A stretch of 64,000 nucleotides of DNA from the IMG/VR virus record IMGVR_UViG_3300033153_005459; one strand, written 5' to 3'. Shown one piece after another: positions 1 to 64,000 of the stretch (its first letter is position 1; each line of letters opens with the position of its first letter). The notes beneath the pieces are model-generated. The model was given only the letters and a program-made list of their open reading frames with translations, ran no database searches and was not told the DNA's origin. Source of the stretch: an uncultured virus (IMG/VR IMGVR_UViG_3300033153_005459) (Duplodnaviria; Heunggongvirae; Uroviricota; Caudoviricetes). The position numbers and the translations under genes are program-made.

Positions 1-67
1 CTTTGTGACGTTTGAGAGTTTGTTGCTGTGACTGGGTTGTTGTCTTCTGTCGGATTGTCATGAAAGC

Positions 68-96
68 TTGACAGTGGGGGTGGTGTGTGGTATGGT
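68..96 (+). promoter_or_regulatory. sigma70/sigmaA-type promoter heading the small-ORF array; probably leaderless
   Basis: TTGACA (68-73), 17 nt spacer, TGn-extended TATGGT (91-96); ATG at 103 follows after 6 nt. Confidence 0.75.
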
Positions 97-102
97 TGGG
101 TC

Positions 103-132
103 ATGACTGACCAGTTTGGAGAGTTCGCATGA
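103..132 (+). CDS. 9-aa leader micro-ORF MTDQFGEFA
   Basis: Starts at the predicted TSS; ends GGAGAGTTCGCATGA, overlapping the next ATG at 129. Confidence 0.4.
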   Translation: MTDQFGEFA

Positions 133-290
133 GCAGTGTTGGTGATTGGCGGCAGCAGCAGTATGGGTTTAGTTGGGATACCGATGAATTCAGGTTGTAT
201 GTTGATTCTCGACATCAGGTGTGGAAGGTGGCAAATTTCGATGTTGGTGATGTGCGTCAAGTTGTGATGCCTTGGTGGGAGTGGGCATGA
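129..290 (+). CDS. NWE-tail array protein (ends WWEWA)
   Basis: Hand translation MSSVGDWRQQQYGFSW...MPWWEWA, 53 aa, below ORF-track cutoff. Confidence 0.75.
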   Translation: MSSVGDWRQQQYGFSWDTDEFRLYVDSRHQVWKVANFDVGDVRQVVMPWWEWA

Positions 291-315
291 AGGTTGGCGA
301 GACCAGAAGGGTGGA

Positions 316-501
316 GTGCTCACATGGTGGGATTTCCATGACGATTTCGAATGCACGTTGTCTGTTCTTGTTGACCCTGACCGTTGTCTTTCGTTCTACA
401 GCATGGACACTTTGGCGCTCGGGTCGTCTTGGTTCATAGTCGTTCCAGCCTTGACCCAAGAGCGTGTACAGTATGGGTTTTCGAATTGGGAGTGGGCATG
501 A
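316..501 (+). CDS. NWE-tail array protein (NWEWA); start uncertain
   Basis: ORF track; the junction ATG at 287 is in a different frame. Confidence 0.65.
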   Translation: MLTWWDFHDDFECTLSVLVDPDRCLSFYSMDTLALGSSWFIVVPALTQERVQYGFSNWEWA

Positions 502-695
502 GCGGCTCAGTGCAGATTCGTAACGAGTGGACGACTACCGATTTGTTGTCTGCACCGGCTGGGGCTATCCAATGGATCGAAGAGTGGGATGATGCTGGCC
601 CGTTCAGAGTGGTATTCAGTTGGCGGTATCGGCTCGGTTGGATAGCGTCGTTTCATGGTGAGTTGTGGAACTGTAACAATTGGGAGTGGGCATGA
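498..695 (+). CDS. NWE-tail array protein (NWEWA)
   Basis: ATGA overlap; MSGSVQIRNEW...CNNWEWA. Confidence 0.8.
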   Translation: MSGSVQIRNEWTTTDLLSAPAGAIQWIEEWDDAGPFRVVFSWRYRLGWIASFHGELWNCNNWEWA

Positions 696-855
696 AACAG
701 ATTCGTAGCGTGTGGACGATTCACACCCAACCCCACAGTTACCCCGGTCAGTTTTCGGCTATCTGGTTCGAAGAGTGGGATGATGCTGGCCCGTCGGTTG
801 GGTAGTTATGTGTCGTGGGCTGATATGGGATTGTCCGAACTGGGAGTGGGCATGA
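692..855 (+). pseudogene. Frameshifted paralog of 498-695
   Basis: Shares QIR..WT and EEWDDAGP; about 31 nt missing relative to 498-695, which puts GW...NWEWA out of frame. Confidence 0.7.
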
Positions 856-1067
856 GCGTCGAGTTGGTTTACTTGGAGTGGCGAAGTACGCTGATGTGGG
901 AAGAGCAGAGCAAGAGGAAGTATCATTCGCTGGTTTTGTATATGGAGAATTACCGCCGTGAGGCTTGGCATCTACCAAAGTTCGATGAGGGTGCCGATGA
1001 ATGGTGGGTGGGCAATGGCAAGAAGTCTGCCGTCTTGATGTCTTGTATGAATTGGGAGGCGACATAA
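852..1067 (+). CDS. NWE-tail array protein (NWEAT)
   Basis: ATGA overlap at 852. Confidence 0.8.
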   Translation: MSVELVYLEWRSTLMWEEQSKRKYHSLVLYMENYRREAWHLPKFDEGADEWWVGNGKKSAVLMSCMNWEAT

Positions 1068-1516
1068 TGGCTCTTGTAGAAATTAAGGTATCTGGCATCG
1101 TTCCAGGGTCCCAGGTTTACATAGCTGAGATGCCTCTTCAGCAGCAGCTTATCAACACGCAAGCAGCGGGTTCTTCTGTTTCTGTGTGGCATCAAATCGT
1201 TGCAGATGTTGAAGTGATTATCAGAGTGCGTAAAGCCGCTAGTTCTCCTGAGATGATGCCTTTTGAAATGTATGGTACTGTCTCTGCGAAGCACGGGCTT
1301 GATGCCACGGTTTGTCAGGTCCATGATGAAATGTTCGGTGGTGACATGATTACCTTGAAAGCAGCACATCCATCCAACTCTTACTTCTACGGATTCATGA
1401 CGCAAACGGTTGACGGGAAGAAGTACGAGATAGGGTTTCATAAGGACGGTGGGACGGTCATCGGTGGTGAAGGTAATTTCTGTGATAGAGGACCAATAAG
1501 TTGGGAGTGGACGTGA
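1067..1516 (+). CDS. Long array member (SWEWT) with a virion-protein-like N-terminal domain
   Basis: TAATG overlap; ADVEVIIRVRK...PF...GL resembles the C-terminus of 47519-49231. Confidence 0.75.
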   Translation: MALVEIKVSGIVPGSQVYIAEMPLQQQLINTQAAGSSVSVWHQIVADVEVIIRVRKAASSPEMMPFEMYGTVSAKHGLDATVCQVHDEMFGGDMITLKAAHPSNSYFYGFMTQTVDGKKYEIGFHKDGGTVIGGEGNFCDRGPISWEWT

Positions 1517-1539
1517 CCATATGGTGGGAGTGGGCATGA
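1513..1539 (+). CDS. 8-aa micro-ORF MTIWWEWA (almost tail only)
   Basis: GTGA overlap at start, GCATGA junction at end. Confidence 0.5.
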   Translation: MTIWWEWA

Positions 1540-1766
1540 ACGTCACCACGGTGCAACCTCCGAGCACGACGATCACAATTGAATACGTTATGGGGCATAT
1601 CGTTGTCTGCGAAACCGACGATGCGGGCAGCGAGTTTTACCTTTGGTTGATTGATTGGGATGACTATGATGTTTCGGTCATGATTGGCGACGGGGAGCAT
1701 TTGCAATGGCTTGTGCCGCATATGTCAACCGAGTTGCGGTTCTGGAATTGGGAAGCGACGTATTAG
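1536..1766 (+). CDS. NWE-tail array protein (NWEATY)
   Basis: ATGA overlap; tail motif. Confidence 0.8.
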   Translation: MNVTTVQPPSTTITIEYVMGHIVVCETDDAGSEFYLWLIDWDDYDVSVMIGDGEHLQWLVPHMSTELRFWNWEATY

Positions 1767-1767
1767 C

Positions 1768-1944
1768 ATGGATGGAATCGAGTTCATAGTTTCAGGAACG
1801 TTGTGTGAGTGGACCGAATCTGTCCTCTTTGGTGCTTCGATTCGCGAGTGGTATGTGTGGCAGCATGTTGATGAAACGTTGAGGGTAGCTAAACGTGGGG
1901 GGAGTCCACCCATTGATCTTCCCGCAAACTGGTGGACGTCATGA
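1768..1944 (+). CDS. NWE-tail array protein (NWWTS)
   Basis: ATG 1 nt after previous stop; tail variant. Confidence 0.75.
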   Translation: MDGIEFIVSGTLCEWTESVLFGASIREWYVWQHVDETLRVAKRGGSPPIDLPANWWTS

Positions 1945-2168
1945 CCGAGGTGATAGGTGTGGGGTGGATAGCGTATGAGGACATAGGTACACTCATCTAT
2001 CGAGAGTTCTGGCATCAGAAGAAGGTGTGGATCACGATTCGTGATACAAGCTGGGATATGTGCGGCCCGATTGGTCCTACCATTGGTGAACGTAAGCTAA
2101 ACTCTCAACCGATACAGGGGTATCCTCATATGAGGATGCTAGGCTTTCCGAACTGGGAGTGGGCATGA
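1941..2168 (+). CDS. NWE-tail array protein (NWEWA)
   Basis: ATGA overlap; tail motif. Confidence 0.8.
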   Translation: MTEVIGVGWIAYEDIGTLIYREFWHQKKVWITIRDTSWDMCGPIGPTIGERKLNSQPIQGYPHMRMLGFPNWEWA

Positions 2169-2368
2169 ACGGCGTCACCTATGAAGTGAATCAGAAGATT
2201 GATGAAGGATGGGGCTTTGATGAGCACCAATGCGTATTGACAGAAAGCAGTGAAATCGCTTGGTGGCATTTGGTGAAGCCTTGGGGCTGCTGTGGGGTTG
2301 TTGTTGCGAGGGCTGGCGCTTCGGGGCCGTTTGGCTGGCCGGTATTTAAGAATTGGGAAATAGCATGA
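2165..2368 (+). CDS. NWE-tail array protein (NWEIA)
   Basis: ATGA overlap; tail motif. Confidence 0.8.
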   Translation: MNGVTYEVNQKIDEGWGFDEHQCVLTESSEIAWWHLVKPWGCCGVVVARAGASGPFGWPVFKNWEIA

Positions 2369-2526
2369 TCGGGAATTGGATCGCTGGGCTTGACGAATAC
2401 GCTTTGTCGGAATCCGGGGAGCAATACTGGTATCATCTGGTTCGTCCAGTTAGGAGATGCGGCGTTTATGTAGTTGTGAACGTTGAACCTCCTGAGGTTG
2501 GGTTTCTGAATTGGGAGTTGGGATGA
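2365..2526 (+). CDS. NWE-tail array protein (NWELG), paralog of 2165-2368
   Basis: Hand translation; LSESGEQYWYHLVRP..CGV versus LTESSEIAWWHLVKP..CGV. Confidence 0.75.
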   Translation: MIGNWIAGLDEYALSESGEQYWYHLVRPVRRCGVYVVVNVEPPEVGFLNWELG

Positions 2527-2690
2527 GCGTCGAATACAGACATCCTGAGCATCGTGGTGTGGTAGCTTGTTTCGTTGAGGACGAAGACTACTATGTGACT
2601 TTGCCGCCGTGGGGTGGCTGGCAACTCTGGGGACCCGGTGGTTTCGATTACTCCAACATGTGGAAGAACTGGGAGTTTGGATACGCATGA
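2523..2690 (+). CDS. NWE-tail array protein (NWEFGYA)
   Basis: Hand translation MSVEYRHPEH...WQLWGPGG...KNWEFGYA. Confidence 0.75.
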   Translation: MSVEYRHPEHRGVVACFVEDEDYYVTLPPWGGWQLWGPGGFDYSNMWKNWEFGYA

Positions 2691-2950
2691 GTCTGCAAAT
2701 CACAACGAAACGCAAGCGACCCAAGATTGGTATATGGGAGAAACTAGAGATCGGGATTATACGTTGGCGCACCGGTTTGGTCATGATTCACATCTATGAC
2801 GACGACTATACTGGAGCACCTGTTGCGACCAAATACAGGGGTACAACTATCTCTGAAAGAGATCCACATTGGGTTGTGAGCAACCTAAACACGGCTATTC
2901 CTCTGGGTGAATCGAACCAGCGAGGCCCCGAGAATTGGGAGTGGGCATGA
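2687..2950 (+). CDS. NWE-tail array protein (NWEWA)
   Basis: ATGA overlap; tail motif. Confidence 0.8.
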   Translation: MSLQITTKRKRPKIGIWEKLEIGIIRWRTGLVMIHIYDDDYTGAPVATKYRGTTISERDPHWVVSNLNTAIPLGESNQRGPENWEWA

Positions 2951-3192
2951 AACCTAATCCTAGACAGTCTGCCCATCCGAACGTTTGGACAACGGCTTTC
3001 GAATATTCGGCAAGTACATATGTGCCTGCCAAATGGCAGTACGGCCAGTTTGTGATGCTGCTGTTTGATACGTTGGACACATATGTGATTCAGGATGGTT
3101 CTTCTGAGGTATTTCAATCCAGATGGAAAGTGATAAAGGAAGGCGCTTCGTGGAATGAAGCTGTTCACGTTTCGAACTGGGAATGGGCATGA
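2947..3192 (+). CDS. NWE-tail array protein (NWEWA)
   Basis: ATGA overlap; tail motif. Confidence 0.8.
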   Translation: MKPNPRQSAHPNVWTTAFEYSASTYVPAKWQYGQFVMLLFDTLDTYVIQDGSSEVFQSRWKVIKEGASWNEAVHVSNWEWA

Positions 3193-3398
3193 CCAAAATG
3201 AGCGACATAAACAACCCGTGGAAACGTGTTTGGGTCGTCAACCCCAACCAAGTTACGCTTTTGACTTGGCAAGAGCTTGACGGTGTGCTAAAGTTGTATT
3301 GGACTGGTGAATGGCAAATCTTCGGACCTGTTCCAACTAACGGCAGTTCGCTGCGTCCGGTGATGAAACCGCCATCCAATTGGGAGATCGCAACATGA
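3189..3398 (+). CDS. NWE-tail array protein (NWEIAT)
   Basis: ATGA overlap; tail motif. Confidence 0.8.
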   Translation: MTKMSDINNPWKRVWVVNPNQVTLLTWQELDGVLKLYWTGEWQIFGPVPTNGSSLRPVMKPPSNWEIAT

Positions 3399-3423
3399 GA
3401 ACGCAGAAGGTTAGACTCTGCCA

Positions 3424-3457
3424 GGGACCGCCAGAACGACAAATGTCTGGCGGTCCC
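3424..3457. repeat. Perfect 12-bp inverted repeat inside the array
   Basis: GGGACCGCCAGA-N10-TCTGGCGGTCCC; no U-tract. Confidence 0.8.
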
Positions 3458-3458
3458 G

Positions 3459-3653
3459 ATGTCTAAGAAACGTATGGACATGCCTGTCCGATTTACCGTT
3501 TTTGATAGGCAGGCTATTGGTTGGGTTCAGGAAGAACTGAAAACGATTGGGCCTTGGGGTGTTATGTACTACATGCGCAACCACGAAACACGAGTGCATG
3601 AGGTGGGCCATAGTGGTTGGCGTATCGCTCGCAACTGGGAAGTCGCATCATGA
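3459..3653 (+). CDS. NWE-tail array protein (NWEVAS)
   Basis: ORF track; tail motif. Confidence 0.75.
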   Translation: MSKKRMDMPVRFTVFDRQAIGWVQEELKTIGPWGVMYYMRNHETRVHEVGHSGWRIARNWEVAS

Positions 3654-3781
3654 CCGGTGCAGAGACTAGCAGAGCCAAGGCTCACGAATTGTTGAATTTG
3701 AGCACTGGCTGGTACGTGTACGATTGCGTCTTCGATGAAAACGGCCAGGTGTGGTACAAGACAGCGAGAAAGGATAACTAA
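3650..3781 (+). CDS. Small hypothetical protein within the array, lacking the tail
   Basis: ATGA overlap; MTGAETSRAKAHELLNL...ARKDN, 43 aa. Confidence 0.5.
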   Translation: MTGAETSRAKAHELLNLSTGWYVYDCVFDENGQVWYKTARKDN

Positions 3782-3783
3782 TC

Positions 3784-4020
3784 ATGACTGCATGGAAAGG
3801 GCACCGAACGTTGTATTGGGAGGACGGCTCTATCACGGGAATGCCTGGTCCAGTTTTTGTGGAAGCAGACGTTGAAGGCGAAGTGCAAGACGATGTGCTC
3901 ATAGAACTACACGAGACCAACGAAGCGTGGATTGTGACTCTGCCGGACTTGGTACCTTGGCTCATTACCCGTCTGGGTGATCACACGGTCAACGGGTTCT
4001 CTTGGTGGGAGTGGGCATGA
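3784..4020 (+). CDS. NWE-tail array protein (WWEWA)
   Basis: GAAAGGA RBS; tail motif. Confidence 0.8.
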   Translation: MTAWKGHRTLYWEDGSITGMPGPVFVEADVEGEVQDDVLIELHETNEAWIVTLPDLVPWLITRLGDHTVNGFSWWEWA

Positions 4021-4250
4021 GCGTAGGGAAAATGTCATTCATCTCGGAGATGCCTGACCGATGGTCTATCATGTCTGGCAAAACCGATCATTTTGTTTGG
4101 GACAAGGAAAGGTTCCGGCTGGTTATCACACCGGAATATCCGGTCATGACCATCTCTGATCACAGAGACAGAAAGGCTGGCGATGTGCTCGATTACGATT
4201 CGTTCATTGTGAAGAACTGGGAATGGGCATGTCGCATATGTGGGAAGTGA
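4017..4250 (+). CDS. Array protein with extended tail (NWEWA-CRICGK)
   Basis: Junction reads GCATGT instead of GCATGA. Confidence 0.75.
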   Translation: MSVGKMSFISEMPDRWSIMSGKTDHFVWDKERFRLVITPEYPVMTISDHRDRKAGDVLDYDSFIVKNWEWACRICGK

Positions 4251-4411
4251 ATCTTTTTGGAACCGCTTTGAGGTGGACTGAACCTGATCTCAGCGCTTCG
4301 GTTCTGGTCGGACACGATTGGTGGCAAATCTATGGACCCGTGTCGACACGTTCGGACATATTCCAACCACCTTATCCCGGTTTCACAAATTGGGAGTGGA
4401 TCTGTCGATAG
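4229..4411 (+). CDS. NWE-tail array protein (NWEWICR)
   Basis: Starts at the junction ATG; contains WQIYGP. Confidence 0.75.
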   Translation: MSHMWEVNLFGTALRWTEPDLSASVLVGHDWWQIYGPVSTRSDIFQPPYPGFTNWEWICR

Positions 4412-4418
4412 AGAAGGT

Positions 4419-4712
4419 GTGACCCATGATCCTGTTCCGAGAATCATTCAAGCATACAGAGGCGGCGCTGCTCTAGTTTCTTACTGTCCAGTTGGCGGGG
4501 GTCACAATCTCGTTGTTGACAAGATCACTGAAGACGGAGTAGACTGGTGTGTAGCAGCGTGTCTTGAATGCACGTATTATGAGAAGGGTAGATCGTTCGC
4601 TGAAGTTCTGATTGGTGCTGCGGCGAAGATCCTGAAGAATTGGGAATTTGGATGGCCGGAAGATGGGGAATTTCTAGAACCAGTTGGACGGGTGGACACG
4701 GCACGTATCTAG
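4419..4712 (+). CDS. Array protein, Cys-containing, with extended tail (NWEFG-W...)
   Basis: GTG start (uncertain); junction reads GGATGG. Confidence 0.65.
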   Translation: MTHDPVPRIIQAYRGGAALVSYCPVGGGHNLVVDKITEDGVDWCVAACLECTYYEKGRSFAEVLIGAAAKILKNWEFGWPEDGEFLEPVGRVDTARI

Positions 4713-4882
4713 TCTGGCAGGATACTGAGCCGTCGTGTAGCTTGACTCTCACGTGTGTGTCTGCTAATCTACATAAGGAGTATCCCGGCTATTTCGAAAT
4801 GTTGGATATGGACGAAGACGCTACTAGCCTAGTCATATGGGGCCGTGAGGCTGGCCATCGTAACTGGGAGTTTTGCTGGTGA
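4652..4882 (+). CDS. NWE-tail array protein (NWEFCW)
   Basis: Starts at the junction ATG 4652. Confidence 0.75.
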   Translation: MAGRWGISRTSWTGGHGTYLVWQDTEPSCSLTLTCVSANLHKEYPGYFEMLDMDEDATSLVIWGREAGHRNWEFCW

Positions 4883-5091
4883 CCGTTCTGCAAGTCGAGA
4901 TGGAAGGGTTCTTTTGCAGGTTCTCTGAGGCTGACGTTCAGGACGGGAAACCGATCGGTTGGTGCTTGAGGGCACGTCGTGGAATCAAACCAATGGGCGG
5001 CTTGACGCAGGCTTGGGGCAACACGATCGAGCGATTCACGCCAGACGACGACAATTGGTCGCCGGTGCCAAACGGATGGGAACCAACGTGA
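4879..5091 (+). CDS. NWE-tail array protein (GWEPT)
   Basis: GTGA overlap. Confidence 0.75.
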   Translation: MTVLQVEMEGFFCRFSEADVQDGKPIGWCLRARRGIKPMGGLTQAWGNTIERFTPDDDNWSPVPNGWEPT

Positions 5092-5273
5092 AACGGAAAC
5101 GCACGAAACGACTTCAAAAGATACATGAGTCACAGCCGTTGACGATGTGGCGTGACGACACAGCCGCTCTATGTATGATTTATGGCTATGAGGACCTGTC
5201 CGGTTCGACAGTAATCGTTCACAACAACTACGGAATGGTGTTTTGCATAGGCAACAACTGGGAGCCAGCATGA
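5088..5273 (+). CDS. NWE-tail array protein (NWEPA)
   Basis: GTGA overlap. Confidence 0.75.
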   Translation: MKRKRTKRLQKIHESQPLTMWRDDTAALCMIYGYEDLSGSTVIVHNNYGMVFCIGNNWEPA

Positions 5274-5482
5274 TTGAATTTGCTGCGAAGGCGAGATGGC
5301 AGCGTTGGCATGAAATCGAGGGCGATTGCTATATCGTGTCGTTCTGGGATGATCCCACACTCGATTATCTTCAAGGCGAAGTGCATAAGCGATATGTTCA
5401 TGGCACCTACGTCGCTCAAGGACTTTCGGTAATAAAACCACCAGCCGATCTCGTGTGGTTCATGAACTGGGAAGCGACATGA
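5270..5482 (+). CDS. NWE-tail array protein (NWEAT)
   Basis: ATGA overlap. Confidence 0.8.
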   Translation: MIEFAAKARWQRWHEIEGDCYIVSFWDDPTLDYLQGEVHKRYVHGTYVAQGLSVIKPPADLVWFMNWEAT

Positions 5483-5709
5483 ATCCAGAATTTGAAAAGC
5501 TGTGCAACAACAATGCTATCACTTTCACCATCACGAAATCGCGTATCGTGTTTTGCGAATACTTTTTCCAAGGCGACTCCGGTTGGGGAGCAAACGAACC
5601 GAGACGTATTCGTTTGGATCTGTCGTTGGACGATAGCAACATCTGCGTGTACACCCGGTACATTTCGATTCCTCATTCGATGCCTGCTAATTGGGAAGGA
5701 GCGATATGA
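5479..5709 (+). CDS. NWE-tail array protein (NWEGAI)
   Basis: ATGA overlap. Confidence 0.8.
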   Translation: MNPEFEKLCNNNAITFTITKSRIVFCEYFFQGDSGWGANEPRRIRLDLSLDDSNICVYTRYISIPHSMPANWEGAI

Positions 5710-5942
5710 GCGTACAATTCGTTTATGCTCACTCTCTCACTCCCCATACACACCAACACATTCCGGGTGGTGTTCGTAGAAGAGGTGCTTATCATGGTTG
5801 GACTGACCGTGAAGGTTGGCATCTCTTCTACTACCCAGCAAGAAAGTCAGGGCCTCCGATGTTTTTTGATGGACCTGTATGGGAGTTCGCTTCGCCTGCA
5901 TTCGTTGAGTCGATTGAATTGTTGAATTGGGAAACAGCATGA
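5706..5942 (+). CDS. NWE-tail array protein (NWETA)
   Basis: ATGA overlap. Confidence 0.8.
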   Translation: MSVQFVYAHSLTPHTHQHIPGGVRRRGAYHGWTDREGWHLFYYPARKSGPPMFFDGPVWEFASPAFVESIELLNWETA

Positions 5943-6112
5943 ATTGGAGCTACAACTTCAACAACGGGCACATTTGGTGTAACGAGTTAGACTCTGAGGA
6001 ACGAGAATTCGAATTGGAGCACAACTTCAACACGGGCAGAACCACAACCTTTCAATGGCCAGACAAATCCAATGGGGTCATCTACCTCGCCAACAACTGG
6101 TCGCCGACATGA
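5939..6112 (+). CDS. NWE-tail array protein (NWSPT)
   Basis: ATGA overlap; tail variant. Confidence 0.75.
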   Translation: MNWSYNFNNGHIWCNELDSEEREFELEHNFNTGRTTTFQWPDKSNGVIYLANNWSPT

Positions 6113-6315
6113 TCAAATACGTCAACTCGATATATTCAACCCAATGGTTAGAATCACCGCCACGTTACACCAGTCGAGAACGCGAGTGGAAACTCATTCA
6201 AGAATACAGGGTTTACTCAATGAAACATCTTCGCCACCACAATCATCTCTTTGTCTATTCCGATCACGACGGGTTTAGTTCTGACGTTCCACGCAACTGG
6301 GAGATCGCATCATGA
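6109..6315 (+). CDS. NWE-tail array protein (NWEIAS)
   Basis: ATGA overlap. Confidence 0.8.
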   Translation: MIKYVNSIYSTQWLESPPRYTSREREWKLIQEYRVYSMKHLRHHNHLFVYSDHDGFSSDVPRNWEIAS

Positions 6316-6479
6316 TCTCTTGGACCTACGGCATTGACCACATTCACATTACAGAACCGCAAGGCCGCGGCTTCTGGCTTTTCGACAAAGGCTTTTACCG
6401 CGGCGTGCCTCACATGCTCGATGATTCACCCGGCAACGAGTTGTATCTTTTTTTCAATAACTGGGAAACAGCACGATGA
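6312..6479 (+). CDS. NWE-tail array protein (NWETAR)
   Basis: Hand translation MISWTYGIDHIH...FFNNWETAR. Confidence 0.75.
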   Translation: MISWTYGIDHIHITEPQGRGFWLFDKGFYRGVPHMLDDSPGNELYLFFNNWETAR

Positions 6480-6652
6480 AGCAAAATCTTGGAGAAGACT
6501 GGTACCAGTGGTGCGAGGAAAACTACACTGTTCATTACATTTGGGGTCCTTGGAAGTACGTCGTCGGCAGGCTCTACGTCGTTGGACCACCAGGACCACC
6601 AAGACCAAATGCTGGTGGTCGCGACCTACCCTGTAATTGGGAAGCAGCATGA
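6476..6652 (+). CDS. NWE-tail array protein (NWEAA)
   Basis: Hand translation MKQNLGEDWYQW...LPCNWEAA. Confidence 0.75.
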   Translation: MKQNLGEDWYQWCEENYTVHYIWGPWKYVVGRLYVVGPPGPPRPNAGGRDLPCNWEAA

Positions 6653-6852
6653 TCCAAGTAATCAGACACAGCGCAGTAACCGACACACACCATTGGACAG
6701 AGAACAACGACACCGGTCAAGTCTGGAAACTTTGGGCAGGCCCACGCTGGTTTTCCTGCGACGATGACGAACTGAAGGAGACCCGAGTAACAGTTCACGG
6801 CGAAGGTCACGGATGCAGAATCTATCTCCCTCTCACATGGGAAGTAACATGA
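6649..6852 (+). CDS. NWE-tail array protein (TWEVT)
   Basis: ATGA overlap. Confidence 0.75.
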   Translation: MIQVIRHSAVTDTHHWTENNDTGQVWKLWAGPRWFSCDDDELKETRVTVHGEGHGCRIYLPLTWEVT

Positions 6853-7070
6853 ATTCCTTTCTCACCAGCTTCCCTTGGTACGTGACTCTCCACGAAGAAA
6901 CAAAACTGGCATACGACACCGACCCAAGCTCACACAACTGGACTATCAGAATGATGAACCTTTATCCGCACGCCCTTTCTATCCGACACGTAGAGTACAC
7001 AACTTCACAACGAGACGGCAAGTCAGGATTCAGCGGCTTGCCTTGTAGCTGGGAAGCAGCGTACTTATGA
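6849..7070 (+). CDS. NWE-tail array protein (SWEAAYL)
   Basis: ATGA overlap. Confidence 0.75.
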   Translation: MNSFLTSFPWYVTLHEETKLAYDTDPSSHNWTIRMMNLYPHALSIRHVEYTTSQRDGKSGFSGLPCSWEAAYL

Positions 7071-7303
7071 TCGAATGCAAATCAGCAGACACATGGATGT
7101 CAGTATACGGAGAACCAGGCGACACGTACACCATCGTCTACCTCCATCAGCCCGAACTCTACGGCCTGTTCATGATAGCTCGGGGATGGCCCCCTCTACT
7201 CTGGCGACAACGCAACAGAAGACACACCAACGGCTACGTCCACACCCACACACCTCTAGGCAGATGGCACCTACCAACCGGATGGGAACCAGCAACAGCG
7301 TGA
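7067..7303 (+). CDS. NWE-tail array protein (GWEPATA)
   Basis: ATGA overlap. Confidence 0.75.
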   Translation: MIECKSADTWMSVYGEPGDTYTIVYLHQPELYGLFMIARGWPPLLWRQRNRRHTNGYVHTHTPLGRWHLPTGWEPATA

Positions 7304-7470
7304 CTTGCAAACTCGACTACAACCGCAAAGTCCACAGCCTCTTCTTCCTTGACATCGAAGACAATATCACGTATGCTCTAGAATACCGTTTCAGATACAC
7401 TACACGTTGGATCATCCGGGGACGCTACGGATCAGTGATGGCCCACGTAAAGAACTGGGAACTCGCATGA
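7300..7470 (+). CDS. NWE-tail array protein (NWELA)
   Basis: GTGA overlap. Confidence 0.75.
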   Translation: MTCKLDYNRKVHSLFFLDIEDNITYALEYRFRYTTRWIIRGRYGSVMAHVKNWELA

Positions 7471-7610
7471 GACAAGACCACACCACCGAAGCCTACTACT
7501 TCAGACAGGACGCTATCGTGGTCGCCGTCCCCTACAACCGCAGAACCACACGCCTACTAATCAACTACCCATACAAGATGCCCCTCAACTGGGAACTAGC
7601 CACACCATGA
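7467..7610 (+). CDS. NWE-tail array protein (NWELATP)
   Basis: ATGA overlap. Confidence 0.75.
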   Translation: MRQDHTTEAYYFRQDAIVVAVPYNRRTTRLLINYPYKMPLNWELATP

Positions 7611-7798
7611 ACGCAGACACCGTAGAAGAAGACTACTCATACCGCTGGGTCAGATGGAGCCACGCCTACGGCAGCGTAGCACTCGTAGCCATATGGCGAT
7701 GCGACGACTACTTCCCACACGGCAGAGTAGGCGTAAGGATCACCGAAGGCATCAACGCATCCGAAGCATGGTTCAACAACTGGGAACCAGCAACATGA
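7607..7798 (+). CDS. NWE-tail array protein (NWEPAT)
   Basis: ATGA overlap. Confidence 0.8.
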   Translation: MNADTVEEDYSYRWVRWSHAYGSVALVAIWRCDDYFPHGRVGVRITEGINASEAWFNNWEPAT

Positions 7799-7995
7799 TA
7801 GACGAAGGAAACGTAGGAGTAGACTACTCACGCCACTGGATACGATGGCGTTACGCATCAGGTCTAGTAGCACTCATAGCACTATGGTACGCCGACGACG
7901 ACTACTTCACCGTTCCCGTTCAGCTAGGCGTAAGCATCACCAATGGCCACGAAGACGTATACCTCACCAACTGGGAACCCGCATACACATGCTAG
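7795..7995 (+). CDS. NWE-tail array protein (NWEPAYTC), paralog of 7607-7798
   Basis: Shared DYS..W.RW..A.G.VAL.A.W..DDYF...GV.IT.G. Confidence 0.8.
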   Translation: MIDEGNVGVDYSRHWIRWRYASGLVALIALWYADDDYFTVPVQLGVSITNGHEDVYLTNWEPAYTC

Positions 7996-8165
7996 AATAC
8001 AGAGGCTTCGCATTCCAAGAACACGACCTATCAGAAGAAACCCCCACCGCAATCATATTCCTATGGCTACCTTCTTGGTCATCAACCAAAGAGCGATGCC
8101 CCTGGATCAACGGCGACAGAGCAGGCGAACCGCTACGGTTACGCAACTGGGAACCAGCATGGTAA
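7989..8165 (+). CDS. NWE-tail array protein (NWEPAW)
   Basis: ATG 7989; junction reads GCATGG. Confidence 0.75.
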   Translation: MLEYRGFAFQEHDLSEETPTAIIFLWLPSWSSTKERCPWINGDRAGEPLRLRNWEPAW

Positions 8166-8217
8166 ACCCTCAATGCCCCCCTGCTAGTTATACAAAATTA
8201 TTTGAAAGGAGCTACTG

Positions 8218-8460
8218 ATGGTGTTAACGTGGGGGACTCACTTGACGGCCGGTTACTTTCGTGCGTTCACGACTAATGAGCGAACACTGACGATGACTCA
8301 TGCAGAGACGGTGGCTGCACTGAAGAGGTATCCCTTTGCGTTGTCTTGGTATCAGGAGGTTGATGGGGAGGATGAGGGCGTGTATACTTTGAATTCGTTT
8401 CATCATGACGGCGACCATTGGGATCATCGTGAGATCGCACGGAATTGGATGTTGGCATGA
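8218..8460 (+). CDS. NWE-tail array protein (NWMLA)
   Basis: GAAAGGAG RBS; tail variant. Confidence 0.8.
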   Translation: MVLTWGTHLTAGYFRAFTTNERTLTMTHAETVAALKRYPFALSWYQEVDGEDEGVYTLNSFHHDGDHWDHREIARNWMLA

Positions 8461-8672
8461 ACTGGGATGATGCGCCTGAGACAATGAAGTGGACTTTGAA
8501 CTTCTCCTACGTTCCGTGGGATCGTCATATCTACATTTACGAACGCACCGAGTCTGCCTCATGGGATTTGATTTACTTCATGCGTCGTCAGTCTTGGGTT
8601 ATTCAGAGCGCCATCGACAAGTCGAATCAGATTGGTGAATATCAGCTTCCGAAGAATTGGGCACCTGCATGA
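8457..8672 (+). CDS. NWE-tail array protein (NWAPA)
   Basis: ATGA overlap at both ends. Confidence 0.8.
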   Translation: MNWDDAPETMKWTLNFSYVPWDRHIYIYERTESASWDLIYFMRRQSWVIQSAIDKSNQIGEYQLPKNWAPA

Positions 8673-9514
8673 ACAAGATCCGTGACCTGATAGATCGCAG
8701 ACCGACGCTCTCGTTTGAGTTCTTTCCACCGAAGACAGCCAAGGCTGTGGTGACTCTACGGGAGACTGTGGATCTTCTTGAGAACGCCGACCCTGATTTC
8801 GTGTCGGTCACCTACGGTGCCGGTGGTAGCACACGTGACGCCACCCGAGACACGGTGGTCGAATTCATCGAGGACCGAGACTTCCCAACGATGCCGCATC
8901 TTACTTGTGTCGGGCACAGCTACACTGAGGTCAAGGATCTGATCGACTACTACCAGGCCCACGGTGTGTGCAACATACTTGCGCTGGCTGGCGATGCACC
9001 CGACGACTATCATCCCGACCCCACCGACTTCCGTTACGCTATCGAACTCGTGGAGATGTTACAGTACCAATCCGATCTGTGTGTTGGTGTTGCCGCGTTT
9101 CCTGAGGTTCACCCTCGTTCCGAGAGTCGAGAGTCTGACCGGAGGCATCTTGCCGACAAGCTACGGATGGCTGATTTCGGCATCACGCAATTCTTCTTCG
9201 ACTGTGACGACTACTTCCGTATGGTCGATGAATTGCAGGCACTCGGCTGCGACACACCTATTCTTGCTGGTGTCATGCCTGTTGTCAACCCGATCGGTGT
9301 TCGACGTTTCGCTGAGATGAACGGGTCAGCGGTCGATGAAGCTCTATGGAATCGTATTGACGCAGCCAACCCTGACGAACGACTTCAAATAGCGGTCGAC
9401 ACGGCGGTCCATCAAATCTCCCGTCTCATCGACGGCGGCGCTCCCGGCGTGCATCTCTACACTCTCAATCAGTCCGCTGCGTCGATTCGGATATGTGAGC
9501 AGATACCCAGATGA
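8669..9514 (+). CDS. metF: 5,10-methylenetetrahydrofolate reductase (auxiliary metabolic gene)
   Basis: SFEFFPPKT, DFVSVTYGAGGS, HLTC, ILALAGD, FPEVHP, ITQFFFD, GVHLYTLN motifs. Confidence 0.95.
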   Translation: MNKIRDLIDRRPTLSFEFFPPKTAKAVVTLRETVDLLENADPDFVSVTYGAGGSTRDATRDTVVEFIEDRDFPTMPHLTCVGHSYTEVKDLIDYYQAHGVCNILALAGDAPDDYHPDPTDFRYAIELVEMLQYQSDLCVGVAAFPEVHPRSESRESDRRHLADKLRMADFGITQFFFDCDDYFRMVDELQALGCDTPILAGVMPVVNPIGVRRFAEMNGSAVDEALWNRIDAANPDERLQIAVDTAVHQISRLIDGGAPGVHLYTLNQSAASIRICEQIPR

Positions 9515-9723
9515 CCGTGAGACGCTCTGTAAGCCGCTCTGTTGAGCGCAGACGCTTAAGACGCCTAGCGACACGTGTAGCTGCCAAAGATGGCCTCAGC
9601 CCCGGTATAACGCCGCTTCCTTACCATGTGGACTATTGGGAAGCGAACATTGTCCGAGACGCTCTGACGCGACATTTAAACTGGGAAACAGTCAGGCGGT
9701 TAGACGCTCAACAGCGTCCTTGA
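9511..9723 (+). CDS. Small basic protein with NWET near its C-terminus
   Basis: ATGA overlap with metF. Confidence 0.55.
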   Translation: MTVRRSVSRSVERRRLRRLATRVAAKDGLSPGITPLPYHVDYWEANIVRDALTRHLNWETVRRLDAQQRP

Positions 9724-10354
9724 CCCCAGCCCAGTCGGTACGGATGATCCGTGACCACAATATGGCGGGATCGCCAGCACCTTCCATCGCTTTTGTCCAC
9801 GCGTCGGCATGAACGATAGGATCGTTCCACGGGCGAGAGTGACATACAGCGGGACGACCAGTACGAGCGAAGTCCACAACATTCTCGATACGATCTTCAA
9901 TACAGATATCGAGATCCAGCGATAGTTTGTACTCGTGGCCGAATCGTAGAGTCACAAGAGGCACAGCATACATGCTGAGCCAGCCCATCTTCTGAAGAGC
10001 GCAGTCGTGGAACGTTGAATCGCCGTAGCCCGATCCCCAAGGGTTCGTTACGACATGAATCTCGTTTCCTGCAAGATGTAGGGCGTCTACACCCTCCAGC
10101 GAACCCTCGATCACGTCCATTCCTAGCCAAACACCCTCGTCGGTAGCCGTCCTGACCGCCTTATCGAACTGTTTGAAGTCCAACTTCCAGTCTTCGCGGT
10201 ACATTGACCAGCAGGTTGACGGGTGTGTGGCGATATGTTCGACGTGTTCTTTGGAGAGTTCTAGTCGTTTTTCTCCATTTGCGACGATCCAGTCCTGCAT
10301 TCCACTGGCGAAATGTGTCAAAACCCCGTCCATATCTAACAAAATCTTGCTCAT
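9692..10354 (-). CDS. HAD-family 5'(3')-deoxyribonucleotidase (NT5C-like)
   Basis: N-terminal ILLDMDGVL, plus HVVT, K..WL, IEDR, RPWN. Confidence 0.8.
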   Translation of the reverse strand: MSKILLDMDGVLTHFASGMQDWIVANGEKRLELSKEHVEHIATHPSTCWSMYREDWKLDFKQFDKAVRTATDEGVWLGMDVIEGSLEGVDALHLAGNEIHVVTNPWGSGYGDSTFHDCALQKMGWLSMYAVPLVTLRFGHEYKLSLDLDICIEDRIENVVDFARTGRPAVCHSRPWNDPIVHADAWTKAMEGAGDPAILWSRIIRTDWAGVKDAVERLTA

Positions 10355-10376
10355 ATTAGCTCCAAATAGCTCTGGT

Positions 10377-10628
10377 TTAGCTTGTTTTTGTGGCTTTTAG
10401 CTCTAAAGCAACTTGAATTAGCTCACGTCCAACCTGTTCTGCGACCTCTGGAGTCATCAAAATGTTCGTTTTGCCCCTCTGGGAGCGTGTCGGAAGCTGA
10501 ATTACGAGCTGAATTTGGTCGCCACGGACTGCTTGAGTCGGTTCTGGCGACCGCCAGGCATCAATTCTGATGTCAGTTTGTGTATCGTCCTCGTCTAGGG
10601 TTCTCCAGCGGGGGCGATTGCGATCCAT
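10377..10628 (-). CDS. Hypothetical protein
   Basis: Co-oriented with neighbours in a minus-strand operon. Confidence 0.6.
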   Translation of the reverse strand: MDRNRPRWRTLDEDDTQTDIRIDAWRSPEPTQAVRGDQIQLVIQLPTRSQRGKTNILMTPEVAEQVGRELIQVALELKATKTS

Positions 10629-10653
10629 GTGACCACGTTAGCAGGTATTCGCG

Positions 10654-10878
10654 TCACCAATCTGGCGCAACTACGGAATTTCCTAGTTCCCAGTTCCGAA
10701 ACAGCTTGCTGGAGTCGACCATCACGGAACGATCTTCGAAATGCACCACTCCCCACCATGCGTTGTTAGGGTTTTGGTTCCAGAACATCCTAACCCCGTA
10801 TTCAAACGCTCCGAGGGTGACGATGCGGGCTGGACCACGGTTTTCGAACCATGCGAACAGCGGATACTCTTCCGTCAT
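10654..10878 (-). CDS. Dispersed NWE-tail protein (NWELG plus extension)
   Basis: ATGA overlap with 10875-11048. Confidence 0.7.
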   Translation of the reverse strand: MTEEYPLFAWFENRGPARIVTLGAFEYGVRMFWNQNPNNAWWGVVHFEDRSVMVDSSKLFRNWELGNSVVAPDW

Positions 10879-11048
10879 AGAGCTACTTCCCAATTACGCC
10901 ACGTAAGGAAGCGTGCTTCACCTTTGTCGTTGATTAAACCCGGTCTACGATTGCCATTATCTGCAATTTCGAACTTGAAGTCGTCTTCTGTCCATTCTAC
11001 GATACAGCCTCCAAGCAAAAGATGATCAATGTAGAAATTTACGGTCAT
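10875..11048 (-). CDS. Dispersed NWE-tail protein (NWEVAL)
   Basis: Hand translation MTVNFYIDHLLLGGCIVEW...TWRNWEVAL, 57 aa. Confidence 0.75.
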   Translation of the reverse strand: MTVNFYIDHLLLGGCIVEWTEDDFKFEIADNGNRRPGLINDKGEARFLTWRNWEVAL

Positions 11049-11054
11049 CTCAGT

Positions 11055-11083
11055 AGTTTACATGCAATCAATCAGTTTGTCAA
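11055..11083 (-). promoter_or_regulatory. Leaderless sigmaA-type promoter
   Basis: Minus strand TTGACA-N17-TAAACT-N6-ATG (11048). Confidence 0.75.
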
Positions 11084-11085
11084 CC

Positions 11086-11114
11086 TTGCCGACTGAGGTT
11101 TTATGTGGTACGCT
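11086..11114 (+). promoter_or_regulatory. Divergent sigmaA-type promoter
   Basis: TTGCCG-N17-TACGCT with TGn extension. Confidence 0.5.
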
Positions 11115-11144
11115 GAGTTATCGTTGGATCTTCCTTCCTTCGTC

Positions 11145-11351
11145 ATGCCTCGAAAGTATCACAACATGATTCTGAACCGAACCGCAAGTGGAAGATACGC
11201 TTTGAATCTCTTTGAACACTGGAACAAGGACGGTGATGAGTTCGTGGCTGAATTGTGCGTCTGGCCCAATGGAAGGATGTTGCTTTCCCGACCTGATGAT
11301 TTCTGGGATGCAACGCCGACTTTCATCCCTCCTAATTGGGAACCGATCTGA
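11145..11351 (+). CDS. Dispersed NWE-tail protein (NWEPI); start uncertain
   Basis: ORF track; tail motif. Confidence 0.7.
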   Translation: MPRKYHNMILNRTASGRYALNLFEHWNKDGDEFVAELCVWPNGRMLLSRPDDFWDATPTFIPPNWEPI

Positions 11352-11364
11352 TACACTAGACGGA

Positions 11365-11598
11365 ATGGGACGAAGAAAGAAGACCGACGCCGAGAAGAAC
11401 AAGACAGCAAAGGCTATTGATGCCAAGTTTGTTGGTGGCCCCAAGGACGGCACGACGTTGCAGATTATAAATCCTCCACCGGAGCATATTCGGCTGGTTG
11501 CGGGCGTGAAAGATTGGTGTACCTACGAGTGGGACACTAATCTTAGACTGTACCGTCATATCGGGGACGTGAGAATCAAGGAACTACATGAAACGTAA
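11365..11598 (+). CDS. Hypothetical phage protein
   Basis: FVGGPKDG motif typical of small phage proteins. Confidence 0.65.
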   Translation: MGRRKKTDAEKNKTAKAIDAKFVGGPKDGTTLQIINPPPEHIRLVAGVKDWCTYEWDTNLRLYRHIGDVRIKELHET

Positions 11599-12067
11599 AT
11601 GGCGGTGGCCGTTTCTGGTTGAACCGTACTATTACGTCTCTCCGCCATACACATACACCTACGCTCCAACGTTTGACCCCAAACCGCGTCCTGAACCGTG
11701 GCGCAAACACGAACTAGCAAAACGACAAGCGATTTACCTGTTGCCTGTGTCGTTCTGTGAGCTGCTTGCTGATGATCAGCAAGTCCACAACAACCGCAAG
11801 AAAACACCCAACAAGATAGCATGGTTACGGGAGTCCATTTCGGAAGAAGGCTTGAAACGGCCGTGTATTTTGGTCCTAGACTCCGTTGGCAACCTTCGTT
11901 ACCATGATGGGTACCATCGACTAACAGCGATTCAACAAATCGAAGATTTCACTCACATTCCGTGCATCCTGCAACACTCCACCGGCAGGATTCGTTCCTA
12001 TGGTCGACCCTTGCATCAAATCACCGAAATTATACTGGAGTTGGTATCTGCCGATAATAAGGCATGA
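11588..12067 (+). CDS. ParB/sulfiredoxin-like domain protein
   Basis: LRESISEEGLKRP...DGYHRLTA. Confidence 0.75.
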   Translation: MKRKWRWPFLVEPYYYVSPPYTYTYAPTFDPKPRPEPWRKHELAKRQAIYLLPVSFCELLADDQQVHNNRKKTPNKIAWLRESISEEGLKRPCILVLDSVGNLRYHDGYHRLTAIQQIEDFTHIPCILQHSTGRIRSYGRPLHQITEIILELVSADNKA

Positions 12068-12600
12068 AGCACCGCCTGTCTCCTGTCCTTGCAAGGGCAA
12101 TCAATCTTGAACAGTACGAAACTGTTCAGCTTGACGGAGACCTAGAGTTTTATGTGGCAGACTCTGTAGAGCATCGAAAAAGCGGGCTTGCGGGCCTAGC
12201 TGCATTGGACAAGGCGGGCATGATCTTCGTGTATGACGTGGACGTAAACCACGCTTTCACGATGTCAGCAATGGAGTTCGACCTCAATGTCGCTTTCTAC
12301 GACGCTGAGGGCACCTTGATCGTCACCAAGACCTGCATGGCGGGTTCTGGGGCTGTTCATGCTCCGAGGCCGTACAGGTACGTTGTGGAGGTTCCTACAG
12401 GGAACAGTCTTCCTTCTGATGTAAGCGCTTTGAAGAAGAAGAAGAAGAAGAAGAAGTCAGCTTACGCTCAAGAACTTGCGGTACACTACCATCAGGATCT
12501 AACCCATGATGGCATTCTGATTCATTCTCACGAAGTAGAAGTCCCTGATCACACACATCCAGGGTTTGGTGCAGGATACTTGGCTAAGGAGAGCATGTGA
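12064..12600 (+). CDS. DUF192-family protein with a poly-Lys tract
   Basis: VAD...R..GL...GMIFVY...M..M.FDL.VAFYD..G...YVVEV. Confidence 0.75.
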   Translation: MKHRLSPVLARAINLEQYETVQLDGDLEFYVADSVEHRKSGLAGLAALDKAGMIFVYDVDVNHAFTMSAMEFDLNVAFYDAEGTLIVTKTCMAGSGAVHAPRPYRYVVEVPTGNSLPSDVSALKKKKKKKKSAYAQELAVHYHQDLTHDGILIHSHEVEVPDHTHPGFGAGYLAKESM

Positions 12601-12645
12601 GTTCCTGCCTCATGTGATACCCGGAATGGGGTACAATGAAGAAGG

Positions 12646-12864
12646 ATGAGCGGAACGAGCAAGTATGACGATTACGACTTAGTGGGCTACGACCTGACGA
12701 TGATGTCAGAGTTGGCTAAAGAAGCCGGAATCAATGAAGGACTTGCGTTCTCTGAAGGTTATGTGGTAAGATTCTATTTCGTTAATCCTGAGGTGATGAG
12801 TGCCGGTCAACCGGTCCACGTTAAGGAATTGGTGAGACTCCCAGGATACTGGGAGTATACTTGA
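12646..12864 (+). CDS. Dispersed tail-variant protein (YWEYT)
   Basis: ORF track; ends TACTGGGAGTATACTTGA. Confidence 0.65.
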   Translation: MSGTSKYDDYDLVGYDLTMMSELAKEAGINEGLAFSEGYVVRFYFVNPEVMSAGQPVHVKELVRLPGYWEYT

Positions 12865-13037
12865 CACAGAAGGTGATTATTTCGATCTACTTCAATTTGG
12901 TTGAAACTTTTAGTTTGCAGCGACACACTGGAAGACCCCCCGGACGGATGCTTCTACGCATAGAACATCCTCAAACAGACGGGAAACGGAAAGTGTAGCA
13001 AAGCGCAAACGTTGATGATAGTGTAATTCATAGATTA

Positions 13038-13076
13038 GAAGAAGCCCTTACATCTTGTAGGGGTTTCTTCGCGTTT
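13038..13076 (+). terminator. Intrinsic terminator-like hairpin
   Basis: GAAGAAGCCCTTACA-TCT-TGTAGGGGTTTCTTC. Confidence 0.65.
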
Positions 13077-13080
13077 GGAG

Positions 13081-13110
13081 TTGACAAGCTTCATTGACGT
13101 GTGCTATGCT
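13081..13110 (+). promoter_or_regulatory. sigmaA-type promoter, near-identical to 21624-21653
   Basis: TTGACA-N18-TATGCT; GTG start at 13118. Confidence 0.75.
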
Positions 13111-13117
13111 GAGGTCC

Positions 13118-13333
13118 GTGGCCTATTTGCATGACAAGACGTATCATCTAGAGCAGCTAAGTCACGTGAACGCTACGATGGATCGTCTAGAAGCATCCCG
13201 TTACGCTCACGTTCGACAAGCACGTCTTGGCGGAGCCACTTGGCAGGAGATTGCTGATCAGCTTGGCATTACGCGTCAGGCTGCACATATACGATGGTCT
13301 AAAAGGATAAATGATGGCTCGCGAATTAACTGA
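13118..13333 (+). CDS. Small HTH DNA-binding protein
   Basis: ARLGGATWQEIADQLGITRQAAHIRW. Confidence 0.8.
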   Translation: MAYLHDKTYHLEQLSHVNATMDRLEASRYAHVRQARLGGATWQEIADQLGITRQAAHIRWSKRINDGSRIN

Positions 13334-13661
13334 AGCAACCGATTTCGAGAAGATGTCTGAGGCTTTGGACAGCATGGGTGACACCGGCGTGCAGTTGATG
13401 ATGGACTTCATGAACGAAGTTTGTACCCGGCTTTCCCGCATCGAAAGAGATCAGGAACGACAGATTCAAGCGATCAAGAATCTTGTGCCGTCCATTGGCG
13501 GGTCCCACCCAGACCGTATCACCACGGACGAGTTGTACCGAACAGGGAAAGGTCTTGGTGCCATCAAAGAAGACCATCGCGACGACATGTACAGGGAGAT
13601 CCTGGCCAAAATGGCTACTTACGAGCCTGATCCTAAGCTGATTCTTCACACCAACACCTAA
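13311..13661 (+). CDS. Hypothetical protein
   Basis: ORF in operon; AAGGA upstream. Confidence 0.65.
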   Translation: MMARELTEATDFEKMSEALDSMGDTGVQLMMDFMNEVCTRLSRIERDQERQIQAIKNLVPSIGGSHPDRITTDELYRTGKGLGAIKEDHRDDMYREILAKMATYEPDPKLILHTNT

Positions 13662-13897
13662 TGCGTTTGCCTGAGCGTCGTTGTACGCACGCTTACGGCA
13701 TGATCTACGAAGATGACTTCTGTGTCTGTAAGCACTGTGAACAGTCGTGGACGATGATGAAAGGCTGGAAACCGATCGTGAATGGTCGCATCTACGATCC
13801 AGAGTTCAAGCCGAAGAAAAGCTCATACAGGGTCAAACCAGCAAACGTCAAAGCAAAGGGAAGCGTGCGCAAGATCCAAAGGCGTAGACGAGCATGA
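13661..13897 (+). CDS. Hypothetical Cys-containing basic protein
   Basis: TAATG overlap; CxH...CxxC. Confidence 0.6.
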   Translation: MRLPERRCTHAYGMIYEDDFCVCKHCEQSWTMMKGWKPIVNGRIYDPEFKPKKSSYRVKPANVKAKGSVRKIQRRRRA

Positions 13898-14079
13898 CAA
13901 TCAAAGTAAAATACCATCACACAGTAGCGGTGTGGTCAGAGCCGAGTTGGACCTCGCCGGGCACTTTTCAGACGATATTGACAAGCTACTTTGACAAACC
14001 GTGGACGATCCTTTGTTACGATGCGGCTGGCGATTCTGACAGTATCGTCTGTCCAAGCAATTGGATAGTTGCAGCATGA
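13894..14079 (+). CDS. Dispersed tail-variant protein (NWIVAA)
   Basis: ATGA overlaps at both ends. Confidence 0.7.
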   Translation: MTIKVKYHHTVAVWSEPSWTSPGTFQTILTSYFDKPWTILCYDAAGDSDSIVCPSNWIVAA

Positions 14080-14345
14080 CAATCATTCAAGAAAAGTTCG
14101 ATCTCCGACGAGAATGGGGCGTTTCGTTCGATGAAACTATCAACGATGTTTTGGCCTTCACCATACACTGCTCTAGAGGCCCGGACGAAGCCGAAAATCT
14201 ACTGATGACCTGGATCGCAGCGAAAGACGACCACAGGTACGACACACTGTACAAAGCAATGCCGGGTCTGAAACCCGTCGATCCTGAAGAGTTGATGATT
14301 GCTGACCAATATACACTGTGGTCAAACTGGGAAGCGGCTTACTGA
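14076..14345 (+). CDS. Dispersed NWE-tail protein (NWEAAY)
   Basis: ATGA overlap; tail motif. Confidence 0.7.
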   Translation: MTIIQEKFDLRREWGVSFDETINDVLAFTIHCSRGPDEAENLLMTWIAAKDDHRYDTLYKAMPGLKPVDPEELMIADQYTLWSNWEAAY

Positions 14346-14348
14346 CCG

Positions 14349-15434
14349 CTACTTGGAGTCCTCTGCATAGATGGCTGTCGGGAATGTAATTCCCCTTTCT
14401 GGAGTAGTGATCCAGAACGCTTGACGAGGCGGCTCGTAAGCAAAGTTCATGTCGTAAGCGTACTCGTCGTAGCCCTTCAGTGATCCGTTCACAACGATCT
14501 CACTGCCAAATATTAGCTGATGGAAGTGACCCATGATCACATGATCAAAAGGACGGTCCAGAGAAGCGTTTCTCTGCTGCTTCTTCGCTGCGCCTCTCAT
14601 GATCGGAGAGTAGATGCCTGCGATACCGCTGCCTCCACGGAACTGATCACCGTGAGTCAACAGATACCGGGTGTTGTACGCTTTGAAAGCAAAGTCCGAA
14701 GCCGGGGAGATAGCAAACTCGACACGATCATCGTCAACAAAGTGATCCTGCAACCAGTGATAGATGATCCACGTGAACGCTTCTTGAGAAGACTGCTTAT
14801 GCTGTTTCTTCTTGCCGTAACGGTCGTGGTTGCCACGAACACACGGAATGAAGACTTGATCGAATTCGTCGGCCAAGTGAGCAATAGCGCCAGCCAATTG
14901 ACCAACCCAGTAGACAACTGAATCCGCAACTGGTCCTTCGTTGGTGTTAGCCAACTCTTCGTGAATGTCACCTGTGAGAATATCACCGCCGAGCATGAGG
15001 ATCATTCCCTCATAGTCGATGTTGTTGATGTAGTTCTTGGCCACGTCCACAGTACCGTCGATGACCTTAGTCAGACGACGTGTAGCTATCTCGCGGTTGT
15101 ACTCGTTGATGCCTTCCATAGCTCCGAGGTCCACGACTTCATCGAAGTGCAGATCCGAAAGCATGAGTGTAGGCTGACCCACATGAAACTTGCTGGGCTT
15201 CTTAGGTGAAACCCATTTCGGAATCTTCGGGTTGGAATCGGTAACGTCCTCAATGACACCGAGCAGTTTCTTGAGTTCGTCAAGCTCAAGGTTGCGACCT
15301 TCTTGCTCTCGTCTCAATCTGTCGATTTCTGCCTTGCGCGTATCTGCAACAGCAGTCTTCCGAGTGAGCAGCTTTTCTAGCCGTTCGATCTCGTCGTGCT
15401 GATCGTTTTCTTCAACTTCGTCACGTAGACTCAA
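14349..15434 (-). CDS. Calcineurin-like metallophosphoesterase
   Basis: SDLH, GGD..GDIH, GNHDR, LTHGD, GHFH motifs. Confidence 0.85.
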   Translation of the reverse strand: MSLRDEVEENDQHDEIERLEKLLTRKTAVADTRKAEIDRLRREQEGRNLELDELKKLLGVIEDVTDSNPKIPKWVSPKKPSKFHVGQPTLMLSDLHFDEVVDLGAMEGINEYNREIATRRLTKVIDGTVDVAKNYINNIDYEGMILMLGGDILTGDIHEELANTNEGPVADSVVYWVGQLAGAIAHLADEFDQVFIPCVRGNHDRYGKKKQHKQSSQEAFTWIIYHWLQDHFVDDDRVEFAISPASDFAFKAYNTRYLLTHGDQFRGGSGIAGIYSPIMRGAAKKQQRNASLDRPFDHVIMGHFHQLIFGSEIVVNGSLKGYDEYAYDMNFAYEPPRQAFWITTPERGITFPTAIYAEDSK

Positions 15435-15646
15435 GTCAAATCCCTCCTGTATCGCTGGATGGTTCTCTCACCGATTTCAAAACCTCTGGCCTTGAGAACG
15501 CGATGAATAGAGGTTCCCAAAACCAGTGGGTCTGTAAGTAATTCTCTCAATTCTGCTGCTTCCTCTTCAGAAAGTTCTTCAAGAACGCCTTCTACTCCAC
15601 TTTTGGCGCTGGCCTGTTCGGCTAGCACTTCGTCTCTGAGTCCCAT
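15431..15646 (-). CDS. Hypothetical protein, possible HTH
   Basis: AGGAGA RBS; 4-nt overlap with the phosphoesterase gene. Confidence 0.65.
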   Translation of the reverse strand: MGLRDEVLAEQASAKSGVEGVLEELSEEEAAELRELLTDPLVLGTSIHRVLKARGFEIGERTIQRYRRDLT

Positions 15647-15743
15647 GGGGTATCTCCTATTGTCGTTAGATCGTCGCACTTGGGTCGGTTATGAAGTGCT
15701 ACAGTGTCGGTACCGATGACTCTGAGTATACGAGGTTCCATCT

Positions 15744-16208
15744 ATGTTGTCCCGAGAAAAAGCAGGAAAGTGGTTGCAAGCCGCTGATAGTCAGGCAAAA
15801 CTCTTCTCTACGTGCTCTAGGCGGCAGTATTTCGCTATCGTTCTGGACAATAATGGACACGTTCTTGGGACAGGCTACAACGGTGGACCTTCAGGGTCCG
15901 TGCATTGCATTGATGGTGGGTGTCCTAGGGTCACTGAAGATCCTGAACATGGGACACAATACAACAACTGCATAGCGGTTCATGCAGAAGCAAACGCTCT
16001 GCTTCACAGTGACTATTCCGCTAGAACACACGGGTGTGTGGTGATCATCAACGGTCCTCCGTGTTGGGATTGCGCTAAGCTGATCTGCAACGCTGGAGTA
16101 CACACAGTGGTTTGCCAACTTGATCCTGAGTATGCTGACTGGGAGCGAGTCAACTCGTTTTTCATGGCGAACGGAGTGAGGGTGTGGGCTTTTGACACTC
16201 ATACGTGA
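15744..16208 (+). CDS. dCMP deaminase family protein
   Basis: STCSRR, TGYNG, HAEANA, PCWDC zinc-binding motifs. Confidence 0.9.
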   Translation: MLSREKAGKWLQAADSQAKLFSTCSRRQYFAIVLDNNGHVLGTGYNGGPSGSVHCIDGGCPRVTEDPEHGTQYNNCIAVHAEANALLHSDYSARTHGCVVIINGPPCWDCAKLICNAGVHTVVCQLDPEYADWERVNSFFMANGVRVWAFDTHT

Positions 16209-16485
16209 CACCAAAAAATGTGAGCATTGCGGCAACTATGTTGGCATTACGAACAGTCTTGATTACCCAACGCATCTAGATGAATGTCCCAAGAATCCTG
16301 TCAATTTGTTGTGTCGAAACGACCCGAGCAGAGCCTGTGAAAGCCTACTGCTCATACTGACATCTAGCGACGAAAACGTCTTTATGCACACGGGATGCAT
16401 AAAGCAGGGATGTTTCAAATCTTATGCAACGACGGAGATTTCGTGGTGGGAAACGGCCGTCCCCGAAGCTGAGACGAATCTTTAG
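16192..16485 (+). CDS. Hypothetical Cys-rich protein (WWETA near C-terminus)
   Basis: ORF track; CEHC...H...CP. Confidence 0.55.
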   Translation: MTLIRDTKKCEHCGNYVGITNSLDYPTHLDECPKNPVNLLCRNDPSRACESLLLILTSSDENVFMHTGCIKQGCFKSYATTEISWWETAVPEAETNL

Positions 16486-16690
16486 TCGAGAGCTGGTATT
16501 TTCATATAACGCCTGTTGGTTCTCTCTGAGAGCTATAACTCCTGGTCAGAGGGTGTTTTTGACCTTAGTCCACGCTCCTCCAGAAAGTACCAACACACGT
16601 TTGTATTTCGAACAGAGAGAGCTTCCTCAAACACGTGCTCTCTCTCCCGATGTAGAATAAACAGTACCAAGATTACCATAGGAGAATTCA

Positions 16691-18706
16691 GTGGAATTCC
16701 TTTCATTTAGGCTTCCAGATGATTTCATCTCCGAGTATGCAGATCGTCAGCCTAATTGGGGCTACGATATTGGCGCAGGCAATACACTCGGTGAGTTGAC
16801 ATTCATCACGAAGTATTCACGTCGGAAAGAAGACGGAACCAAAGAGCGATGGCACGAAGCCTGCCGACGTGTAGTCGAAGGAACCTACTCGATACTCAAG
16901 GACCACTGTCATCAGAATCGTACCAACTGGAACGACAACAAGGCACAGAAGGCAGCGCAGGACGCATACCATCGGTTGTTCACGTTCAAGTGGACGCCAC
17001 CCGGCCGTGGCTTGTGGATGATGGGAACCGAGTTCATTCACGAACGCAACAACTCGGCAGCCCTCCAGAACTGTGCTTTCATTTCTACCGAGAAGCTTTC
17101 AGCCCACTCGGCTAGATCAGCAACCCTCCCTTTTGTTCGTCTCATGGAGATGTCAATGCTTGGCGTTGGTGTAGGTTTCGACACGAAAGGAGTCGGGAAC
17201 CTAGAGATCCACGAACCCACAGAAGCAATCCAAGAAATCGTCATTGAGGACAGCCGCGAGGGCTGGTATGAATCTGTGGCTATTCTGCTAGAATCGTATT
17301 TCTTCAAGAACCGGGCCTGTGTCGATTTTGACTATGGCCTGATTCGCGAAGCAGGAGAACTCATCAAAGGGTTCGGTGGCGTGGCCGCAGGTCCATCTCC
17401 CCTCAGAGACCTTCACAACTCGATTCGGGTGATGTTCGCAGGGCGAGACGGTCAACGTATTACGTCAACCGACATCGTAGACCTGATGAACCTCATCGGC
17501 AAATGTGTCGTAGCAGGCAACGTAAGGCGCTCTGCTGAGATCGCCATTGGTGATGCTAGTGACACCGAGTTCCTTGATCTCAAGGACAGAGAGAAGAACC
17601 CAGAGCGTATGGGGGCAAATGGGTGGGGGTTCACGTCGAACAATTCGATTTTTGCTACTGTTGGAGACGATTACAGCGAAATTGTGGAACGCATTCAAGA
17701 CAACGGGGAGCCTGGCTTCCTGTGGCTGGACCTGTGTAAGTCTCATGGTCGCATGATCGACCCGCCAAACAACAAGGACCATCGTGCTGCCGGAACGAAC
17801 CCGTGCGGCGAGCAGACTCTAGAGTCCTACGAATGCTGCACACTCGTAGAAACATTCCCGTATCATCACGATGATCTAGAAGACTACAAGAAGACCTTGA
17901 AACACGCGTATCTGTACGCCAAAGCCGTGACACTCATGTCTACGCATTGGCCAGAAACGAATGAGGTCATGCAGCGCAACCGTCGAATCGGTTGTTCTGT
18001 TTCCGGTGTAGCCCAGTTCGTAGAGGACCGGGGTTGGACTGTGTTGAAGAACTGGCTGGATGAGGGTTACATGGCTGTTCAGTTACGTGACCGTCAGTAC
18101 AGTGAGTGGCTAGGTGTGCGTGAGTCGATCAAGACCACAAGCGTCAAGCCGTCGGGCACCGTGTCGTTACTCGCAGGAGCAACGCCTGGTGTCCACTGGC
18201 CCACAGCGTCAGATACCTACATCCGTCGAATGAGGTTTGCAACGAACGATCCGTTTGTTCCCATCCTAGAAAGCGCGGGCTATCATCTCGAAGAGGACGT
18301 GATGGACCCTAAGCATACCCTAGTGGCTGAGTTTCCAACCCAGGGACCGCATGTACGGACAGAGCGTGATGTCACGATCTGGGAGAAGACGGAGCTTGCT
18401 GTTATGGCAGCAAGATTCTGGGCCGACAATCAGGTGAGCGTGACTGTCACGTTCCAAGACCATGAAAAGGATCAGATTCCGGCTCTGCTAAGTGCTAAGG
18501 ACGGACAGTTGAAATCACTGTCCTTGTTGCCGCTGCTAGACGTGGGCGGAGCATACAAGCAGATGCCGTATGAAGGCATTAGTCCTGAGATGCAAGTTCA
18601 GATGAGAGAGAACCTCCGTCCCATGAGTTGGGACACCTTGTATGACGGTGCTGCAAACGACGCTGAAGGCGAACGTTTTTGTAGCAACGATACCTGCACA
18701 ATCTGA
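16691..18706 (+). CDS. nrdJ: Class II (adenosylcobalamin-dependent) ribonucleotide reductase
   Basis: PPGRGLW, LQNC, GNVRRSAEI, TNPCGEQ, KPSGTVSLL, C-terminal CxxxxC. Confidence 0.92.
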   Translation: MEFLSFRLPDDFISEYADRQPNWGYDIGAGNTLGELTFITKYSRRKEDGTKERWHEACRRVVEGTYSILKDHCHQNRTNWNDNKAQKAAQDAYHRLFTFKWTPPGRGLWMMGTEFIHERNNSAALQNCAFISTEKLSAHSARSATLPFVRLMEMSMLGVGVGFDTKGVGNLEIHEPTEAIQEIVIEDSREGWYESVAILLESYFFKNRACVDFDYGLIREAGELIKGFGGVAAGPSPLRDLHNSIRVMFAGRDGQRITSTDIVDLMNLIGKCVVAGNVRRSAEIAIGDASDTEFLDLKDREKNPERMGANGWGFTSNNSIFATVGDDYSEIVERIQDNGEPGFLWLDLCKSHGRMIDPPNNKDHRAAGTNPCGEQTLESYECCTLVETFPYHHDDLEDYKKTLKHAYLYAKAVTLMSTHWPETNEVMQRNRRIGCSVSGVAQFVEDRGWTVLKNWLDEGYMAVQLRDRQYSEWLGVRESIKTTSVKPSGTVSLLAGATPGVHWPTASDTYIRRMRFATNDPFVPILESAGYHLEEDVMDPKHTLVAEFPTQGPHVRTERDVTIWEKTELAVMAARFWADNQVSVTVTFQDHEKDQIPALLSAKDGQLKSLSLLPLLDVGGAYKQMPYEGISPEMQVQMRENLRPMSWDTLYDGAANDAEGERFCSNDTCTI

Positions 18707-18720
18707 ACTGACCCTTAGGG

Positions 18721-18769
18721 GCATGGAGAAAGTCGGCGGCTTGGGCAGGTCGTCGCTTTCTTCCCATGC
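18721..18769 (+). terminator. Long hairpin downstream of nrdJ
   Basis: GCATGG-AGAAAG-...-CTTTCT-TC-CCATGC pairing; no strong U-tract. Confidence 0.4.
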
Positions 18770-18805
18770 TATCATGGCAACAGATTTATCGACTAGGGAG
18801 TTAGG

Positions 18806-19660
18806 ATGAGCCATCAGGCTGAACAAGACGCGATCGACTGTGAAAGCTATTCACCTGCACAGAAGTTCGCTCTATACAGAATTGCGACAGTTGTCAACGA
18901 CATGTACGACATGCGTTGGTGGGCCAAGAATGAGAATTTGGCAAAGCAAGTTGGGGTCTGCCGACAGACCGTTTCGGGATGGATGAAAGATTTTGTCAGT
19001 GACGGATGGTTGAAACTTGTCGATCCCGAAAAGAGAGCTGGAGGTCGTAGTTGTTCTACTGAATACTTCTGGATTGGTCCTCCAGAAAGTGTCGGGCATC
19101 CCGACAGTAACGAGGCAGAAAGTGTCGGCCATCCCGACAGTAACGAAAGTGTCGGGTTGACAGAAAGTGTCGGGTTGACAGACAATACTGTCGGGTTGAC
19201 AGCCGAAAGTGTCGGCCATCCCGACACGCAAGAAGTACAAGAGTGTAAGAGAAACCAAGAAGACCTTGCACCTTCGGCGCAGGGGGAGCAAGGTTCCTTG
19301 ACAGGAATGACTCTGGCAGAACCTGAAATTGTGGAAGCCACAATCGTCACTAACGCTACGATTGCAAGAGACATAGCGACAGCCTTTTGGGACTCACTTA
19401 TCGCAGAGAAAAAACCTACTCCGGTTTTGGGTGGGAATAGAAACTCGTTTATGGCGTTGGTACAGATAGTCGAGCAGTTCGTTGAATCTGGATACGCACC
19501 GCAAACGATTTACCACGCATTGCACGACACAAGTGTTTACTCGATGAACGGAATCACATTCAGCTTGAACAAGCAGAAGCGTGATGTTGCTCGTAGTACC
19601 GAAGGTTCGTCCTTCGAAGGTTTGGCCGAACTTCAGAGATTGCAGAGGGAGATCAGATGA
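18806..19660 (+). CDS. Putative replication initiator (N-terminal winged HTH, internal iterons)
   Basis: LAKQVGVCRQTVSGWMKDFVSDGWL HTH followed by ESVGHPD/ESVGLT repeats. Confidence 0.7.
   Translation: MSHQAEQDAIDCESYSPAQKFALYRIATVVNDMYDMRWWAKNENLAKQVGVCRQTVSGWMKDFVSDGWLKLVDPEKRAGGRSCSTEYFWIGPPESVGHPDSNEAESVGHPDSNESVGLTESVGLTDNTVGLTAESVGHPDTQEVQECKRNQEDLAPSAQGEQGSLTGMTLAEPEIVEATIVTNATIARDIATAFWDSLIAEKKPTPVLGGNRNSFMALVQIVEQFVESGYAPQTIYHALHDTSVYSMNGITFSLNKQKRDVARSTEGSSFEGLAELQRLQREIR
19085..19227 (+). repeat. Iteron-like repeats; putative replication origin
   Basis: GAAAGTGTCGG at 19085, 19118, 19145, 19163, 19205; palindromic core TGTCGGG-CAT-CCCGACA. Confidence 0.8.
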
Positions 19661-19908
19661 GTGTATATTCGGACATTTTGGATGAACGTATTCGTCAGGA
19701 TGCTAAGTGGGGTGTTCAGGAGCATGAGCATCCGATGTGGTCTGTGATTTTCAATGAGGAATGGGGTGAGGCGAATCAGGCTTGGCTTCATTGGGTTGAA
19801 GAGAATTGTGGTGAGGCAGCGCTTTATCGTGAGGAATTGGTTCAGGCTGCTGCGGTGTTGGTAAACATGATTGAGTGTCATGATCGGGCTATGAACGAGG
19901 TGATGTGA
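19657..19908 (+). CDS. MazG-like nucleotide pyrophosphohydrolase
   Basis: ERIRQDAKWG...EEWGEA...REELVQAAAV. Confidence 0.7.
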   Translation: MSVYSDILDERIRQDAKWGVQEHEHPMWSVIFNEEWGEANQAWLHWVEENCGEAALYREELVQAAAVLVNMIECHDRAMNEVM

Positions 19909-20009
19909 TGAGGTTTTGGAATTGGCTCAAAAGGTATCCTCGAAAGTGTTGTGTCGATTTGTGGGAGCGTCGCCCTGCGCGACACGAGAATCACCGTATG
20001 TGGTGAATC

Positions 20010-20396
20010 GTGAATCAGAATGAGGTTTCGGTTTTGTACGAGTATGCTGCGGCGTTGATGCCTAACGAGGGGAAGTGGAACAAGCCTTCGTCTCCGGGGC
20101 AAATTGTGGCTCATGCTCATGCGTTGCGTAATGTGCCGTTTGGTGTGGCGTGTTTCGCTGCCGATATTGTGATGACTCGTGAGGGTAAGTGGCCTGCTCC
20201 GTGGCAGATCATCAAGGTGGCTAAGACGCTTGATGCTGATTTGGATTCTGAGCGGATGCAGCATAGTTACGGTCCTCAGATTGATGAGGCTGTAGCGATA
20301 GTGACGCATGTCACAGAGTTGGCTATTGCGGCGCAGCATCAGCTTGAAGGAAAGGCACCGCGACAGGCTCAACTTGAATCAGGTACGTCAACGTGA
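20010..20396 (+). CDS. Possible helicase loader/inhibitor (G39P-like)
   Basis: Lies downstream of the initiator; L..VP...A..A......KWPAP..I pattern. Confidence 0.4.
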   Translation: MNQNEVSVLYEYAAALMPNEGKWNKPSSPGQIVAHAHALRNVPFGVACFAADIVMTREGKWPAPWQIIKVAKTLDADLDSERMQHSYGPQIDEAVAIVTHVTELAIAAQHQLEGKAPRQAQLESGTST

Positions 20397-20409
20397 CGAT
20401 ACAAGAACT

Positions 20410-20697
20410 ATGGCCCAAAACAAGCGAGGTAACCTGAAAGATAAGGTGGATCGTGGGCTTTTGCATGAGTATCTTTGGAAGCATCGTACTCGTGAAGGAT
20501 TTGTAGCTGGGACACAAAATGATTTGGCTGCGAAGCTGGGCATTAAGAAGGTTGCAATGACGTTGATCTTGACAGAAATGGCTGAGAAGGGTATGCTGAT
20601 TAAGCATCGCCGTGCGACTTGGCAGATTGTTGACCCGCAGATGTATGCTCTGGGCGAGAAGCCCGAGATTGATGGGAGACTGTTCGATGATGGCTGA
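20410..20697 (+). CDS. Winged-HTH protein
   Basis: TQNDLAAKLGI...L.EMAEKGML. Confidence 0.7.
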   Translation: MAQNKRGNLKDKVDRGLLHEYLWKHRTREGFVAGTQNDLAAKLGIKKVAMTLILTEMAEKGMLIKHRRATWQIVDPQMYALGEKPEIDGRLFDDG

Positions 20698-20821
20698 GCG
20701 GAAGAGTTTGAAGGGTGACCGACCTTGGTTCGGAGCAACGGAAGCCAAAACCCACGGCAAAGCCGGTCGTCGCAAGATGGATGCTGACATGATCGCGGAG
20801 GGGATGGATCATGAGACCTGA
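20687..20821 (+). CDS. Small hypothetical protein
   Basis: Overlaps both neighbours in operon. Confidence 0.45.
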   Translation: MMAERKSLKGDRPWFGATEAKTHGKAGRRKMDADMIAEGMDHET

Positions 20822-20999
20822 TGTGGAAGAAGCGTTTGATTTGTACAACGAGGCTATGGTCAGCAACGAAGAGATGTTGTCTGAAATTCATGAACGCCCG
20901 ACTTCGTTGGAGCCAGTGTCTCAGAAAAAGATTGCCGAGACTTACCTAGGCAGGAAGCTCAATCTTTGGGAATTAGTGCGTCTCCGGTTGGGTCGTTGA
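20811..20999 (+). CDS. Hypothetical protein
   Basis: GGAGG RBS upstream. Confidence 0.6.
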   Translation: MRPDVEEAFDLYNEAMVSNEEMLSEIHERPTSLEPVSQKKIAETYLGRKLNLWELVRLRLGR

Positions 21000-21000
21000 G

Positions 21001-21159
21001 ATGAGCAAATACAAGGTAACACGAGTGTCATACGTGCAGGCAAATTCTCCGCAAGAGGCCATTGACGACACCGCAGACACGACCCCTACAAGCATTTTTG
21101 CCGAGAGTCAGTCGAGCGACAATGTTGTTCAGACGCCTCAGTCCGGCAACTATATCTGA
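21001..21159 (+). CDS. Small hypothetical protein
   Basis: Hand translation MSKYKVTRVSYVQANSPQEAID... Confidence 0.5.
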   Translation: MSKYKVTRVSYVQANSPQEAIDDTADTTPTSIFAESQSSDNVVQTPQSGNYI

Positions 21160-21206
21160 CGATCAAAGTTGTGAGGGGCATCCTCGCAACCTACAGGAGG
21201 TTCATA

Positions 21207-21554
21207 ATGGATACTGTATTTCAGGGAGACGTGGCAACGCTCTCTGCGCTGGTGGGAGTCTTCCTACCGATACTTGTTGGCATCGTAACTAAGCAGCTAG
21301 CTTCGGGCGGACTCAAGGCAACGATCTTGGCTTTGTTCGCAGCAGTTTCTGGCGTTGCTACAGGTGCTATCCAGGCCGGTGGAGCATTTACGCAGGAGGC
21401 CGTTTATGCGGGCTTCATTACGTGGATTATCGCCGTGTCTACCTACTATGGTTACTGGAAGCCTACGGGCGCAGCAGCCAAGGTTGCGGAAGTCACAAAG
21501 GTTGTTGGTGTCGGCCCTAAAGCTGTCGCCTCTAAACATCCATTTTCCGTCTAA
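21207..21554 (+). CDS. Holin-like membrane protein
   Basis: AGGAGG RBS; about 3 hydrophobic segments; LPILVGIVTK...YYGYWKPTG pattern of actinophage holins. Confidence 0.7.
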   Translation: MDTVFQGDVATLSALVGVFLPILVGIVTKQLASGGLKATILALFAAVSGVATGAIQAGGAFTQEAVYAGFITWIIAVSTYYGYWKPTGAAAKVAEVTKVVGVGPKAVASKHPFSV

Positions 21555-21587
21555 CATTTTTACTGCTCGGGCAACCGAGTCCTTATA

Positions 21588-21622
21588 GGAGAGGCCCTCG
21601 TTTATGCGGGGGTTTCTTCGCG
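21588..21622 (+). terminator. Terminator-like hairpin
   Basis: GGAGAGGCCCTCG...CGGGGGTTTCTTC. Confidence 0.6.
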
Positions 21623-21623
21623 C

Positions 21624-21653
21624 TTGACAAGCTTCATTGACATGTGCTATGAT
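21624..21653 (+). promoter_or_regulatory. Leaderless sigmaA-type promoter
   Basis: TTGACA-N18-TATGAT-N6-ATG (21660). Confidence 0.75.
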
Positions 21654-21659
21654 CTTCAT

Positions 21660-22055
21660 ATGGATGAAACCAACAAAGAACGAATCAACCAGCTTGTCGA
21701 GAAAACTCACACGGCAATGTCTGAGTTGGGCTTGTACTCGATCAACTATACGATCGGCACAAGCAACCCTGATCTTGTAAGCGAAGAAGGCGAAATGGAC
21801 CACGATGTCCGCGAGTTGATTGAGAGCGGTGAAGCGTCATTCGTTCTGAACGCCACATATCGTCTGAACGAAATGGCATGGTCACGTAGAATCCTGCATC
21901 CAGACGAGTTTGATCTGGACAAGCAGTTCCGTACCATGATGCCTTCCGAAGCCGAAATGATGGTGGAACGACTCAAGGAGAAGGCTGCTGAAGGCGACTT
22001 TCTTGCTGTGTTCGATGACCTTGAAGACGACGGAGACAACGATGATGAAGGTTGA
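21660..22055 (+). CDS. Hypothetical acidic protein
   Basis: ORF starting at the predicted TSS. Confidence 0.7.
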   Translation: MDETNKERINQLVEKTHTAMSELGLYSINYTIGTSNPDLVSEEGEMDHDVRELIESGEASFVLNATYRLNEMAWSRRILHPDEFDLDKQFRTMMPSEAEMMVERLKEKAAEGDFLAVFDDLEDDGDNDDEG

Positions 22056-22302
22056 GTTCGTAGAAGAATACCGGAACCAAGGGATCGTGAAAGGCGTCAA
22101 GTGTACCATGTGTTCACTCGTAATTCAGATTGGTGACCACGTTCTTTTCGAACGTCGAAGGAATGAAGGGTACACGGCCTTGCATGTTGAGTGCATTCGT
22201 GCTATAATCGTAAATATCCCTACGGACGCCAGTGTTCTGGGGCAATTCAACGAGATCCGTCGAGAGGCGGAGGAAGGATTAACATGTCTGACACTGACAT
22301 GA
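22042..22302 (+). CDS. Hypothetical zinc-finger-like protein
   Basis: CTMC...HVEC. Confidence 0.6.
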   Translation: MMKVEFVEEYRNQGIVKGVKCTMCSLVIQIGDHVLFERRRNEGYTALHVECIRAIIVNIPTDASVLGQFNEIRREAEEGLTCLTLT

Positions 22303-22688
22303 TCTGCGGAAAGGTTGACACTCACGGCTTCGGTCTTGAGATCGAACTTGAAACAGGCGAAATTTCTCCCCGAGAGATTTGGGAGAACAAGGATTACTAC
22401 ATCGGTCTGGCTACAACCAGCCGGGAAGAGGTTTGGGACAAGCAAGACGAAGACCGCCAAGCGGCGTTGCTTCGTTTGGTACAGTCTTCGGTTGAGTGTT
22501 TGCACGCCAACGTTGGGGATTGGGTTCCGGCCGACATTCGTGCTGAGGGTGGCGAGTGGGTGGATGTGACTTGGCGGATAACTGCTGAGGACATCGCTGA
22601 CGAGATTGTTCGTTACGAGGATGAGGTTGCTGCGAACATCGCTGCTGCCACGGCTGACACAGCCGAGATGTTGGAAGGACTGACCTGA
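22284..22688 (+). CDS. Hypothetical protein, paralog of 22688-22990
   Basis: GGAGGAAGG RBS; shared LH....DWVP...AA.ADT..ML.G. Confidence 0.7.
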   Translation: MSDTDMICGKVDTHGFGLEIELETGEISPREIWENKDYYIGLATTSREEVWDKQDEDRQAALLRLVQSSVECLHANVGDWVPADIRAEGGEWVDVTWRITAEDIADEIVRYEDEVAANIAAATADTAEMLEGLT

Positions 22689-22990
22689 TGAGTTCACTAG
22701 GCAATAGTTCACTAGGCGATGCATCACTAACCGAACTGCTTGACGGTATTACCGATCCGCAGGAAGCTATCCGGCGGATGGTGCAGGGCGCTATTGAGCG
22801 CCTTCACGATCGCACGGATGATTGGGTTCCTGAGGCTCTGCGTGATGCGGACGACGAGGGTGGCCTTCGGGTTACGTTCCGTGTTCTCATGACTGATATC
22901 TCCAAGGAGATCGAGCGCAACGAGCAGGCCACGAAGATGCGGGTTGCCGCAGCGGAGGCCGACACGATCGACATGCTCTCCGGCATGTAA
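22688..22990 (+). CDS. Hypothetical protein, paralog of 22284-22688
   Basis: TGATG overlap; shared motif. Confidence 0.7.
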   Translation: MSSLGNSSLGDASLTELLDGITDPQEAIRRMVQGAIERLHDRTDDWVPEALRDADDEGGLRVTFRVLMTDISKEIERNEQATKMRVAAAEADTIDMLSGM

Positions 22991-23091
22991 ACCCTAACCG
23001 CGGTGGCACCCCGTGGTTACAAGACCCACTTCTTCTACTTCTCGTTGGGTAGAGGGAGTGGGTGCTTTGTATTTATGCTATAGTGTCCGAT

Positions 23092-23568
23092 ATGGATGAC
23101 ATGGCTATACAAGAACCCCCATTTGGTGATCCGGGCATGACTGTCACGTTCACCAACGATGAATGCGGTGATTCGATTTCTTATGGCTTGCTGCCGTTGG
23201 TGGGAAACCAACTCGCAACAAACACGTCTGTACAGGGATACGGTACAGGTACTACGATATGGACTACACCGAACATTTACACTCCTGAGCCTGCTGGCGA
23301 TCTGGAAATCACTCACGTGGTCGAAGAAGATGAAGGATTGATCGGTTACGCTGATGACGGTACGAGGGTGCTGTTGGGTGATTGGGTTCCTACTGCTGTA
23401 TCTTTGCGTGTTCGAACGCTCCTAGAGCGGATCGCTGGCGGCGACGAACTAGACGAGTCAGACTTGGAAAAGTTCTGCTACCTGAAGCGACTCCTAGAGT
23501 TGCAGAAAGAAGAGCTAGAGAACACTTCCAACCGCATACAATTCATCGAACAGCTTATTGCTTTGTGA
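23092..23568 (+). CDS. Hypothetical protein
   Basis: ORF; TATAGT upstream. Confidence 0.6.
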   Translation: MDDMAIQEPPFGDPGMTVTFTNDECGDSISYGLLPLVGNQLATNTSVQGYGTGTTIWTTPNIYTPEPAGDLEITHVVEEDEGLIGYADDGTRVLLGDWVPTAVSLRVRTLLERIAGGDELDESDLEKFCYLKRLLELQKEELENTSNRIQFIEQLIAL

Positions 23569-24008
23569 GCGTCAACTACGGTAAGGGCGCTAAAAAAAAG
23601 GCTATCAAGCTACACTCGCTGCTGGTCCGAACACGTTCCGATTTCACGTGCGACAAATGTGGTCTTGTTCGTGGAATGATGCGAACGAATCCAAAAACGA
23701 AGAAAGTCACCAAAGTTGCGATTCAGTGTGCTCACATCATCTCTCGTCAATACAAGGCTACCGTTACCGATGACCGCAATGCTGTGTGTCTGTGCGGGTC
23801 TTGTCATTACGGTTTCGGACTAGACCCATTAGGTTTCGCCGAGTTTGTCATCGGTCGACATGGTACAGTTGACATCTATCGAGAGTTACGCAAGAAGGTG
23901 GACGACAAGTATGACCCAGATTGGAATACAGAGATCGACCGTCTACAGGAGTTGCTAGATGTCGCAGAATCCGAAGCTGCTCATAGGATGTCCGATCAGG
24001 TCACGTGA
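23565..24008 (+). CDS. NinG/Rap-like HNH nuclease
   Basis: VR.R...CDKCG...QCAHIISR...D.RN...LCGSCH. Confidence 0.75.
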   Translation: MSVNYGKGAKKKAIKLHSLLVRTRSDFTCDKCGLVRGMMRTNPKTKKVTKVAIQCAHIISRQYKATVTDDRNAVCLCGSCHYGFGLDPLGFAEFVIGRHGTVDIYRELRKKVDDKYDPDWNTEIDRLQELLDVAESEAAHRMSDQVT

Positions 24009-24696
24009 GTGGGCTGTTGAAGCGTATTTTGATCACGCCGTCCCGGCGGCACGGAACGCTACAGACAATTTCGCGTTTACCTTTGTGGTCCCAAAGGATG
24101 ATGAAGCCACGATTGATGCGATTCATGTGGCGAGTCGAAAGCACGAAGTAAACACACGGCTGGCGTTCACGACTGAACCGTCACGTGAAGACAAGCGAAT
24201 ATGGAACACCGACCGCTACGAAGAGATGTGCGTTGTTCGAAATGCTTTCCTTCGTCAGGCGCGAGACGGGGCACACAAACCAGATTACCTTCTGAGTCTG
24301 GACTCTGACATCCAGATACATCCTCAGCAGATCAAAGGCATGATCGAGCATTTGGAAGAGCATCCTGAGTGGGCTGCGATAGGCGGTAAGACGTATCTGT
24401 CTGCTACAGGTAAACAGCATCCGAGCTACGGTCAACTCAAGAGGGGTCATAAGAGTGCGTTTCTTAGGTCTGATTCTGAAGGCGTGTTCCAGGTTGATAT
24501 CATCATGGCTATCAAGCTGATGACACCTGCCGCCTACGAGGTTGACTACAAAGCGAATCGTTACGGTGAAGACATCGGTTGGTCGATAGAGGTAAACGCG
24601 GCCGGGTTGAAACTCGGTTGGGATGGCTCGATTGCTTCGAAGCATGTTATGACGGAAGCGCACAACGGTAGGGAAGATCCCCGGTGCGGCTATTGA
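23959..24696 (+). CDS. GT-A fold glycosyltransferase
   Basis: LLIGCP...RN...DYLLSLDSD (DxD), GEDIGW. Confidence 0.75.
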   Translation: MSQNPKLLIGCPIRSREWAVEAYFDHAVPAARNATDNFAFTFVVPKDDEATIDAIHVASRKHEVNTRLAFTTEPSREDKRIWNTDRYEEMCVVRNAFLRQARDGAHKPDYLLSLDSDIQIHPQQIKGMIEHLEEHPEWAAIGGKTYLSATGKQHPSYGQLKRGHKSAFLRSDSEGVFQVDIIMAIKLMTPAAYEVDYKANRYGEDIGWSIEVNAAGLKLGWDGSIASKHVMTEAHNGREDPRCGY

Positions 24697-24697
24697 G

Positions 24698-24889
24698 ATG
24701 GAAGAGTTCGAAGATCATTGGTGGGAAGAGATTTCTGACCTAGAAATCTATGTCTGGCAAGATGAAGCTGGACACGCCGTGTTCGTGTACTTTGGTACTT
24801 CAGATATTTACTGGAACATGTGGGATACCAACATTAAAGAGACTGGAGAGAAAGCCGTGGACGGTCCAGCGAACTGGGAGTGGATGTGA
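24698..24889 (+). CDS. Solitary NWE-tail protein (NWEWM) inside the glycosyltransferase cluster
   Basis: 63 aa, Trp-rich, ends GPANWEWM. Confidence 0.75.
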   Translation: MEEFEDHWWEEISDLEIYVWQDEAGHAVFVYFGTSDIYWNMWDTNIKETGEKAVDGPANWEWM

Positions 24890-24890
24890 T

Positions 24891-25703
24891 ATGGTTGTGC
24901 CTATGTATGAACCTGGAATTGATTTGATCGTGGTGAACTACAAGACACCTGATGATCTTGTTGGTTTCTGCGAGTCGTACATCGAGAATTTCCCTGAGGT
25001 AGAATCGACGCTTTACATCGTCTGCAATGACGTGACTGAAGCTGACGAAAAAGCCATCGAAGGCATCCGTCCGCACATCCCCGGCAAGGTGATGATTTTC
25101 CCGTTCAGCGAGAACCTTTACTACTCGGGTGCAGCAAACGTAATCGGCGGCATCGCCCGTCGCGAGACGTTAGCAATTCTCAATGCTGACACACGATTTT
25201 TGCCTGGTTCCATTGATACGTGTTATCACGCTTTGATGGACAACCCGACTTGGGGAGCGGTTGGTCCTCTGCAAACTGGAGATAACAACGAAGTAACGCA
25301 CGCCGGAATCTTTGGCACGCTTGAAGCTCCGAAGCATCGTGGATGGCACCAGAAAATGCATGATCAGTTTCGGGATGTCAACGAGAATGCTGTCACTATT
25401 TCAGGTTCTGCTTACTTCACGAAGCGTTCCGTTTGGGACGAGTTGAGTAGCTGCGAACTCTATCGAGATTTATACCCAAATGCCCGTGGTCCTTTCTTGC
25501 CCACGACCCACTATTACGAAGAGACATGGTACTCATACCATTTGCAGGCACACGGCTACAAGTGTGTGTATCTTGGTACTTCTCAGATGGTTCATCGTTG
25601 GCACAAGGCTTCCCCGAAGGGCGGGTGGGCCGATCAACAAATGGGGGCGTCTCGTGTGATGTTCCGTGCCGCCTGTGATCATCACAACATCGCCCACGAC
25701 TGA
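24891..25703 (+). CDS. GT2 glycosyltransferase
   Basis: IDLIVVNYKT, EN..Y..A.N, ILNADT, SGSAYF, HYYEE. Confidence 0.85.
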   Translation: MVVPMYEPGIDLIVVNYKTPDDLVGFCESYIENFPEVESTLYIVCNDVTEADEKAIEGIRPHIPGKVMIFPFSENLYYSGAANVIGGIARRETLAILNADTRFLPGSIDTCYHALMDNPTWGAVGPLQTGDNNEVTHAGIFGTLEAPKHRGWHQKMHDQFRDVNENAVTISGSAYFTKRSVWDELSSCELYRDLYPNARGPFLPTTHYYEETWYSYHLQAHGYKCVYLGTSQMVHRWHKASPKGGWADQQMGASRVMFRAACDHHNIAHD

Positions 25704-25710
25704 GGACAGC

Positions 25711-26460
25711 ATGGCTATATTTGGATCTATCGTAATCAAAAACGAAGCTGATCGGTATTTGGAAGCTTGTCTTCGACACATGGTGCCGTTTCTTGATGAA
25801 GTGTTTGTGTGGGATGATCAGTCGGACGACGAGTCCGTTGCTGTCGCCAGCGAGTACGGCAAGGTTGTGGTGCGTCCTGATGATGTGCCGTCATGGCTAG
25901 AACACGAAGGACAGTTCCGTCATGCAGCGTGGAAGCAGTTCGAACAGACGATTTTGCCAGACGATGGCGATTGGATTCTGTCGTTTGACGCTGACGAATT
26001 TCTCGTTTGCACTGAGCCTGATTTCTCCGATGTGAGACAGAAGCTTGAACAAGCTACAGCGTATGCAGATAAGCACGGCAAGGTTGGAGTTGTTCTTCCG
26101 TTTCCTGAAATCTTTGGGACGAAGAAGCGTGACACTTTGCTGATGCGGACGGATGGACTGTGGGATACTATCCGTGGACCTCGCCTGTTCAGATATCAAC
26201 AGAACGCAGAGTGGAGCAATAAGGCGATGGGTTGTGGATCTGAACCTACCTACGTTTCGAGAGGGCATGTGTCGACACAGAATCTTGAGTTGACCATGCT
26301 GCATCTGGGTTACGCAGACCCAAAGGATCATGAAGAGAAGCACGCTCGATATACAGAGTTGTTCGATCACGGACACAATAACAAACACATTCAGTCTATC
26401 ATCACGCAGCCAACATTGGTGCCTTGGGGTGGTCCGACGCCGACATGGAGATTTGACTAA
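25711..26460 (+). CDS. GT2 glycosyltransferase
   Basis: IKNEADRYL..CL...DDQSDD, DWILSFDADE, HLGY. Confidence 0.85.
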   Translation: MAIFGSIVIKNEADRYLEACLRHMVPFLDEVFVWDDQSDDESVAVASEYGKVVVRPDDVPSWLEHEGQFRHAAWKQFEQTILPDDGDWILSFDADEFLVCTEPDFSDVRQKLEQATAYADKHGKVGVVLPFPEIFGTKKRDTLLMRTDGLWDTIRGPRLFRYQQNAEWSNKAMGCGSEPTYVSRGHVSTQNLELTMLHLGYADPKDHEEKHARYTELFDHGHNNKHIQSIITQPTLVPWGGPTPTWRFD

Positions 26461-28061
26461 TGAGAGTTGTTGTTCTAGGGGCTAGCGGTATCGTTGGTCA
26501 GCACATGTACGTGAACAAGCCAGACGATGTAGAGGCCACGTTCGTGGTTCGCAACTGTCCTCCGCTCAAGGGCTATATATCCTTGGACTGTGAAGATTTC
26601 TGGGCACTCGGTGATTTCTTGAACGAGGCACAGCCTGATGCCATCGTGAACCTTGCAGGGCAGAATAACGTTGACGTGGTTGAGAAGGACCCCTCAGCAT
26701 ACGAGAACATCAACGGAGCGTTGCCTTTGTTCTTGGTCAACTGGTGTGACGCCAATGACGCCCATCTAGTTCAGGGCAGTACCCAGGGTGTGTTTTCTGG
26801 AGAGGATGGGCCGTACTCGGCTGATTCCACCGTGAACCCTATCACGGAGTATGGCAAACAGAAGGCCGTCGCTGAGGACCTTGTGCAAACCGGAACGAAC
26901 TGGACGATCGCTCGTCTCACATTTGTGATCGGCGCACGTCCGTTTCCTGGCTTTGGTCGCATGAATCCTCTTGAGGACATGTTCAATCGGGACAAGCAGA
27001 TTCAGGTCGATGATCATTTCTTCTCGCCATTGTTGGCGCAGGAAGCTGCTGAGATCCTGTGGGGATTTGCTAGAGATTGCAACGTCGGCATTTATCATCT
27101 TGGTATGCCTGAGAAGGTATCGCGGTTCCAGCTTGCACAGGGCGCTGCACGGATCGGGTCGATCGCCGGAAAGGATACAGAACTTGTCGGCGTGTCTCAT
27201 GATCATTTCTCTTCGAAGGGTTTGGCTCGTCGTCCTGCTGATACGACTTGGGGACGAGGGTCATTGTACACTGTTCGTTTGGATGAGGCAATTGAGATTG
27301 CTTTCAGTGATTGGAAAGAAGTCAAGGGTCGCAACATCAACCGTCGTTCATACGAACTGTCGTTGTTCTTCGACATGGATCAGGCAGAAGCGAAGACTCG
27401 GCTTGAGCGCGGTTTTCATCCTGCCCATCATGATGTGGCTCAGGATTTCCGTGACCATGATACCGATGTGAAAGATGATGGTTCTCTGCTTGACTGGTAT
27501 CAAGTTACAGACAAGTACATTTGGGAGTTGTCTGCCTATCATCTAGATGTGGGATTCAACTACATCGGCATGTGTGAGGGCATTACTGCTAGGTTGATCA
27601 ACGAAAACAAGCCGCATGTGTTGTGCATGGGTGATGGCATTGGTGATTTGACTATGGACTGCTACGAGTCAGGTTTACAGCCTACCTATCACGATCTTGA
27701 AGGATCGCTAACGGCAGAGTTTGCTCAGTTTCGTATCGCTCTTAATTGCGCTACATCGGTTCCTGTGAACTTGACTAATTCGTGGACTCCCCCCGTAGCC
27801 GAAGACTTGGATTGTGTTGTTGCTCTTGACTTCTTTGAGCATCTTGTCAACGTAGACGAATGGGCAAAGGCCGTGTATGACATGCTGGTCCCTGACGGGT
27901 TCTTCATGGCACAGAATGCTTTCGCTATTGGAGACGCTGAGCATGGTGATTCTATTCCGATGCATTTGTCTATCAACAACAAGTATGAGAAACAATGGCA
28001 CACCTTTTTGCAGAGCCTAGGATTTGAACACGTGATAGCCGAATGGTGGAAGAAGACATGA
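26460..28061 (+). CDS. RmlD-like NAD(P)-dependent sugar reductase fused to a class I SAM methyltransferase
   Basis: GASGIVG, VNLAG, ST..VF.G, YGKQK in the N-terminal half; MGDGIG, LDFFEHL in the C-terminal half. Confidence 0.75.
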   Translation: MRVVVLGASGIVGQHMYVNKPDDVEATFVVRNCPPLKGYISLDCEDFWALGDFLNEAQPDAIVNLAGQNNVDVVEKDPSAYENINGALPLFLVNWCDANDAHLVQGSTQGVFSGEDGPYSADSTVNPITEYGKQKAVAEDLVQTGTNWTIARLTFVIGARPFPGFGRMNPLEDMFNRDKQIQVDDHFFSPLLAQEAAEILWGFARDCNVGIYHLGMPEKVSRFQLAQGAARIGSIAGKDTELVGVSHDHFSSKGLARRPADTTWGRGSLYTVRLDEAIEIAFSDWKEVKGRNINRRSYELSLFFDMDQAEAKTRLERGFHPAHHDVAQDFRDHDTDVKDDGSLLDWYQVTDKYIWELSAYHLDVGFNYIGMCEGITARLINENKPHVLCMGDGIGDLTMDCYESGLQPTYHDLEGSLTAEFAQFRIALNCATSVPVNLTNSWTPPVAEDLDCVVALDFFEHLVNVDEWAKAVYDMLVPDGFFMAQNAFAIGDAEHGDSIPMHLSINNKYEKQWHTFLQSLGFEHVIAEWWKKT

Positions 28062-28915
28062 GCGAACTAGATATCGGAATTGCGTCGTGGGGCAGCCCAC
28101 AGAAGCTACTCAAAACAGTCAAGTACATCGAGAACAATACGGTATCGGACTACCGTCTGTTTATCGTGGACAACGCTTCGCCCGATCTGAAGGTCGCTGC
28201 TGCGATCAAAGAAATGGCAGCACACAACAAGCGCATCGTGCCTGTCATGCTGGAAGAGAACACTGGTTACCCTGGCGCTGTCAACAAGTTCATAGAGCTT
28301 GCAGAGACCACGTTCGTAGCGTATTTCGACAATGATGCCTATGTCTCTACCCACGGTTGGGACAAGCTGATGATGGAGAAGATTGGTAGCTTTCATGAGC
28401 TAGCGATGGTGTTCCCTAACGGCGGCAATTATCCGATTCCACGCACTCATTACACAGAGGTTCTGTGGGGTATCGGTTTCTGTTGGATGCTGAACCGTCA
28501 ACGTTGGATTGATGTTGGTCCGTTCGATGAAGACTTGGGCCATCAGGAAGAAGTCGACTTTCAGACTAGGCTCAGACTTGACGGTTGGAAGATTGCTGCC
28601 CTTTCTGATGTCCATGTGAAGCATGATGCCACATCGTCTATGAATCCCGAATCTCAGGCGCGCATCAACGAGGGCATCATCAACTGGGTCAACAAGTGGG
28701 TTGCGTATTTCGGCGGGAAGCACATGACGTACCATTCTCCGAATGTGATTCGTTTCGCTGACTGGCCGGTGAACGCTCTGTACTTGGAAGAATACTACCT
28801 ACAGAAGTTCCCGAATCTAAACAAGACACCGGAAACAGTCGATGTAGATGGAGTAACAATGGATTTGATCAAGGTTCCTAGATACAGGAATCTGTATACT
28901 GGGAGAATTATCTGA
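28058..28915 (+). CDS. GT2 glycosyltransferase
   Basis: IVDNASPD, ENTGYPGAVN, FDND, VGPFDE..EEVDF. Confidence 0.88.
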   Translation: MSELDIGIASWGSPQKLLKTVKYIENNTVSDYRLFIVDNASPDLKVAAAIKEMAAHNKRIVPVMLEENTGYPGAVNKFIELAETTFVAYFDNDAYVSTHGWDKLMMEKIGSFHELAMVFPNGGNYPIPRTHYTEVLWGIGFCWMLNRQRWIDVGPFDEDLGHQEEVDFQTRLRLDGWKIAALSDVHVKHDATSSMNPESQARINEGIINWVNKWVAYFGGKHMTYHSPNVIRFADWPVNALYLEEYYLQKFPNLNKTPETVDVDGVTMDLIKVPRYRNLYTGRII

Positions 28916-29178
28916 TGAGTGATAGACAAATAGGATCGAAGAGAACCGCACAGGGAAACGCGGATCGACCTTCGGCACTGCCGAGTTCTGAGAGTAAACT
29001 GAGAGCCAAGATTCAACAGCTTGAAGCCAAGATTGTTGGACTGGAAGCAGAGGTGGATGCTGCAAGTGTTGCTGTAGCGAAGATGGCGACTATTGACGAG
29101 TATTTGTCTAGGTTCCCTACCGGGCATTTGATTGTTCTGGACGGCAGGTCGCAGACGGTAATCAGGTTTGATAGCTGA
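28915..29178 (+). CDS. Hypothetical coiled-coil protein
   Basis: TGATG overlap; heptad pattern. Confidence 0.6.
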   Translation: MSDRQIGSKRTAQGNADRPSALPSSESKLRAKIQQLEAKIVGLEAEVDAASVAVAKMATIDEYLSRFPTGHLIVLDGRSQTVIRFDS

Positions 29179-29183
29179 GCTTA

Positions 29184-30005
29184 ATGAAGCCACTATTTTT
29201 TGTCGGCAACCGGCGTTCCGGTACGACGATGATGACGTATGTCTTGAACCTGCATCCTCACATCTACATGGCATCAGAGGCAGACACGTTGTGGTTTCTG
29301 TTCAACGGGGCTGATGGAAACAAGGGTTTAGATGTACCTCTCAGAGGGATTGGTGCTCATCCAGATGACGACCCAGCGAATTTGAGAACCAAAAGTCGTT
29401 CTAGTAGATTAGAAGGCGGGTTCCTTGGAGACGATGATCTTGTAGGAGAAATACGAGAGAACTTTTTCAAGGATCTTCTATATGTTAAAGATCACGGTAT
29501 CCTTAATCGGCAGGACGCATACCCTGAAAAGCTCGATGTCGAATTGGTGTGGGCGGGAGACAAGAAACCGGCATCGATCACAGACCCAGCGATGAGGCCG
29601 TGGATCGAACAACATTTCCCTGACGCCAAATATATCCATTTGGTTCGCGACCCGATTCATTGCATCGCTTCGATGGCTGGATTGGCTTGGGAAGGCGGCG
29701 ACCGTGACTTCCTGGTGGACTACTATGTACGGTTGGAGCAGCAGGCGCTTGCGATTCCTGATAGACTCTTTGTACGTTACGAAGATGTTTGCGAAGATCC
29801 GATGCGGGAGTTGCGTCGGGTTTGTGATCATCTAGAGTTGGATAGCAACGACATCGCTGAGAGTTATGATGCGGGCGGTGCTCTAAAACTCAAGAGAGGC
29901 GTGGTGATGGGCAGCGATTACGCTGCTGAGGCACGGCGAGCGGATTTGAAAACCATCCCTTTGACGGACGAGCTAAAGAAGCTTATCGACACTTACGGAT
30001 ACTAG
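29184..30005 (+). CDS. PAPS-dependent sulfotransferase
   Basis: PLFFVGNRRSGTT...L..HP, FPDAKYIHLVRDP...S, VRYED...DP. Confidence 0.85.
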   Translation: MKPLFFVGNRRSGTTMMTYVLNLHPHIYMASEADTLWFLFNGADGNKGLDVPLRGIGAHPDDDPANLRTKSRSSRLEGGFLGDDDLVGEIRENFFKDLLYVKDHGILNRQDAYPEKLDVELVWAGDKKPASITDPAMRPWIEQHFPDAKYIHLVRDPIHCIASMAGLAWEGGDRDFLVDYYVRLEQQALAIPDRLFVRYEDVCEDPMRELRRVCDHLELDSNDIAESYDAGGALKLKRGVVMGSDYAAEARRADLKTIPLTDELKKLIDTYGY

Positions 30006-30012
30006 GAGAAAC

Positions 30013-30600
30013 ATGGTTACGGAAGCTGAGATCGAAGAGGGCAGAGAAGCGGTAGCTTGGGTAGCCGGGGCCGTTCTCGCAGAGGTGGCAGGCGGCAAGC
30101 AGGTCGTTGTTGGCACACGCACCTATCTTGGTCCCGAGTGGACCCACGTGGACATCGACAAAGCACCATTGCGCGATTGGGACACGAACAAGACTTACCC
30201 GGTTGATATTGTCGCTGAAGCTCACCAGATCAAAATGACCTCCAACACGGCAGACCTTCTGTATAGTCAGGAGATGCTTGAGCATGTAGCTCGCAAGCAG
30301 TATCCACGAGTGTTGAACGAGTGGGCACGTATTGTCAAGCCGGGTGGTTTCCTCTGGATCGAGGTCCCTGATTTCTTGGCCTGCTGCGAGCAGGTTCTAC
30401 AGATCGACACTCTCGAAATGGATCGTGGTATCCAGCAGTTGTTCTATGGTGGTCAAGCGACCGAATTCGATTTCCATTACAACGGTTTCACACCGCGCAT
30501 ATTCGAAGCAGAGTTCGATCAACGTGGTTTTGACGTGATCAGTATGCGTCGTGGATATGAAGCGGGGTATTTGCAAGCCATCGGCCGGAAACGAACATGA
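30013..30600 (+). CDS. Class I SAM-dependent methyltransferase
   Basis: W.HVDI, LEH...L.EW.RIVKPGG...IEVPD. Confidence 0.8.
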   Translation: MVTEAEIEEGREAVAWVAGAVLAEVAGGKQVVVGTRTYLGPEWTHVDIDKAPLRDWDTNKTYPVDIVAEAHQIKMTSNTADLLYSQEMLEHVARKQYPRVLNEWARIVKPGGFLWIEVPDFLACCEQVLQIDTLEMDRGIQQLFYGGQATEFDFHYNGFTPRIFEAEFDQRGFDVISMRRGYEAGYLQAIGRKRT

Positions 30601-31283
30601 GAACGGAGGACACGGCTTATGGTCGAAACTACTGGGAAACTTACGATGACGGCAAGGGTTACACCGATTCTCCTGTCTGGGAAGACACAGCACACATTGT
30701 CAAGGAATTGTTTGGTTACGATGAGATGGGACAGGATCGCAGCAGCGGGACGCGACTTATTGACATCGGTTGCGCTATGGGATACCTCGTTAAACATGTG
30801 CGACGGAGAGGTATCGAAAGCTTTGGACTCGATATCAGTCACCATGCAATCACTCACGCAGACAAAAGCGTTCGACGCAATGTCAGCACTTGGGATTTCG
30901 CTTTGCCACATGTCGGACCTTTCTATGGATGGCGACAATTTGAGATTGTAACGTGTCTTGAGACTCTGGAGCACATTCGTCCGCTTACTACGGATGTGGC
31001 ATTGTCTAACCTTCGAAACTTGTGGCCTCTTGAAGGTGGCGTTGGCTTCTTTGCTATCTGCGTACTAGAAAATGAAGGTTGGGAAACAGATCCAACACAT
31101 ATCAATATGCATTCTCGTGCCTGGTGGACAGACACGCTAAAGAGCCGCGGTTTCACGATTGACAAGGAAGCGGGTGACTGGGTTCGGACGTTCAGTTTGT
31201 ATCGTGAGCACGAAGGTGTGTTTGTAGTTAGTGGAGTTCCTGACCCTGAGCCTGTTCCAGATGTGCTAGAGTTGGAATCATGA
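30597..31283 (+). CDS. Class I SAM-dependent methyltransferase
   Basis: LIDIGCAMG, GLDIS, CLETLEHI, DPTHIN. Confidence 0.85.
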   Translation: MRTEDTAYGRNYWETYDDGKGYTDSPVWEDTAHIVKELFGYDEMGQDRSSGTRLIDIGCAMGYLVKHVRRRGIESFGLDISHHAITHADKSVRRNVSTWDFALPHVGPFYGWRQFEIVTCLETLEHIRPLTTDVALSNLRNLWPLEGGVGFFAICVLENEGWETDPTHINMHSRAWWTDTLKSRGFTIDKEAGDWVRTFSLYREHEGVFVVSGVPDPEPVPDVLELES

Positions 31284-31951
31284 AAGATGCATTGTTCTAC
31301 CACATCCCTCGTACTGGTGGCCAAATGTTGGCTACGAAGGTATGGAACTACATTGGCCGTGATGCTGCTTACACAGATAAGGGTCAACGACAAGACGGGC
31401 ACGCTTCAGACGATCGACCTGATGCCCCTGGCTCTTGGAAGGAGTACGATGGTCCCTTTGTTTCGAGTCACGAACCGGTAAGCCTTCTGACTCGTCACGA
31501 AGAAGGTCGTGTGCGTTTCACTGTTCTGCGTGAGCCGTATGAGCGAGTATTTTCTCTACTCAACCTTCGGCAGAACCAGATGAATGCGGTAGGTATGAAT
31601 CCAGTCGAGTACATGTTGGCTGACTCTTTGACACCTTCTATCAAGGTTGGGTTCCGTGACCGCATGGTACGTCAGTTGGGAGGCAACTTCTACAAGGACG
31701 ACATGCCGATCAGTGAGCAGTTCGACAACGCTTGCGAAGTGTTGGCAGGATTGGATTGGGTTGGTGAGACCAGTACACTGGACGACGACCTCGCTGATTT
31801 CTTCAATGTGTTGGAAGTTCCGTGGACAGGTCCTGAGCATATCAACATGCCGAGAACCTACATCGAGAATCTCAGCGAACATGCTCAGGACACGATCCGC
31901 AAACTCACAGTGTGGGATACTAAGCTTTACGAATTTGCTCAAACTTTGTAG
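31280..31951 (+). CDS. Sulfotransferase (Sulfotransfer_2-like)
   Basis: FYHIPRTGG, FTVLREPYERVFS, D.KLYEFA. Confidence 0.8.
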   Translation: MKDALFYHIPRTGGQMLATKVWNYIGRDAAYTDKGQRQDGHASDDRPDAPGSWKEYDGPFVSSHEPVSLLTRHEEGRVRFTVLREPYERVFSLLNLRQNQMNAVGMNPVEYMLADSLTPSIKVGFRDRMVRQLGGNFYKDDMPISEQFDNACEVLAGLDWVGETSTLDDDLADFFNVLEVPWTGPEHINMPRTYIENLSEHAQDTIRKLTVWDTKLYEFAQTL

Positions 31952-32015
31952 TTCTTAGTCGATAAGAGCTAGTACGTCCCAAAACTTGGGACAGTGTGTG
32001 CTACAATACTTCTTA

Positions 32016-32639
32016 ATGACAGACTATCTTGAAGAAGAAGGCAACATTCCGGTCGAGGCTCCTTCGGGGGCCTTGTTCCATGTTTTGGTAGAGGCCGAAC
32101 GAGACTACTACGAAGACGTAGCTAATCGCTACATGGCAGATAACCAGTTCATCAACATCTCCGACGTGCAGGATTTGGATAGAGTTTTGATGATGGAACT
32201 GCTGATCTATCGGTGGTCGTCATGGCTCACGAACGAGACAGACTATCAAGGATTGCAGGTTGACCCGCTTGCCTTGAACAAGTCCATCAAAGATTTCTCT
32301 AGCGAAGTTCGTCTTGTGAAGAAGTCGCTTGGTATGGACAAGGCTACCCGTGAGAAAGACAAGGGCGAATCAACCCAGGTGTATCTCGATAACCTCAATG
32401 TGCGCGCCAAGGCTTTCGGGATCATGCGAAACAATCAGCACGCCAAGACGATCGAGTTGTTCATGGATCTCAAGGCGCTGATGGAATTCCATGAGAACTG
32501 CACTCCGATCGAACGAAAGGAGAACAGCGTAGCGGTTGAGGACATCATGGAATGGATCAAAGAGATAGCCATTCCAGAGTTCGATTCTATCGACATCGAG
32601 TTCCGTAAAGAACAGACGATGTGGATACGAGCGATGTGA
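32016..32639 (+). CDS. Hypothetical protein, candidate terminase small subunit
   Basis: Helical acidic ORF two genes upstream of terL; positional call only. Confidence 0.45.
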   Translation: MTDYLEEEGNIPVEAPSGALFHVLVEAERDYYEDVANRYMADNQFINISDVQDLDRVLMMELLIYRWSSWLTNETDYQGLQVDPLALNKSIKDFSSEVRLVKKSLGMDKATREKDKGESTQVYLDNLNVRAKAFGIMRNNQHAKTIELFMDLKALMEFHENCTPIERKENSVAVEDIMEWIKEIAIPEFDSIDIEFRKEQTMWIRAM

Positions 32640-32640
32640 C

Positions 32641-33189
32641 ATGATGGACTACGATCTCTCTGTCTTCGATGAAAAGATGCCTTGGCAAGAACGCTTCAAG
32701 GCCATCAAGAAAACTTTCCCTACCGTAGAAACCTTGGATTGGAACAAGGTCTTCCGAGACGATCCCGCGATTATGGGCCGCATCGTGAACGATGTATTGA
32801 AGATTGACCAGGCCGAGCCGGGACGTCCAGGCAAGCGACCCGCCCTTAACATCGAACGTGCAGAATTGAAGCTACGTCAGATCAGGGGTGAAGACTACAC
32901 GGTTCTGCCTTTCGTTTCAGCACTTGAGTTAGCTCGTGCAGACAAGTCGATTAGGAGCTTGGCTCACTCTTCGGGTCTGCCCAAGTCAACCATCCATCGT
33001 CTTGTTGAAGGAAAAGCTCATCCGACCGTGGAACAGATCGAAGCTATTTCTAAGGGTCTTCGCAAGGACCCGTCATATTTCATGGAGTACCGGGTTGCTT
33101 TTGTTGTGGCTTCGATGGTCGAGTTGTTTTCGCGGTCGCCAGAGTCTACGGTTGTTCAATATGAGAAGCTGCTAAGAGCATTGAAATGA
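32641..33189 (+). CDS. XRE/Cro-type HTH protein
   Basis: SIRSLAHSSGLPKSTIHRLVEGKAHPTVEQIEAISKGL. Confidence 0.8.
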   Translation: MMDYDLSVFDEKMPWQERFKAIKKTFPTVETLDWNKVFRDDPAIMGRIVNDVLKIDQAEPGRPGKRPALNIERAELKLRQIRGEDYTVLPFVSALELARADKSIRSLAHSSGLPKSTIHRLVEGKAHPTVEQIEAISKGLRKDPSYFMEYRVAFVVASMVELFSRSPESTVVQYEKLLRALK

Positions 33190-34820
33190 GTGACAGCGGC
33201 GTACTTGAGGACCTGACGGAAGAAGAGCTTTACCTGTTCTGTATTCTTCAGGACGAGTCGGGTCTGGATCATGCCGAGTTCTCGTGGACCGACATGGACA
33301 GGGATGACATGATTTTCCGTTGTTGGGCCTTCCAATGGTCGTGGTGGAGGAACCCGGCTCCGAAGCAGATAGACCAGGCAGGTCGTTCGATCGGCAAGTC
33401 TCTATCTATCAAGGCGCGAGCGTTCGCTTTTCCGTTTATTCATCCGGGTGGCGAAATGGTTATCACTGCTCCTGAGGGTGTCCATTTGGATGCTGTCACG
33501 GATGTTGTAGAAACTTCTTTCGCTAACACTCGACTTGGGCGTGAGATGCTGGTGAAGGGACGTACAGGCGTGAAGCATCGCCCGTTCCATATGAACTTCC
33601 AGTCCGGTGCTCGTATCATGGGCCGTATCCCTCAGCGGGACGGCAAAGGCATGAAGGGCATTCACCCTATCTGGTTGGAAATGGACGAGGCTCAGGATTT
33701 CCCTGACAAGGGTTGGATTGAGATTCTTGAGACGTTGAAACGAGGTTTTGATGGTGCCCGTTGGCGCGCTCATGGTGTGACCCGTGGCGTGCGTGACTAC
33801 TTCTACAAGTTCACGCAGGCCGATTCTGGCTGGTCGATCAACCGGTACACCGGTATGCATCGTCCGACGTGGACCGATGAGGAACGACAAGACAAGATCA
33901 GCGAGTACGGGTCTAGGGACCACCCTGATTATAGACGAAACGTACTAGGTTTGCATGGTGATGCTACTAACCCACTGTTCGTTCTGCATCGTCTGATGGA
34001 GTGCGTGGACGACAACCTTGAAGAGCCGTACAATAACCACGAGTACACGAAGCTGCGCATCACAAACGAGCTTGTGTTGGAGATGGACGACGACATCTTG
34101 CCGTTGTTAGATTTCCCGGCTTCACATCTGAATTACAAGACGGTGTGGATCGGTATGGATGTTGGTTACACCAACGACCCATCCGAGATCCTTGTTTTTG
34201 CAGAGGTTGTGGACAAGAAGATCAACAAAACCGATACCGTGTTGAAACTGGTGGCGCGCATTCAACTTGAGCGCATTAGCAACCCGCATCAGGTGGCTGC
34301 GATTTTGTGGCTGATTGACTTCTACAAGCCGAAGGCGTTTGCTATGGATAAGACTGGCGTCGGTCTTCCGCTGTTTCAAGACATTCAGGCTGCGGCGGCA
34401 GCGAACCCACAATTGCGATCGTACCTTGATGCGATCAAAGGTTACGGTTTCTCGGAGAAAATTCTGGTGGACTTCGACTCAACTATTGAGGTCGATGAGT
34501 TCAGAGGTGACGCAGTTAAGGATGCAGGCATGTATAAGAACGTGCTAGAATACAGTTCTGACAAACTTCGATGGCTGGTGGACACCAAGAGGCTCAGGCT
34601 TCCTTGGGACACTGAACTGATTGGCGAATATCAGGGGCAGACCTACACTTACGACAAGTCCGTAATGGACATGTACGGACGAAGAAAAGTCTTCTCCAAG
34701 GGGAATTTCCATGCGTTGGATGCGAGCAGAATGGCGGCGCTTGGGTGGGCACAACACTCGATCGAAGCGATCACGAAAGAAGAAAGCTGGGAGCCGGTCA
34801 GGTCGATCATACTCGAATGA
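33186..34820 (+). CDS. terL: Terminase large subunit
   Basis: GRSIGKS Walker A, MDEAQD Walker B, IGMDVG nuclease motif, D.TGVG, HALDA. Confidence 0.85.
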   Translation: MSDSGVLEDLTEEELYLFCILQDESGLDHAEFSWTDMDRDDMIFRCWAFQWSWWRNPAPKQIDQAGRSIGKSLSIKARAFAFPFIHPGGEMVITAPEGVHLDAVTDVVETSFANTRLGREMLVKGRTGVKHRPFHMNFQSGARIMGRIPQRDGKGMKGIHPIWLEMDEAQDFPDKGWIEILETLKRGFDGARWRAHGVTRGVRDYFYKFTQADSGWSINRYTGMHRPTWTDEERQDKISEYGSRDHPDYRRNVLGLHGDATNPLFVLHRLMECVDDNLEEPYNNHEYTKLRITNELVLEMDDDILPLLDFPASHLNYKTVWIGMDVGYTNDPSEILVFAEVVDKKINKTDTVLKLVARIQLERISNPHQVAAILWLIDFYKPKAFAMDKTGVGLPLFQDIQAAAAANPQLRSYLDAIKGYGFSEKILVDFDSTIEVDEFRGDAVKDAGMYKNVLEYSSDKLRWLVDTKRLRLPWDTELIGEYQGQTYTYDKSVMDMYGRRKVFSKGNFHALDASRMAALGWAQHSIEAITKEESWEPVRSIILE

Positions 34821-35145
34821 TCTCTCTTGCGTTGCTTGTTCCACTACTTCTGAGGTTCGCTGGATTGACTTCAACACGCATCGTATCACGTTGTGCGACG
34901 TCTGTCTGATGTCAACAGTCGCTCGCATCACAACAGACGATCCCGATTTGCAAAGTCGGGATGGCATGTCTCAATGGTATTTGGCAGTTGAGGTCAACGA
35001 CAAAATGGTGGTTGTCTTCGATGAGGCAGTTGATTCACTGTTCAGCATTCACGGTCTAGACGATTTCCTCTCAAGTGTCAAGGAAGACCTAGATACTCAA
35101 AATAGCGACGGACAACTCCGATTGAGGTACAGTAATGGAGCTTGA
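34711..35145 (+). CDS. Hypothetical protein (CxxC...CxxC); start uncertain
   Basis: Fills the gap after terL. Confidence 0.45.
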   Translation: MRWMRAEWRRLGGHNTRSKRSRKKKAGSRSGRSYSNDLSCVACSTTSEVRWIDFNTHRITLCDVCLMSTVARITTDDPDLQSRDGMSQWYLAVEVNDKMVVVFDEAVDSLFSIHGLDDFLSSVKEDLDTQNSDGQLRLRYSNGA

Positions 35146-35476
35146 ACTAGGATTAGCCCCAAAAGCACATCAGCCAACACCTGTTAGGAGAAGCGGACGA
35201 GACGATTTGAATGGCTGGAGAGCCGAACTGGACGAGTTTTACGATGTCATGAACTGTTTTGGCGTCGATGAGGATGAAATCTTCCGTTCGCTCTCTGGCA
35301 TGTCAGCAAGAGCATCGCAGATGAGAAGTCAGGTTGTTCGCAAGGAGACTAGAGGATTACAGGTGTTTCGTACTCAAGAGGTTGATCCATTTCTCAAAGA
35401 GTGTGATAGGCAGTTCAAGATTTGGTCCAGAGTATTTTCAGTAAGTCAGTTCGAATGGGAGACAACTAGCAAATGA
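35135..35476 (+). CDS. Hypothetical protein
   Basis: GAGG RBS; ATGA overlap with portal. Confidence 0.65.
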   Translation: MELELGLAPKAHQPTPVRRSGRDDLNGWRAELDEFYDVMNCFGVDEDEIFRSLSGMSARASQMRSQVVRKETRGLQVFRTQEVDPFLKECDRQFKIWSRVFSVSQFEWETTSK

Positions 35477-37140
35477 CCGCAGGATCAGAAATCATGGTGG
35501 ACCCGGATATCGGGACAGTCGTTTTGAACGACACGGACGTTTCGTCAGATGATGTCTTCTCCGCTCTTAATGAACAGCATCCTGAGGTTGCTGCTCTGAC
35601 CCGCTGGGGTCAGCAGATTAGCGGTGGAGGGCGTGCGGGTGGAATTTTTGAACGAGATAGGTTCGTTACCCCAGACAAAGTTTTCGAACAGTTCGCAGTA
35701 GCGTTCGACGCTGCTCAGACTGATGATGTTGTGTCCGGCATTCTTGAGACGACAGAAGCGTTGGCTTTCAACAAGGCACGCATCGACTGCGAAGACCGCG
35801 ACGAAGAAGATTTCTGGAATCAGGTGTCAGATGATCTGAACCTGGAAGAACGACTCCGCGAGATTTGGCGTGAGCTATTCATAGTGTCGCAATGTTATGT
35901 TGGTGTGCTTTGGGGTACGAAGAGTTATCGTGTTCGTGGCAAGACAGCAGACGGCAACAAGAAGCGCAAGGAATTCAAGAACATGCGCGTTCCGACAGCT
36001 ATGACGATTCTTGATCCTCTCAAGGTTGTTCCTGTCGGGAATTTCTTGTTTGGACAAGAACGTCTAGCGTATGTTGTTGACAGGAACGAAGGTGCTGCTA
36101 TCGACTCGGTGCTGGCTGGCCAGAACACAAGCGATTTGGCTGTTGGTCAGCTAATTGACTCTCGATATGAACCGGATCGTGCAGAGGCGAGTCTAATAAC
36201 GAACTACTCTGGCGCAGACACCAGCAACATGTTCTGGCTCAACCCAAACCGTGTGTTCCGTATCACCTCGACACGTCCTGATTACATGCGTTTCGCTGAG
36301 GTCCGTATGAAGTCTGTGTTCGAGCTTCTCGACTTGAAGCATCAGCTTCGACAGATGGACCGTGCTCACCTGATTGGTGGCACCAACTTCATCGTGCTTG
36401 TCAAAAAGGGTTCTGACACAATGCCTGCAAAGCAGAATGAAGTCAACGCTCTGGCCGGTCAGGTCCGTGGCGCTGCTCGTGTTCCTGTCATTGTTGGCGA
36501 TCACCGTATCGAGGTTGAGATCATCACCCCGAAGACGGATCAGACGCTTGATCCTACGAGGTACAACGGTATTGATGCTCGTATCACCGCCCGTTTGTAT
36601 CAGATGTTCATGACTGGTAACTTCGCTGCTGGTGCCAAGGGCGACGATTCGCTCAAGTTGGCTCGTGTTGTTGCGAAGGGAATGGAATCTCGTCGGCAGA
36701 ACATTGGCCGCACAATGGAAGACGAAATTTTCACGAGAGCCTACAAGATGAATGAATCCAAGCTTGAAGACAAGCCTGTCCTGAATTACATCCCACGTCG
36801 TATCTCTCTAGAGTTCGATCCGAACATGACTACGTTCATGCTTGATCTTCGTGACCGTGGCGACATTTCCCGTGAGACGCTACTCGGCGAGGTTGACATC
36901 AACCAGGAAGACGAGGCACGTAAGCGTGAACGTGAGGAAGAGGACGGCTACGACGACATCTTCAAGCCTACCGAAGTACCGTTCAGCGGTCAGCCCGGTC
37001 AGCCTGGAGGTGGTCAGCCTGGAGGCGGGGCATCTCCGAAGGGTGCCGGTCGAGCCGGTGGTGGATCTGCGGGTGGCGGTGGCACTAACACCAAGTCTAC
37101 TGATTCTGGTCCGGGTCGAGGTCCTGCTAAAGAGGCGTAA
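35473..37140 (+). CDS. Portal protein
   Basis: 555 aa between terminase and head genes; G.ISRETLL..DI..E.E..KRERE C-terminal pattern; low-complexity tail. Confidence 0.75.
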   Translation: MTAGSEIMVDPDIGTVVLNDTDVSSDDVFSALNEQHPEVAALTRWGQQISGGGRAGGIFERDRFVTPDKVFEQFAVAFDAAQTDDVVSGILETTEALAFNKARIDCEDRDEEDFWNQVSDDLNLEERLREIWRELFIVSQCYVGVLWGTKSYRVRGKTADGNKKRKEFKNMRVPTAMTILDPLKVVPVGNFLFGQERLAYVVDRNEGAAIDSVLAGQNTSDLAVGQLIDSRYEPDRAEASLITNYSGADTSNMFWLNPNRVFRITSTRPDYMRFAEVRMKSVFELLDLKHQLRQMDRAHLIGGTNFIVLVKKGSDTMPAKQNEVNALAGQVRGAARVPVIVGDHRIEVEIITPKTDQTLDPTRYNGIDARITARLYQMFMTGNFAAGAKGDDSLKLARVVAKGMESRRQNIGRTMEDEIFTRAYKMNESKLEDKPVLNYIPRRISLEFDPNMTTFMLDLRDRGDISRETLLGEVDINQEDEARKREREEEDGYDDIFKPTEVPFSGQPGQPGGGQPGGGASPKGAGRAGGGSAGGGGTNTKSTDSGPGRGPAKEA

Positions 37141-37691
37141 TGAAGCGTCGACTGTCTGGGTATTCGGGCAGCCACTTGTACACGGAGGTGTACAAATGTG
37201 CTAGCACATCTCTCTCTCGGTTTTTCATAGAGCAGGGATGGTCGCGTTTCGATCTGTGCAGTGTGCGTCCTGTGGAGGCAGAAGGCTTCGTTGTCGTGCG
37301 TGAGCCTTTCTCGCGCTATGTCTCTGGCGTGCTGTGGTATTGGCATGTAGTGCATGGCTTGGACCGTAGAATCCCTGGATTCATCAACGACCTACACGAG
37401 TTCTTGCAGAACGAGATCAAAGAAGGCCCACGAGTTGTTGACCATCACACAGAACCTCAATGGTGGAGCCATGCATGGGCTGACAAGGTGTTCTCTTTGG
37501 ATGACCGTCTAGGAGACAGACTCACTGATTATCTGCAAATTCCGGTGGCATTGGGTAAATGGAATGCTTCGGATAGTGTAGAGGCTGATACGTTTGTAGA
37601 AATGCTTGGCGACGTAGGACGTCAGAAGGTATTGGAGTTCTACGACAGGGATCTGGAAATTTTCAATCTGTCTAGTGTGATTGACCGATAG
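37140..37691 (+). CDS. Sulfotransferase (Sulfotransfer_2-like) inside the head module
   Basis: VYKCASTS, FVVVREPFSRYVSG, DHH.EPQ, V.EFY..D.E.F. Confidence 0.7.
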   Translation: MKRRLSGYSGSHLYTEVYKCASTSLSRFFIEQGWSRFDLCSVRPVEAEGFVVVREPFSRYVSGVLWYWHVVHGLDRRIPGFINDLHEFLQNEIKEGPRVVDHHTEPQWWSHAWADKVFSLDDRLGDRLTDYLQIPVALGKWNASDSVEADTFVEMLGDVGRQKVLEFYDRDLEIFNLSSVIDR

Positions 37692-37698
37692 TCTACGT

Positions 37699-39153
37699 AT
37701 GAGCATCGTTGTCCCAGGTTCCCGTTCGTATTTCCTTGGCGCACGTGCGCGGGTCATTGACGACCAGAAGGAACTAGCCGCAGAGAACTGGTACAGCGAT
37801 CACATCGCTGCTAACTCTGCTTTGAAGTGGATCGTTGGCCGTTATGTAGAAGCTGACAACCCGAACCAGAATCGTCAGATGTGGACTCATGCTGACTTGA
37901 CGATGGCTGAGCCTACTATTCAGTATGCTCCGATGAACCTGCTTCACGATCAAAAGAACATCGTTGGTACATTCACGAACACGTCGATGATGTACCCAAC
38001 TGATGAACTTGCGCAAGAAGGCGTTAACCCTTGGATCGAAGCTCTGGGTGCTTTCTGGAAAGCATATTTCCCAGAGGAACTAGAGCTTGTTGAACGCGCA
38101 CATGCCGAAGGAGCTTTGTTTTTCTCGATGGAGTGCATCGGTGAGAGCGTCACATTCCATACTGCTGATATGGGCGAGAACGAAACGTTCCCATTCAAGG
38201 GAGCGTTCCACGAGTCTTACGGCGATTGGAACAAGACAGAGAACGCTATTCGTCAGATCAACAACCCGCATTTCTTGGGCGGAGCATTGATTCTGCCTCC
38301 TACTCAGCCTGGCTGGAAAGGTGCAGAGATCACAGATATTTCCAGGTATGTAAAGCAACATGCGGCCGAAGCGGAAGAGGTCTATAACTCTATTGAGGCC
38401 GACTCTCCGCACTTATCTTCGCATCAAATTGAGGAAGTAATGCTCGGATTCTTGCAGAAAGGTATTGATTCATCTGATGGAAATTCAATTGTTTCTGATC
38501 AGAAGACGAAAGAAGACTTGACAGAGCACGACCGTGCCCTGTCTGAGAGTGACTCCGAAAGGGAGGGTGACACGGTGACTGATACTTACACCGAAGCCGA
38601 GTTCCAGGCTGCTGTCGCTGAGGCGTTGGCTCCGGTCATGGCTGAACTTGAGACTTTGAAGATGTCTGCTGATGCAGATGCCGTCGAACTCAAGATCGCT
38701 GAGATCCGAGAGGCCGCTGAAGTGCAGGTAGCTGAACTTGAGAAGAAGCTCGATACTGCCGTGCTTGAAGCACAGGCAGCTACTGAAGAGCGTGACGCCG
38801 TGGTAGCGTGGTTGGATGCAGAGGCTGTTGCTTCCGCTGAAGCCGCTGAAATTGCTGCACGTCGTGACGAGCGACTCACCCAGGTTAAGGACACTGCGTC
38901 CTTCCCTGCGGAGTACCTAGAGGCTAACGCTGAGCGTTGGGCTTCTATGGACGATGAGACGTTCGAAGCTCTTCTAGCTGATTATGCGGCAGCGTCGATT
39001 AAGTCTGATGATGAGGATGAGGACAAGTCGTCTGATTCCGATGACACATTGGGTGAGACTGCCATGAAGGCAGGTCGTGAAGATGGCTCTACGGAGATGA
39101 CGATGGGTGCAACCCTGGCTCAGCTTCGTAAGGTTGATCTCTCGACGCTCTGA
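37699..39153 (+). CDS. Capsid maturation protease/scaffold fusion
   Basis: N.N, PMNLLH, FSMEC, F.G.ALI in the N-terminal part; acidic Ala/Glu coiled-coil C-terminus; position. Confidence 0.7.
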   Translation: MSIVVPGSRSYFLGARARVIDDQKELAAENWYSDHIAANSALKWIVGRYVEADNPNQNRQMWTHADLTMAEPTIQYAPMNLLHDQKNIVGTFTNTSMMYPTDELAQEGVNPWIEALGAFWKAYFPEELELVERAHAEGALFFSMECIGESVTFHTADMGENETFPFKGAFHESYGDWNKTENAIRQINNPHFLGGALILPPTQPGWKGAEITDISRYVKQHAAEAEEVYNSIEADSPHLSSHQIEEVMLGFLQKGIDSSDGNSIVSDQKTKEDLTEHDRALSESDSEREGDTVTDTYTEAEFQAAVAEALAPVMAELETLKMSADADAVELKIAEIREAAEVQVAELEKKLDTAVLEAQAATEERDAVVAWLDAEAVASAEAAEIAARRDERLTQVKDTASFPAEYLEANAERWASMDDETFEALLADYAAASIKSDDEDEDKSSDSDDTLGETAMKAGREDGSTEMTMGATLAQLRKVDLSTL

Positions 39154-39172
39154 TACCGGAGGGTTGATATAG

Positions 39173-39760
39173 ATGAGCAATTATGGACGGAACTTCGAGT
39201 TCCGCACACCGCCACAGTCGAGCCAGCGCTCGGGTAGGCATTTCCTCGATCAGGCTGCTGTTCCAATTGGCGCCCCGGTTGAGTATGCTACCACGGGTAC
39301 GCTTGGTGTGGCAAATGCACTTGGTTTGGAACCAGTTGTTCTGGCGGATTCAACACCGGCAACAGAACGACCACTAGCCGGTGAGGCTGGTATTGCAGTA
39401 TACGAGTATGGTCCAGCAGCGTTTGCTGGGAATGATCCGTTCCTCACTACTTATAGTGACCTTGATGTTGTGCCAGCAGGCGCAGCAGTTCAGGTTGTTA
39501 GCGGTAATGATGTTAAGGTTGTTCTTCGCAATACGGATGATGAGACCTTCTTGAACACACGTGACTATACAGGTCGAGTAATGGTTGCAGGTTCGCCTGC
39601 TACTGTTAGTCTCATTGTTGGTGACTATTTGATTCCCGGTACCGGAAACGATACTGATGGATATTGGACCGAAACTGCGGCAACACAGGCTAACGCTTGG
39701 CTCGTAGTTACTAAGGTAGACGCAGATCGGCAGGAATTCGAATGCCGACTGACGTTCTAA
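39173..39760 (+). CDS. Head decoration/cement protein
   Basis: Lies between scaffold and capsid genes; beta-rich; GGAGG RBS. Confidence 0.55.
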   Translation: MSNYGRNFEFRTPPQSSQRSGRHFLDQAAVPIGAPVEYATTGTLGVANALGLEPVVLADSTPATERPLAGEAGIAVYEYGPAAFAGNDPFLTTYSDLDVVPAGAAVQVVSGNDVKVVLRNTDDETFLNTRDYTGRVMVAGSPATVSLIVGDYLIPGTGNDTDGYWTETAATQANAWLVVTKVDADRQEFECRLTF

Positions 39761-39773
39761 GGGGGATTGACAA

Positions 39774-40730
39774 ATGGTAAACTCTACTTACATCGATCCA
39801 TACGGTCGTGACATTGAAGAGCGTAAGGCTCTTCGGGAAGCACGCGATAAGCTGAACGAAATCGCCGCTAAGAACTGGGATGACCCAGCTTGGCGTCGAG
39901 AGATGGCTCAGGAAATGACTGAGACTATCTTCGAAGGCTTTACACACGAAAACCTACTTGCCCTGTTGGCTGAGGTCGAGAACGCACCGTTCGATGGCCG
40001 AGTCTTCGTCAAGGAAGTTCGTGGTCTACGTGCATTCTGGGTCGCTCGTGGTGGTCACATTGAGGCCAGCACGCTCAAGGCGCAGGTCATGGAGATCCCT
40101 CGGGATACCATTGGCTTCCATGTCTACGACTTTGAAGACAAGCTCCGCACAAACTTCTCTGAGACACAGACGACTCTGATCGATCTGGGTATTCAGCGGA
40201 TGGATGCTGAGATCAACCAGCGAGTCCTGGCTACGTTCCAGGCCGCTATTCCAAGTTCGTCCGCCTTCTATCTCACAACTTCGGGTGTGGATCTTGGCAC
40301 TGTCAACACGGCTCTCCGTGAGGTCCGTGACGAGTCCAAGACATTCGAAATTACGATTATTGGGCGCTCGACTATGACAGAGCAGTTCATTGATCAACTG
40401 CTTGGCACAACGAACAACGGCTCCGGTTTCATTCCTGAAACCAACGAGGCGATGATTCAACGTGGTGTGCTCGGTGTATACCGTGGTGCACGCATTGTTA
40501 CCCTCAAGAACTACGAGGATGACAATGACGTCAGCTTCTTCCCAGCAAATGAGATGTACATTATGTCTCGTGATGCTTCGAAGTTCGCCTTCTGGGGCGG
40601 TCTTCTTTCGAAGGAGTACGTTGAGCAGGACAACTGGTACTGGCATTTCCTTGCCCGCCGAGACTTCGGTGGCGTCGTACATCGCCCAGCGCGAGCACGT
40701 CGTTACGTTGACTCTAACCTAGCTGCCTGA
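39774..40730 (+). CDS. Major capsid protein
   Basis: 318 aa; GVLGVYRGARIV and final G..V.RP pattern; followed by a strong terminator. Confidence 0.75.
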   Translation: MVNSTYIDPYGRDIEERKALREARDKLNEIAAKNWDDPAWRREMAQEMTETIFEGFTHENLLALLAEVENAPFDGRVFVKEVRGLRAFWVARGGHIEASTLKAQVMEIPRDTIGFHVYDFEDKLRTNFSETQTTLIDLGIQRMDAEINQRVLATFQAAIPSSSAFYLTTSGVDLGTVNTALREVRDESKTFEITIIGRSTMTEQFIDQLLGTTNNGSGFIPETNEAMIQRGVLGVYRGARIVTLKNYEDDNDVSFFPANEMYIMSRDASKFAFWGGLLSKEYVEQDNWYWHFLARRDFGGVVHRPARARRYVDSNLAA

Positions 40731-40764
40731 TAGGTCTCTAGGAAGCAAGTGAAGCTACGCATTC

Positions 40765-40790
40765 GGCCCACCCTTCGGGGTGGGTCTTTG
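40765..40790 (+). terminator. Intrinsic terminator after the capsid gene
   Basis: GGCCCACCC-TTCG-GGGTGGGTC-TTT. Confidence 0.85.
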
Positions 40791-40893
40791 CGCGTTTAAG
40801 GTTTCCCGACAGGAAGTAAGTTGGGGAGTTTCGGCTCCCTTTCTTACATTTTGGTGCTATAATGACGATTACCCCGGTCTATGGAGGATATTT

Positions 40894-41421
40894 ATGGCTA
40901 AGAAAGAGTTTGAAACTTGGGAGTCCGCTATCAAGGGGACTATTGGTGTGAAGAAGTTTGATCGTCGCGGTGATCTCGCTACTGAGATTGTTCGTGGTGG
41001 TCGTCTGCTTCATTTGACCCCTGATGAACGTCGGTACAACACGGAGAGAGCCGCTACTCCGGGTCAGGACCCGTTCAGTAACGGAATGCTGGTTCCTGTG
41101 ACTTTGCTAGATGATTCTGAGGATGCTGCGATGATTGCAGCGAATCCGAACGTATTGTCTGCTGATGATCTAGAGGCTTTGTTTTCGTTGCATTGGAAGA
41201 AGTTTGATGGCGAGTTGTCGCATATCACGAACGTGTCTGCGTTGACTCGTTTGATGGAGATGGCAACTGATGCTGACGCTACTGTCCGTCAGATGAATTC
41301 GATCAAGTCTCGGATTGCTGCGGTTGATCCGTCTATCCTGTTGGATGACGCTTCTGGCAACACGGTTACTTCTTTCGGTGAGCCGAAAGAGGGTCCAATG
41401 AAGGCGATTACGCCTTCCTGA
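40894..41421 (+). CDS. Hypothetical virion-associated protein
   Basis: TGCTATAAT and GGAGG upstream. Confidence 0.65.
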   Translation: MAKKEFETWESAIKGTIGVKKFDRRGDLATEIVRGGRLLHLTPDERRYNTERAATPGQDPFSNGMLVPVTLLDDSEDAAMIAANPNVLSADDLEALFSLHWKKFDGELSHITNVSALTRLMEMATDADATVRQMNSIKSRIAAVDPSILLDDASGNTVTSFGEPKEGPMKAITPS

Positions 41422-41504
41422 GTTCGCAGGCTTGACGTGCCCGGTTACCTCCAGGGATCGGGTAATGCGGCAGTGTAGGTCGGTAGTCGCTAGTCGCCTG
41501 TTTT

Positions 41505-41545
41505 GAAGGGAGGGACGTCCATTGAGACGATCCCTCCCTTCTTCG
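41505..41545 (+). terminator. Terminator-like hairpin
   Basis: GAAGGGAGGGA-CGTC...GACG-A-TCCCTCCCTTC. Confidence 0.6.
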
Positions 41546-41657
41546 CGTCCGTGCTGTATAATCGGTTGTGGTTTGCCGATGCTTCTAGGGAAGGACGACG
41601 CGTTCCCTGTTGGCCTTCATATCCAGAATGCATTTCTGATGGAGGTATGGGATAAAT

Positions 41658-42086
41658 ATGGCTAACGCACTTTATGGCCTGGGTAGACAGGCTTTTCTAG
41701 AAGCAGACATTGATTGGACTGTTGGCGTGATTCGCGCTGTTCTTGTAGATACTACAGGTGACGGTCCTGGCGCTGGTTACACAGTCAGCATTGATGTTCA
41801 CAACGCATACGACGATTTGGGTACCAACGTTGTTGATACTGAGTCTGCGGCTTTCACTACCAAGACCGCTACTCTTGGCACAGCAGATGCTGATGACATT
41901 ACGTTCACAACGGTTGCTTCTCCTGTTACGATCGAAGCTATTGTGATCTTCTTGGACACTGGTACTGCTACGACGGATCTTTTGATTGCGTATATTGATA
42001 CAGCTACAGGTCTACCGGTCACCGCAAACAACGGCGACATTACGGTCACTTGGGATTCTGGCGCAGACAAAATCTTCACTCTCTGA
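41658..42086 (+). CDS. Virion structural protein
   Basis: MANALY..G...F...IDW ... GLPVT.N.GDITVTW.SG..KIF.L, a recognisable phage structural family. Confidence 0.75.
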   Translation: MANALYGLGRQAFLEADIDWTVGVIRAVLVDTTGDGPGAGYTVSIDVHNAYDDLGTNVVDTESAAFTTKTATLGTADADDITFTTVASPVTIEAIVIFLDTGTATTDLLIAYIDTATGLPVTANNGDITVTWDSGADKIFTL

Positions 42087-42182
42087 TCGTTCATCCGAGA
42101 CAGGACGAGGGGTTGGCCTCTGGTTGACCTTTCGCACACCGGAGGGTGAATGATGGCTGATGATGTAACTGGGAGGTAAACG

Positions 42183-45100
42183 ATGAGTTTGCTTCTCCTT
42201 TTCGCGCCAGTCTTAGAGCAGACTGTTACAGTAACCGGTATTGCTTCGGGCGAGTCGTTTGGCGCCCATTTTGTAAATGTTGGCTGGAACGCGCAGGTAG
42301 CCCAGTCTACACCAACTATCTGGTACCGTTTCGAATCTGATAGTACCGATTCTTCTGGAAACAACAGGGACGTAACAACTGATCCTACTACACCAGCTTA
42401 TGTTGATGCTTTTGTTGGTAAAGGCAACGACTTTGACGGGGTAGACGCGTTTGATCATCAGAATGCCGGTGGTTACATGAACCCGGACGAGTTGTCTGTT
42501 GAACTCGTCTTTAAGTATACTGGTACGGGTGCTCAGATCCTTGCGGCTAACGACAACGGGTCCGGCTCACTTCGTCCTTGGATTATAGCTGTCACCGCTA
42601 GTGGCGATTTTCAGGCGTTTGGAAATAACCAGTTCGGACCTATTCGAACTACGACAGCAACTTTGGACGACGGGCTTTGGCATCATGTTGTGTTTACGCA
42701 CAATTGGACCACTGGTCTAACTCAACACTTCATTGATAATGTCAAGACTACTTATCCCTCTAGCTCTACAGCTAAGCAAACCAATGATGTCATCACTGTC
42801 GGCTCTATCGAGACCGGCGTTCAGGTTTGGGAAGGCGTCATTGACGAATTTGTCTTCTATGGATCGGTTCTGTCGGATGCCGAAATTTCAGCCCACTTTG
42901 CCGAGTTGCCATTCATCTTGCCTACGGGCATCGTCTCTGGCGAGTCGTTCGGCACTGCAAGCATCAACGACCAAGACATTTCACCTATCGGTATTCCTTC
43001 TAGAGAGTCGTTCGGCAGCGCTGGTGGGAGTGGTGGCTCTATAGGTGAGGGAGAGCTTGGAGTCGGCCAGCTTGGCGGTGACTCTTCTAGCGAAGGCGGC
43101 ATCACGATCACGGTCTTCCTTCTGCCAACAGGTATTGCTTCGAGCGAAGCGTTCGGTACCCTCGTGGCAGATCCTAGTGGCGATCAGGATCTCACTCCTA
43201 CTGGTTTTGTTTCTGGTGAGTCTTTCGGCACGGCGCTCGTTACCCTGTTCGTTACACCTACCGGCATTGCTTCTGGCGAGGCTTTCGGTGGGTCATCATT
43301 GGCGGTTAGTGTTGCACCTACTGGTATTGGTAGCTCTGAGAGCTTCGGTACTGGTCTCATTACACTCTTCATCTCGGAGTTCGTATTCTCTGTTGTAAGC
43401 GGTGGAGGGGAGACGACAGGTCTAACTGATACACTGACGTTTGCTCCGGCTGCTTTCACTCCTAGACCCGATTCGTTGGTGCTTGCGTTTGCTGCCTCTG
43501 AGCACGCAGACAGTGGCGTTGCGGACTTTGAGGCGGCTGACACGACGAGCGTTCCGGCTTTGTCGTGGACTCTGGTCGAAGAAATAGACCAGCTTGAAGC
43601 GAAGGTGTTCGCTGGCACTAGCGGGTTCCGTACCGCCTGCATATTGGCTCGCGCCCCTGCCGGTGCTTCTCCTGCTTCTACGGTGGTTACGTTCGACTTT
43701 GATATATCTGGTGGTGTCGACACGTTCTTGCATTCTGGTGGACTGCTTGATATTCACGGGCATGATTCTCTGAATCCGTTTGTACAATCTATAGCGGCTG
43801 GCGTTACGGAGGGTGGTGGCGGTTCGGAGTCGGCCACGTTAACCTTTGCTTCGACCCCGATCTCCGGCAACCTTGTTGTCGCGTTCATGGGAGTTGGAGC
43901 GGATGGTGCTGGTGGCATCACGGCTCCTACCATTGGCGGCGAGACCATGACACTGGTCAACGACAGCACTGGAGCGTCATGCCACCACGCCATTTACTAT
44001 CGGGTTATCACGGGAGCCGAGTCGACCGATACGGTCACGTGGTCTGATCTGGGCGAGTTGGTTGGTAACTCGGCAGGGGCACTGATAGAGATTCAGGCTG
44101 CCAGTTTCGCCATAGCCTCATCGGAAGCGTTCGGTGTCGCAGTTGTTGCGCTTGCTGATCAGAACGTCACTGTAGATACCGGCATCGTTTCGAGCGAAGC
44201 TTTCGGTACGTCACTCATCACGCTCTTCGCCACGCCTGCCGGAATTGCTTCCAGTGAGGCGTTCGGTACGGGTCTTGTTACGCTATTTGTCACACCAACA
44301 GGCATTGTTTCTGCCGAAGCATTTGGCACTACAAGTGCTGTCATCGAGCAGTTTATCACACCGACAGGTATTGTTACGAGCGAAGCGTTTGGTACAGCGC
44401 TTGTTACGCTGTTTGTTGCTCCGACAGGTATCGCTACCAGCGAAGCGTTCGGCACTGCGCTGATAGAAGCTGATCTTCAGACTGTTGCGCCTACCGGTAT
44501 TGGTTCTGGTGAATCGTTCGGTACAGCGCTGATTACCGAATTCGTTACACCTACCGGGATTGCTTCGAGTGAATCGTTCGGTACCGGTTTGATTACGCTA
44601 TTCGTCACACCTACCGGAATTGCTTCCAACGAAGCGTTTGGTACAGCACAGCTAGAAAATGTGCTCCAATTCGTTACACCTACCGGACTGACTTCCGGTG
44701 AAGCATTTGGTACCGCTCTGATTACCGAGTTCATCACTCCGACAGGTATCGCTACCAGCGAAGCGTTCGGCACTGCGCTGATTACTGAATTCATTGACGT
44801 CACTGGCATCACTTCGGGTGAGTCGCTCGGAACGCCTCTTGTCGATCTGTCTATCGCTGGCGGTCCCGGCATTGCTTCTAGCGAGGCTTTTGGTACTGGT
44901 CTCATCACGCTCTTCGTTACGCCTACTGGCATTGCTGGCAACGAAGCGTTTGGTGGTGCATCTATAGCAGTACCGCAGATAGTAGATCCCACTGGTCTTG
45001 TTTCTAACGAAGCATTCGGTACGCCTATTGTCGATCTGTTTATCGCTGGCGCTGGTACTGGTATTAGTTCTAGCGAATCGTTCGGTACTGCACTGATCAC

Positions 45101-45341
45101 TGAGTTCATCAACCCGACAGGCATTGCTACCGGCGAGTTGCTCGGAACCGTTGCGATCTTTGAGTCGATAACAGGCTGCGATGTTCAAACTATTGCCATT
45201 TTCGCCAAGGAACAAGTTGTTGGAACTGTTACAATTGAACAGCTCCTTGATGCGATTTCCAAGGAAAACGAGATCCAACTGATTTCGAAAGAACAGGAGG
45301 CCGAGAATTGTGAAGGACTTAGGGTCAATGTCATTCCTTAA
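42183..45341 (+). CDS. Large virion fibre/spike-like protein: LamG-like domain plus many PTGIxSxExFGT repeats
   Basis: WYRF...DSSGN, DGLWHHVVFT, GVIDEF.FY..VLS..EI..H; more than 20 repeats of about 19-21 aa. Confidence 0.8.
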   Translation: MSLLLLFAPVLEQTVTVTGIASGESFGAHFVNVGWNAQVAQSTPTIWYRFESDSTDSSGNNRDVTTDPTTPAYVDAFVGKGNDFDGVDAFDHQNAGGYMNPDELSVELVFKYTGTGAQILAANDNGSGSLRPWIIAVTASGDFQAFGNNQFGPIRTTTATLDDGLWHHVVFTHNWTTGLTQHFIDNVKTTYPSSSTAKQTNDVITVGSIETGVQVWEGVIDEFVFYGSVLSDAEISAHFAELPFILPTGIVSGESFGTASINDQDISPIGIPSRESFGSAGGSGGSIGEGELGVGQLGGDSSSEGGITITVFLLPTGIASSEAFGTLVADPSGDQDLTPTGFVSGESFGTALVTLFVTPTGIASGEAFGGSSLAVSVAPTGIGSSESFGTGLITLFISEFVFSVVSGGGETTGLTDTLTFAPAAFTPRPDSLVLAFAASEHADSGVADFEAADTTSVPALSWTLVEEIDQLEAKVFAGTSGFRTACILARAPAGASPASTVVTFDFDISGGVDTFLHSGGLLDIHGHDSLNPFVQSIAAGVTEGGGGSESATLTFASTPISGNLVVAFMGVGADGAGGITAPTIGGETMTLVNDSTGASCHHAIYYRVITGAESTDTVTWSDLGELVGNSAGALIEIQAASFAIASSEAFGVAVVALADQNVTVDTGIVSSEAFGTSLITLFATPAGIASSEAFGTGLVTLFVTPTGIVSAEAFGTTSAVIEQFITPTGIVTSEAFGTALVTLFVAPTGIATSEAFGTALIEADLQTVAPTGIGSGESFGTALITEFVTPTGIASSESFGTGLITLFVTPTGIASNEAFGTAQLENVLQFVTPTGLTSGEAFGTALITEFITPTGIATSEAFGTALITEFIDVTGITSGESLGTPLVDLSIAGGPGIASSEAFGTGLITLFVTPTGIAGNEAFGGASIAVPQIVDPTGLVSNEAFGTPIVDLFIAGAGTGISSSESFGTALITEFINPTGIATGELLGTVAIFESITGCDVQTIAIFAKEQVVGTVTIEQLLDAISKENEIQLISKEQEAENCEGLRVNVIP

Positions 45342-45392
45342 CTCAGTTGTATGGTTTATGACACCGAATAGAGAGCAGAACGTAGGAGAAAC

Positions 45393-47060
45393 ATGAGGCT
45401 ACACGCCAACTTTTTGAAAGGTACCTTGTCGGCCACATTGACGGCTGGCGGCACAACAATGCAGTCGGATGTTCTTTTGGACTTTCCTGATGTCGTTTCG
45501 CCTGATTACATGGTTGTGACATTGGACCCCGCTGCGGCATCTGGTGATCCTGAGATCGTTTACATCACTGCTCACACTGGTGGTGCTACGCCATCAGACA
45601 CTGCCACCGTATTGAGAGCACAAGAAGGCACTGTTGCTCGCGAACATCTGGTTACCAGCACACGGATCGTTCATGCCGTCACAGGGTTCGATTTCGATGG
45701 ACCTTCTTGGGATGACGTTATAGCCGATATCTCAGGAGATGAAGCAACACCAACACGTCTAGTTCATTCATATGACTTCACGGTTGCTAGTGGAAATATT
45801 CTAGACCTTGTTGGAACTGAGGATCTTGTAGCGGCTGTTAGTACAGGGGTTATCACCTATCAAGTGGATTCTCCGTTTGGACCTGCTTCGGCTGTCCAGT
45901 TCAGCCGTCCGTCTAATGCTGCTGCTGCTGCGATGGGAGATTGGCCGGTAGGAGCCACACCGAGAACAATCATTTGTGTGGCTCGTTCGGCTAATGATCA
46001 AATGGAAGACGACGAGAATTTGTGGGGCTACGGCAACACTGCTGTGGATGATGCTTCTTTCTTCTACAACCAGACTACTTTGATGCCTGGTTTCACTGGA
46101 TGGGGAGCTAGTGCTGACTTCGGAATGGAATCTCATTCCCCCTTGGATGGAGCGTGGCACATCCATATTTTGAGAAGGTCGCTCGATACACAAACAATAC
46201 AGCAGGACACTCATTCAGCGAGCAAAACTAGGGTGCTGGATACTGGCACCACTTTGTTTCCGATCATTCCCCAGGACAACACTGTTTCGCTTGTCGTAGC
46301 CAAGTGGCTGGTTTTCGATATAGCTATTGAACATGATGACATCAGTCGGCTTGTGGCTGCTTTTGAGAGATTGAAGAGAGAGAACCTGGCGAGCACCCCT
46401 CAATCTGGTATGCAGGCAATATCGGAGCTGGCCACCTCGGATGCAGTGTTCAACCTGTATGATTTTCAGGATGGGATTGGTGACCGTTCAGGTCATGGAC
46501 ATTCCCATTCCCAGAACTTCACGCCACCGGCTGCTGATTTTGGGGATGCAACACCTAATCTGGGACGGTATCTACAGGGTACTAATCTGGATACCATAAC
46601 AGCTATGGACACGACGGATGGTAATTACTCGATCGAGTTGGCGTTTAAGCACGCTACTCTTGGCAACCAGTTGTTCATATGTGCATCTCGCGCTTCGAGC
46701 GGCGCCGATCGTCCGTGGCAGATCACCGCCAACACTGATGGTTCCGTCCAGACGGCTTCCAACATTCCATCACCGACCGTTTTGAACACCCCCACAACCG
46801 TCGATGATGACGAGTGGCATCATCTGATTTGGACAAAAGATTGGTCGTCCGGTGATGAGAATTTGTGGCTTGACGGCACGCACCTGGAAGTTGATGTGGC
46901 GGGCAACACTGTTAATCCGACATTCTCAATCCAGTCGATTTTTGGAGTAGATTATGGCACCCTGGGCGAATATACGGGCAAGTTGGCTTTTTACGCCTAT
47001 TATGATTACGTTCTTACGGACGAGCAGTGTCAGAACCATTCAACAGTGGCCGGATTCTAA
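45393..47060 (+). CDS. Virion protein with two LamG/concanavalin-like domains
   Basis: PEIVYITAH...R.QEGT.AR.H N-terminus; DGAWHIH, DDEWHHLIWT, YDYVLT. Confidence 0.75.
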   Translation: MRLHANFLKGTLSATLTAGGTTMQSDVLLDFPDVVSPDYMVVTLDPAAASGDPEIVYITAHTGGATPSDTATVLRAQEGTVAREHLVTSTRIVHAVTGFDFDGPSWDDVIADISGDEATPTRLVHSYDFTVASGNILDLVGTEDLVAAVSTGVITYQVDSPFGPASAVQFSRPSNAAAAAMGDWPVGATPRTIICVARSANDQMEDDENLWGYGNTAVDDASFFYNQTTLMPGFTGWGASADFGMESHSPLDGAWHIHILRRSLDTQTIQQDTHSASKTRVLDTGTTLFPIIPQDNTVSLVVAKWLVFDIAIEHDDISRLVAAFERLKRENLASTPQSGMQAISELATSDAVFNLYDFQDGIGDRSGHGHSHSQNFTPPAADFGDATPNLGRYLQGTNLDTITAMDTTDGNYSIELAFKHATLGNQLFICASRASSGADRPWQITANTDGSVQTASNIPSPTVLNTPTTVDDDEWHHLIWTKDWSSGDENLWLDGTHLEVDVAGNTVNPTFSIQSIFGVDYGTLGEYTGKLAFYAYYDYVLTDEQCQNHSTVAGF

Positions 47061-47075
47061 CGGGGGTGAAGATTT

Positions 47076-47528
47076 ATGACTGACAACATAGTGGTGGTTG
47101 GACATTGGGAATTAAGTTGGAACACTCCAATCAAAGAGGCAGAGTTATGGAACTTGCCGCTTCGAGATTTTGGCGTTAAAGATTGGTGGATGTGGCCGGT
47201 GACCGGCATCGTTCATAACGAACGAGAAGTCACTCTCCATGAGCGCCCTAATATTCAAACAATTCTTAAAGAGAATTCGGACAAGACTCGTGTGTTTGTT
47301 GAGCCGAGAGGACATTTCGAGTTGGACAGCATTGATCTTCCAGAGTTTGAACATCCTGATAATGCTATGTACATTTTCGGGTCAGCACATTTCAATCCAA
47401 CGATCGGAAACAAGGAAGTGGATGATCTTGCTGTCACTATTCCTACCCTCGGAAATGCTGGCGTACTGTGGCCTCATCAGTGCCTGGTGGCCCTCATGTA
47501 TGACAGGATGGTGAAGTCATGGCAGTAA
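47076..47528 (+). CDS. SPOUT/SpoU-like methyltransferase-fold protein
   Basis: VFVE...LPEFEHP..A.YIFGS...V.IP...L....MYDR. Confidence 0.5.
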   Translation: MTDNIVVVGHWELSWNTPIKEAELWNLPLRDFGVKDWWMWPVTGIVHNEREVTLHERPNIQTILKENSDKTRVFVEPRGHFELDSIDLPEFEHPDNAMYIFGSAHFNPTIGNKEVDDLAVTIPTLGNAGVLWPHQCLVALMYDRMVKSWQ

Positions 47529-49231
47529 CTATCACTGATCGAAGAACGATATATGACGAAGCAGATAGCACTACGGGCTGGACTCCTGGTTCGTTCGGAA
47601 CGACCACGACTGACATCGCCGAGTCTACTGCGGCGGTCGCTGAATCGTTCGCTATCTCCAGCGGCGAGGTCTACTTTACCGGCTCAGCCATCGACCTCTC
47701 TGACACTCTCGTCTACGTGTACGCGTTCAACAATGCCCTGTTGAATGCCTGGGATTCTTCACCTCCACCAATTGCGCTCACCCTTGGCGACGGCGTTGAT
47801 CTTATCAGCTTCGACATGGCGGGCGGTGACCGTCGCGTGTTCAATCATCTCGAAGGCCCGACTTCCTGGCAGTGCCTAGTCCTCGACGGCGCCCAGGCTT
47901 CCGTAATGGACACGGCAGGCAACTCTTTCGCCGGGGCGGGTTCGTTTGCTGGGCTCGATCTGACGAACATTGTCGATATTGGTGCCCACTTTGACACTCA
48001 GTCCAAGGCTCTTGGTGGTGGCTACAACGTTGCCGTCGATATCATCCGATATGGCAATTTGGGCATTCGTCTGACCGCTGGCGGTTCAGGCACTGAAGGC
48101 AGCTTTTCTGAGATAGCAGTGGCAGATAGAGGTACGGGTAATCAGCAGGCGCATGGCATTCTGCGAGCATATACGACTATCGCGTATGGCGTTCAGGGGC
48201 CGTTGACTTTCGGAGACTCCGGTACTTCGACAGCCTCTTGGTTTGAAGATACTGGTGTTGTGGTAGTGTTTGAGGATAGAAACATTTCGGACGACAAGTA
48301 TTTTTTCAACGTTGAAGGACATGTAACTCCAACGAATTCGTTCATTTTGACTAGCTCTACGATTGCTACCGCTGGCCCAGGTGTAACGATGGACTTCAGT
48401 GGTGGCAATATTAATACCCTGACGTTCACAAATGTTGTGTTCTCTGCGCTTGGACGATCTATTACCTTCTCGGCCAATGCTGATGCTTCGGGGCATAACG
48501 TCACTAATTGCACTTTTGACGGAGCGGGTCAGATAGATGCAGCGGATGTGAACTTCGTCAACAACATCGTAACCAATTCTGTTGCAACAACGAGTGCTTT
48601 GGTTGCTGGCGATGGCGATATGTCGGGATTGACAATGAGTGGTTATGAAGGTACGGCCGACACCTCGGCCCTCATATACGATCAAGCAGCAAATCCTAGT
48701 GGAAATCTAGATGACTCCACATTTACTATGGGTACTGCTTTGACTCATGCTATAGAGTTTGGACTTTTAAGCTCATTGACTCTCAACTTAGACAATATCA
48801 CCTTCACGGGATACAATGCTTCAGATGCCCAGAACGATTCGGCGCTTCATTTCAAGCGAACATCTGGCACCGTAACCGTTAACCTGTCTGGCATGACTGA
48901 ACCAAGCTTTAAGACCGACGGAGCAACTATAGTTTTCGTTCAATCAGTTACACTAACGGTGACAGTAACGGATCAGGCGGGTGTTGCAATAGCTAATCCA
49001 CGGGTTAGTATTCGTGAACAGGCTGATAACTCTGAGGAATCTCAAGGTGAAGCTTCCGCTGGAGGCGTTTACACTGATGCGTCTTACGCCTATACGGCAG
49101 ATTTGGCCGTTTTTGTTCGAGTTCGGAAGTCAACTTCTGGCACAAGGTACTTCCCGGCTGTTGTGCCAGCCACAATTTTGGATACTGGCTTGGCTCTCTC
49201 TGTCACTTTGATCGAAGATCCGATAGCTTGA
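47519..49231 (+). CDS. Virion structural protein (beta-rich)
   Basis: 570 aa, Thr/Gly/Ser-rich, in the structural block. Confidence 0.7.
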   Translation: MAVTITDRRTIYDEADSTTGWTPGSFGTTTTDIAESTAAVAESFAISSGEVYFTGSAIDLSDTLVYVYAFNNALLNAWDSSPPPIALTLGDGVDLISFDMAGGDRRVFNHLEGPTSWQCLVLDGAQASVMDTAGNSFAGAGSFAGLDLTNIVDIGAHFDTQSKALGGGYNVAVDIIRYGNLGIRLTAGGSGTEGSFSEIAVADRGTGNQQAHGILRAYTTIAYGVQGPLTFGDSGTSTASWFEDTGVVVVFEDRNISDDKYFFNVEGHVTPTNSFILTSSTIATAGPGVTMDFSGGNINTLTFTNVVFSALGRSITFSANADASGHNVTNCTFDGAGQIDAADVNFVNNIVTNSVATTSALVAGDGDMSGLTMSGYEGTADTSALIYDQAANPSGNLDDSTFTMGTALTHAIEFGLLSSLTLNLDNITFTGYNASDAQNDSALHFKRTSGTVTVNLSGMTEPSFKTDGATIVFVQSVTLTVTVTDQAGVAIANPRVSIREQADNSEESQGEASAGGVYTDASYAYTADLAVFVRVRKSTSGTRYFPAVVPATILDTGLALSVTLIEDPIA

Positions 49232-49336
49232 TCTCAATATGGCGCCCCAGATTGCCGCTATAAACTAAGATGGACGCATTTGCGTCGCAGTTTTTGTTGG
49301 ATGGTACGACACCTCAAAGTGTAGGTAAGGAGAATT

Positions 49337-51844
49337 ATGTCAGATACAATTTTGTCCGCTAGGTGGGTTGTCTACTACGAAGCAGACAATCGTCAGAAAA
49401 GAATTGAGAGAGATACGTCAGTTACTCCTACAGTCACAGATACTGTCAACGAACTGTATTCTGCGATTCAGGATTTGATGGACGAGATCACTCAGTTGGA
49501 TGACGGTTCGCCCTTGAGCGCCCAGACCCCTACGGAGTACACAATCGGCATCATTGATACCGGTGACGATGACCCGTGGTTCATTGACAACACCAGCGTC
49601 GAGTTTCTGACCGGTGGTGCTTTGACTACTGCAAGCTGGACTCGTGCCACGTCTTCCAATACGGGCATTGTTGTAATCGAGTACACTGACACTACAGGTT
49701 TCTCTGTTTCTGATATCGGGTTGACTGTAACGAATGCTGTTGGTTCTGATTCTGGTACTCTTCTTGACTTCAATGACACTGGTACTCCGAATCTTGCTTG
49801 GATTCGTCCTGACACCGATACGGCTGCTGACGATTGGGATTCCACTTCAGGCAACCTCGCTGTGTCGGGTGGTACTGCTACTGCCGGTGATCAGACTGTG
49901 GCTGCTGCTACAGGCGAAGACCTTTGGTCTAACATCAACACGATTGGTACTGTCGCATCGAACACCCACGTTTACGTGGAGCAGAACGGTTCGCTTCTCA
50001 CTGCTGCCAAGGACACCACTGACTGGTGGAGCGACGGAGCGATCGACATTTTGGTTAAGGTGAAGCAGGTCGGCGTAGAGATTGATGAGGCCGTTGTTGG
50101 TGTGTATGCTCGTCAGTTGACGAAGACGTATTCTTTCTTCTCGTCTGACCTTACAAACGGTGGTCGTACCGCTATCCCGTTGGGTACTGGTACGGACCTG
50201 AACGCCGCTGAAGGCGTTCGTCAGATGGTTCTTACAACTGGTGCTACTGCTGAGCCGTTGGTGGGTGACGTTATCTCCGATGACTCTTCACCTCTAATAA
50301 TTCAGGGTGTCATCACTTCGGTTGTGGGCACGAACCCGAACGTCACGTTGCAGTATTACCTGATTGGTGATCCTCTAACTGACTTCTCTACCGGAGCTAA
50401 CGCCTTTACTGCTGCTCCGTCCGGGTTCACTTCGACAAACGTGGCGACTCAGACTGATGTGAACTCCGGTGTTATTGCTGGCCTTTCCATTGCTCACAAC
50501 GACGTTGATCTGCTTCCCAATCAGCCTTTCGACGTTGACGAAGATGAAGTCAACGAAACTTACTCAATTGAGATTGATGTTTCTGCTGAGGCTCTAATCG
50601 ACGCTTATCAGTGGGCACAGTACGTCCTGCGTAGAGGTGGAACCACCACTACTAACACTGACGGCATTGAGGGTCAAATCTATCTTGGTATCGACAACGT
50701 GTTGTTCTACGGAACTTCTTCTGAGGTTGGTGGCACAATCGTTGCTGGTGATACGGTTACTCAGGAAACAACCGGTGCCGTTGGTATTGTGGTTGGTCAT
50801 GATGATGTTGCTAATCTGATTACGCTTCGTACATCGAGAGGAACGTTTGCTACAGGGTCTGCTACAGATCATACAGTAACTTCTACTGAAAATTCGGGTG
50901 CCGTTGAGATGCAGACTTCTGATTCTGCGACAGCTACAACAGTAGCCGTCAACCCGGCTTCGCCGTTCGGCACATTTGCTGGTGGTACATGGTTCCTTGC
51001 TAGGGGAGTTGTGTTGAGCAACGTTCTTGCAGCCGATGCACAGAACTTCATCACTACAACTGATGATGGCGTTGTGACTACACCGCCAAACAAGCAGGCT
51101 TTGACTATCGCTAATACGAGAGCTTTGGATCGTATCGCAGTGTTTGAGTTGACTGCTCCTGGTGGCATTATTGACAAGGGTCAGTATGTGAGCGCTGTTG
51201 CTGCTCTTGGTGACGGTACTCTTGATGTCACTAACGGCACGAAGACGGCTATTGCTGCTGACACTCCAGGTAAGACTACTGGTGGTGTGTTGCGTGTTGT
51301 TGATGCCGATCTGGATGTCGAATACCGAATCAGGTATGCGTCGTGGACAGCACAAACCTTCACTTTCGCTAACCTTGTTGGCATATCGTTAACTTCTTCG
51401 GATACGGCTCTGTCGGATACCGGTGAAGCCTTCTTGACGAACGTTTTGGTCGGTGACATCATCACTCACGCCACCAAGGGGTACGCTTACATCACAGAGG
51501 TGACAGATAACGATAACCTCGTGTTCGCTGGTGGAACTTTGAGCGGCATGACCGGTGTAGAGAACTACGAGATCAACGCTGTTCCTGTTGCTTTGACAAC
51601 TTCTGATAACGTGTATGTGCCTCTGTTGGACATTCACGAGACGACAGGTACGGATGCTTCTACTGGTACGGCTTCTGACACCATCACTTACGGTGGAGAT
51701 ATTCCAGTGTTGATCATTGCACGTAACAGTAGTGCGCCTACGGAAACTACTATTCCGATGTTGCCTTACTCTGCTGAAGCTACGTTTGTTGCAACCGGGC
51801 TTTCTAACAACGTGATTCGTACTCTTGACTCGATCAAGAACTGA
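49337..51844 (+). CDS. Virion structural protein (beta-rich)
   Basis: 835 aa, Thr-rich; AAGGAG RBS. Confidence 0.7.
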   Translation: MSDTILSARWVVYYEADNRQKRIERDTSVTPTVTDTVNELYSAIQDLMDEITQLDDGSPLSAQTPTEYTIGIIDTGDDDPWFIDNTSVEFLTGGALTTASWTRATSSNTGIVVIEYTDTTGFSVSDIGLTVTNAVGSDSGTLLDFNDTGTPNLAWIRPDTDTAADDWDSTSGNLAVSGGTATAGDQTVAAATGEDLWSNINTIGTVASNTHVYVEQNGSLLTAAKDTTDWWSDGAIDILVKVKQVGVEIDEAVVGVYARQLTKTYSFFSSDLTNGGRTAIPLGTGTDLNAAEGVRQMVLTTGATAEPLVGDVISDDSSPLIIQGVITSVVGTNPNVTLQYYLIGDPLTDFSTGANAFTAAPSGFTSTNVATQTDVNSGVIAGLSIAHNDVDLLPNQPFDVDEDEVNETYSIEIDVSAEALIDAYQWAQYVLRRGGTTTTNTDGIEGQIYLGIDNVLFYGTSSEVGGTIVAGDTVTQETTGAVGIVVGHDDVANLITLRTSRGTFATGSATDHTVTSTENSGAVEMQTSDSATATTVAVNPASPFGTFAGGTWFLARGVVLSNVLAADAQNFITTTDDGVVTTPPNKQALTIANTRALDRIAVFELTAPGGIIDKGQYVSAVAALGDGTLDVTNGTKTAIAADTPGKTTGGVLRVVDADLDVEYRIRYASWTAQTFTFANLVGISLTSSDTALSDTGEAFLTNVLVGDIITHATKGYAYITEVTDNDNLVFAGGTLSGMTGVENYEINAVPVALTTSDNVYVPLLDIHETTGTDASTGTASDTITYGGDIPVLIIARNSSAPTETTIPMLPYSAEATFVATGLSNNVIRTLDSIKN

Positions 51845-51858
51845 TTAGGAGAACTTGA

Positions 51859-52107
51859 ATGGGTATTTCTAGATCACTCAAAGGCGATAAGGTCATTTAT
51901 GTTGCTCGTGAAGGTCGTAGAGTTGTGGCGAGAGCCGACAATCTACATGATCTTGAAGCTCTTTTAGACGAAAGAGTAATCAATCTTGCTACCGGTGGCC
52001 AGCCGCCGCCCGCAGCGAAGGAAGGTGGTTTAGGTGATGGTGAGTCTGAAGGATCAGGCCCAAAATTACGATCTCGAAAGTCTAAGGAGAAGTCTTCTGA
52101 AGCATGA
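51859..52107 (+). CDS. Hypothetical protein
   Basis: AGGAG RBS. Confidence 0.55.
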   Translation: MGISRSLKGDKVIYVAREGRRVVARADNLHDLEALLDERVINLATGGQPPPAAKEGGLGDGESEGSGPKLRSRKSKEKSSEA

Positions 52108-52360
52108 TGAAAACATAAGGTCTCTAGATTCGGCTGTTGATAATGCTGAAAGAGTGATTTCTGAAGAAGAAAACATGATTTCGGTTATCAACAGGCCGGA
52201 TAATACTACTAACCCAGAGTTGGTACGTATTGATTCTGGTAGAATTAGAGACAATATGGACCGTCATCGGGCAGAGATTTCTCTTTTCAAGAGTGAAATC
52301 AAGGAAGAAGAAGCTCGTAGAAGAGATACAGAAAGATTGATAATGTATCTAGAGGAGTAG
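52037..52360 (+). CDS. Hypothetical coiled-coil protein
   Basis: ORF track. Confidence 0.55.
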   Translation: MVSLKDQAQNYDLESLRRSLLKHDENIRSLDSAVDNAERVISEEENMISVINRPDNTTNPELVRIDSGRIRDNMDRHRAEISLFKSEIKEEEARRRDTERLIMYLEE

Positions 52361-52401
52361 AAGAATCACGGTAGGTGATCAAGGGACTTAGGGACAGGGC
52401 T

Positions 52402-53679
52402 ATGGCAGTTAGAACGGATTTAACAATTGACTGGAGTCTGTCTCCCAGATTAATCACTGTTGCTTCTCCTAGTGTAGAGCTTTCCATTCAGGATCTTGTT
52501 GACACTCTTCGCGAGGCTGAACATGATCATGAGAATCTTGGCTTCCCTCGGTTGATTGATGCAGCCGGTAAAGAACCTTTGGGTGGCGGTGTGCTTGTAG
52601 GTATCACCGCAACACTGAACAATTCTTTAGTAGCCTTTGAGGCGCGGTCCGGTCCTGGTTGGATTCTTTGTACAATTTCGGGTGGCAACCTAGTTGCTGT
52701 TGATGGTATTGGGGGCCTGATTGATCCTAGATCCCCTACTGCTTTTACAACGGTTGACCGTGCGCTTTCATCTTCTGCGACGTTGTTGGATTTGGAGAGC
52801 CTTCAGGCTTCTCAGGCTGCGTCGTTCTCTGACGGGGCAGTCGCTGTGGATGTCTCGTCTTCGTTCACAGGCACAGAGTTTCCTGTTGGTATTCGAGAGT
52901 TCCCAGTTAACAACATGACTGACGCTTTGGCCATCGCTAACAACAGAGGCTTGAATCGTTTTCGGATTCTTTCCACGATGACCCTTTCATCTGGTGACTT
53001 CTCTGCTGGGTATGTTTTTTCAGGTGATTCCATAATCACCACCAACCTCATTTTGGAAGCTGCCGCTAACGTGGCGAATTGTGAGTTTGAGAACTTCCAT
53101 CTAGAAGGTACGATTGATGGCTCTGTAGTTGTCCGTGCCTGTGAAATCGATGACCTAATTGGTTTCAATGGACACATGATCGACAGTTTCTTGCATGGGA
53201 CTATAACCCTTGGCGGTGGGATGTTGGCTGAGTTTTACAACTGCTCTAGTGGGGTTGCTGGTGGCGGAAATGGTCAAACTGCCAATATTGATATGGGCGG
53301 CTCTGGTCAGGACATGCTGGTGCGCAACTACTCTGGTGGGCTGAGCCTCTCCAATTTGACCACGGTCGAAGACGTCTCGCTTGACTTTTTGTCAGGCCGT
53401 CTGATCGTGGATGCAACCGTCACGGCCAGCACGATCACTGTTCGCGGGAGCGCTGATGTGGCCGACAACTCGACAGGAACAGCGAACGTCCAAGATTTGA
53501 CGATCAACAAGAGAATGGATCAACTTGTGGACGACTTAGAAAACCGTCTGGTCACTGTCGACAACGGCAACGGCACTGGCACTATGACCTTGTACGCCGA
53601 CGATGGCATTACGGTGCTCAAGTCGTGGACGACTGTCATTGAAGGGTCCGGCGCCATCTCTGAACGGCTGCCAGTCTGA
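52402..53679 (+). CDS. Virion structural protein
   Basis: IQDLVDTLR..E...A.GKE.LGGGV.VGIT.TL pattern; structural block. Confidence 0.7.
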   Translation: MAVRTDLTIDWSLSPRLITVASPSVELSIQDLVDTLREAEHDHENLGFPRLIDAAGKEPLGGGVLVGITATLNNSLVAFEARSGPGWILCTISGGNLVAVDGIGGLIDPRSPTAFTTVDRALSSSATLLDLESLQASQAASFSDGAVAVDVSSSFTGTEFPVGIREFPVNNMTDALAIANNRGLNRFRILSTMTLSSGDFSAGYVFSGDSIITTNLILEAAANVANCEFENFHLEGTIDGSVVVRACEIDDLIGFNGHMIDSFLHGTITLGGGMLAEFYNCSSGVAGGGNGQTANIDMGGSGQDMLVRNYSGGLSLSNLTTVEDVSLDFLSGRLIVDATVTASTITVRGSADVADNSTGTANVQDLTINKRMDQLVDDLENRLVTVDNGNGTGTMTLYADDGITVLKSWTTVIEGSGAISERLPV

Positions 53680-53849
53680 TGCTCCCCGGCTTCGGACTAG
53701 ACCGCGGGTCGCCTGCCACTTATGGGTTTGGTGCGTCGCTAGGTGCTCTCATTCTCACCAATTTCGATTGCGCTGTTCAAACAGTTGGAACCTTGACATT
53801 CGAGCAGACCATTGATGTTTGTGAGGTTCTCACTGTGGCCGCGTCGTAA
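53679..53849 (+). CDS. Small hypothetical virion protein
   Basis: TGATG overlap; hand translation MLPGFGLDRGSPATYGFG..., 56 aa. Confidence 0.55.
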   Translation: MLPGFGLDRGSPATYGFGASLGALILTNFDCAVQTVGTLTFEQTIDVCEVLTVAAS

Positions 53850-53916
53850 AGGAATCACTTTCTAAGTTGGCTTGCCGTTTGAGCCGATTCACTATCAGAA
53901 CTCAAAGGAGATTTGG

Positions 53917-54231
53917 ATGACACTATACGCAGGCGAAACGGTTATCGTTACGCATACGGCTTCTCTTGAGGGCACGCCTATTACCGGGCCAGAGGTGTCT
54001 GAGGTCAACATCATCATTTTCGACGCGGCTGGTAGTGTGGTTATTGCTGAGACCACGATGACTTGGGTTCTCGCTAATCTTCGTTGGGAATATGAGTGGG
54101 ACACAAGTCCTGGCGCTACTCCGGTGAACATCAGTTCTGGAACTTACAGAGCTAAGGTCACTATTGTTGGTGTGGATCAATCCACCAACTGGGAATACAA
54201 AAGAATCCGTCTAGCGAACAACCCGGTGTGA
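53917..54231 (+). CDS. Small Ig-like virion protein
   Basis: AAAGGAG RBS; YAGETV...Y.WDT...GTY pattern. Confidence 0.65.
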   Translation: MTLYAGETVIVTHTASLEGTPITGPEVSEVNIIIFDAAGSVVIAETTMTWVLANLRWEYEWDTSPGATPVNISSGTYRAKVTIVGVDQSTNWEYKRIRLANNPV

Positions 54232-54239
54232 GGTAAGAT

Positions 54240-54740
54240 ATGTCTATTGATCTTGGTGATCTAATCGAATCCTTGGAGAGAGAAGTAAGCCCTCCAGGTA
54301 CAGACCTCTTCCCTAACGCTGTCGAGGACGAGTTCTTCGGACATCTGCAAGACTCTTTCTGGGAAGTCAAGCTGGATGGCATTGAAGCGTTCGACAATTA
54401 CACAGAGGCTGAAGGCTTGGTTTCCCCAGTGACAGGTGTTGTTGAACTGACCCGTGATTTGCAGCAATTGGTTGTTCTGTACGCCGGTATTCGTATTGTT
54501 CGTAACGAGTTGCGTAACATCAACACCTTGTTCCGTTCTGTTGCTGGACCTGTTGAGTTCGAAACTCAACAGTCCGCTTCGGTATTGACAGCCATCTTGG
54601 CTGAACTACAGCAACGCCGCAACTTCGTTTTGACTCGACTGTCTGACATTGGGGCGGTGGACGCCTCTTACATCGACATGGTTATCACTCGCGACTTGTC
54701 TATGGGCACGAACGGTGGAACTTGGTGGGTAGGACACTGA
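54240..54740 (+). CDS. Putative head-tail adaptor
   Basis: Size, helical character and position. Confidence 0.55.
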   Translation: MSIDLGDLIESLEREVSPPGTDLFPNAVEDEFFGHLQDSFWEVKLDGIEAFDNYTEAEGLVSPVTGVVELTRDLQQLVVLYAGIRIVRNELRNINTLFRSVAGPVEFETQQSASVLTAILAELQQRRNFVLTRLSDIGAVDASYIDMVITRDLSMGTNGGTWWVGH

Positions 54741-54748
54741 GGTGATCT

Positions 54749-55222
54749 ATGGCTACAACCACTGATCCAAGATCAAACGCCTTTAGTGCAGCGAAGTTCA
54801 AGGACGCTATCCGGTTTGCTATGAACATGGGTTTGCCTGACACTGCTGCTGAGCGTGTCACGTTCCGATGGAAGCCCGAAAAAACGTTCACTACAAACAG
54901 TCCTACCGGCAACCCGTATGATTTGACGGATGCTCCGACAGCTACAGATTCTGCTGCCGACGTGTTGGTAAACGCAGCCGTCGAGTTCGTTACTCGTGCT
55001 TCTTTGGGTGAGACTACAACAATTGGTTCTTTTGAGAATCCGAGGCTGGTGGTCACGCTTCTGGATGACGAGTTTGTGACGATCACTGACGCCACGTTGG
55101 GTCTTCCTAATCAGGTCCTTGTGGGCGGCAACACGTACAACATCGACTTCGTGGCCCCTCCTATCGGTCTATTCTCGGTGACGGTTTATCAAATACACGC
55201 TACGGCGGTGGATGAATCATGA
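54749..55222 (+). CDS. Putative head-tail stopper/closure protein
   Basis: Size, beta character and position. Confidence 0.5.
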   Translation: MATTTDPRSNAFSAAKFKDAIRFAMNMGLPDTAAERVTFRWKPEKTFTTNSPTGNPYDLTDAPTATDSAADVLVNAAVEFVTRASLGETTTIGSFENPRLVVTLLDDEFVTITDATLGLPNQVLVGGNTYNIDFVAPPIGLFSVTVYQIHATAVDES

Positions 55223-55734
55223 GTCCAGTAGGTGGCCTCCGAGCGAGACTGATCAAAGACAATCTATTCAACCTTATTGAGGATTCGTTGACCACTGTTG
55301 GGTGGTTTGCTGCTGGCCGTCAACATGATGCAGTAACGGTCGTTCCTGAGCCGTTGGATAATCTGATAGAGATCACCCCGAACAAGGTTGGTATCGAGTT
55401 CAAAACTGTTTCTGAGGTTAACGTTGAGATGGGTTCGAACATGTCTGACAACACGTGGCTGGTGTTTGTTGATGTCATGGGTGAAAGCTACGATATCGGT
55501 TTGCATCTTGCTACAGATGTTAAGGATATTCTCACGGGCCATTTCAATTCTATCGGGCGTGTGACTCCGACTCTAATCGTACTGGATTTGACTCTTGCTA
55601 CACCTGTCTCGTTCACTACATGTCACATCTCAGAGCTTGAGATGGAGAAGGATGAAAGCAACCAAGAACACAAAAAGTATTGGTGGACGATAGCTTTCAA
55701 CCTTGAGGATACGTACACGGATGAAACTGGCTGA
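55219..55734 (+). CDS. Putative tail terminator
   Basis: Size and position; E.G...W..FVDV...LA.DVKDIL pattern. Confidence 0.5.
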   Translation: MSPVGGLRARLIKDNLFNLIEDSLTTVGWFAAGRQHDAVTVVPEPLDNLIEITPNKVGIEFKTVSEVNVEMGSNMSDNTWLVFVDVMGESYDIGLHLATDVKDILTGHFNSIGRVTPTLIVLDLTLATPVSFTTCHISELEMEKDESNQEHKKYWWTIAFNLEDTYTDETG

Positions 55735-56015
55735 TGGCTGATCCTATGAAAGAGCTTCTTGCGAAGCGCAAGAACCGTACTTTGGCAACGATCATGAATG
55801 TCAAGGAGAAGGAATGCGACAGGTATCTTCCTCCTGAGGCGCAGGCTGCGTTGCGTAAAGTCATCATGGACACGGTGAATGACTTCTATGACGTGTGTCT
55901 GGACGTTATTCGCAGCGTAGAAGAAGCCGATGAATCTGTTGTAGTCAATTGGGACTATATTGAACGGCGGATCGATTTGATTTACGACGCGGTGGTATAC
56001 GAAGATGGCTCTTAA
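55734..56015 (+). CDS. Hypothetical protein
   Basis: TGATG overlap. Confidence 0.6.
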   Translation: MADPMKELLAKRKNRTLATIMNVKEKECDRYLPPEAQAALRKVIMDTVNDFYDVCLDVIRSVEEADESVVVNWDYIERRIDLIYDAVVYEDGS

Positions 56016-57198
56016 TCTGAATTTGTTGGCTACAGCGCAGGCGGCAATTAATCGGCAAGCGAGCATCGACTTCGTTGTTGGACAACAGATAGCGCAGAGG
56101 CAGCGGATTGCACAAGCCCTTGCTCTGGCAGAGATTCGACAGGCGAGAGACGAACGAACGTATGTCAATACTCTGCATCGTGATCTGTTGAATGCTGGCG
56201 TTCGGGTCTATGCTGGTATGGCTAGCGCTGACGTGGCGAGACTGGCTGCTGCGCAGGCTTCTGAAGGCATGGTCGATGTCACTAGCCTTATTGCACAGAA
56301 GTACAGTAGACTGATCAGAGCACGCCGTGGTCCTGGTGGAGCTTTCGCTACCGCAAACCGCGAGGTAGGTAGAGAGGCTAACAGGGCTGCTGAACTCGCA
56401 TTTCAGGGCACAAAGAGACCCAATTCTTCTTCTTTCCGTGCATCCGAAGGTGGTCTCAGGTTCCGTCGTTACGCTGGTGGCCAGATGTCCTTAGCGTTGC
56501 TGAGCGATAAAAACTTCATTGCTAAAGCTGATGGCCTGTTTTGGATTGTCGCTCCCCACCTTGATCTTGCTGCCCCGCAGTGGTACCGATTGAACTTCGG
56601 TGCTGGTGCTCTTGGTGCTGCTACGAACGGCAGTCGGTCGTTCCAAGTGACCTTCTTCGGTCAGAACGTTGGCGTTGTTGGTCTTGCCGCATTCAGAGCT
56701 TCTCCTACTTTCACTCTGCCACCGGGTTTCTTTACGTCAGATGGTAGTTGGACTGGACGAGTGGCTTCTGGTTCACCGAGTGGTCAAGCGTTTCGTCCAG
56801 CAAACTTCAACCGTGGACAGATCAGGGCTGAGCAGTCTTCATCTCTACAAAGTCGCGTTCCATTCATTACTCGCCAGACTAAACAGATCAACTTTGATTT
56901 CAATACGACGCCTATTGTGACTAAGGGCATTAGGGCACAGAACTTCCTTGATGCTGGCATGGCGAGCATTGCTCGCACTTGGCCGGTTGCTCAGACTCGT
57001 GTCATTAAGGATGTTCTTAATGAGTCTGTTCTTTCTGGTGGTACTACTACTGCCATCTCTGTTGCCGGTGTGGATCTGGTAGATCAGAGACAGTTTGCTG
57101 TGAAGGTTAACACCGAGTTTGATGCAGCTATTGCCAAGTTGAAAGCCGGTGTTGGAAGTAACCGGGTTTCTAGTGCGTTCCTCGGTAGCCTTCGATGA
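56005..57198 (+). CDS. Basic neck/tail-completion-like protein
   Basis: Ala/Arg-rich; A.QW.RLNFG and GIRA.NFL patterns; upstream of the major tail gene. Confidence 0.5.
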   Translation: MALNLNLLATAQAAINRQASIDFVVGQQIAQRQRIAQALALAEIRQARDERTYVNTLHRDLLNAGVRVYAGMASADVARLAAAQASEGMVDVTSLIAQKYSRLIRARRGPGGAFATANREVGREANRAAELAFQGTKRPNSSSFRASEGGLRFRRYAGGQMSLALLSDKNFIAKADGLFWIVAPHLDLAAPQWYRLNFGAGALGAATNGSRSFQVTFFGQNVGVVGLAAFRASPTFTLPPGFFTSDGSWTGRVASGSPSGQAFRPANFNRGQIRAEQSSSLQSRVPFITRQTKQINFDFNTTPIVTKGIRAQNFLDAGMASIARTWPVAQTRVIKDVLNESVLSGGTTTAISVAGVDLVDQRQFAVKVNTEFDAAIAKLKAGVGSNRVSSAFLGSLR

Positions 57199-57216
57199 TG
57201 TTGAGCAGCATGGTTC

Positions 57217-57244
57217 TCAATTAAGGACCGCAGCAGGCCGACAT
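57217..57244 (+). promoter_or_regulatory. sigma28-like putative late promoter (representative copy)
   Basis: TCAA-N16-GCCGACAT; similar copies precede about 10 other genes. Confidence 0.55.
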
Positions 57245-57341
57245 TTCTTCTAGACACCAACCGTAACTGCGTACTATCGGACGCATCAAGTTTCGTGTTG
57301 AGGTCTATCGTCATCATTTCTACTTAGCAGAGGTTCATACT

Positions 57342-58589
57342 ATGGCAATTCGTGCCGGACAGATCCTACACGACGCCGAAGGATTCGTAATTGATCGAAT
57401 TCAGACGGCTGGTGTGGGCAACGTCAACATCCCCGAAGAGAAGATTTTCGAACTCGGCAACTTTTTGTCTGTCGGTACCGTTCGTGACATTCCTGACTTG
57501 TCGTTCGACGTTGAGTCGTTGGATGTGTCGACAGAGATTGAAGCTTTGCTCACTCAGTTTACGCCAGACACTGCGTCTGCGAATACCGAGTTTGACTTGG
57601 GAACTGCTCATCCAATCGATATCATCTCGCCGTTCAAGAGTTCGAACACCGCATTCGACATCATTCGGGGTATTGCTATCCCGTATCTGAGTTTGGAGCG
57701 ATCGACTTATAGGTTTGGTCTTCGTCAGAACTCTACGCAGCAGCACACGCTCCGTGGCGATTCCATCTTCTACATCCCTGGTACTCCGTACTACGAAGAG
57801 CAGGTCTTTACTGGCGCTGCTACTTACTCGTTTGCGAACACAGCTATCAAGTTCAACAACTCGGGTACTGACGAGTTCGCTTTGGGTGTACATCTGTTCA
57901 ACTCTGGTTCTGGAACATTCACTCGTGCATTCCTCGGCGATGACTATACGGATACCGCCGCTGGCATAACGTTCGCTTCCAACGCGAATACGACCGCTCT
58001 GCTTGCAGCTTACGACACTGTTGCCATCACGTATGGTTCCACAGTAGCGGCCAGCTACACGCAGACAGGAACCACGCCTTTGGGTAACCCGGTTCATCAG
58101 ACTTCTTCGGTTAAGCCTTCTACTGTTCGTGGTAAGGACATCGACGTGTACATCGCTACACCGAGCGCTACAGAAACGTTTACTCGTTGGTCTGGCGTTC
58201 AGTCGTTCGAAGTAACTCGTTCGGTCAACATCGAGAACGACGAAGAGTTCGGCAACAGCCGCTTCGTTGACTCGGGCTTCGACACTGCTGAGGTCACTGG
58301 TTCAATCACGGTCAAGCCGGAAAACCCGACTGACCTGTTCGACAAGATTTACGAAGTCACCGACGTGCCAACAACCGAGGTTGTAGGCCCCAACGTCTCG
58401 GCGTTGATCCCGGTAGAACTACGTGTATCCGACCCGGACACCGGAACCGTCCTAAAGACGTTGTACATCCCTGACGCCAAGTTCACAGTACCCGGCGTAC
58501 AAGGCAGAATCCAGACCAAGCTTGAAGTCACATTTAACTTCACATCGGAAGGCGGAAGCCTTTTGGTCTACGAAGGTAGCCGTGTCTGA
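57342..58589 (+). CDS. Major tail (tube) protein
   Basis: 415 aa; IDRIQ...ELGN and VQS......E.EEFGN duplicated tube-like motifs; followed by a terminator and chaperone genes. Confidence 0.75.
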   Translation: MAIRAGQILHDAEGFVIDRIQTAGVGNVNIPEEKIFELGNFLSVGTVRDIPDLSFDVESLDVSTEIEALLTQFTPDTASANTEFDLGTAHPIDIISPFKSSNTAFDIIRGIAIPYLSLERSTYRFGLRQNSTQQHTLRGDSIFYIPGTPYYEEQVFTGAATYSFANTAIKFNNSGTDEFALGVHLFNSGSGTFTRAFLGDDYTDTAAGITFASNANTTALLAAYDTVAITYGSTVAASYTQTGTTPLGNPVHQTSSVKPSTVRGKDIDVYIATPSATETFTRWSGVQSFEVTRSVNIENDEEFGNSRFVDSGFDTAEVTGSITVKPENPTDLFDKIYEVTDVPTTEVVGPNVSALIPVELRVSDPDTGTVLKTLYIPDAKFTVPGVQGRIQTKLEVTFNFTSEGGSLLVYEGSRV

Positions 58590-58614
58590 TAGTTGATAGG
58601 TAATCAAGTTGCAT

Positions 58615-58640
58615 GGGCCTCCCTTCGGGGAGGCTCTTTG
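58615..58640 (+). terminator. Intrinsic terminator after the major tail gene
   Basis: GGGCCTCCC-TTCG-GGGAGGCTC-TTT. Confidence 0.85.
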
Positions 58641-58765
58641 CTTTCTCAAACCTTTGTAACTGTCCATAGATTGTCTTTCTTAGTCACCCGCCACCTTCTT
58701 CCGATGTGTTAAACTAGGAGCTAGGACGCTTGAAGGAAACTTTGAGCAACATGGGAGTTTAGTAT

Positions 58766-59518
58766 ATGACTAAGAGACGTAGGCTTTCTGACCTTTACGT
58801 TGTCGGAGAGGAAGTAACATTCGAGGACCCTGAAGGCGACCCGATCGTCGTATGGGTACAGAAGCTCAGTCCGGTACAGCACGAATCTGTACTCCGTGAC
58901 TCTGGTGCTGCTCGTGCCCCTATTTTGGCGTTGAAGCGTTTGCCTGTAGGGCATGATGATCTTGACCCGTATGAGAGCGAGCTTGAAGAGAGCCTTAGGC
59001 AGCTTTCTGTTGCTGAGATTTTAAGCGCCAAGAAAGAAGGGACGATCCGTGCAGCGAAAGAAGATGAGGTCGCTGCTGAGGACGAGTGGGACAAGGAGAA
59101 CTATCTCCAGTCTCTCACTGACGCGTGGCAAGACCCTTTGATGGCAGAGTGGGCCAAAGACAATGAGCATGTTGAAGCGAAGCGAGTCCATGACGAACTT
59201 GAGCGTTTCAATGAGCAGGTTGAGAAGAAGGTCAAGGGCGAGATGCGGCATGTTCTCAAGGATTATGAGAATATGGATAAGGAAGAAGCTCATCTTGAGG
59301 CTCTGCATCAAATCATCGACTTTGCTTCTGATGTTCGTTGGATGACTGAGTATCGTCGTCAGGAAGTGTATTACGCTGTGCGTGTGTCTGAAGATAAACG
59401 TCGTGAACTGTACTTCGATGGAGTTGAGGAAGTCGGAGAACTTTCTACAACTGTGTTCCAAAGGCTTTTGAAGACGTTCCAAAATCTTGCTGTGAATCCT
59501 CTAGAAGTAAAAGGCTGA
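58766..59518 (+). CDS. Tail assembly chaperone (G-like)
   Basis: Acidic ORF between the major tail and tape measure genes. Confidence 0.7.
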   Translation: MTKRRRLSDLYVVGEEVTFEDPEGDPIVVWVQKLSPVQHESVLRDSGAARAPILALKRLPVGHDDLDPYESELEESLRQLSVAEILSAKKEGTIRAAKEDEVAAEDEWDKENYLQSLTDAWQDPLMAEWAKDNEHVEAKRVHDELERFNEQVEKKVKGEMRHVLKDYENMDKEEAHLEALHQIIDFASDVRWMTEYRRQEVYYAVRVSEDKRRELYFDGVEEVGELSTTVFQRLLKTFQNLAVNPLEVKG

Positions 59519-59868
59519 GCGGCGACTCGCATTTTCTTACCTTGGTCGCAGCAGCTAAAGCAGGTGGCGATGGTAGGGCGTTGTTGCCGCATGGTATCGC
59601 ATCCATAGAAGATTTGCCTTGGGACCTAGCGCGTGGCATTGACCATGCTCATAGAATTTTGTCTTGGCAGGAAAACCTTTCGAAGGAAGAGCAACCACCC
59701 AAGTGGATGTGGCCTCACGACGATGAGTTGGTGGTTTGGTTTGATGAGGTACGAATGATTCGTGAAGAGAAATATGGTGGCGGAAATGATGGTGGAAGTG
59801 ACAGAGATGACAGTCCGATGGAAGGAATGATGGGCAACGAGATGGCTGACGCTAAAAGGCGGGGCTGA
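59509..59868 (+). CDS. Tail assembly chaperone extension (GT-like), probably reached by -1 frameshift
   Basis: The -1 frame is open across GTA AAA GGC TGA; PPKWMW..D..L..WF motif. Confidence 0.6.
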   Translation, partial: KRLSGDSHFLTLVAAAKAGGDGRALLPHGIASIEDLPWDLARGIDHAHRILSWQENLSKEEQPPKWMWPHDDELVVWFDEVRMIREEKYGGGNDGGSDRDDSPMEGMMGNEMADAKRRG

Positions 59869-59917
59869 TCTCTCCGATAGGAGATCAGGGATTGGCTTTA
59901 GGGAATAGTGAGCAAAA

Positions 59918-62900
59918 ATGACTAATGTTGGTGTAAATCTTACACTGAATACGGCTCAGCTTCTGTCTGAGTTCAACAGTACAGTTGACAGGATGCGGAC
60001 GAAGGCTTTACAAGCCGCGCAGCTTCCTTCTGTTTTTCTCCCTAGAGTCAATATCCCGGCCCCGCCGCCTGTTTCTGCTCAGGGGTTTGCCCGTCAGGCT
60101 GGTTTCCAGGCGGGTGGTTTGCAGCGTCAGATCAGTCTGGCGGAACATGGCCCTGGAGCAACGGGAGCGCAGTTCGGTGCTACTGGCAGACAGATTCGGG
60201 GTCCTCTCCAGAATCAGGTAACCGACGCGGTTCGTGCGGCTGGCGGTTCGGATGCTGATATTGCTCTCGCTAAGAAGGATTTCGAGACGGGTCGCCTATC
60301 TGCTGCTAAGGTTACTCGTGGTAAGCAGACTCAGGCTGAGATTCAGGAGGCTTTGAACGCTGAGTCGTTGAAGCAATTCGGCGTTGAGAAGGAACTCACT
60401 GCTGCTACCACGGCCAATGTTGCAGCTACAAAATCCACTGCGAACCGTAGGTTGTCGAACGTTCAGCGGCAGGACAGGGATCTTCGTCAAGAGAATGAAA
60501 CTTTGCGTCGGGGGGCTGGGGTTGATCCTCGTGCTGCTGTTCCGATTAACGCTAAGGCTCTCACTGAAGAAAATAATCGACTGATCGGCCAGGCTGCCGC
60601 TAACAGGAAGAGCACGGTTGCGTCTTCGCAACGGGAAGCTCTGGCGGCTGCTAAAGCCGCAAATGCTCAAGAAGCCGCCGCAGCCGCACCTCGTCGTCGT
60701 GCTCTATCGGGTTCTGAACGTGAACAGTCTCGTCTTCTGGCTCGTAATCAAGGTCTTCGTGAGACGGCAGGTTCGCGGCAGTTTATTGGTCCTAGAACAG
60801 CACCAGCGCTTAATGCCGAAAACGAAGCCCTCGTCAGAGAGGCGTCTAATCTTCGTAAGCTAAATAACGCTGCTCTTCGAACACAAGTTGGCTCTACTCA
60901 GACTGTTTCTGCGTCCGTACAGGCAGAGGTTGCGGTACAGCGACAGATCAATGCTGCAAAACGTAAGAACCTTGAGCTTGAGTCGACTCAGCAGCCGCAG
61001 CTTATCCAAGCCCGTGCTCAGACTGTCATTCTTCAGAATCAGCAGAACCAACAGCTTCGTCGTGCTATTCAGCTAGAGGCTCGTAGGCAGGGTCTCAGTA
61101 TTGGTCAGCGAGCACAGTTGACTGCGCAGGGTGGCGGTCGTGGCGGGCAGTCTGGTTTCCTTGCTGGTGGTTTGGCTTCTACGCTGCGTTTCGCTATTCC
61201 TGCTGCTGCACTGTTCGGTACGATCGGTGCCGTTGGTAAGCTGATCGAGAATGGTAAGGAACTAGAACTCGTCTTCAACCGTATTGATGCACAGTTCAAT
61301 CAGTTGGGTGCTAACGCTGAATTCGGTGACCAGTTCGATAATGAAGCTCTGGCCAATTTCAAGGAAGGCATCATTGACATCTCTCGTGAGACTGGTGTTT
61401 CTGCTGCTGTTGTTGGCGACCTTGCTGAGTCGTTCGTTGGCTTGTTCGTGGATCAGGGTCCAGAAACCGGTCTGCAATTGACGGCTTTGGCAGTCCAGCT
61501 TGCTGTTATCACGGATCTTGAACCTGCTGAGGCGTTCAATGACCTTGGTGCAGCTCTTCGTGCGTTCGTTGATGAAGGCGATGATGTGGTTCAGATTGCT
61601 ACTGAGATTTCTGACACTGTTATTGCTGTCCGTAACGCGACTGGTATTGCTGGCGATGAACTTACTGACTTCGTGTCTCGTGTTGCTGCTCTTGGTGTTG
61701 AGGCTGGCGGTTCAATTCAGCAGCTTACAGCGTTGGGTGCCGCTATTCAGCAGGCATCTGGTGTTGGTGGCGCTGCTCTGGCCGAGCAGTTCGGCCGTAT
61801 CTTGTCAGGCTTTTCGTCTGGTGTTGGTGTTGAAATCTTTGAACTGTCAAAGAGTATTGGCGGTTTGGATATTTCTGCTGCGGACGTTAACGGCGGGCAG
61901 GCTATTCCTGTTCTGCTCGCGTTGATTAGCCAGTATGAGGATCTTAACGATGCTCAGCGTACCCAGATTCGTACCCAGTTGGCCGGTCGTCGTGAGGGCG
62001 CTACTCTTACGGCTTTGCTGAACAACAGTGCTACTGCTCTGCGTGTTTTGAACGATGAGCTTGTCCAGGGCGGCGAAGCTCAGACAGAGTTCAATCGTCG
62101 TCAGCAAACCTTGAGTCAGCAGATGAAACTTCTTGGCACGACGTTCCAAGAGTTGGGAATTACGCTGTTTGAGGCTGGCCTGTCCGATCTTTTGATTTCG
62201 TTTGTTAATGCTCTTGATGCGCTTGTTACCATTGCTGATGCTACTGTCATTCCGGTGCTTGAGGTTCTGGCTGATTTGTTGGGCCAGTTGCCTGATGGGT
62301 TTGGTGCTGCTGCGCTTGGCGCGACTGGTCTTGCTTTGGCGCTCCGTGGAACGGGTGTCGTAGCGGCTGGTGGTCTCATTGGTCAGGAGACGGCCGTGGC
62401 CGGTACGGCTACGCTGTCTCAGCGTGTTGCTGCGGGCCAAACAGCGAGAGGCCCTGATCCTTCTGGTTTGGCGTTTGCTGGTCGGTTGCGTGATCCGCAG
62501 GGTGGCCGTTTGGGTGGTCGAAACACGCTTAGCAGCACTGGTCGGATCGGGGGCAGCCGTATTGCGCAGGTCGGTTCTGTTGTTGCTGCTGCGTTGGCTG
62601 TCGGTAAGCTGTTCGAAGTTCTTGGAGACCTTTCCGTACAGGTTGAACAGGACTCGACTGCACTCCGAGCAAAACTAGCGAGTGCTACAGAAGAGACGAT
62701 TCTATTAGCTTTGGAAACTGGTTCTAGCATAACAGAGGATCGTGGCTTCCTTGAACGTTTTGCTAATAATGTTGGTATTGAAACTGGTGATCCTCAGGCG
62801 ATTGCTCAAGAAGCGTTTGCGAACTTCGCAAGTCGGCAAGGTCAACAGCTAATTGCTGACATTGGTGCGGCGAGTGATGAGGCTTTGGAAATATTCTTTG

Positions 62901-64000
62901 ATCAGGCTCAAGGTGCTGGTCTTACTGGCCTGGAGCGCACTATAAACGCTCCTGGTGCTAACCGTGGGTTTGCTGCTGATGCTGGTCTTCTTGGCCAAGA
63001 CGCCACCACCTCCTTCAATGCCTTCGATTTCTCACCCGTTGAGGTTGACATATCTAACCTCACACAGGACAACCTCGATCTTCTGACCGAGGGTCTTACT
63101 GGGAGTCTTGGTCTCGAAGCTCAGAGAATTGCTACTACTTTCTTCGCTTCGATCGGCGAGATTCCCGACGCATTGGCTGAAGAAACCGATCCAGTTGTTC
63201 GTAGAGCCCTTGCCGAAGCTGCGCAGCTTCTAGCGGAAACAGAGGATGCTGCTGTTTTCGATCTTGATCTGATTCGCGCACAGTTTGATACTGGACAGAT
63301 TGGTCTTCCGCAACTGGTCGAAGGACTTCGTAGACAGCTTGCTACCACTAAAGAGATTGCTTTTGCTGGCGAAGGCAACTCTGAAGAACTGGCTAAGGCT
63401 TTGAAGCTTCAGCAGGAGATCCAAGATATAGCGTCTGACTCGCTAACTGCGCAGTTTGAATCATTCGAACGAACGTTGTCGTTCGGCACTGATCAAGAGG
63501 CGATTTCTCCTGAAGCTCAGATCGGTCGTCTGGAAACTCTCATTACTGATCTCCGAGCCGTGGGAGATGAAGCAGGTGCAGCGGAAGCTGCGGATGAAAT
63601 ATTCACATTGCAACAGGAGATCCTCAATACTCTTGGTGATGAGGCTGGAAGCTCACAAGAGGCTATTGCGATTGCTAACCAGGGCTTGGCGGCTAATCCG
63701 ATTGCGTTGTCTGCGGACATTCGCGGCGAGTTGGAGAATCAGCAATCTGCGTTCACTCAGTTCCTTGATGCTTGGTTGGGGGCTGGAATTGATCTAACGG
63801 ATGCCATGAAGGATGACTTGACGGAGAAGATTATAGAGACTGGCAACACCCAGGTGGCTTTGGCGCAGATATTGGCTGACCGAGCATCAGACCTCCAGGC
63901 CGAAGTTCTACAAGCCGCGACTCGTGGCAGGATTGTTACCGATCAGGTAGCGGAACTAGCCGAGATTCGAAGTCGCCAGTTGGATGGTATTCAGTCGACG
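59918..64000 (+). CDS. Tape measure protein (truncated by window end)
   Basis: Absent from the ORF track, consistent with no stop before the window end; MTNVGVNLTLN..., Ala/Gln-rich, FKEGIIDISRETGVSA...; follows the chaperones. Frame spot-checked only. Confidence 0.85.
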   Translation, partial: MTNVGVNLTLNTAQLLSEFNSTVDRMRTKALQAAQLPSVFLPRVNIPAPPPVSAQGFARQAGFQAGGLQRQISLAEHGPGATGAQFGATGRQIRGPLQNQVTDAVRAAGGSDADIALAKKDFETGRLSAAKVTRGKQTQAEIQEALNAESLKQFGVEKELTAATTANVAATKSTANRRLSNVQRQDRDLRQENETLRRGAGVDPRAAVPINAKALTEENNRLIGQAAANRKSTVASSQREALAAAKAANAQEAAAAAPRRRALSGSEREQSRLLARNQGLRETAGSRQFIGPRTAPALNAENEALVREASNLRKLNNAALRTQVGSTQTVSASVQAEVAVQRQINAAKRKNLELESTQQPQLIQARAQTVILQNQQNQQLRRAIQLEARRQGLSIGQRAQLTAQGGGRGGQSGFLAGGLASTLRFAIPAAALFGTIGAVGKLIENGKELELVFNRIDAQFNQLGANAEFGDQFDNEALANFKEGIIDISRETGVSAAVVGDLAESFVGLFVDQGPETGLQLTALAVQLAVITDLEPAEAFNDLGAALRAFVDEGDDVVQIATEISDTVIAVRNATGIAGDELTDFVSRVAALGVEAGGSIQQLTALGAAIQQASGVGGAALAEQFGRILSGFSSGVGVEIFELSKSIGGLDISAADVNGGQAIPVLLALISQYEDLNDAQRTQIRTQLAGRREGATLTALLNNSATALRVLNDELVQGGEAQTEFNRRQQTLSQQMKLLGTTFQELGITLFEAGLSDLLISFVNALDALVTIADATVIPVLEVLADLLGQLPDGFGAAALGATGLALALRGTGVVAAGGLIGQETAVAGTATLSQRVAAGQTARGPDPSGLAFAGRLRDPQGGRLGGRNTLSSTGRIGGSRIAQVGSVVAAALAVGKLFEVLGDLSVQVEQDSTALRAKLASATEETILLALETGSSITEDRGFLERFANNVGIETGDPQAIAQEAFANFASRQGQQLIADIGAASDEALEIFFDQAQGAGLTGLERTINAPGANRGFAADAGLLGQDATTSFNAFDFSPVEVDISNLTQDNLDLLTEGLTGSLGLEAQRIATTFFASIGEIPDALAEETDPVVRRALAEAAQLLAETEDAAVFDLDLIRAQFDTGQIGLPQLVEGLRRQLATTKEIAFAGEGNSEELAKALKLQQEIQDIASDSLTAQFESFERTLSFGTDQEAISPEAQIGRLETLITDLRAVGDEAGAAEAADEIFTLQQEILNTLGDEAGSSQEAIAIANQGLAANPIALSADIRGELENQQSAFTQFLDAWLGAGIDLTDAMKDDLTEKIIETGNTQVALAQILADRASDLQAEVLQAATRGRIVTDQVAELAEIRSRQLDGIQST

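Follow-up and report, generated by a model that had tools for sequence, protein, structure and literature searches.

A predicted phage early operon whose small Trp-rich proteins share a C-terminal N-W-E tail and a putatively dual-coded gene junction

A single co-oriented chain of 45 plus-strand ORFs occupies positions 129-8672 of the window, a 64,000-nucleotide stretch of DNA from an uncultured tailed phage from sediment (IMG/VR IMGVR_UViG_3300033153_005459), and 41 of these ORFs carry a Trp-centred C-terminal tail. The reading that we prefer, to which we assign a probability of about 0.5 as a whole, is that a genuine polycistronic early operon fills the region and encodes at least 45 lineage-specific, small, acidic and Trp-rich predicted proteins, that the junction between its genes is dual-coded, and that the tail may serve as a handle independent of the body that carries it.

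Organisation of the gene chain

One strong sigma70-like site (TTGACA-17-TATGGT, TG-extended, 10/12 consensus matches) was found at 68..96 on the plus strand, where the sequence-only reading had placed a single consensus promoter. The leader mini-ORF of 9 codons (103..132, +) starts 7 nt past the -10 hexamer, a leaderless geometry, and its TGA overlaps the ATG of g01. At least 40 aa are encoded by 40 of the 45 chain ORFs (43 to 149 aa, median 67.5 aa). Four-base overlaps were present at 33 of the 45 junctions (29 ATGA and 4 GTGA), in line with the ATGA/GTGA chaining proposed for most genes, and two further junctions overlapped by one base.

Brackets below give plus-strand coordinates, length and tail. 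The chain opens with g01 (129..290, 53 aa, WWEWA), g02 (316..501, 61 aa, NWEWA), which begins with GTG (the canonical ATG at 287 leads into a different frame without the tail), and g03 (498..695, 65 aa, NWEWA). The tail-less g04 (692..805, 37 aa) is a recent truncated copy of g03, and the remainder of that copy is g05 (808..855), a 15-codon remnant ending in NWEWA; g06 (852..1067, 71 aa, NWEAT) follows. The largest product, that of g07 (1067..1516, 149 aa, SWEWT), was all-beta in low-confidence models, and g08 (1513..1539, 8 codons, WWEWA) is a junction-only mini-ORF. Then come g09 (1536..1766, 76 aa, NWEATY), g10 (1768..1944, 58 aa, NWWTS), g11 (1941..2168, 75 aa, NWEWA), g12 (2165..2368, 67 aa, NWEIA) with its paralog g13 (2365..2526, 53 aa, NWELG), g14 (2523..2690, 55 aa, NWEFGYA), g15 (2687..2950, 87 aa, NWEWA), g16 (2947..3192, 81 aa, NWEWA) and g17 (3189..3398, 69 aa, NWEIAT). 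Two tail-less ORFs, g18 (3395..3466, 23 aa) and g20 (3650..3781, 43 aa), flank g19 (3459..3653, 64 aa, NWEVAS), and g21 (3784..4020, 78 aa, WWEWA) has its own ribosome site, GAAAGGA. The stop has been lost from g22 (4017..4250, 77 aa, NWEWA plus 7 residues) and from g24 (4419..4712, about 97 aa, start uncertain, NWEFG plus 18 residues), with the position of the next ATG kept in both; g23 (4229..4411, 60 aa, NWEWICR) lies between them.

The chain continues through g25 (4652..4882, 76 aa, NWEFCW), g26 (4879..5091, 70 aa, GWEPT), g27 (5088..5273, 61 aa, NWEPA), g28 (5270..5482, 70 aa, NWEAT), g29 (5479..5709, 76 aa, NWEGAI), g30 (5706..5942, 78 aa, NWETA), g31 (5939..6112, 57 aa, NWSPT), g32 (6109..6315, 68 aa, NWEIAS), g33 (6312..6479, 55 aa, NWETAR), g34 (6476..6652, 58 aa, NWEAA), g35 (6649..6852, 67 aa, TWEVT), g36 (6849..7070, 73 aa, SWEAAYL), g37 (7067..7303, 78 aa, GWEPATA), g38 (7300..7470, 56 aa, NWELA) and g39 (7467..7610, 47 aa, NWELATP) to g40 (7607..7798, 63 aa, NWEPAT) and its tandem duplicate g41 (7795..7995, 66 aa, NWEPAYTC). 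It closes with g42 (7989..8165, 58 aa, NWEPAW), the tail-less g43 (8159..8218, 19 aa), g44 (8218..8460, 80 aa, NWMLA; own ribosome site GAAAGGAG) and g45 (8457..8672, 71 aa, NWAPA), whose stop overlaps the start of the final cistron, a methylenetetrahydrofolate reductase gene (8669..9514, +; PF02219, 8.6e-76).

The family reaches beyond 129..8672, the range first given for it: the rest of the window holds 6 or 7 extra members. Two of these are minus-strand genes, at 10875..11048 (57 aa, NWEVAL; own promoter, leaderless geometry) and 10654..10878 (74 aa, NWELG plus 8 residues; motif without a nearby start codon). Plus-strand members lie at 11103..11351 (82 aa, NWEPI; next ATG 22 nt past the E codon), 13894..14079 (61 aa, NWIVAA), 24698..24889 (63 aa, NWEWM; flanked by two glycosyltransferase genes) and 14076..14345 (89 aa, NWEAAY), the last of which has no downstream cistron because it is the final plus-strand gene before a convergent exonuclease gene.

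An origin of the ORFs as chance reading frames in G+T-rich DNA, or as an artefact of assembly, is very unlikely, although GC skew is strong across the first 6 kb and the opposite strand holds spurious long ORFs. A codon model built from 22 large genes of the window gave 36 of 40 ORFs their highest score in their own frame, stop density was normal, and the overlaps described above are precise. Near-identical pieces were also recovered from two independent sediment runs, which belong to two studies, and these were at least 99% identical to the window except for one piece of X2; hypervariability between strains is not seen in them. The array proteins contained 4.9% W and 4.9% Y, compared with 1.4% and 2.4% in large genes, which bears out the aromatic-rich character ascribed to the bodies, and 31 of 40 were net acidic.

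The tail peptide and the junction

The tail had been described as near-universal, terminal and borne by about 41 genes of mostly 45-90 aa, a number that agrees with the 41 tails counted. It is missing from four ORFs (g04, g18, g20 and g43); it is terminal in most of the others but internal by 7 and 18 residues in g22 and g24; and two of the tailed ORFs are remnants of 8 and 15 codons. W-E occurs in 37 of the 41 tails and N before W in 33. Across the whole 64 kb, stop-to-stop ORFs of 25 aa or more that end in WE followed by 1-6 residues number 40 on the plus strand and 2 on the minus strand; 33 of the 40 fall within 1-8200. When the last 8 residues of plus-strand ORFs of 40-160 aa were counted, WE (37) and NW (34) were the top dipeptides, the next reaching 30. 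Family-wide conservation was limited to a C-terminal peptide of approximately [hydrophobic]-[P/F]-x-N-W-E-[hydrophobic or P]-[A/T], with P in 13/41 and F in 10/41 at position -3, which lies 17-20 nt before the start. The E is followed by 2 residues in 24 tails, 3 in 9, 4 in 5 and more in 3.

The tail W is encoded by TGG in 41/41 cases, whereas N is AAC in 18 and AAT in 15 (never AAR, 33:0) and E is GAA in 20 and GAG in 17 (never GAY, 37:0). Both wobble sites have thus drifted, though synonymously only. This codon-level signature indicates selection on N-W-E at the amino-acid level, in agreement with the proposal of a family with variable bodies and a constant tag.

The junction DNA (AAY TGG GAR NNN RCA TGA, 15-18 bases) encodes the tail and the start of the next gene, and also holds a Shine-Dalgarno-like GGGAR 5, 8 or 11 nt ahead of that start; the distance from the E codon was 5 nt in 25, 8 nt in 8 and 11 nt in 5 of the 41 tails. 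Judged from its sequence, the junction is dual-coded for a peptide, a Shine-Dalgarno-like element and an ATGA stop/start overlap. The earlier reading had missed that the W-E codons double as this element of the next cistron. Because they do, part of the constancy, especially that of GAG and GCATGA, reflects an RNA-level constraint. Calculated anti-Shine-Dalgarno pairing was -7.6 kcal/mol for GAG-type and -4.2 for GAA-type junctions, against a median of -7.2 for other phage genes and -3.2 for random positions, which shows that GAG-type junctions fit an RNA-level role, as far as predicted pairing goes.

The GGGAR inside the tail DNA raises a more mundane explanation, in which the tail is the mere translation of a stereotyped GGGAG-spacer-ATGA signal for ribosome binding and coupling that was passed on in tandem duplications and retained through selection for initiating the downstream gene, and the peptide has no function. 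The pairing of TGGGAG is as expected on this account, as are the next start at 5, 8 or 11 nt in 38/41 tails, the start kept by g22 and g24 despite the lost stop, and one non-coding AACTGGGAGG ahead of the tail gene at 42183. The distance from W-E to the C-terminus varies like a Shine-Dalgarno spacer, and this variable length suits a tolerance in spacing more than it suits a tag recognised at a free C-terminus, a point against our preferred reading. A further such point is that 17/37 W-E tails form a good Shine-Dalgarno sequence, in which peptide and RNA constraints are inseparable. The leader ORF carries an identical GGAGAG-N5-GCATGA, yet it has no N-W. As a sole cause of the tail the account fails, and we regard it as unlikely: 20/37 tails use GAA, with pairing little above the random level; the wobble variation is synonymous only; and no Shine-Dalgarno sequence extends to N or to the P/F at -3. 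Tails also survive at an operon end and without a coupled start (14076-14345, 11103-11351 and minus-strand 10654-10878), and four tails lacking GGGA retain N-W (NWWTS, NWSPT, NWMLA and NWAPA). Members without a preceding tail use mostly ordinary AAGGAG-type sites (GAAAGGA, GAAAGGAG, GAGG and AAAGG), and the Shine-Dalgarno sequences of other phage genes sit in any frame.

Bodies and growth of the array

Smith-Waterman comparison of the tail-less bodies gave Z>4 for 8/780 pairs versus 2/780 for shuffles, so that the description of the bodies as largely unalignable stands, and they were near-random to one another at the DNA level too. When 9 seeds were used for iterative HMM searches, the sole groups to form were g40 with g41 and g12 with g13. 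No relatives of the family were found in Pfam, PHROGs, NCBIfam, libraries of 5.8 and 1.84 billion proteins, IMG/VR, metagenomes or genomes; a PDB match to a WW domain was non-significant (E 0.69).

The members might alternatively be copies of a single small beta-rich fold that have diverged to an extreme degree, with N-W-E-hydrophobic as the last strand and its Trp buried, conserved for folding and with no common partner. The alternating polar/hydrophobic pattern of N-W-E-hydrophobic-A suits a beta-strand, sizes are similar, g40 is modelled at low confidence with three strands, and non-adjacent bodies resemble one another in g17-g23 (Z 6.1), g28-g40 (Z 5.6) and g01-g22 (Z 4.4). However, no shared Trp register relative to the tail was detected (p 0.73), a 37-member profile retrieved no more than 3 of the sequences that it was built from at an E of 0.001 or lower, bodies of 43 to 149 aa carry the tail, 2 to 5 residues are tolerated after E (8 in one read-through gene and 21 in the other), and the low-confidence models (mean pLDDT 55.6 and 45.7) placed the tail in coil. 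A common fold is therefore a doubtful account of the tail.

Two recent duplications are adjacent: g03 matches g04+g05 over 31 nt at 97% identity, the copy carrying a 31-nt deletion, and g40 matches g41 over 127 nt at 71% identity with a 191-nt period. This last pair, the youngest intact one, has a dN/dS of ~0.8 over 52 codons; a body dN/dS near 1 could reflect weak function rather than diversification, which would count against the preferred reading. Junction repeats are 17-32 nt long with up to 10 copies, and the variable tail residue is common to neighbours in 12/40 adjacent pairs (permutation p 0.006). The adjacent recent duplicates and the junction-only remnants g05 and g08 suggest that unequal recombination at the junction has enlarged the array. 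Together with the duplicate boundaries at junctions and the clustering of tail variants by position, they fit the suggestion that the junction is a shuffling site. Identical junctions could instead have been homogenised by gene conversion rather than held by selection, again to the detriment of our reading.

Capture of unrelated genes between repeated junctions, in the manner of integrons or PeSLs, with the tail as an acquired scar, would likewise account for near-random bodies, the repeats, the junction-only mini-ORFs and the different size and character of g07. This seems quite improbable: all bodies share one odd composition, several non-adjacent pairs are paralogous, no body homologue that could be a source was found in the databases searched, and integrase, stem-loops (none at the 45 junctions, mean z -0.02) and per-cassette promoters are all absent.

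Proposed mechanism and comparison with known systems

In the mechanism that we favour, the chain would be transcribed from the 68-96 promoter, and translation would be primed by the leaderless 9-codon ORF and pass from cistron to cistron by termination-reinitiation. Unequal recombination between repeated junctions would expand and contract the array, and the bodies would then drift or diversify fast. The weakest step is the tail's role as a handle, a short linear motif that would work whatever the body and may give many different early proteins a common treatment, either removal at a set time or docking on a single partner from host or phage. Its independence of the body is suggested by the range of body sizes, the lack of a Trp register, the near-random bodies and the dN/dS of g40/g41; no protease, adaptor or PDZ-type gene was found in the window, which counts against it.

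The WW domain, of ~35 aa, opens with L-P-x-G-W-E, and the distal-half tails of the array read [L/M]-P-x-[N/G]-W-E. The array motif, however, ends the protein and has no Pfam match, so this is a resemblance only. Shared terminal tags include the N-terminal capsid-targeting sequence of T4 internal proteins and the C-terminal ssrA-type degrons read by ClpXP or Tsp. As in these systems, a short terminal peptide is found on otherwise unrelated proteins, and many array tails close with a hydrophobic residue followed by Ala. The array tag differs in being C-terminal, on early genes, with its N-W-E core 2-5 residues from a variable end.

In textbook translational coupling, as in trp operon cistron pairs and many phage operons, ATGA or TAATG stop-start overlaps are combined with a Shine-Dalgarno sequence inside the upstream gene. 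The array has the same four-base overlaps and a GGGAR 5-11 nt upstream within the preceding coding sequence, but it repeats one junction ~40 times consecutively, and this junction encodes a conserved peptide with an amino-acid-level wobble signature while half of its copies are poor Shine-Dalgarno sequences. Promoter-early stem-loop (PeSL) cassettes are known from the hyperplastic regions of T4-type phages (Arbiol et al. 2010, PMC2839356; Comeau et al. 2014, PMC4122927), and they are intergenic promoter-plus-terminator units. Compared with PeSLs, the array lacks intergenic DNA and stem-loops, has a single promoter for the chain and carries a repeat that is coding on both sides; in both systems a short repeat flanks many small non-essential ORFan genes, with gene gain, loss and shuffling proposed to occur by recombination between its copies.

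Anatomy of the array and its tails

A single plus-strand chain of 45 ORFs (g01 to g45, numbered in order) extends from 129 to 8672 and continues into the gene for methylenetetrahydrofolate reductase (MTHFR), with a strong sigma70-like promoter site ahead of the chain at 68-96. Forty of these ORFs encode at least 40 aa (median 67.5), and the remaining five comprise 8-37 codons. Consecutive cistrons are joined by 29 ATGA and four GTGA overlaps (33 of 45), plus two one-base overlaps. A Trp-centred C-terminal peptide of roughly N-W-E-x-A/T, referred to here as the tail, was found at the end of 41 ORFs, with W-E in 37 and N-W in 33; the protein minus its tail is called the body. When the last eight residues of small plus-strand ORFs were examined, WE (37) and NW (34) were the commonest dipeptides, the next highest count being 30. 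Stop-to-stop ORFs ending in WE plus 1-6 residues numbered 40 on the plus strand and two on the minus strand of the whole window, and 33 ORFs with this ending fell within the first 8.2 kb. A codon model derived from 22 large genes scored the own frame best in 36 of 40 ORFs, and the ORFs therefore look coding.

These values for chain length, tails, overlaps and coding frames confirm the description given by the sequence-only reading, an array of about 41 small, mostly overlapping genes with one common tail, with four corrections. Tail sharing applies to the 41 ORFs and not to four others, two of the tailed ORFs are remnants, and the tail is C-terminal in most members, being internal in two whose stop was lost. 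The chain does occupy the stretch originally assigned to the array; however, six further family members are located elsewhere in the window, at 10654-10878 and 10875-11048 on the minus strand and at 11103-11351, 13894-14079, 14076-14345, and 24698-24889.

Two gene starts were ambiguous. In g24 (4413-4712), the ATG at 4426 has a good ribosome site and gives a frame of just 16 codons, while the long frame uses a GTG start with hardly any spacer; the Cys/His pattern of the g24 protein suggests a small metal site. After g01, the overlapped canonical ATG (287) leads into a tail-less frame of 50 codons, and the tailed frame begins at GTG 316; an alternative start or a frameshift by one base may be present within 287-501.

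Peptide and ribosome signals at the junctions

The junction, that is, the tail DNA plus the stop/start overlap into the next cistron, follows the consensus AAY TGG GAR NNN RCA TGA, within which TGGGAG resembles a Shine-Dalgarno (SD) sequence. Because the other phage genes carry ordinary AGGAG, GGAGG, or GAGGT sites, in any frame, the host reads SD sequences, and the obvious rival explanation is that N-W-E is merely a translated ribosome site. A constraint at the RNA level is visible in the stereotyped spacing between the E codon and the start that follows: of the 41 tails, 25 have 5 nt, eight have 8 nt, and five have 11 nt (38 of 41 together). In addition, in g22 and g24 the ATG is in place although the upstream stop was lost.

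The wobble positions, pairing energies and reach of the conservation point to selection on the peptide. The N codon is AAC in 18 and AAT in 15 cases and never AAR, and the E codon is GAA in 20 and GAG in 17 cases and never GAY. Pairing with the 16S tail amounted to -7.6 kcal/mol for GAG junctions and -4.2 kcal/mol for GAA junctions, compared to a median of -7.2 kcal/mol for other phage genes and -3.2 kcal/mol for random positions; GAG junctions thus pair well, and GAA junctions lie near the random median. Given such pairing at GAA junctions, over half of the W-E tails are poor SD sequences, and W-E is kept even so. Conservation extends upstream beyond an SD sequence, with P or F at position -3 in 23 of 41 tails. 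Tails also occur without a coupled start: ORF 14076-14345 ends in NWEAAY three bases ahead of a convergent gene, ORF 11103-11351 ends in NWEPI and is followed by an ATG only after 22 nt, and the minus-strand ORF 10654-10878 carries NWE ten residues before its end with no start nearby. Four tails that lost GGGA kept N-W (NWWTS, NWSPT, NWMLA, and NWAPA), and members without an upstream tail mostly have GAAAGGA, GAAAGGAG, GAGG, or AAAGG as ribosome sites. A 9-codon leader ORF retains GGAGAG-N5-GCATGA with N-W absent. As the sole cause of the tail, a ribosome-site by-product therefore fails on wobble, pairing, upstream reach, uncoupled tails, GGGA-less tails, and tail-less starts.

Judged from these sequence features, the junction is dual-coded, with N-W-E apparently selected mainly as peptide and GAG, spacer length, and GCATGA mainly as RNA. 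It represents a clean natural case of peptide and ribosome signals on the same bases, in which the two constraints are partly separable in silico by comparing GAA with GAG tails and tails with and without a downstream start.

Growth, expression and phage setting of the array

Several features of the array bear on its growth. Together, g04 and g05 represent a recently made copy of g03, which is 97% identical over 31 nt and is interrupted by a 31-nt deletion, and g41 is a copy of g40; both g03/g04 and g40/g41 are adjacent and junction-bounded, with a period of 191 nt each. Repeats of 17-32 nt with up to 10 copies lie at the junctions, and the mini-ORFs g05 and g08 consist of hardly more than one junction. 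Adjacent pairs shared the same variable tail residue more often than expected by chance (12 of 40, p 0.006). Unequal recombination between junctions would be the simplest growth mechanism, the junction offering a simple route for a gene array to amplify itself. Along the array, NWEWA with GAG is dominant in the first 5 kb and NWEPA with GAA beyond. At about 5000-6000, the GC skew changes from between +0.29 and +0.14 to -0.14, GAA takes over from GAG as the E codon, and P replaces W as the variable tail residue; this midway change could reflect two sub-arrays of different age. Near-identical low-depth pieces of the window were present in two sediment metagenome DNA runs from two studies; all but one X2 piece were at least 99% identical to the window, and neither recombination joints nor indels were seen in them. 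The runs listed as containing the sequence included no RNA run.

Four strong sigma70-like promoters between genes (68-105, 13081-13120, 21624-21662, and, on the minus strand, 11083-11046) all place an ATG or GTG 7-8 nt past the -10 hexamer. Of the 13 sites that matched the promoter consensus at 10 or more of 12 positions, six had this geometry and the other seven were inside genes. Based on this spacing, early transcripts may be leaderless. For the array promoter, this start codon is the ATG at 103, which opens the 9-codon ORF; the stop of that ORF overlaps the first gene. Transcripts of the chain may thus be leaderless at their 5' end, with ribosomes handed on along them by termination-reinitiation. 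Promoter-like sites numbered 17 in 15 kb (14.2 expected), only 68-96 being convincing for the array, and terminator-like sites numbered 11 (11.4 expected), with no internal terminator above chance. No RNA structure was detected at the junctions (mean folding z -0.02, compared to 0.19 mid-gene).

The window derives from an uncultured tailed phage and carries genes for a terminase (33186-34820), a B12-type ribonucleotide reductase, and tape-measure and minor tail proteins. Among GenBank phages, Caudovirales GX15bay, which comes from mangrove soil, is the closest (terminase identity 48.6%). Adjoining the array, 8669-18706 encodes MTHFR, an NT5C-type 5'-nucleotidase, a dCMP deaminase, and the B12-dependent ribonucleotide reductase, a gene content that hints at an altered pyrimidine or folate supply. 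A DUF192-domain gene (12064-12600) contains (AAG)8, encoding eight lysines, at 12433-12456; no such run occurred in 100 shuffles. Just upstream of the packaging genes, 23959-31283 encodes four or five glycosyltransferases, a sulfotransferase, two methyltransferases, and an RmlD-like reductase fused to a methyltransferase-like region, and the annotation of GX15bay shows a comparable glycosyltransferase block. At 42167-42185, AACTGGGAGG, which consists of the first nine bases of the junction followed by G, is present a single time as a non-coding ribosome site, ahead of the 1052-aa minor tail gene.

Relatives, bodies and readings of the tail

Searches for relatives of the family recovered only its own members or chance matches. 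None of 40 proteins matched Pfam above cut-off or PHROGs at E 0.05 or better, none of 46 matched NCBIfam, and PDB sequences gave nothing under E 0.06. A 37-member profile retrieved a single match, its own g40, among 22 candidates from 5.8 billion clusters, and three matches, all its own (g45, g40, and g12), from 1.84 billion representatives; g07 alone recovered only itself. In the ESM Atlas, g41 and g07 yielded just unnamed or low-share clusters and low-TM neighbours, which are leads at best. A motif search of IMG/VR, as proposed in the sequence-only reading, matched no related array: the junction 18-mer gave no match, and two-junction patterns with three gap ranges gave 4, 7, and 6 loci without an array. 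Metagenome contigs gave at least 120 loci, the top motif count among the matches listed being 6, from unrelated repeats, and genome contigs gave 98 loci with at most three motifs apiece. The neighbouring MTHFR and exonuclease proteins, used as anchors, led to no related viral loci. Terminase relatives were all about 50% identical; tblastn of 47 family proteins against them returned chance-level matches only (E 0.005 or worse), and GX15bay has no such array. One relative (G002, a 77-kb record with 68% GC) had no junction motifs and no enrichment of any tail dipeptide, and G001, the nearest record at 25 kb, lacks window positions 1-12000 and hence the array. Full-text searches of open-access main articles turned up no phage array reported to share a C-terminal tag.

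The bodies have an odd composition, with 4.9% W (versus 1.4%), 4.9% Y (versus 2.4%), 3.7% H (versus 1.8%), and 4.8% A (versus 10.1%), and 31 of 40 proteins are net acidic. An iterative HMM search with tail-less bodies from nine seeds joined only g40 with g41 and g12 with g13, and no decoys. Smith-Waterman Z scores of the bodies were barely above those of shuffles (mean 0.19 versus -0.06; Z>4 in 8 versus 2 of 780 pairs). Homology was clear for g40-g41, g12-g13, g03-g04, g17-g23, and g28-g40, the last two being non-adjacent, as are the related pairs g01-g22 and 24698-24889 with g15. The youngest intact duplicate pair had a dN of 0.43 and a dS of 0.53 over 52 codons, and synonymous sites were saturated in older pairs. 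No frame-shifted DNA homology between cassettes was found, blastn matching g03-g04 and g40-g41 only, and stop density was normal, with no purge of stop codons across all frames. Trp positions showed no common register (p 0.73), and a fixed Trp scaffold was dropped. AlphaFold2 models of g40 with the paralog alignment (pLDDT 55.6) and of g07 alone (45.7) were too poor to interpret and would suggest 'beta-rich' at most.

Three readings of the tail were ranked. A body-independent handle, in the manner of a short linear motif, was judged the most likely of them, because the tail is the only family-wide feature, occurs on bodies ranging from 43 to 149 aa, and accepts short extensions at the C-terminus. 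The tail as the last strand of one very diverged fold was placed second, and a pure by-product of ribosome binding third. In its full form, the handle reading would make N-W-E a portable address label by which one host or phage partner recruits, delivers, or destroys about 47 fast-evolving early proteins, the label DNA doubling as the coupling joint through which the library grows cassette by cassette; we regard this as tentative, with a probability of about 0.3. No candidate gene for the partner was found in the window.

The chief source of unknown small proteins is the early region of phages, and many of these proteins disable functions or defences of the host. A short C-terminal peptide that marked about 47 early proteins in a single genome would serve as a handle for experiments: their common partner could come to light in one pull-down, and the motif could identify members of the class without body homology. 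For this one uncultured sediment phage, known from its sequence, the array is a real, dual-coded set of end-tagged mini-genes that appears to be self-amplifying.

Known systems resemble the array in part. A strict C-terminal degron of the ssrA-like or tail-specific type is disfavoured by the variable end, since the fixed non-polar end of such a degron is absent (last residues A, T, S, P, C, Y, L, R, I, W, G, and K), as is its fixed distance (2 to 21 residues follow E). A WW domain, with two Trp 20-22 residues apart and a closing Pro, was not recognised, with no Pfam WW match in 40 proteins and a PDB profile match at E 0.69 only. The closest evolutionary analogue is the PeSL cassette system of T4-type phages as outlined in PMC2839356; however, the promoter in each inter-cassette unit and the stem-loop terminator by which it is defined in that outline are both absent from the array junctions. 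In mechanism, the array comes closest to a translationally coupled operon of the stop-start overlap type, and this overlap is present at most of its junctions.

Follow-up and report, generated by a model that had tools for sequence, protein, structure and literature searches.

A C-terminal peptide shared by some 48 small phage proteins is selected at the amino-acid level and may be a docking tag

In a 64,000-nt stretch of an uncultured tailed-phage genome (IMG/VR record IMGVR_UViG_3300033153_005459; the whole stretch is called the window below), we find 48 copies of a peptide with the consensus Phi-[P/F/Phi]-x-N-W-E-Phi-[A/T/G] at or near the ends of short open reading frames (ORFs). Selection on this peptide, the tail, acts with near certainty on amino acids and not on DNA. 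The reading that we prefer, at a probability of about one half, is that the tail serves as a short docking peptide at the C terminus of some 48 predicted early phage proteins, which are small and change rapidly.

Number and distribution of the tails

By Pfam, the window, which is part of a tailed-phage genome, contains ribonucleotide reductase, glycosyltransferase, and metF genes. Tails were collected from frames in which WE or NW lies close to the stop, together with TGGGAR sites. Four were added by hand (841, 1525, 4641, and 10692), and nine candidates were excluded as shadow frames, long core genes, or poor fits (20999, 34820, 35476, 63404, 9637, and 9682 on the plus strand; 46493, 61954, and 4473 on the minus strand). 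The resulting 48 tails are distributed very unevenly: 41 lie in 129–8672, five farther along the plus strand, and two on the minus strand. WE or NW was present in the last 10 codons of 42/111 plus-strand open-frame ends in 1–15000, compared to 5/237 in the rest of the plus strand and 4/471 on the minus strand. At one mismatch or fewer, TGGGARNNNRCATGA occurs 29 times versus 1.64 expected. The tail repeat is thus confirmed as real and far above chance. A matrix built from the 48 tails, and circular for these 48, found just five further sites of at least 9 bits, none of which terminates a long ORF.

The plus-strand junction at 484–501, one of the 48, reads AAT TGG GAG TGG GCA TGA and encodes NWEWA-stop, with an SD-like GGGAG at 488–492, 5 nt upstream of the next unit's ATG at 498, exactly as the first-pass annotation had read it. 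The Asn-Trp tails that it named elsewhere were also found (NWWTS ending at 1944, NWSPT at 6112, NWMLA at 8460, NWAPA at 8672, and NWIVAA at 14079). NWEWA as a definition of the motif is present but too short, since the real extent is codons −4 to +3 around the Trp codon (position 0). In this assembly the upstream unit is out of frame: the frame that begins at its coupled ATG (287) runs into a stop at 439, and NWEWA is in frame only with a GTG at 316. This state is probably a lesion like that of unit 692 (below). Neither reading of the unit, from ATG 287 or from GTG 316, matched in an exact protein look-up.

Selection on the tail

Among the 48 copies, Asn occupies position −1 in 39 and Glu position +1 in 43, so that Glu is absent from five. 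Codon −4 is mostly L/G/I/V, codon −2 is free, codon −3 encodes P in 17 copies, F in 11, L in 4, other non-polar residues in 15, and H in 1, codon +2 is restricted to W, P, A, L, V, T, I, F, G, and Y, and codon +3 encodes A in 31, T in 8, and G in 4. The tail ends 0 to 3 residues from the stop in 45/48 copies (0 residues in 27, 1 in 12, 2 in 5, and 3 or more in 4 of all 48); the other three tails are non-terminal, being extended by 6, 8, and 19 residues.

The synonymous variation proposed at first pass is present throughout the set: Asn is encoded by AAC in 21 copies and AAT in 18, and Glu by GAA in 24 and GAG in 19. Third positions are less conserved than first and second ones, with 1.34/1.26/0.46 bits across the Asn codon and 1.50/1.36/1.01 bits across the Glu codon. 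Counted as minor alleles over both codons, transitions make up 37/82 third positions and 2/164 first and second positions, and third-position transversions are zero. Such Y/R degeneracy might reflect G-U wobble pairing, and we therefore tested the free codons −3 and +2. With base columns shuffled, 12.9 polar or stop codons were expected at −3 and 15.0 at +2, versus 1/48 and 0/48 seen. The exclusion is confined to coding frame 0 and absent from the two other frames over the same bases. Because the copies have common ancestry, p values that assume independent copies are too small; counting distinct codons, which lessens this effect, gave 20 codons at +2, none of them polar (hypergeometric, 2.6e-6), and p = 1.4e-5 at −3. 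The first two bases at −3 are CC in 17 copies, TT in 13, CT in 2, and TC in none, and information there is 0.35/0.43/0.04 bits across the three base positions. At +3, Ala is GCA in 16/16 copies when it is the last codon, since the ATGA overlap forces it; where further codons follow, all four Ala codons occur.

The per-codon information, the transition counts, and the polar-residue exclusion thus all agree with the earlier proposal that the peptide matters. One argument offered for it, that the Trp codon is kept in the upstream reading frame, proved weak, since any ORF that terminates at the overlapping TGA necessarily shares the frame of the motif; this argument and one from 3-nt spacing were dropped because coupling forces both. 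The third base of the Glu codon tracks local strand skew. The GC skew of the plus strand changes from +0.29 (1–2000) to −0.14 (6001–8000) inside one co-directional array, and third positions in the tails go along with this change, a flip that may mark blocks of different origin or inversion history.

A nucleotide element (start-associated or SD-like, RNA-pairing, or a recombination site) with the peptide as a by-product is largely refuted and, in our estimate, very improbable. Near-identical copies of 18 to 21 nt in the left half of the array, anti-SD pairing there that resembles core genes (median of −6.8 kcal/mol), a Y and R degeneracy compatible with G-U wobble, and an extra unit on another contig that suggests exchange at tails would all suit such an element. 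However, wobble predicts G in place of Glu's A as well, yet GGR occurs in 0/48 copies, and the exclusion of polar residues goes beyond what base columns explain. TGGGAG is kept in only 19/48 copies, 34/38 AAYTGGGAR sites are tails, and a nucleotide matrix revealed no out-of-frame or intergenic copy within the array. Nor does any junction fold beat shuffles (0/41 at z < −2), and the start spacing takes the values 11, 14, or 17 nt.

The start-associated sequence (SAS) of cluster K mycobacteriophages is the closest precedent for such an element. It is a 13-bp nucleotide consensus with AGGAG, 3 to 7 bp from the start, that recurs in one orientation just 5′ of non-structural genes, overlaps the SD position, and sometimes includes the upstream stop (PMC3203893). 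The tail shares the proximity to starts but lacks a fixed AGGAG-type consensus, and its conservation tracks codons, reaching the chemistry of free positions. The earlier statement that a pure ribosome-binding element like SAS is insufficient is thereby borne out.

A degron is also unlikely, though a little less so than a nucleotide element. The tail would then deliver units to a host protease, making them short-lived or jamming the protease. Known C-terminal degrons are non-polar or small at the end, as are the last two positions of the tail; in contrast, its best-conserved residues lie 3 to 7 positions internal, Glu is near-invariant, and the very last residue is free to vary across 0 to 3 added residues.

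Architecture of the array

The main array (129–8672, plus strand) is a chain of about 40 genes, made up of short ORFs that carry 41 tails. Ahead of it lie a promoter-like site of the sigma70/sigmaA type (68–96, plus strand; TTGACA-17-TATGGT with extended TG, a consensus match only) and a leader ORF of nine codons (103–132, plus strand) that ends E-F-A-stop and has an ATGA overlap with the first unit. The ATG at 103 sits 7 nt past the −10 hexamer, and from this spacing the leader ORF is probably leaderless. Along the chain (103–9723), 36/48 junctions have the 4-nt ATGA/GTGA overlaps typical of termination-reinitiation. Apparent gaps are bridged by ORFs of 8, 23, and 19 codons, all on the plus strand: a mini-ORF that is nearly the tail alone and is coupled at both ends (1513–1539), an untagged ORF that maintains the overlap chain (3395–3466), and another untagged ORF (8159–8218), with a canonical AAGGAG also present at the next start (8218). 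The last tagged unit is ATGA-coupled to an untagged metF (methylenetetrahydrofolate reductase; 8669–9514, plus strand; PF02219, E = 8.6e-76), which would therefore come from the same ribosome relay. The ORF coupled after metF (9511–9723) contains two degenerate, non-terminal tail look-alikes, YWEAN and NWETV.

Measured from the Trp codon, most copies have a start codon (ATG or GTG) at 11, 14, or 17 nt, and 4/48 tails have none within 8 to 25 nt. Pairing to the anti-SD sequence, for which we used a short motif, reached −5 kcal/mol or lower at 16/22 starts in the left half of the array and 4/19 in the right half, compared to 27/36 core genes and 23% of random sites; the medians are −6.8, −4.2, −7.05, and −2.8 kcal/mol, respectively. 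Since it is strong in the left half but decays in the right half, the SD-like signal is optional. Junctions are dual-coded in the left half, and the right half relies mostly on overlap; of the dual code proposed at first pass, the peptide part therefore stands throughout and the SD part in the left half only. Reliance on overlap agrees with the variable role of intragenic SD sequences in termination-reinitiation at ATGA/TGATG overlaps (PMC6728339).

Taken together, promoter-like sites are about as common as chance predicts (19 versus 16.5 expected), and we used just the three perfect TTGACA sites with a start 7 to 8 nt past the −10. The second belongs to two coupled tagged units on the minus strand (10657–11048; NWEVAL, and NWELG followed by eight residues), with the site at 11083–11055 (minus strand) and an ATG 7 nt past its −10. 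The third (13081–13120) has an in-frame GTG 7 nt past the −10, ahead of an HTH gene. To judge from these sites, early genes may generally have leaderless starts. Short leaderless first ORFs are reportedly common in mycobacteria.

Satellite tagged units on the plus strand lie at 11103–11351 (NWEPI, no overlap with the next gene), 12646–12864 (YWEYT, uncoupled), and 13894–14345 (two units, NWIVAA and NWEAAY, the second facing a convergent gene). Two of these ends had been cited as tails that persist where no gene is coupled downstream; the claim is right for 14345, and also true of 12864, but fails for 11351, where the next gene has an in-frame ATG at 11365. A lone tagged unit (24698–24889, plus strand; NWEWM) lies within a glycosyltransferase cluster; the next copy is 10 kb away. 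That cluster (23959–31951, just before the terminase region) holds glycosyltransferase, RmlD-like, sulfotransferase, and methyltransferase genes, which suggests virion or DNA glycosylation. A DUF192 gene (12064–12600) contains an AAG repeat (12426–12463) that encodes a run of eight lysines.

The position of the tail, the final eight residues ahead of a coupled stop, could also mean that it acts as a nascent peptide in the exit tunnel, slowing termination and so making re-initiation on the overlapping ATG efficient along the 40-gene chain. Mini-ORFs that maintain the relay and the four stop losses, in each of which the position of the downstream ATG is unchanged, are in line with this explanation. 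Arrest peptides, however, require an exact register, and the distance from tail to stop is variable (see above). Tails are also present where there is no downstream gene, and the ATGA coupling of other genes needs no such peptide (PMC6728339). We consider this explanation improbable, if slightly less so than a degron.

Bodies of the tagged units

The bodies are 8 to 149 codons long, with a median of 67.5 amino acids, and contain no stop in 2530 codons, compared to 150 and 133 stops in the other two frames. Their composition is protein-like, with 5.1% Trp and 5.1% Tyr. BLAST among 43 bodies yielded two clear pairs, and a third pair with the intact form of unit 692. One clear pair lies at 7607–7995 (plus strand), where the second member has lost its overlapping stop; unit 692 (692–855, plus strand), which has an internal deletion here, is a paralogue of the unit at 498–695. 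The pN/pS values of the three pairs are 0.31/0.38, 0.30/0.26, and 0.44/0.85 (31 to 51 codons each); over these few codons, two pairs have pN near pS and one is under purifying selection. Leave-one-out body profiles were significant at p < 0.05 for 4/45 bodies, compared to 2/45 reversed controls (combined p = 0.007), and a Phi-W-x-[ED] pattern, found post hoc, occurs in 8/41 bodies versus 3.6 expected. The bodies thus appear mostly unrelated, perhaps with a faint common origin.

The longest unit (1067–1516, plus strand; 149 amino acids, SWEWT) weakly resembles the C-terminal domain of a virion-module gene without a tail (47519–49231; 28% identity over 57 amino acids, pairwise E = 0.002), and no homologue of its product was found outside this phage. 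Homologue searches of the units returned essentially this phage's own proteins (9/11 matches in one search, the other two being HYR-repeat proteins). Pfam matched 0/40 array ORFs at E = 0.01, Pfam plus PHROGs gave single weak matches only for 39 units, ESM Atlas returned nothing usable, PDB had no match for units, and AlphaFold2 models of two units had pLDDT values of 52 and 48. Neither tRNA nor Rfam searches gave a match. Tandem DNA amplification of the MIRU type was rejected, since only the tails repeat, at a spacing of 134 to 449 nt, and the bodies between copies are unrelated.

The main rival to a docking tag is that the units form one extremely diverged family of small Trp-rich beta-sheet proteins, with the tail as the final turn and strand in a fold common to them all. 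The P-x-[N/G]-W element resembles a structural turn, and the narrow size range, the three paralogue pairs, and the weak body signal in common are what a common fold would give. There is also a weak match (11 residues, E = 1.4) between the tail profile and the first strand of the WW domain in 9w5c. WW domains have a first strand L-P-x-G-W-E followed by a half with Y/F-x-N...T-x-W-x-x-P. A WW domain proper, whether whole, split, or permuted, was rejected: there was no Pfam WW match among 39 units at E up to 10, and the second-half pattern was present in 1/41 next-ORF starts versus 0.6 expected. Against a common fold, 41/45 bodies score no better than their own shuffles, tails are found on ORFs as different as 8 codons and 149 amino acids, and pN close to pS in 2/3 paralogue pairs implies little constraint for a shared core. 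We regard a common fold as possible, though clearly less likely than docking.

Strain variation and relatives

Two public runs, both sediment metagenomes, contain contigs with matches of at least 99% to the array, which extend across several junctions and leave 1–1000 uncovered; one of these runs is possibly the source sample itself. Strains were compared by exact look-ups of 30 proteins against other contigs of this phage. Unit 692 has a continuous tagged form of 64 amino acids on four other contigs and is broken only on the contig matching the window. The overlapping stop of unit 7795, lost in the window, is present on one other contig, and on another this unit continues into an additional one, which the window lacks and which has its own tail, P-P-Q-W-E-A-A-Y. 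Because of these differences between contigs, we conclude that the array gains and loses units. A crossover inside a tail could have produced the fusion, which is seen in one protein and could come from an assembly error.

The capsid gene (39774–40727) has 18 IMG/VR relatives at 47 to 100% identity. A pattern search of 15 related phage records, mostly fragments, revealed no array; one of them is the complete 163-kb genome of a relative whose capsid protein is 68% identical, the closest record (77%) is without the early region, and the nearest record corresponds to window positions 16849–41814 only. With the neighbor genes NT5C and phosphoesterase as queries, no relatives were found. The closest relative has one uncoupled gene of 86 amino acids (3046–3306) that ends F-V-P-L-T-W-E-I-C-stop. 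This look-alike end is kept in 4/4 homologues, three of them at 61 to 65% identity, and of the 13,978 frame ends outside the window it is one of two that reach 12 bits; the gene body has no similarity to any unit. We treat it as a lead that could be due to chance. Near its N terminus, the capsid protein has K-N-W-D-D-P-A-W, with the Asn nearly invariant in 16 relatives; the likeness to tails is probably chance. A complex prediction for the capsid protein and the tail gave no answer (score 0.00).

In IMG/VR, the exact 18-mer had no match, a two-copy pattern matched seven loci that were all rejected as chance on inspection, and a three-copy pattern had none; each pattern scan covered a single spacing window. 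The three-copy pattern matched 30 stretches in GTDB, which were also rejected: motif copies were counted in all 28 loci, and the three inspected closely are repeats of short period in which no long ORF ends in the motif. One GTDB repeat locus is presumably RCC1-like. Among the GTDB matches, a Spirochaetia MAG contributed densely repeated tracts, and a Stappiaceae MAG contributed tracts that resemble satellite DNA and may be eukaryotic contamination.

The context of metF relatives, together with the three TTGACA sites with starts 7 to 8 nt past the −10, points to an actinobacterium as the probable host. The closest metF genes are in contigs of 65 to 72% G+C, beside purH, folD, and icd; this gene order and the best FolD model are actinobacterial. 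The closest cellular relatives of the phage metF are ~50% identical to it.

Discussion

Under the docking explanation, host RNA polymerase would produce a leaderless mRNA from the promoter-like site at 68–96. Ribosomes would load at the 5′ ATG and re-initiate along the chain at ATGA overlaps, aided by an SD sequence wherever the Glu codon is GAG. Every product would then show the same turn and short strand peptide at its end, and a single partner with a hydrophobic pocket would bind it, with the result that many different bodies gather at a single site or a host protein is overwhelmed. In about two thirds of this reading, the partner would be a host or phage protein of the early infected cell, and capsid loading would account for the other third. 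The presence of the tail on an eight-codon mini-ORF and on a body resembling a virion-protein domain argues for a tag, as does its retention without coupling (12864 and 14345) and on the lone gene of the closest relative. The weak common signal of the bodies and their shared Trp/Tyr richness, as expected of a single diverged fold, argue against it, and so do the long extensions in 3/48 tails, the four stop losses that leave the ATG where it was, and the loss of Glu in 5/48.

Two known systems are similar in kind. The T-even internal proteins (Ip1 to Ip3 and variants) are described as small, highly diverse, of non-essential type, and having only a short terminal peptide (CTS) in common (PMC3012670, PMC12373910). 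A terminal peptide common to otherwise dissimilar small proteins is found here too, but theirs is N-terminal and ours C-terminal, and we noted no sequence likeness between the two. T4 has three such proteins at two loci with the prohead core as partner, in contrast to the 48 ORFs and coupled chain found here. Targeting peptides of family 1 encapsulins are short, C-terminal, and address different cargo to one binding site (PMC10960027); that system, however, is cellular, with enzyme cargo of a single type per operon, while capsid binding by the tail is only a candidate. By analogy, the tail may work like the T-even CTS or an encapsulin targeting peptide, being a member of neither.

Two further comparisons concern the array itself. 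Ordinary termination-reinitiation places no eight-residue constraint on the upstream protein and was studied in gene pairs (PMC6728339), compared to a chain of ~40 genes here. Pseudomonas phage LUZ7 has a cluster of 29 small genes that, like this array, is specific to its lineage, lies at a genome end, and consists of small orphan genes; the phage is unrelated, and PMC3715699 reports no shared motif or coupling. A full-text search of mostly open-access literature found no array of small phage proteins with a common C-terminal motif. By these comparisons, the shared-terminal-peptide arrangement would be known in kind, with the C-terminal coupled array appearing unusually large.

A more speculative extension, which we hold only tentatively, is that the array serves as a protein library that shuffles itself without an integrase: from one leaderless mRNA, a ribosome relay would make about 40 miniproteins in similar amounts, the tail would bring each of them to the same partner, their bodies would drift nearly freely, and units would be gained and lost at tail DNA. 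If this is true, C-terminal address tags would be a general, undescribed phage strategy against host defenses.

The junctions show that the upstream peptide can keep in place a repeat with the look of a ribosome-binding site, and the array offers a natural 40-step coupled operon for the study of re-initiation. Small early phage genes are mostly orphans, and one partner of an eight-residue peptide would explain this whole block. Finding that partner would test C-terminal tags as a general means of aiming variable phage proteins.
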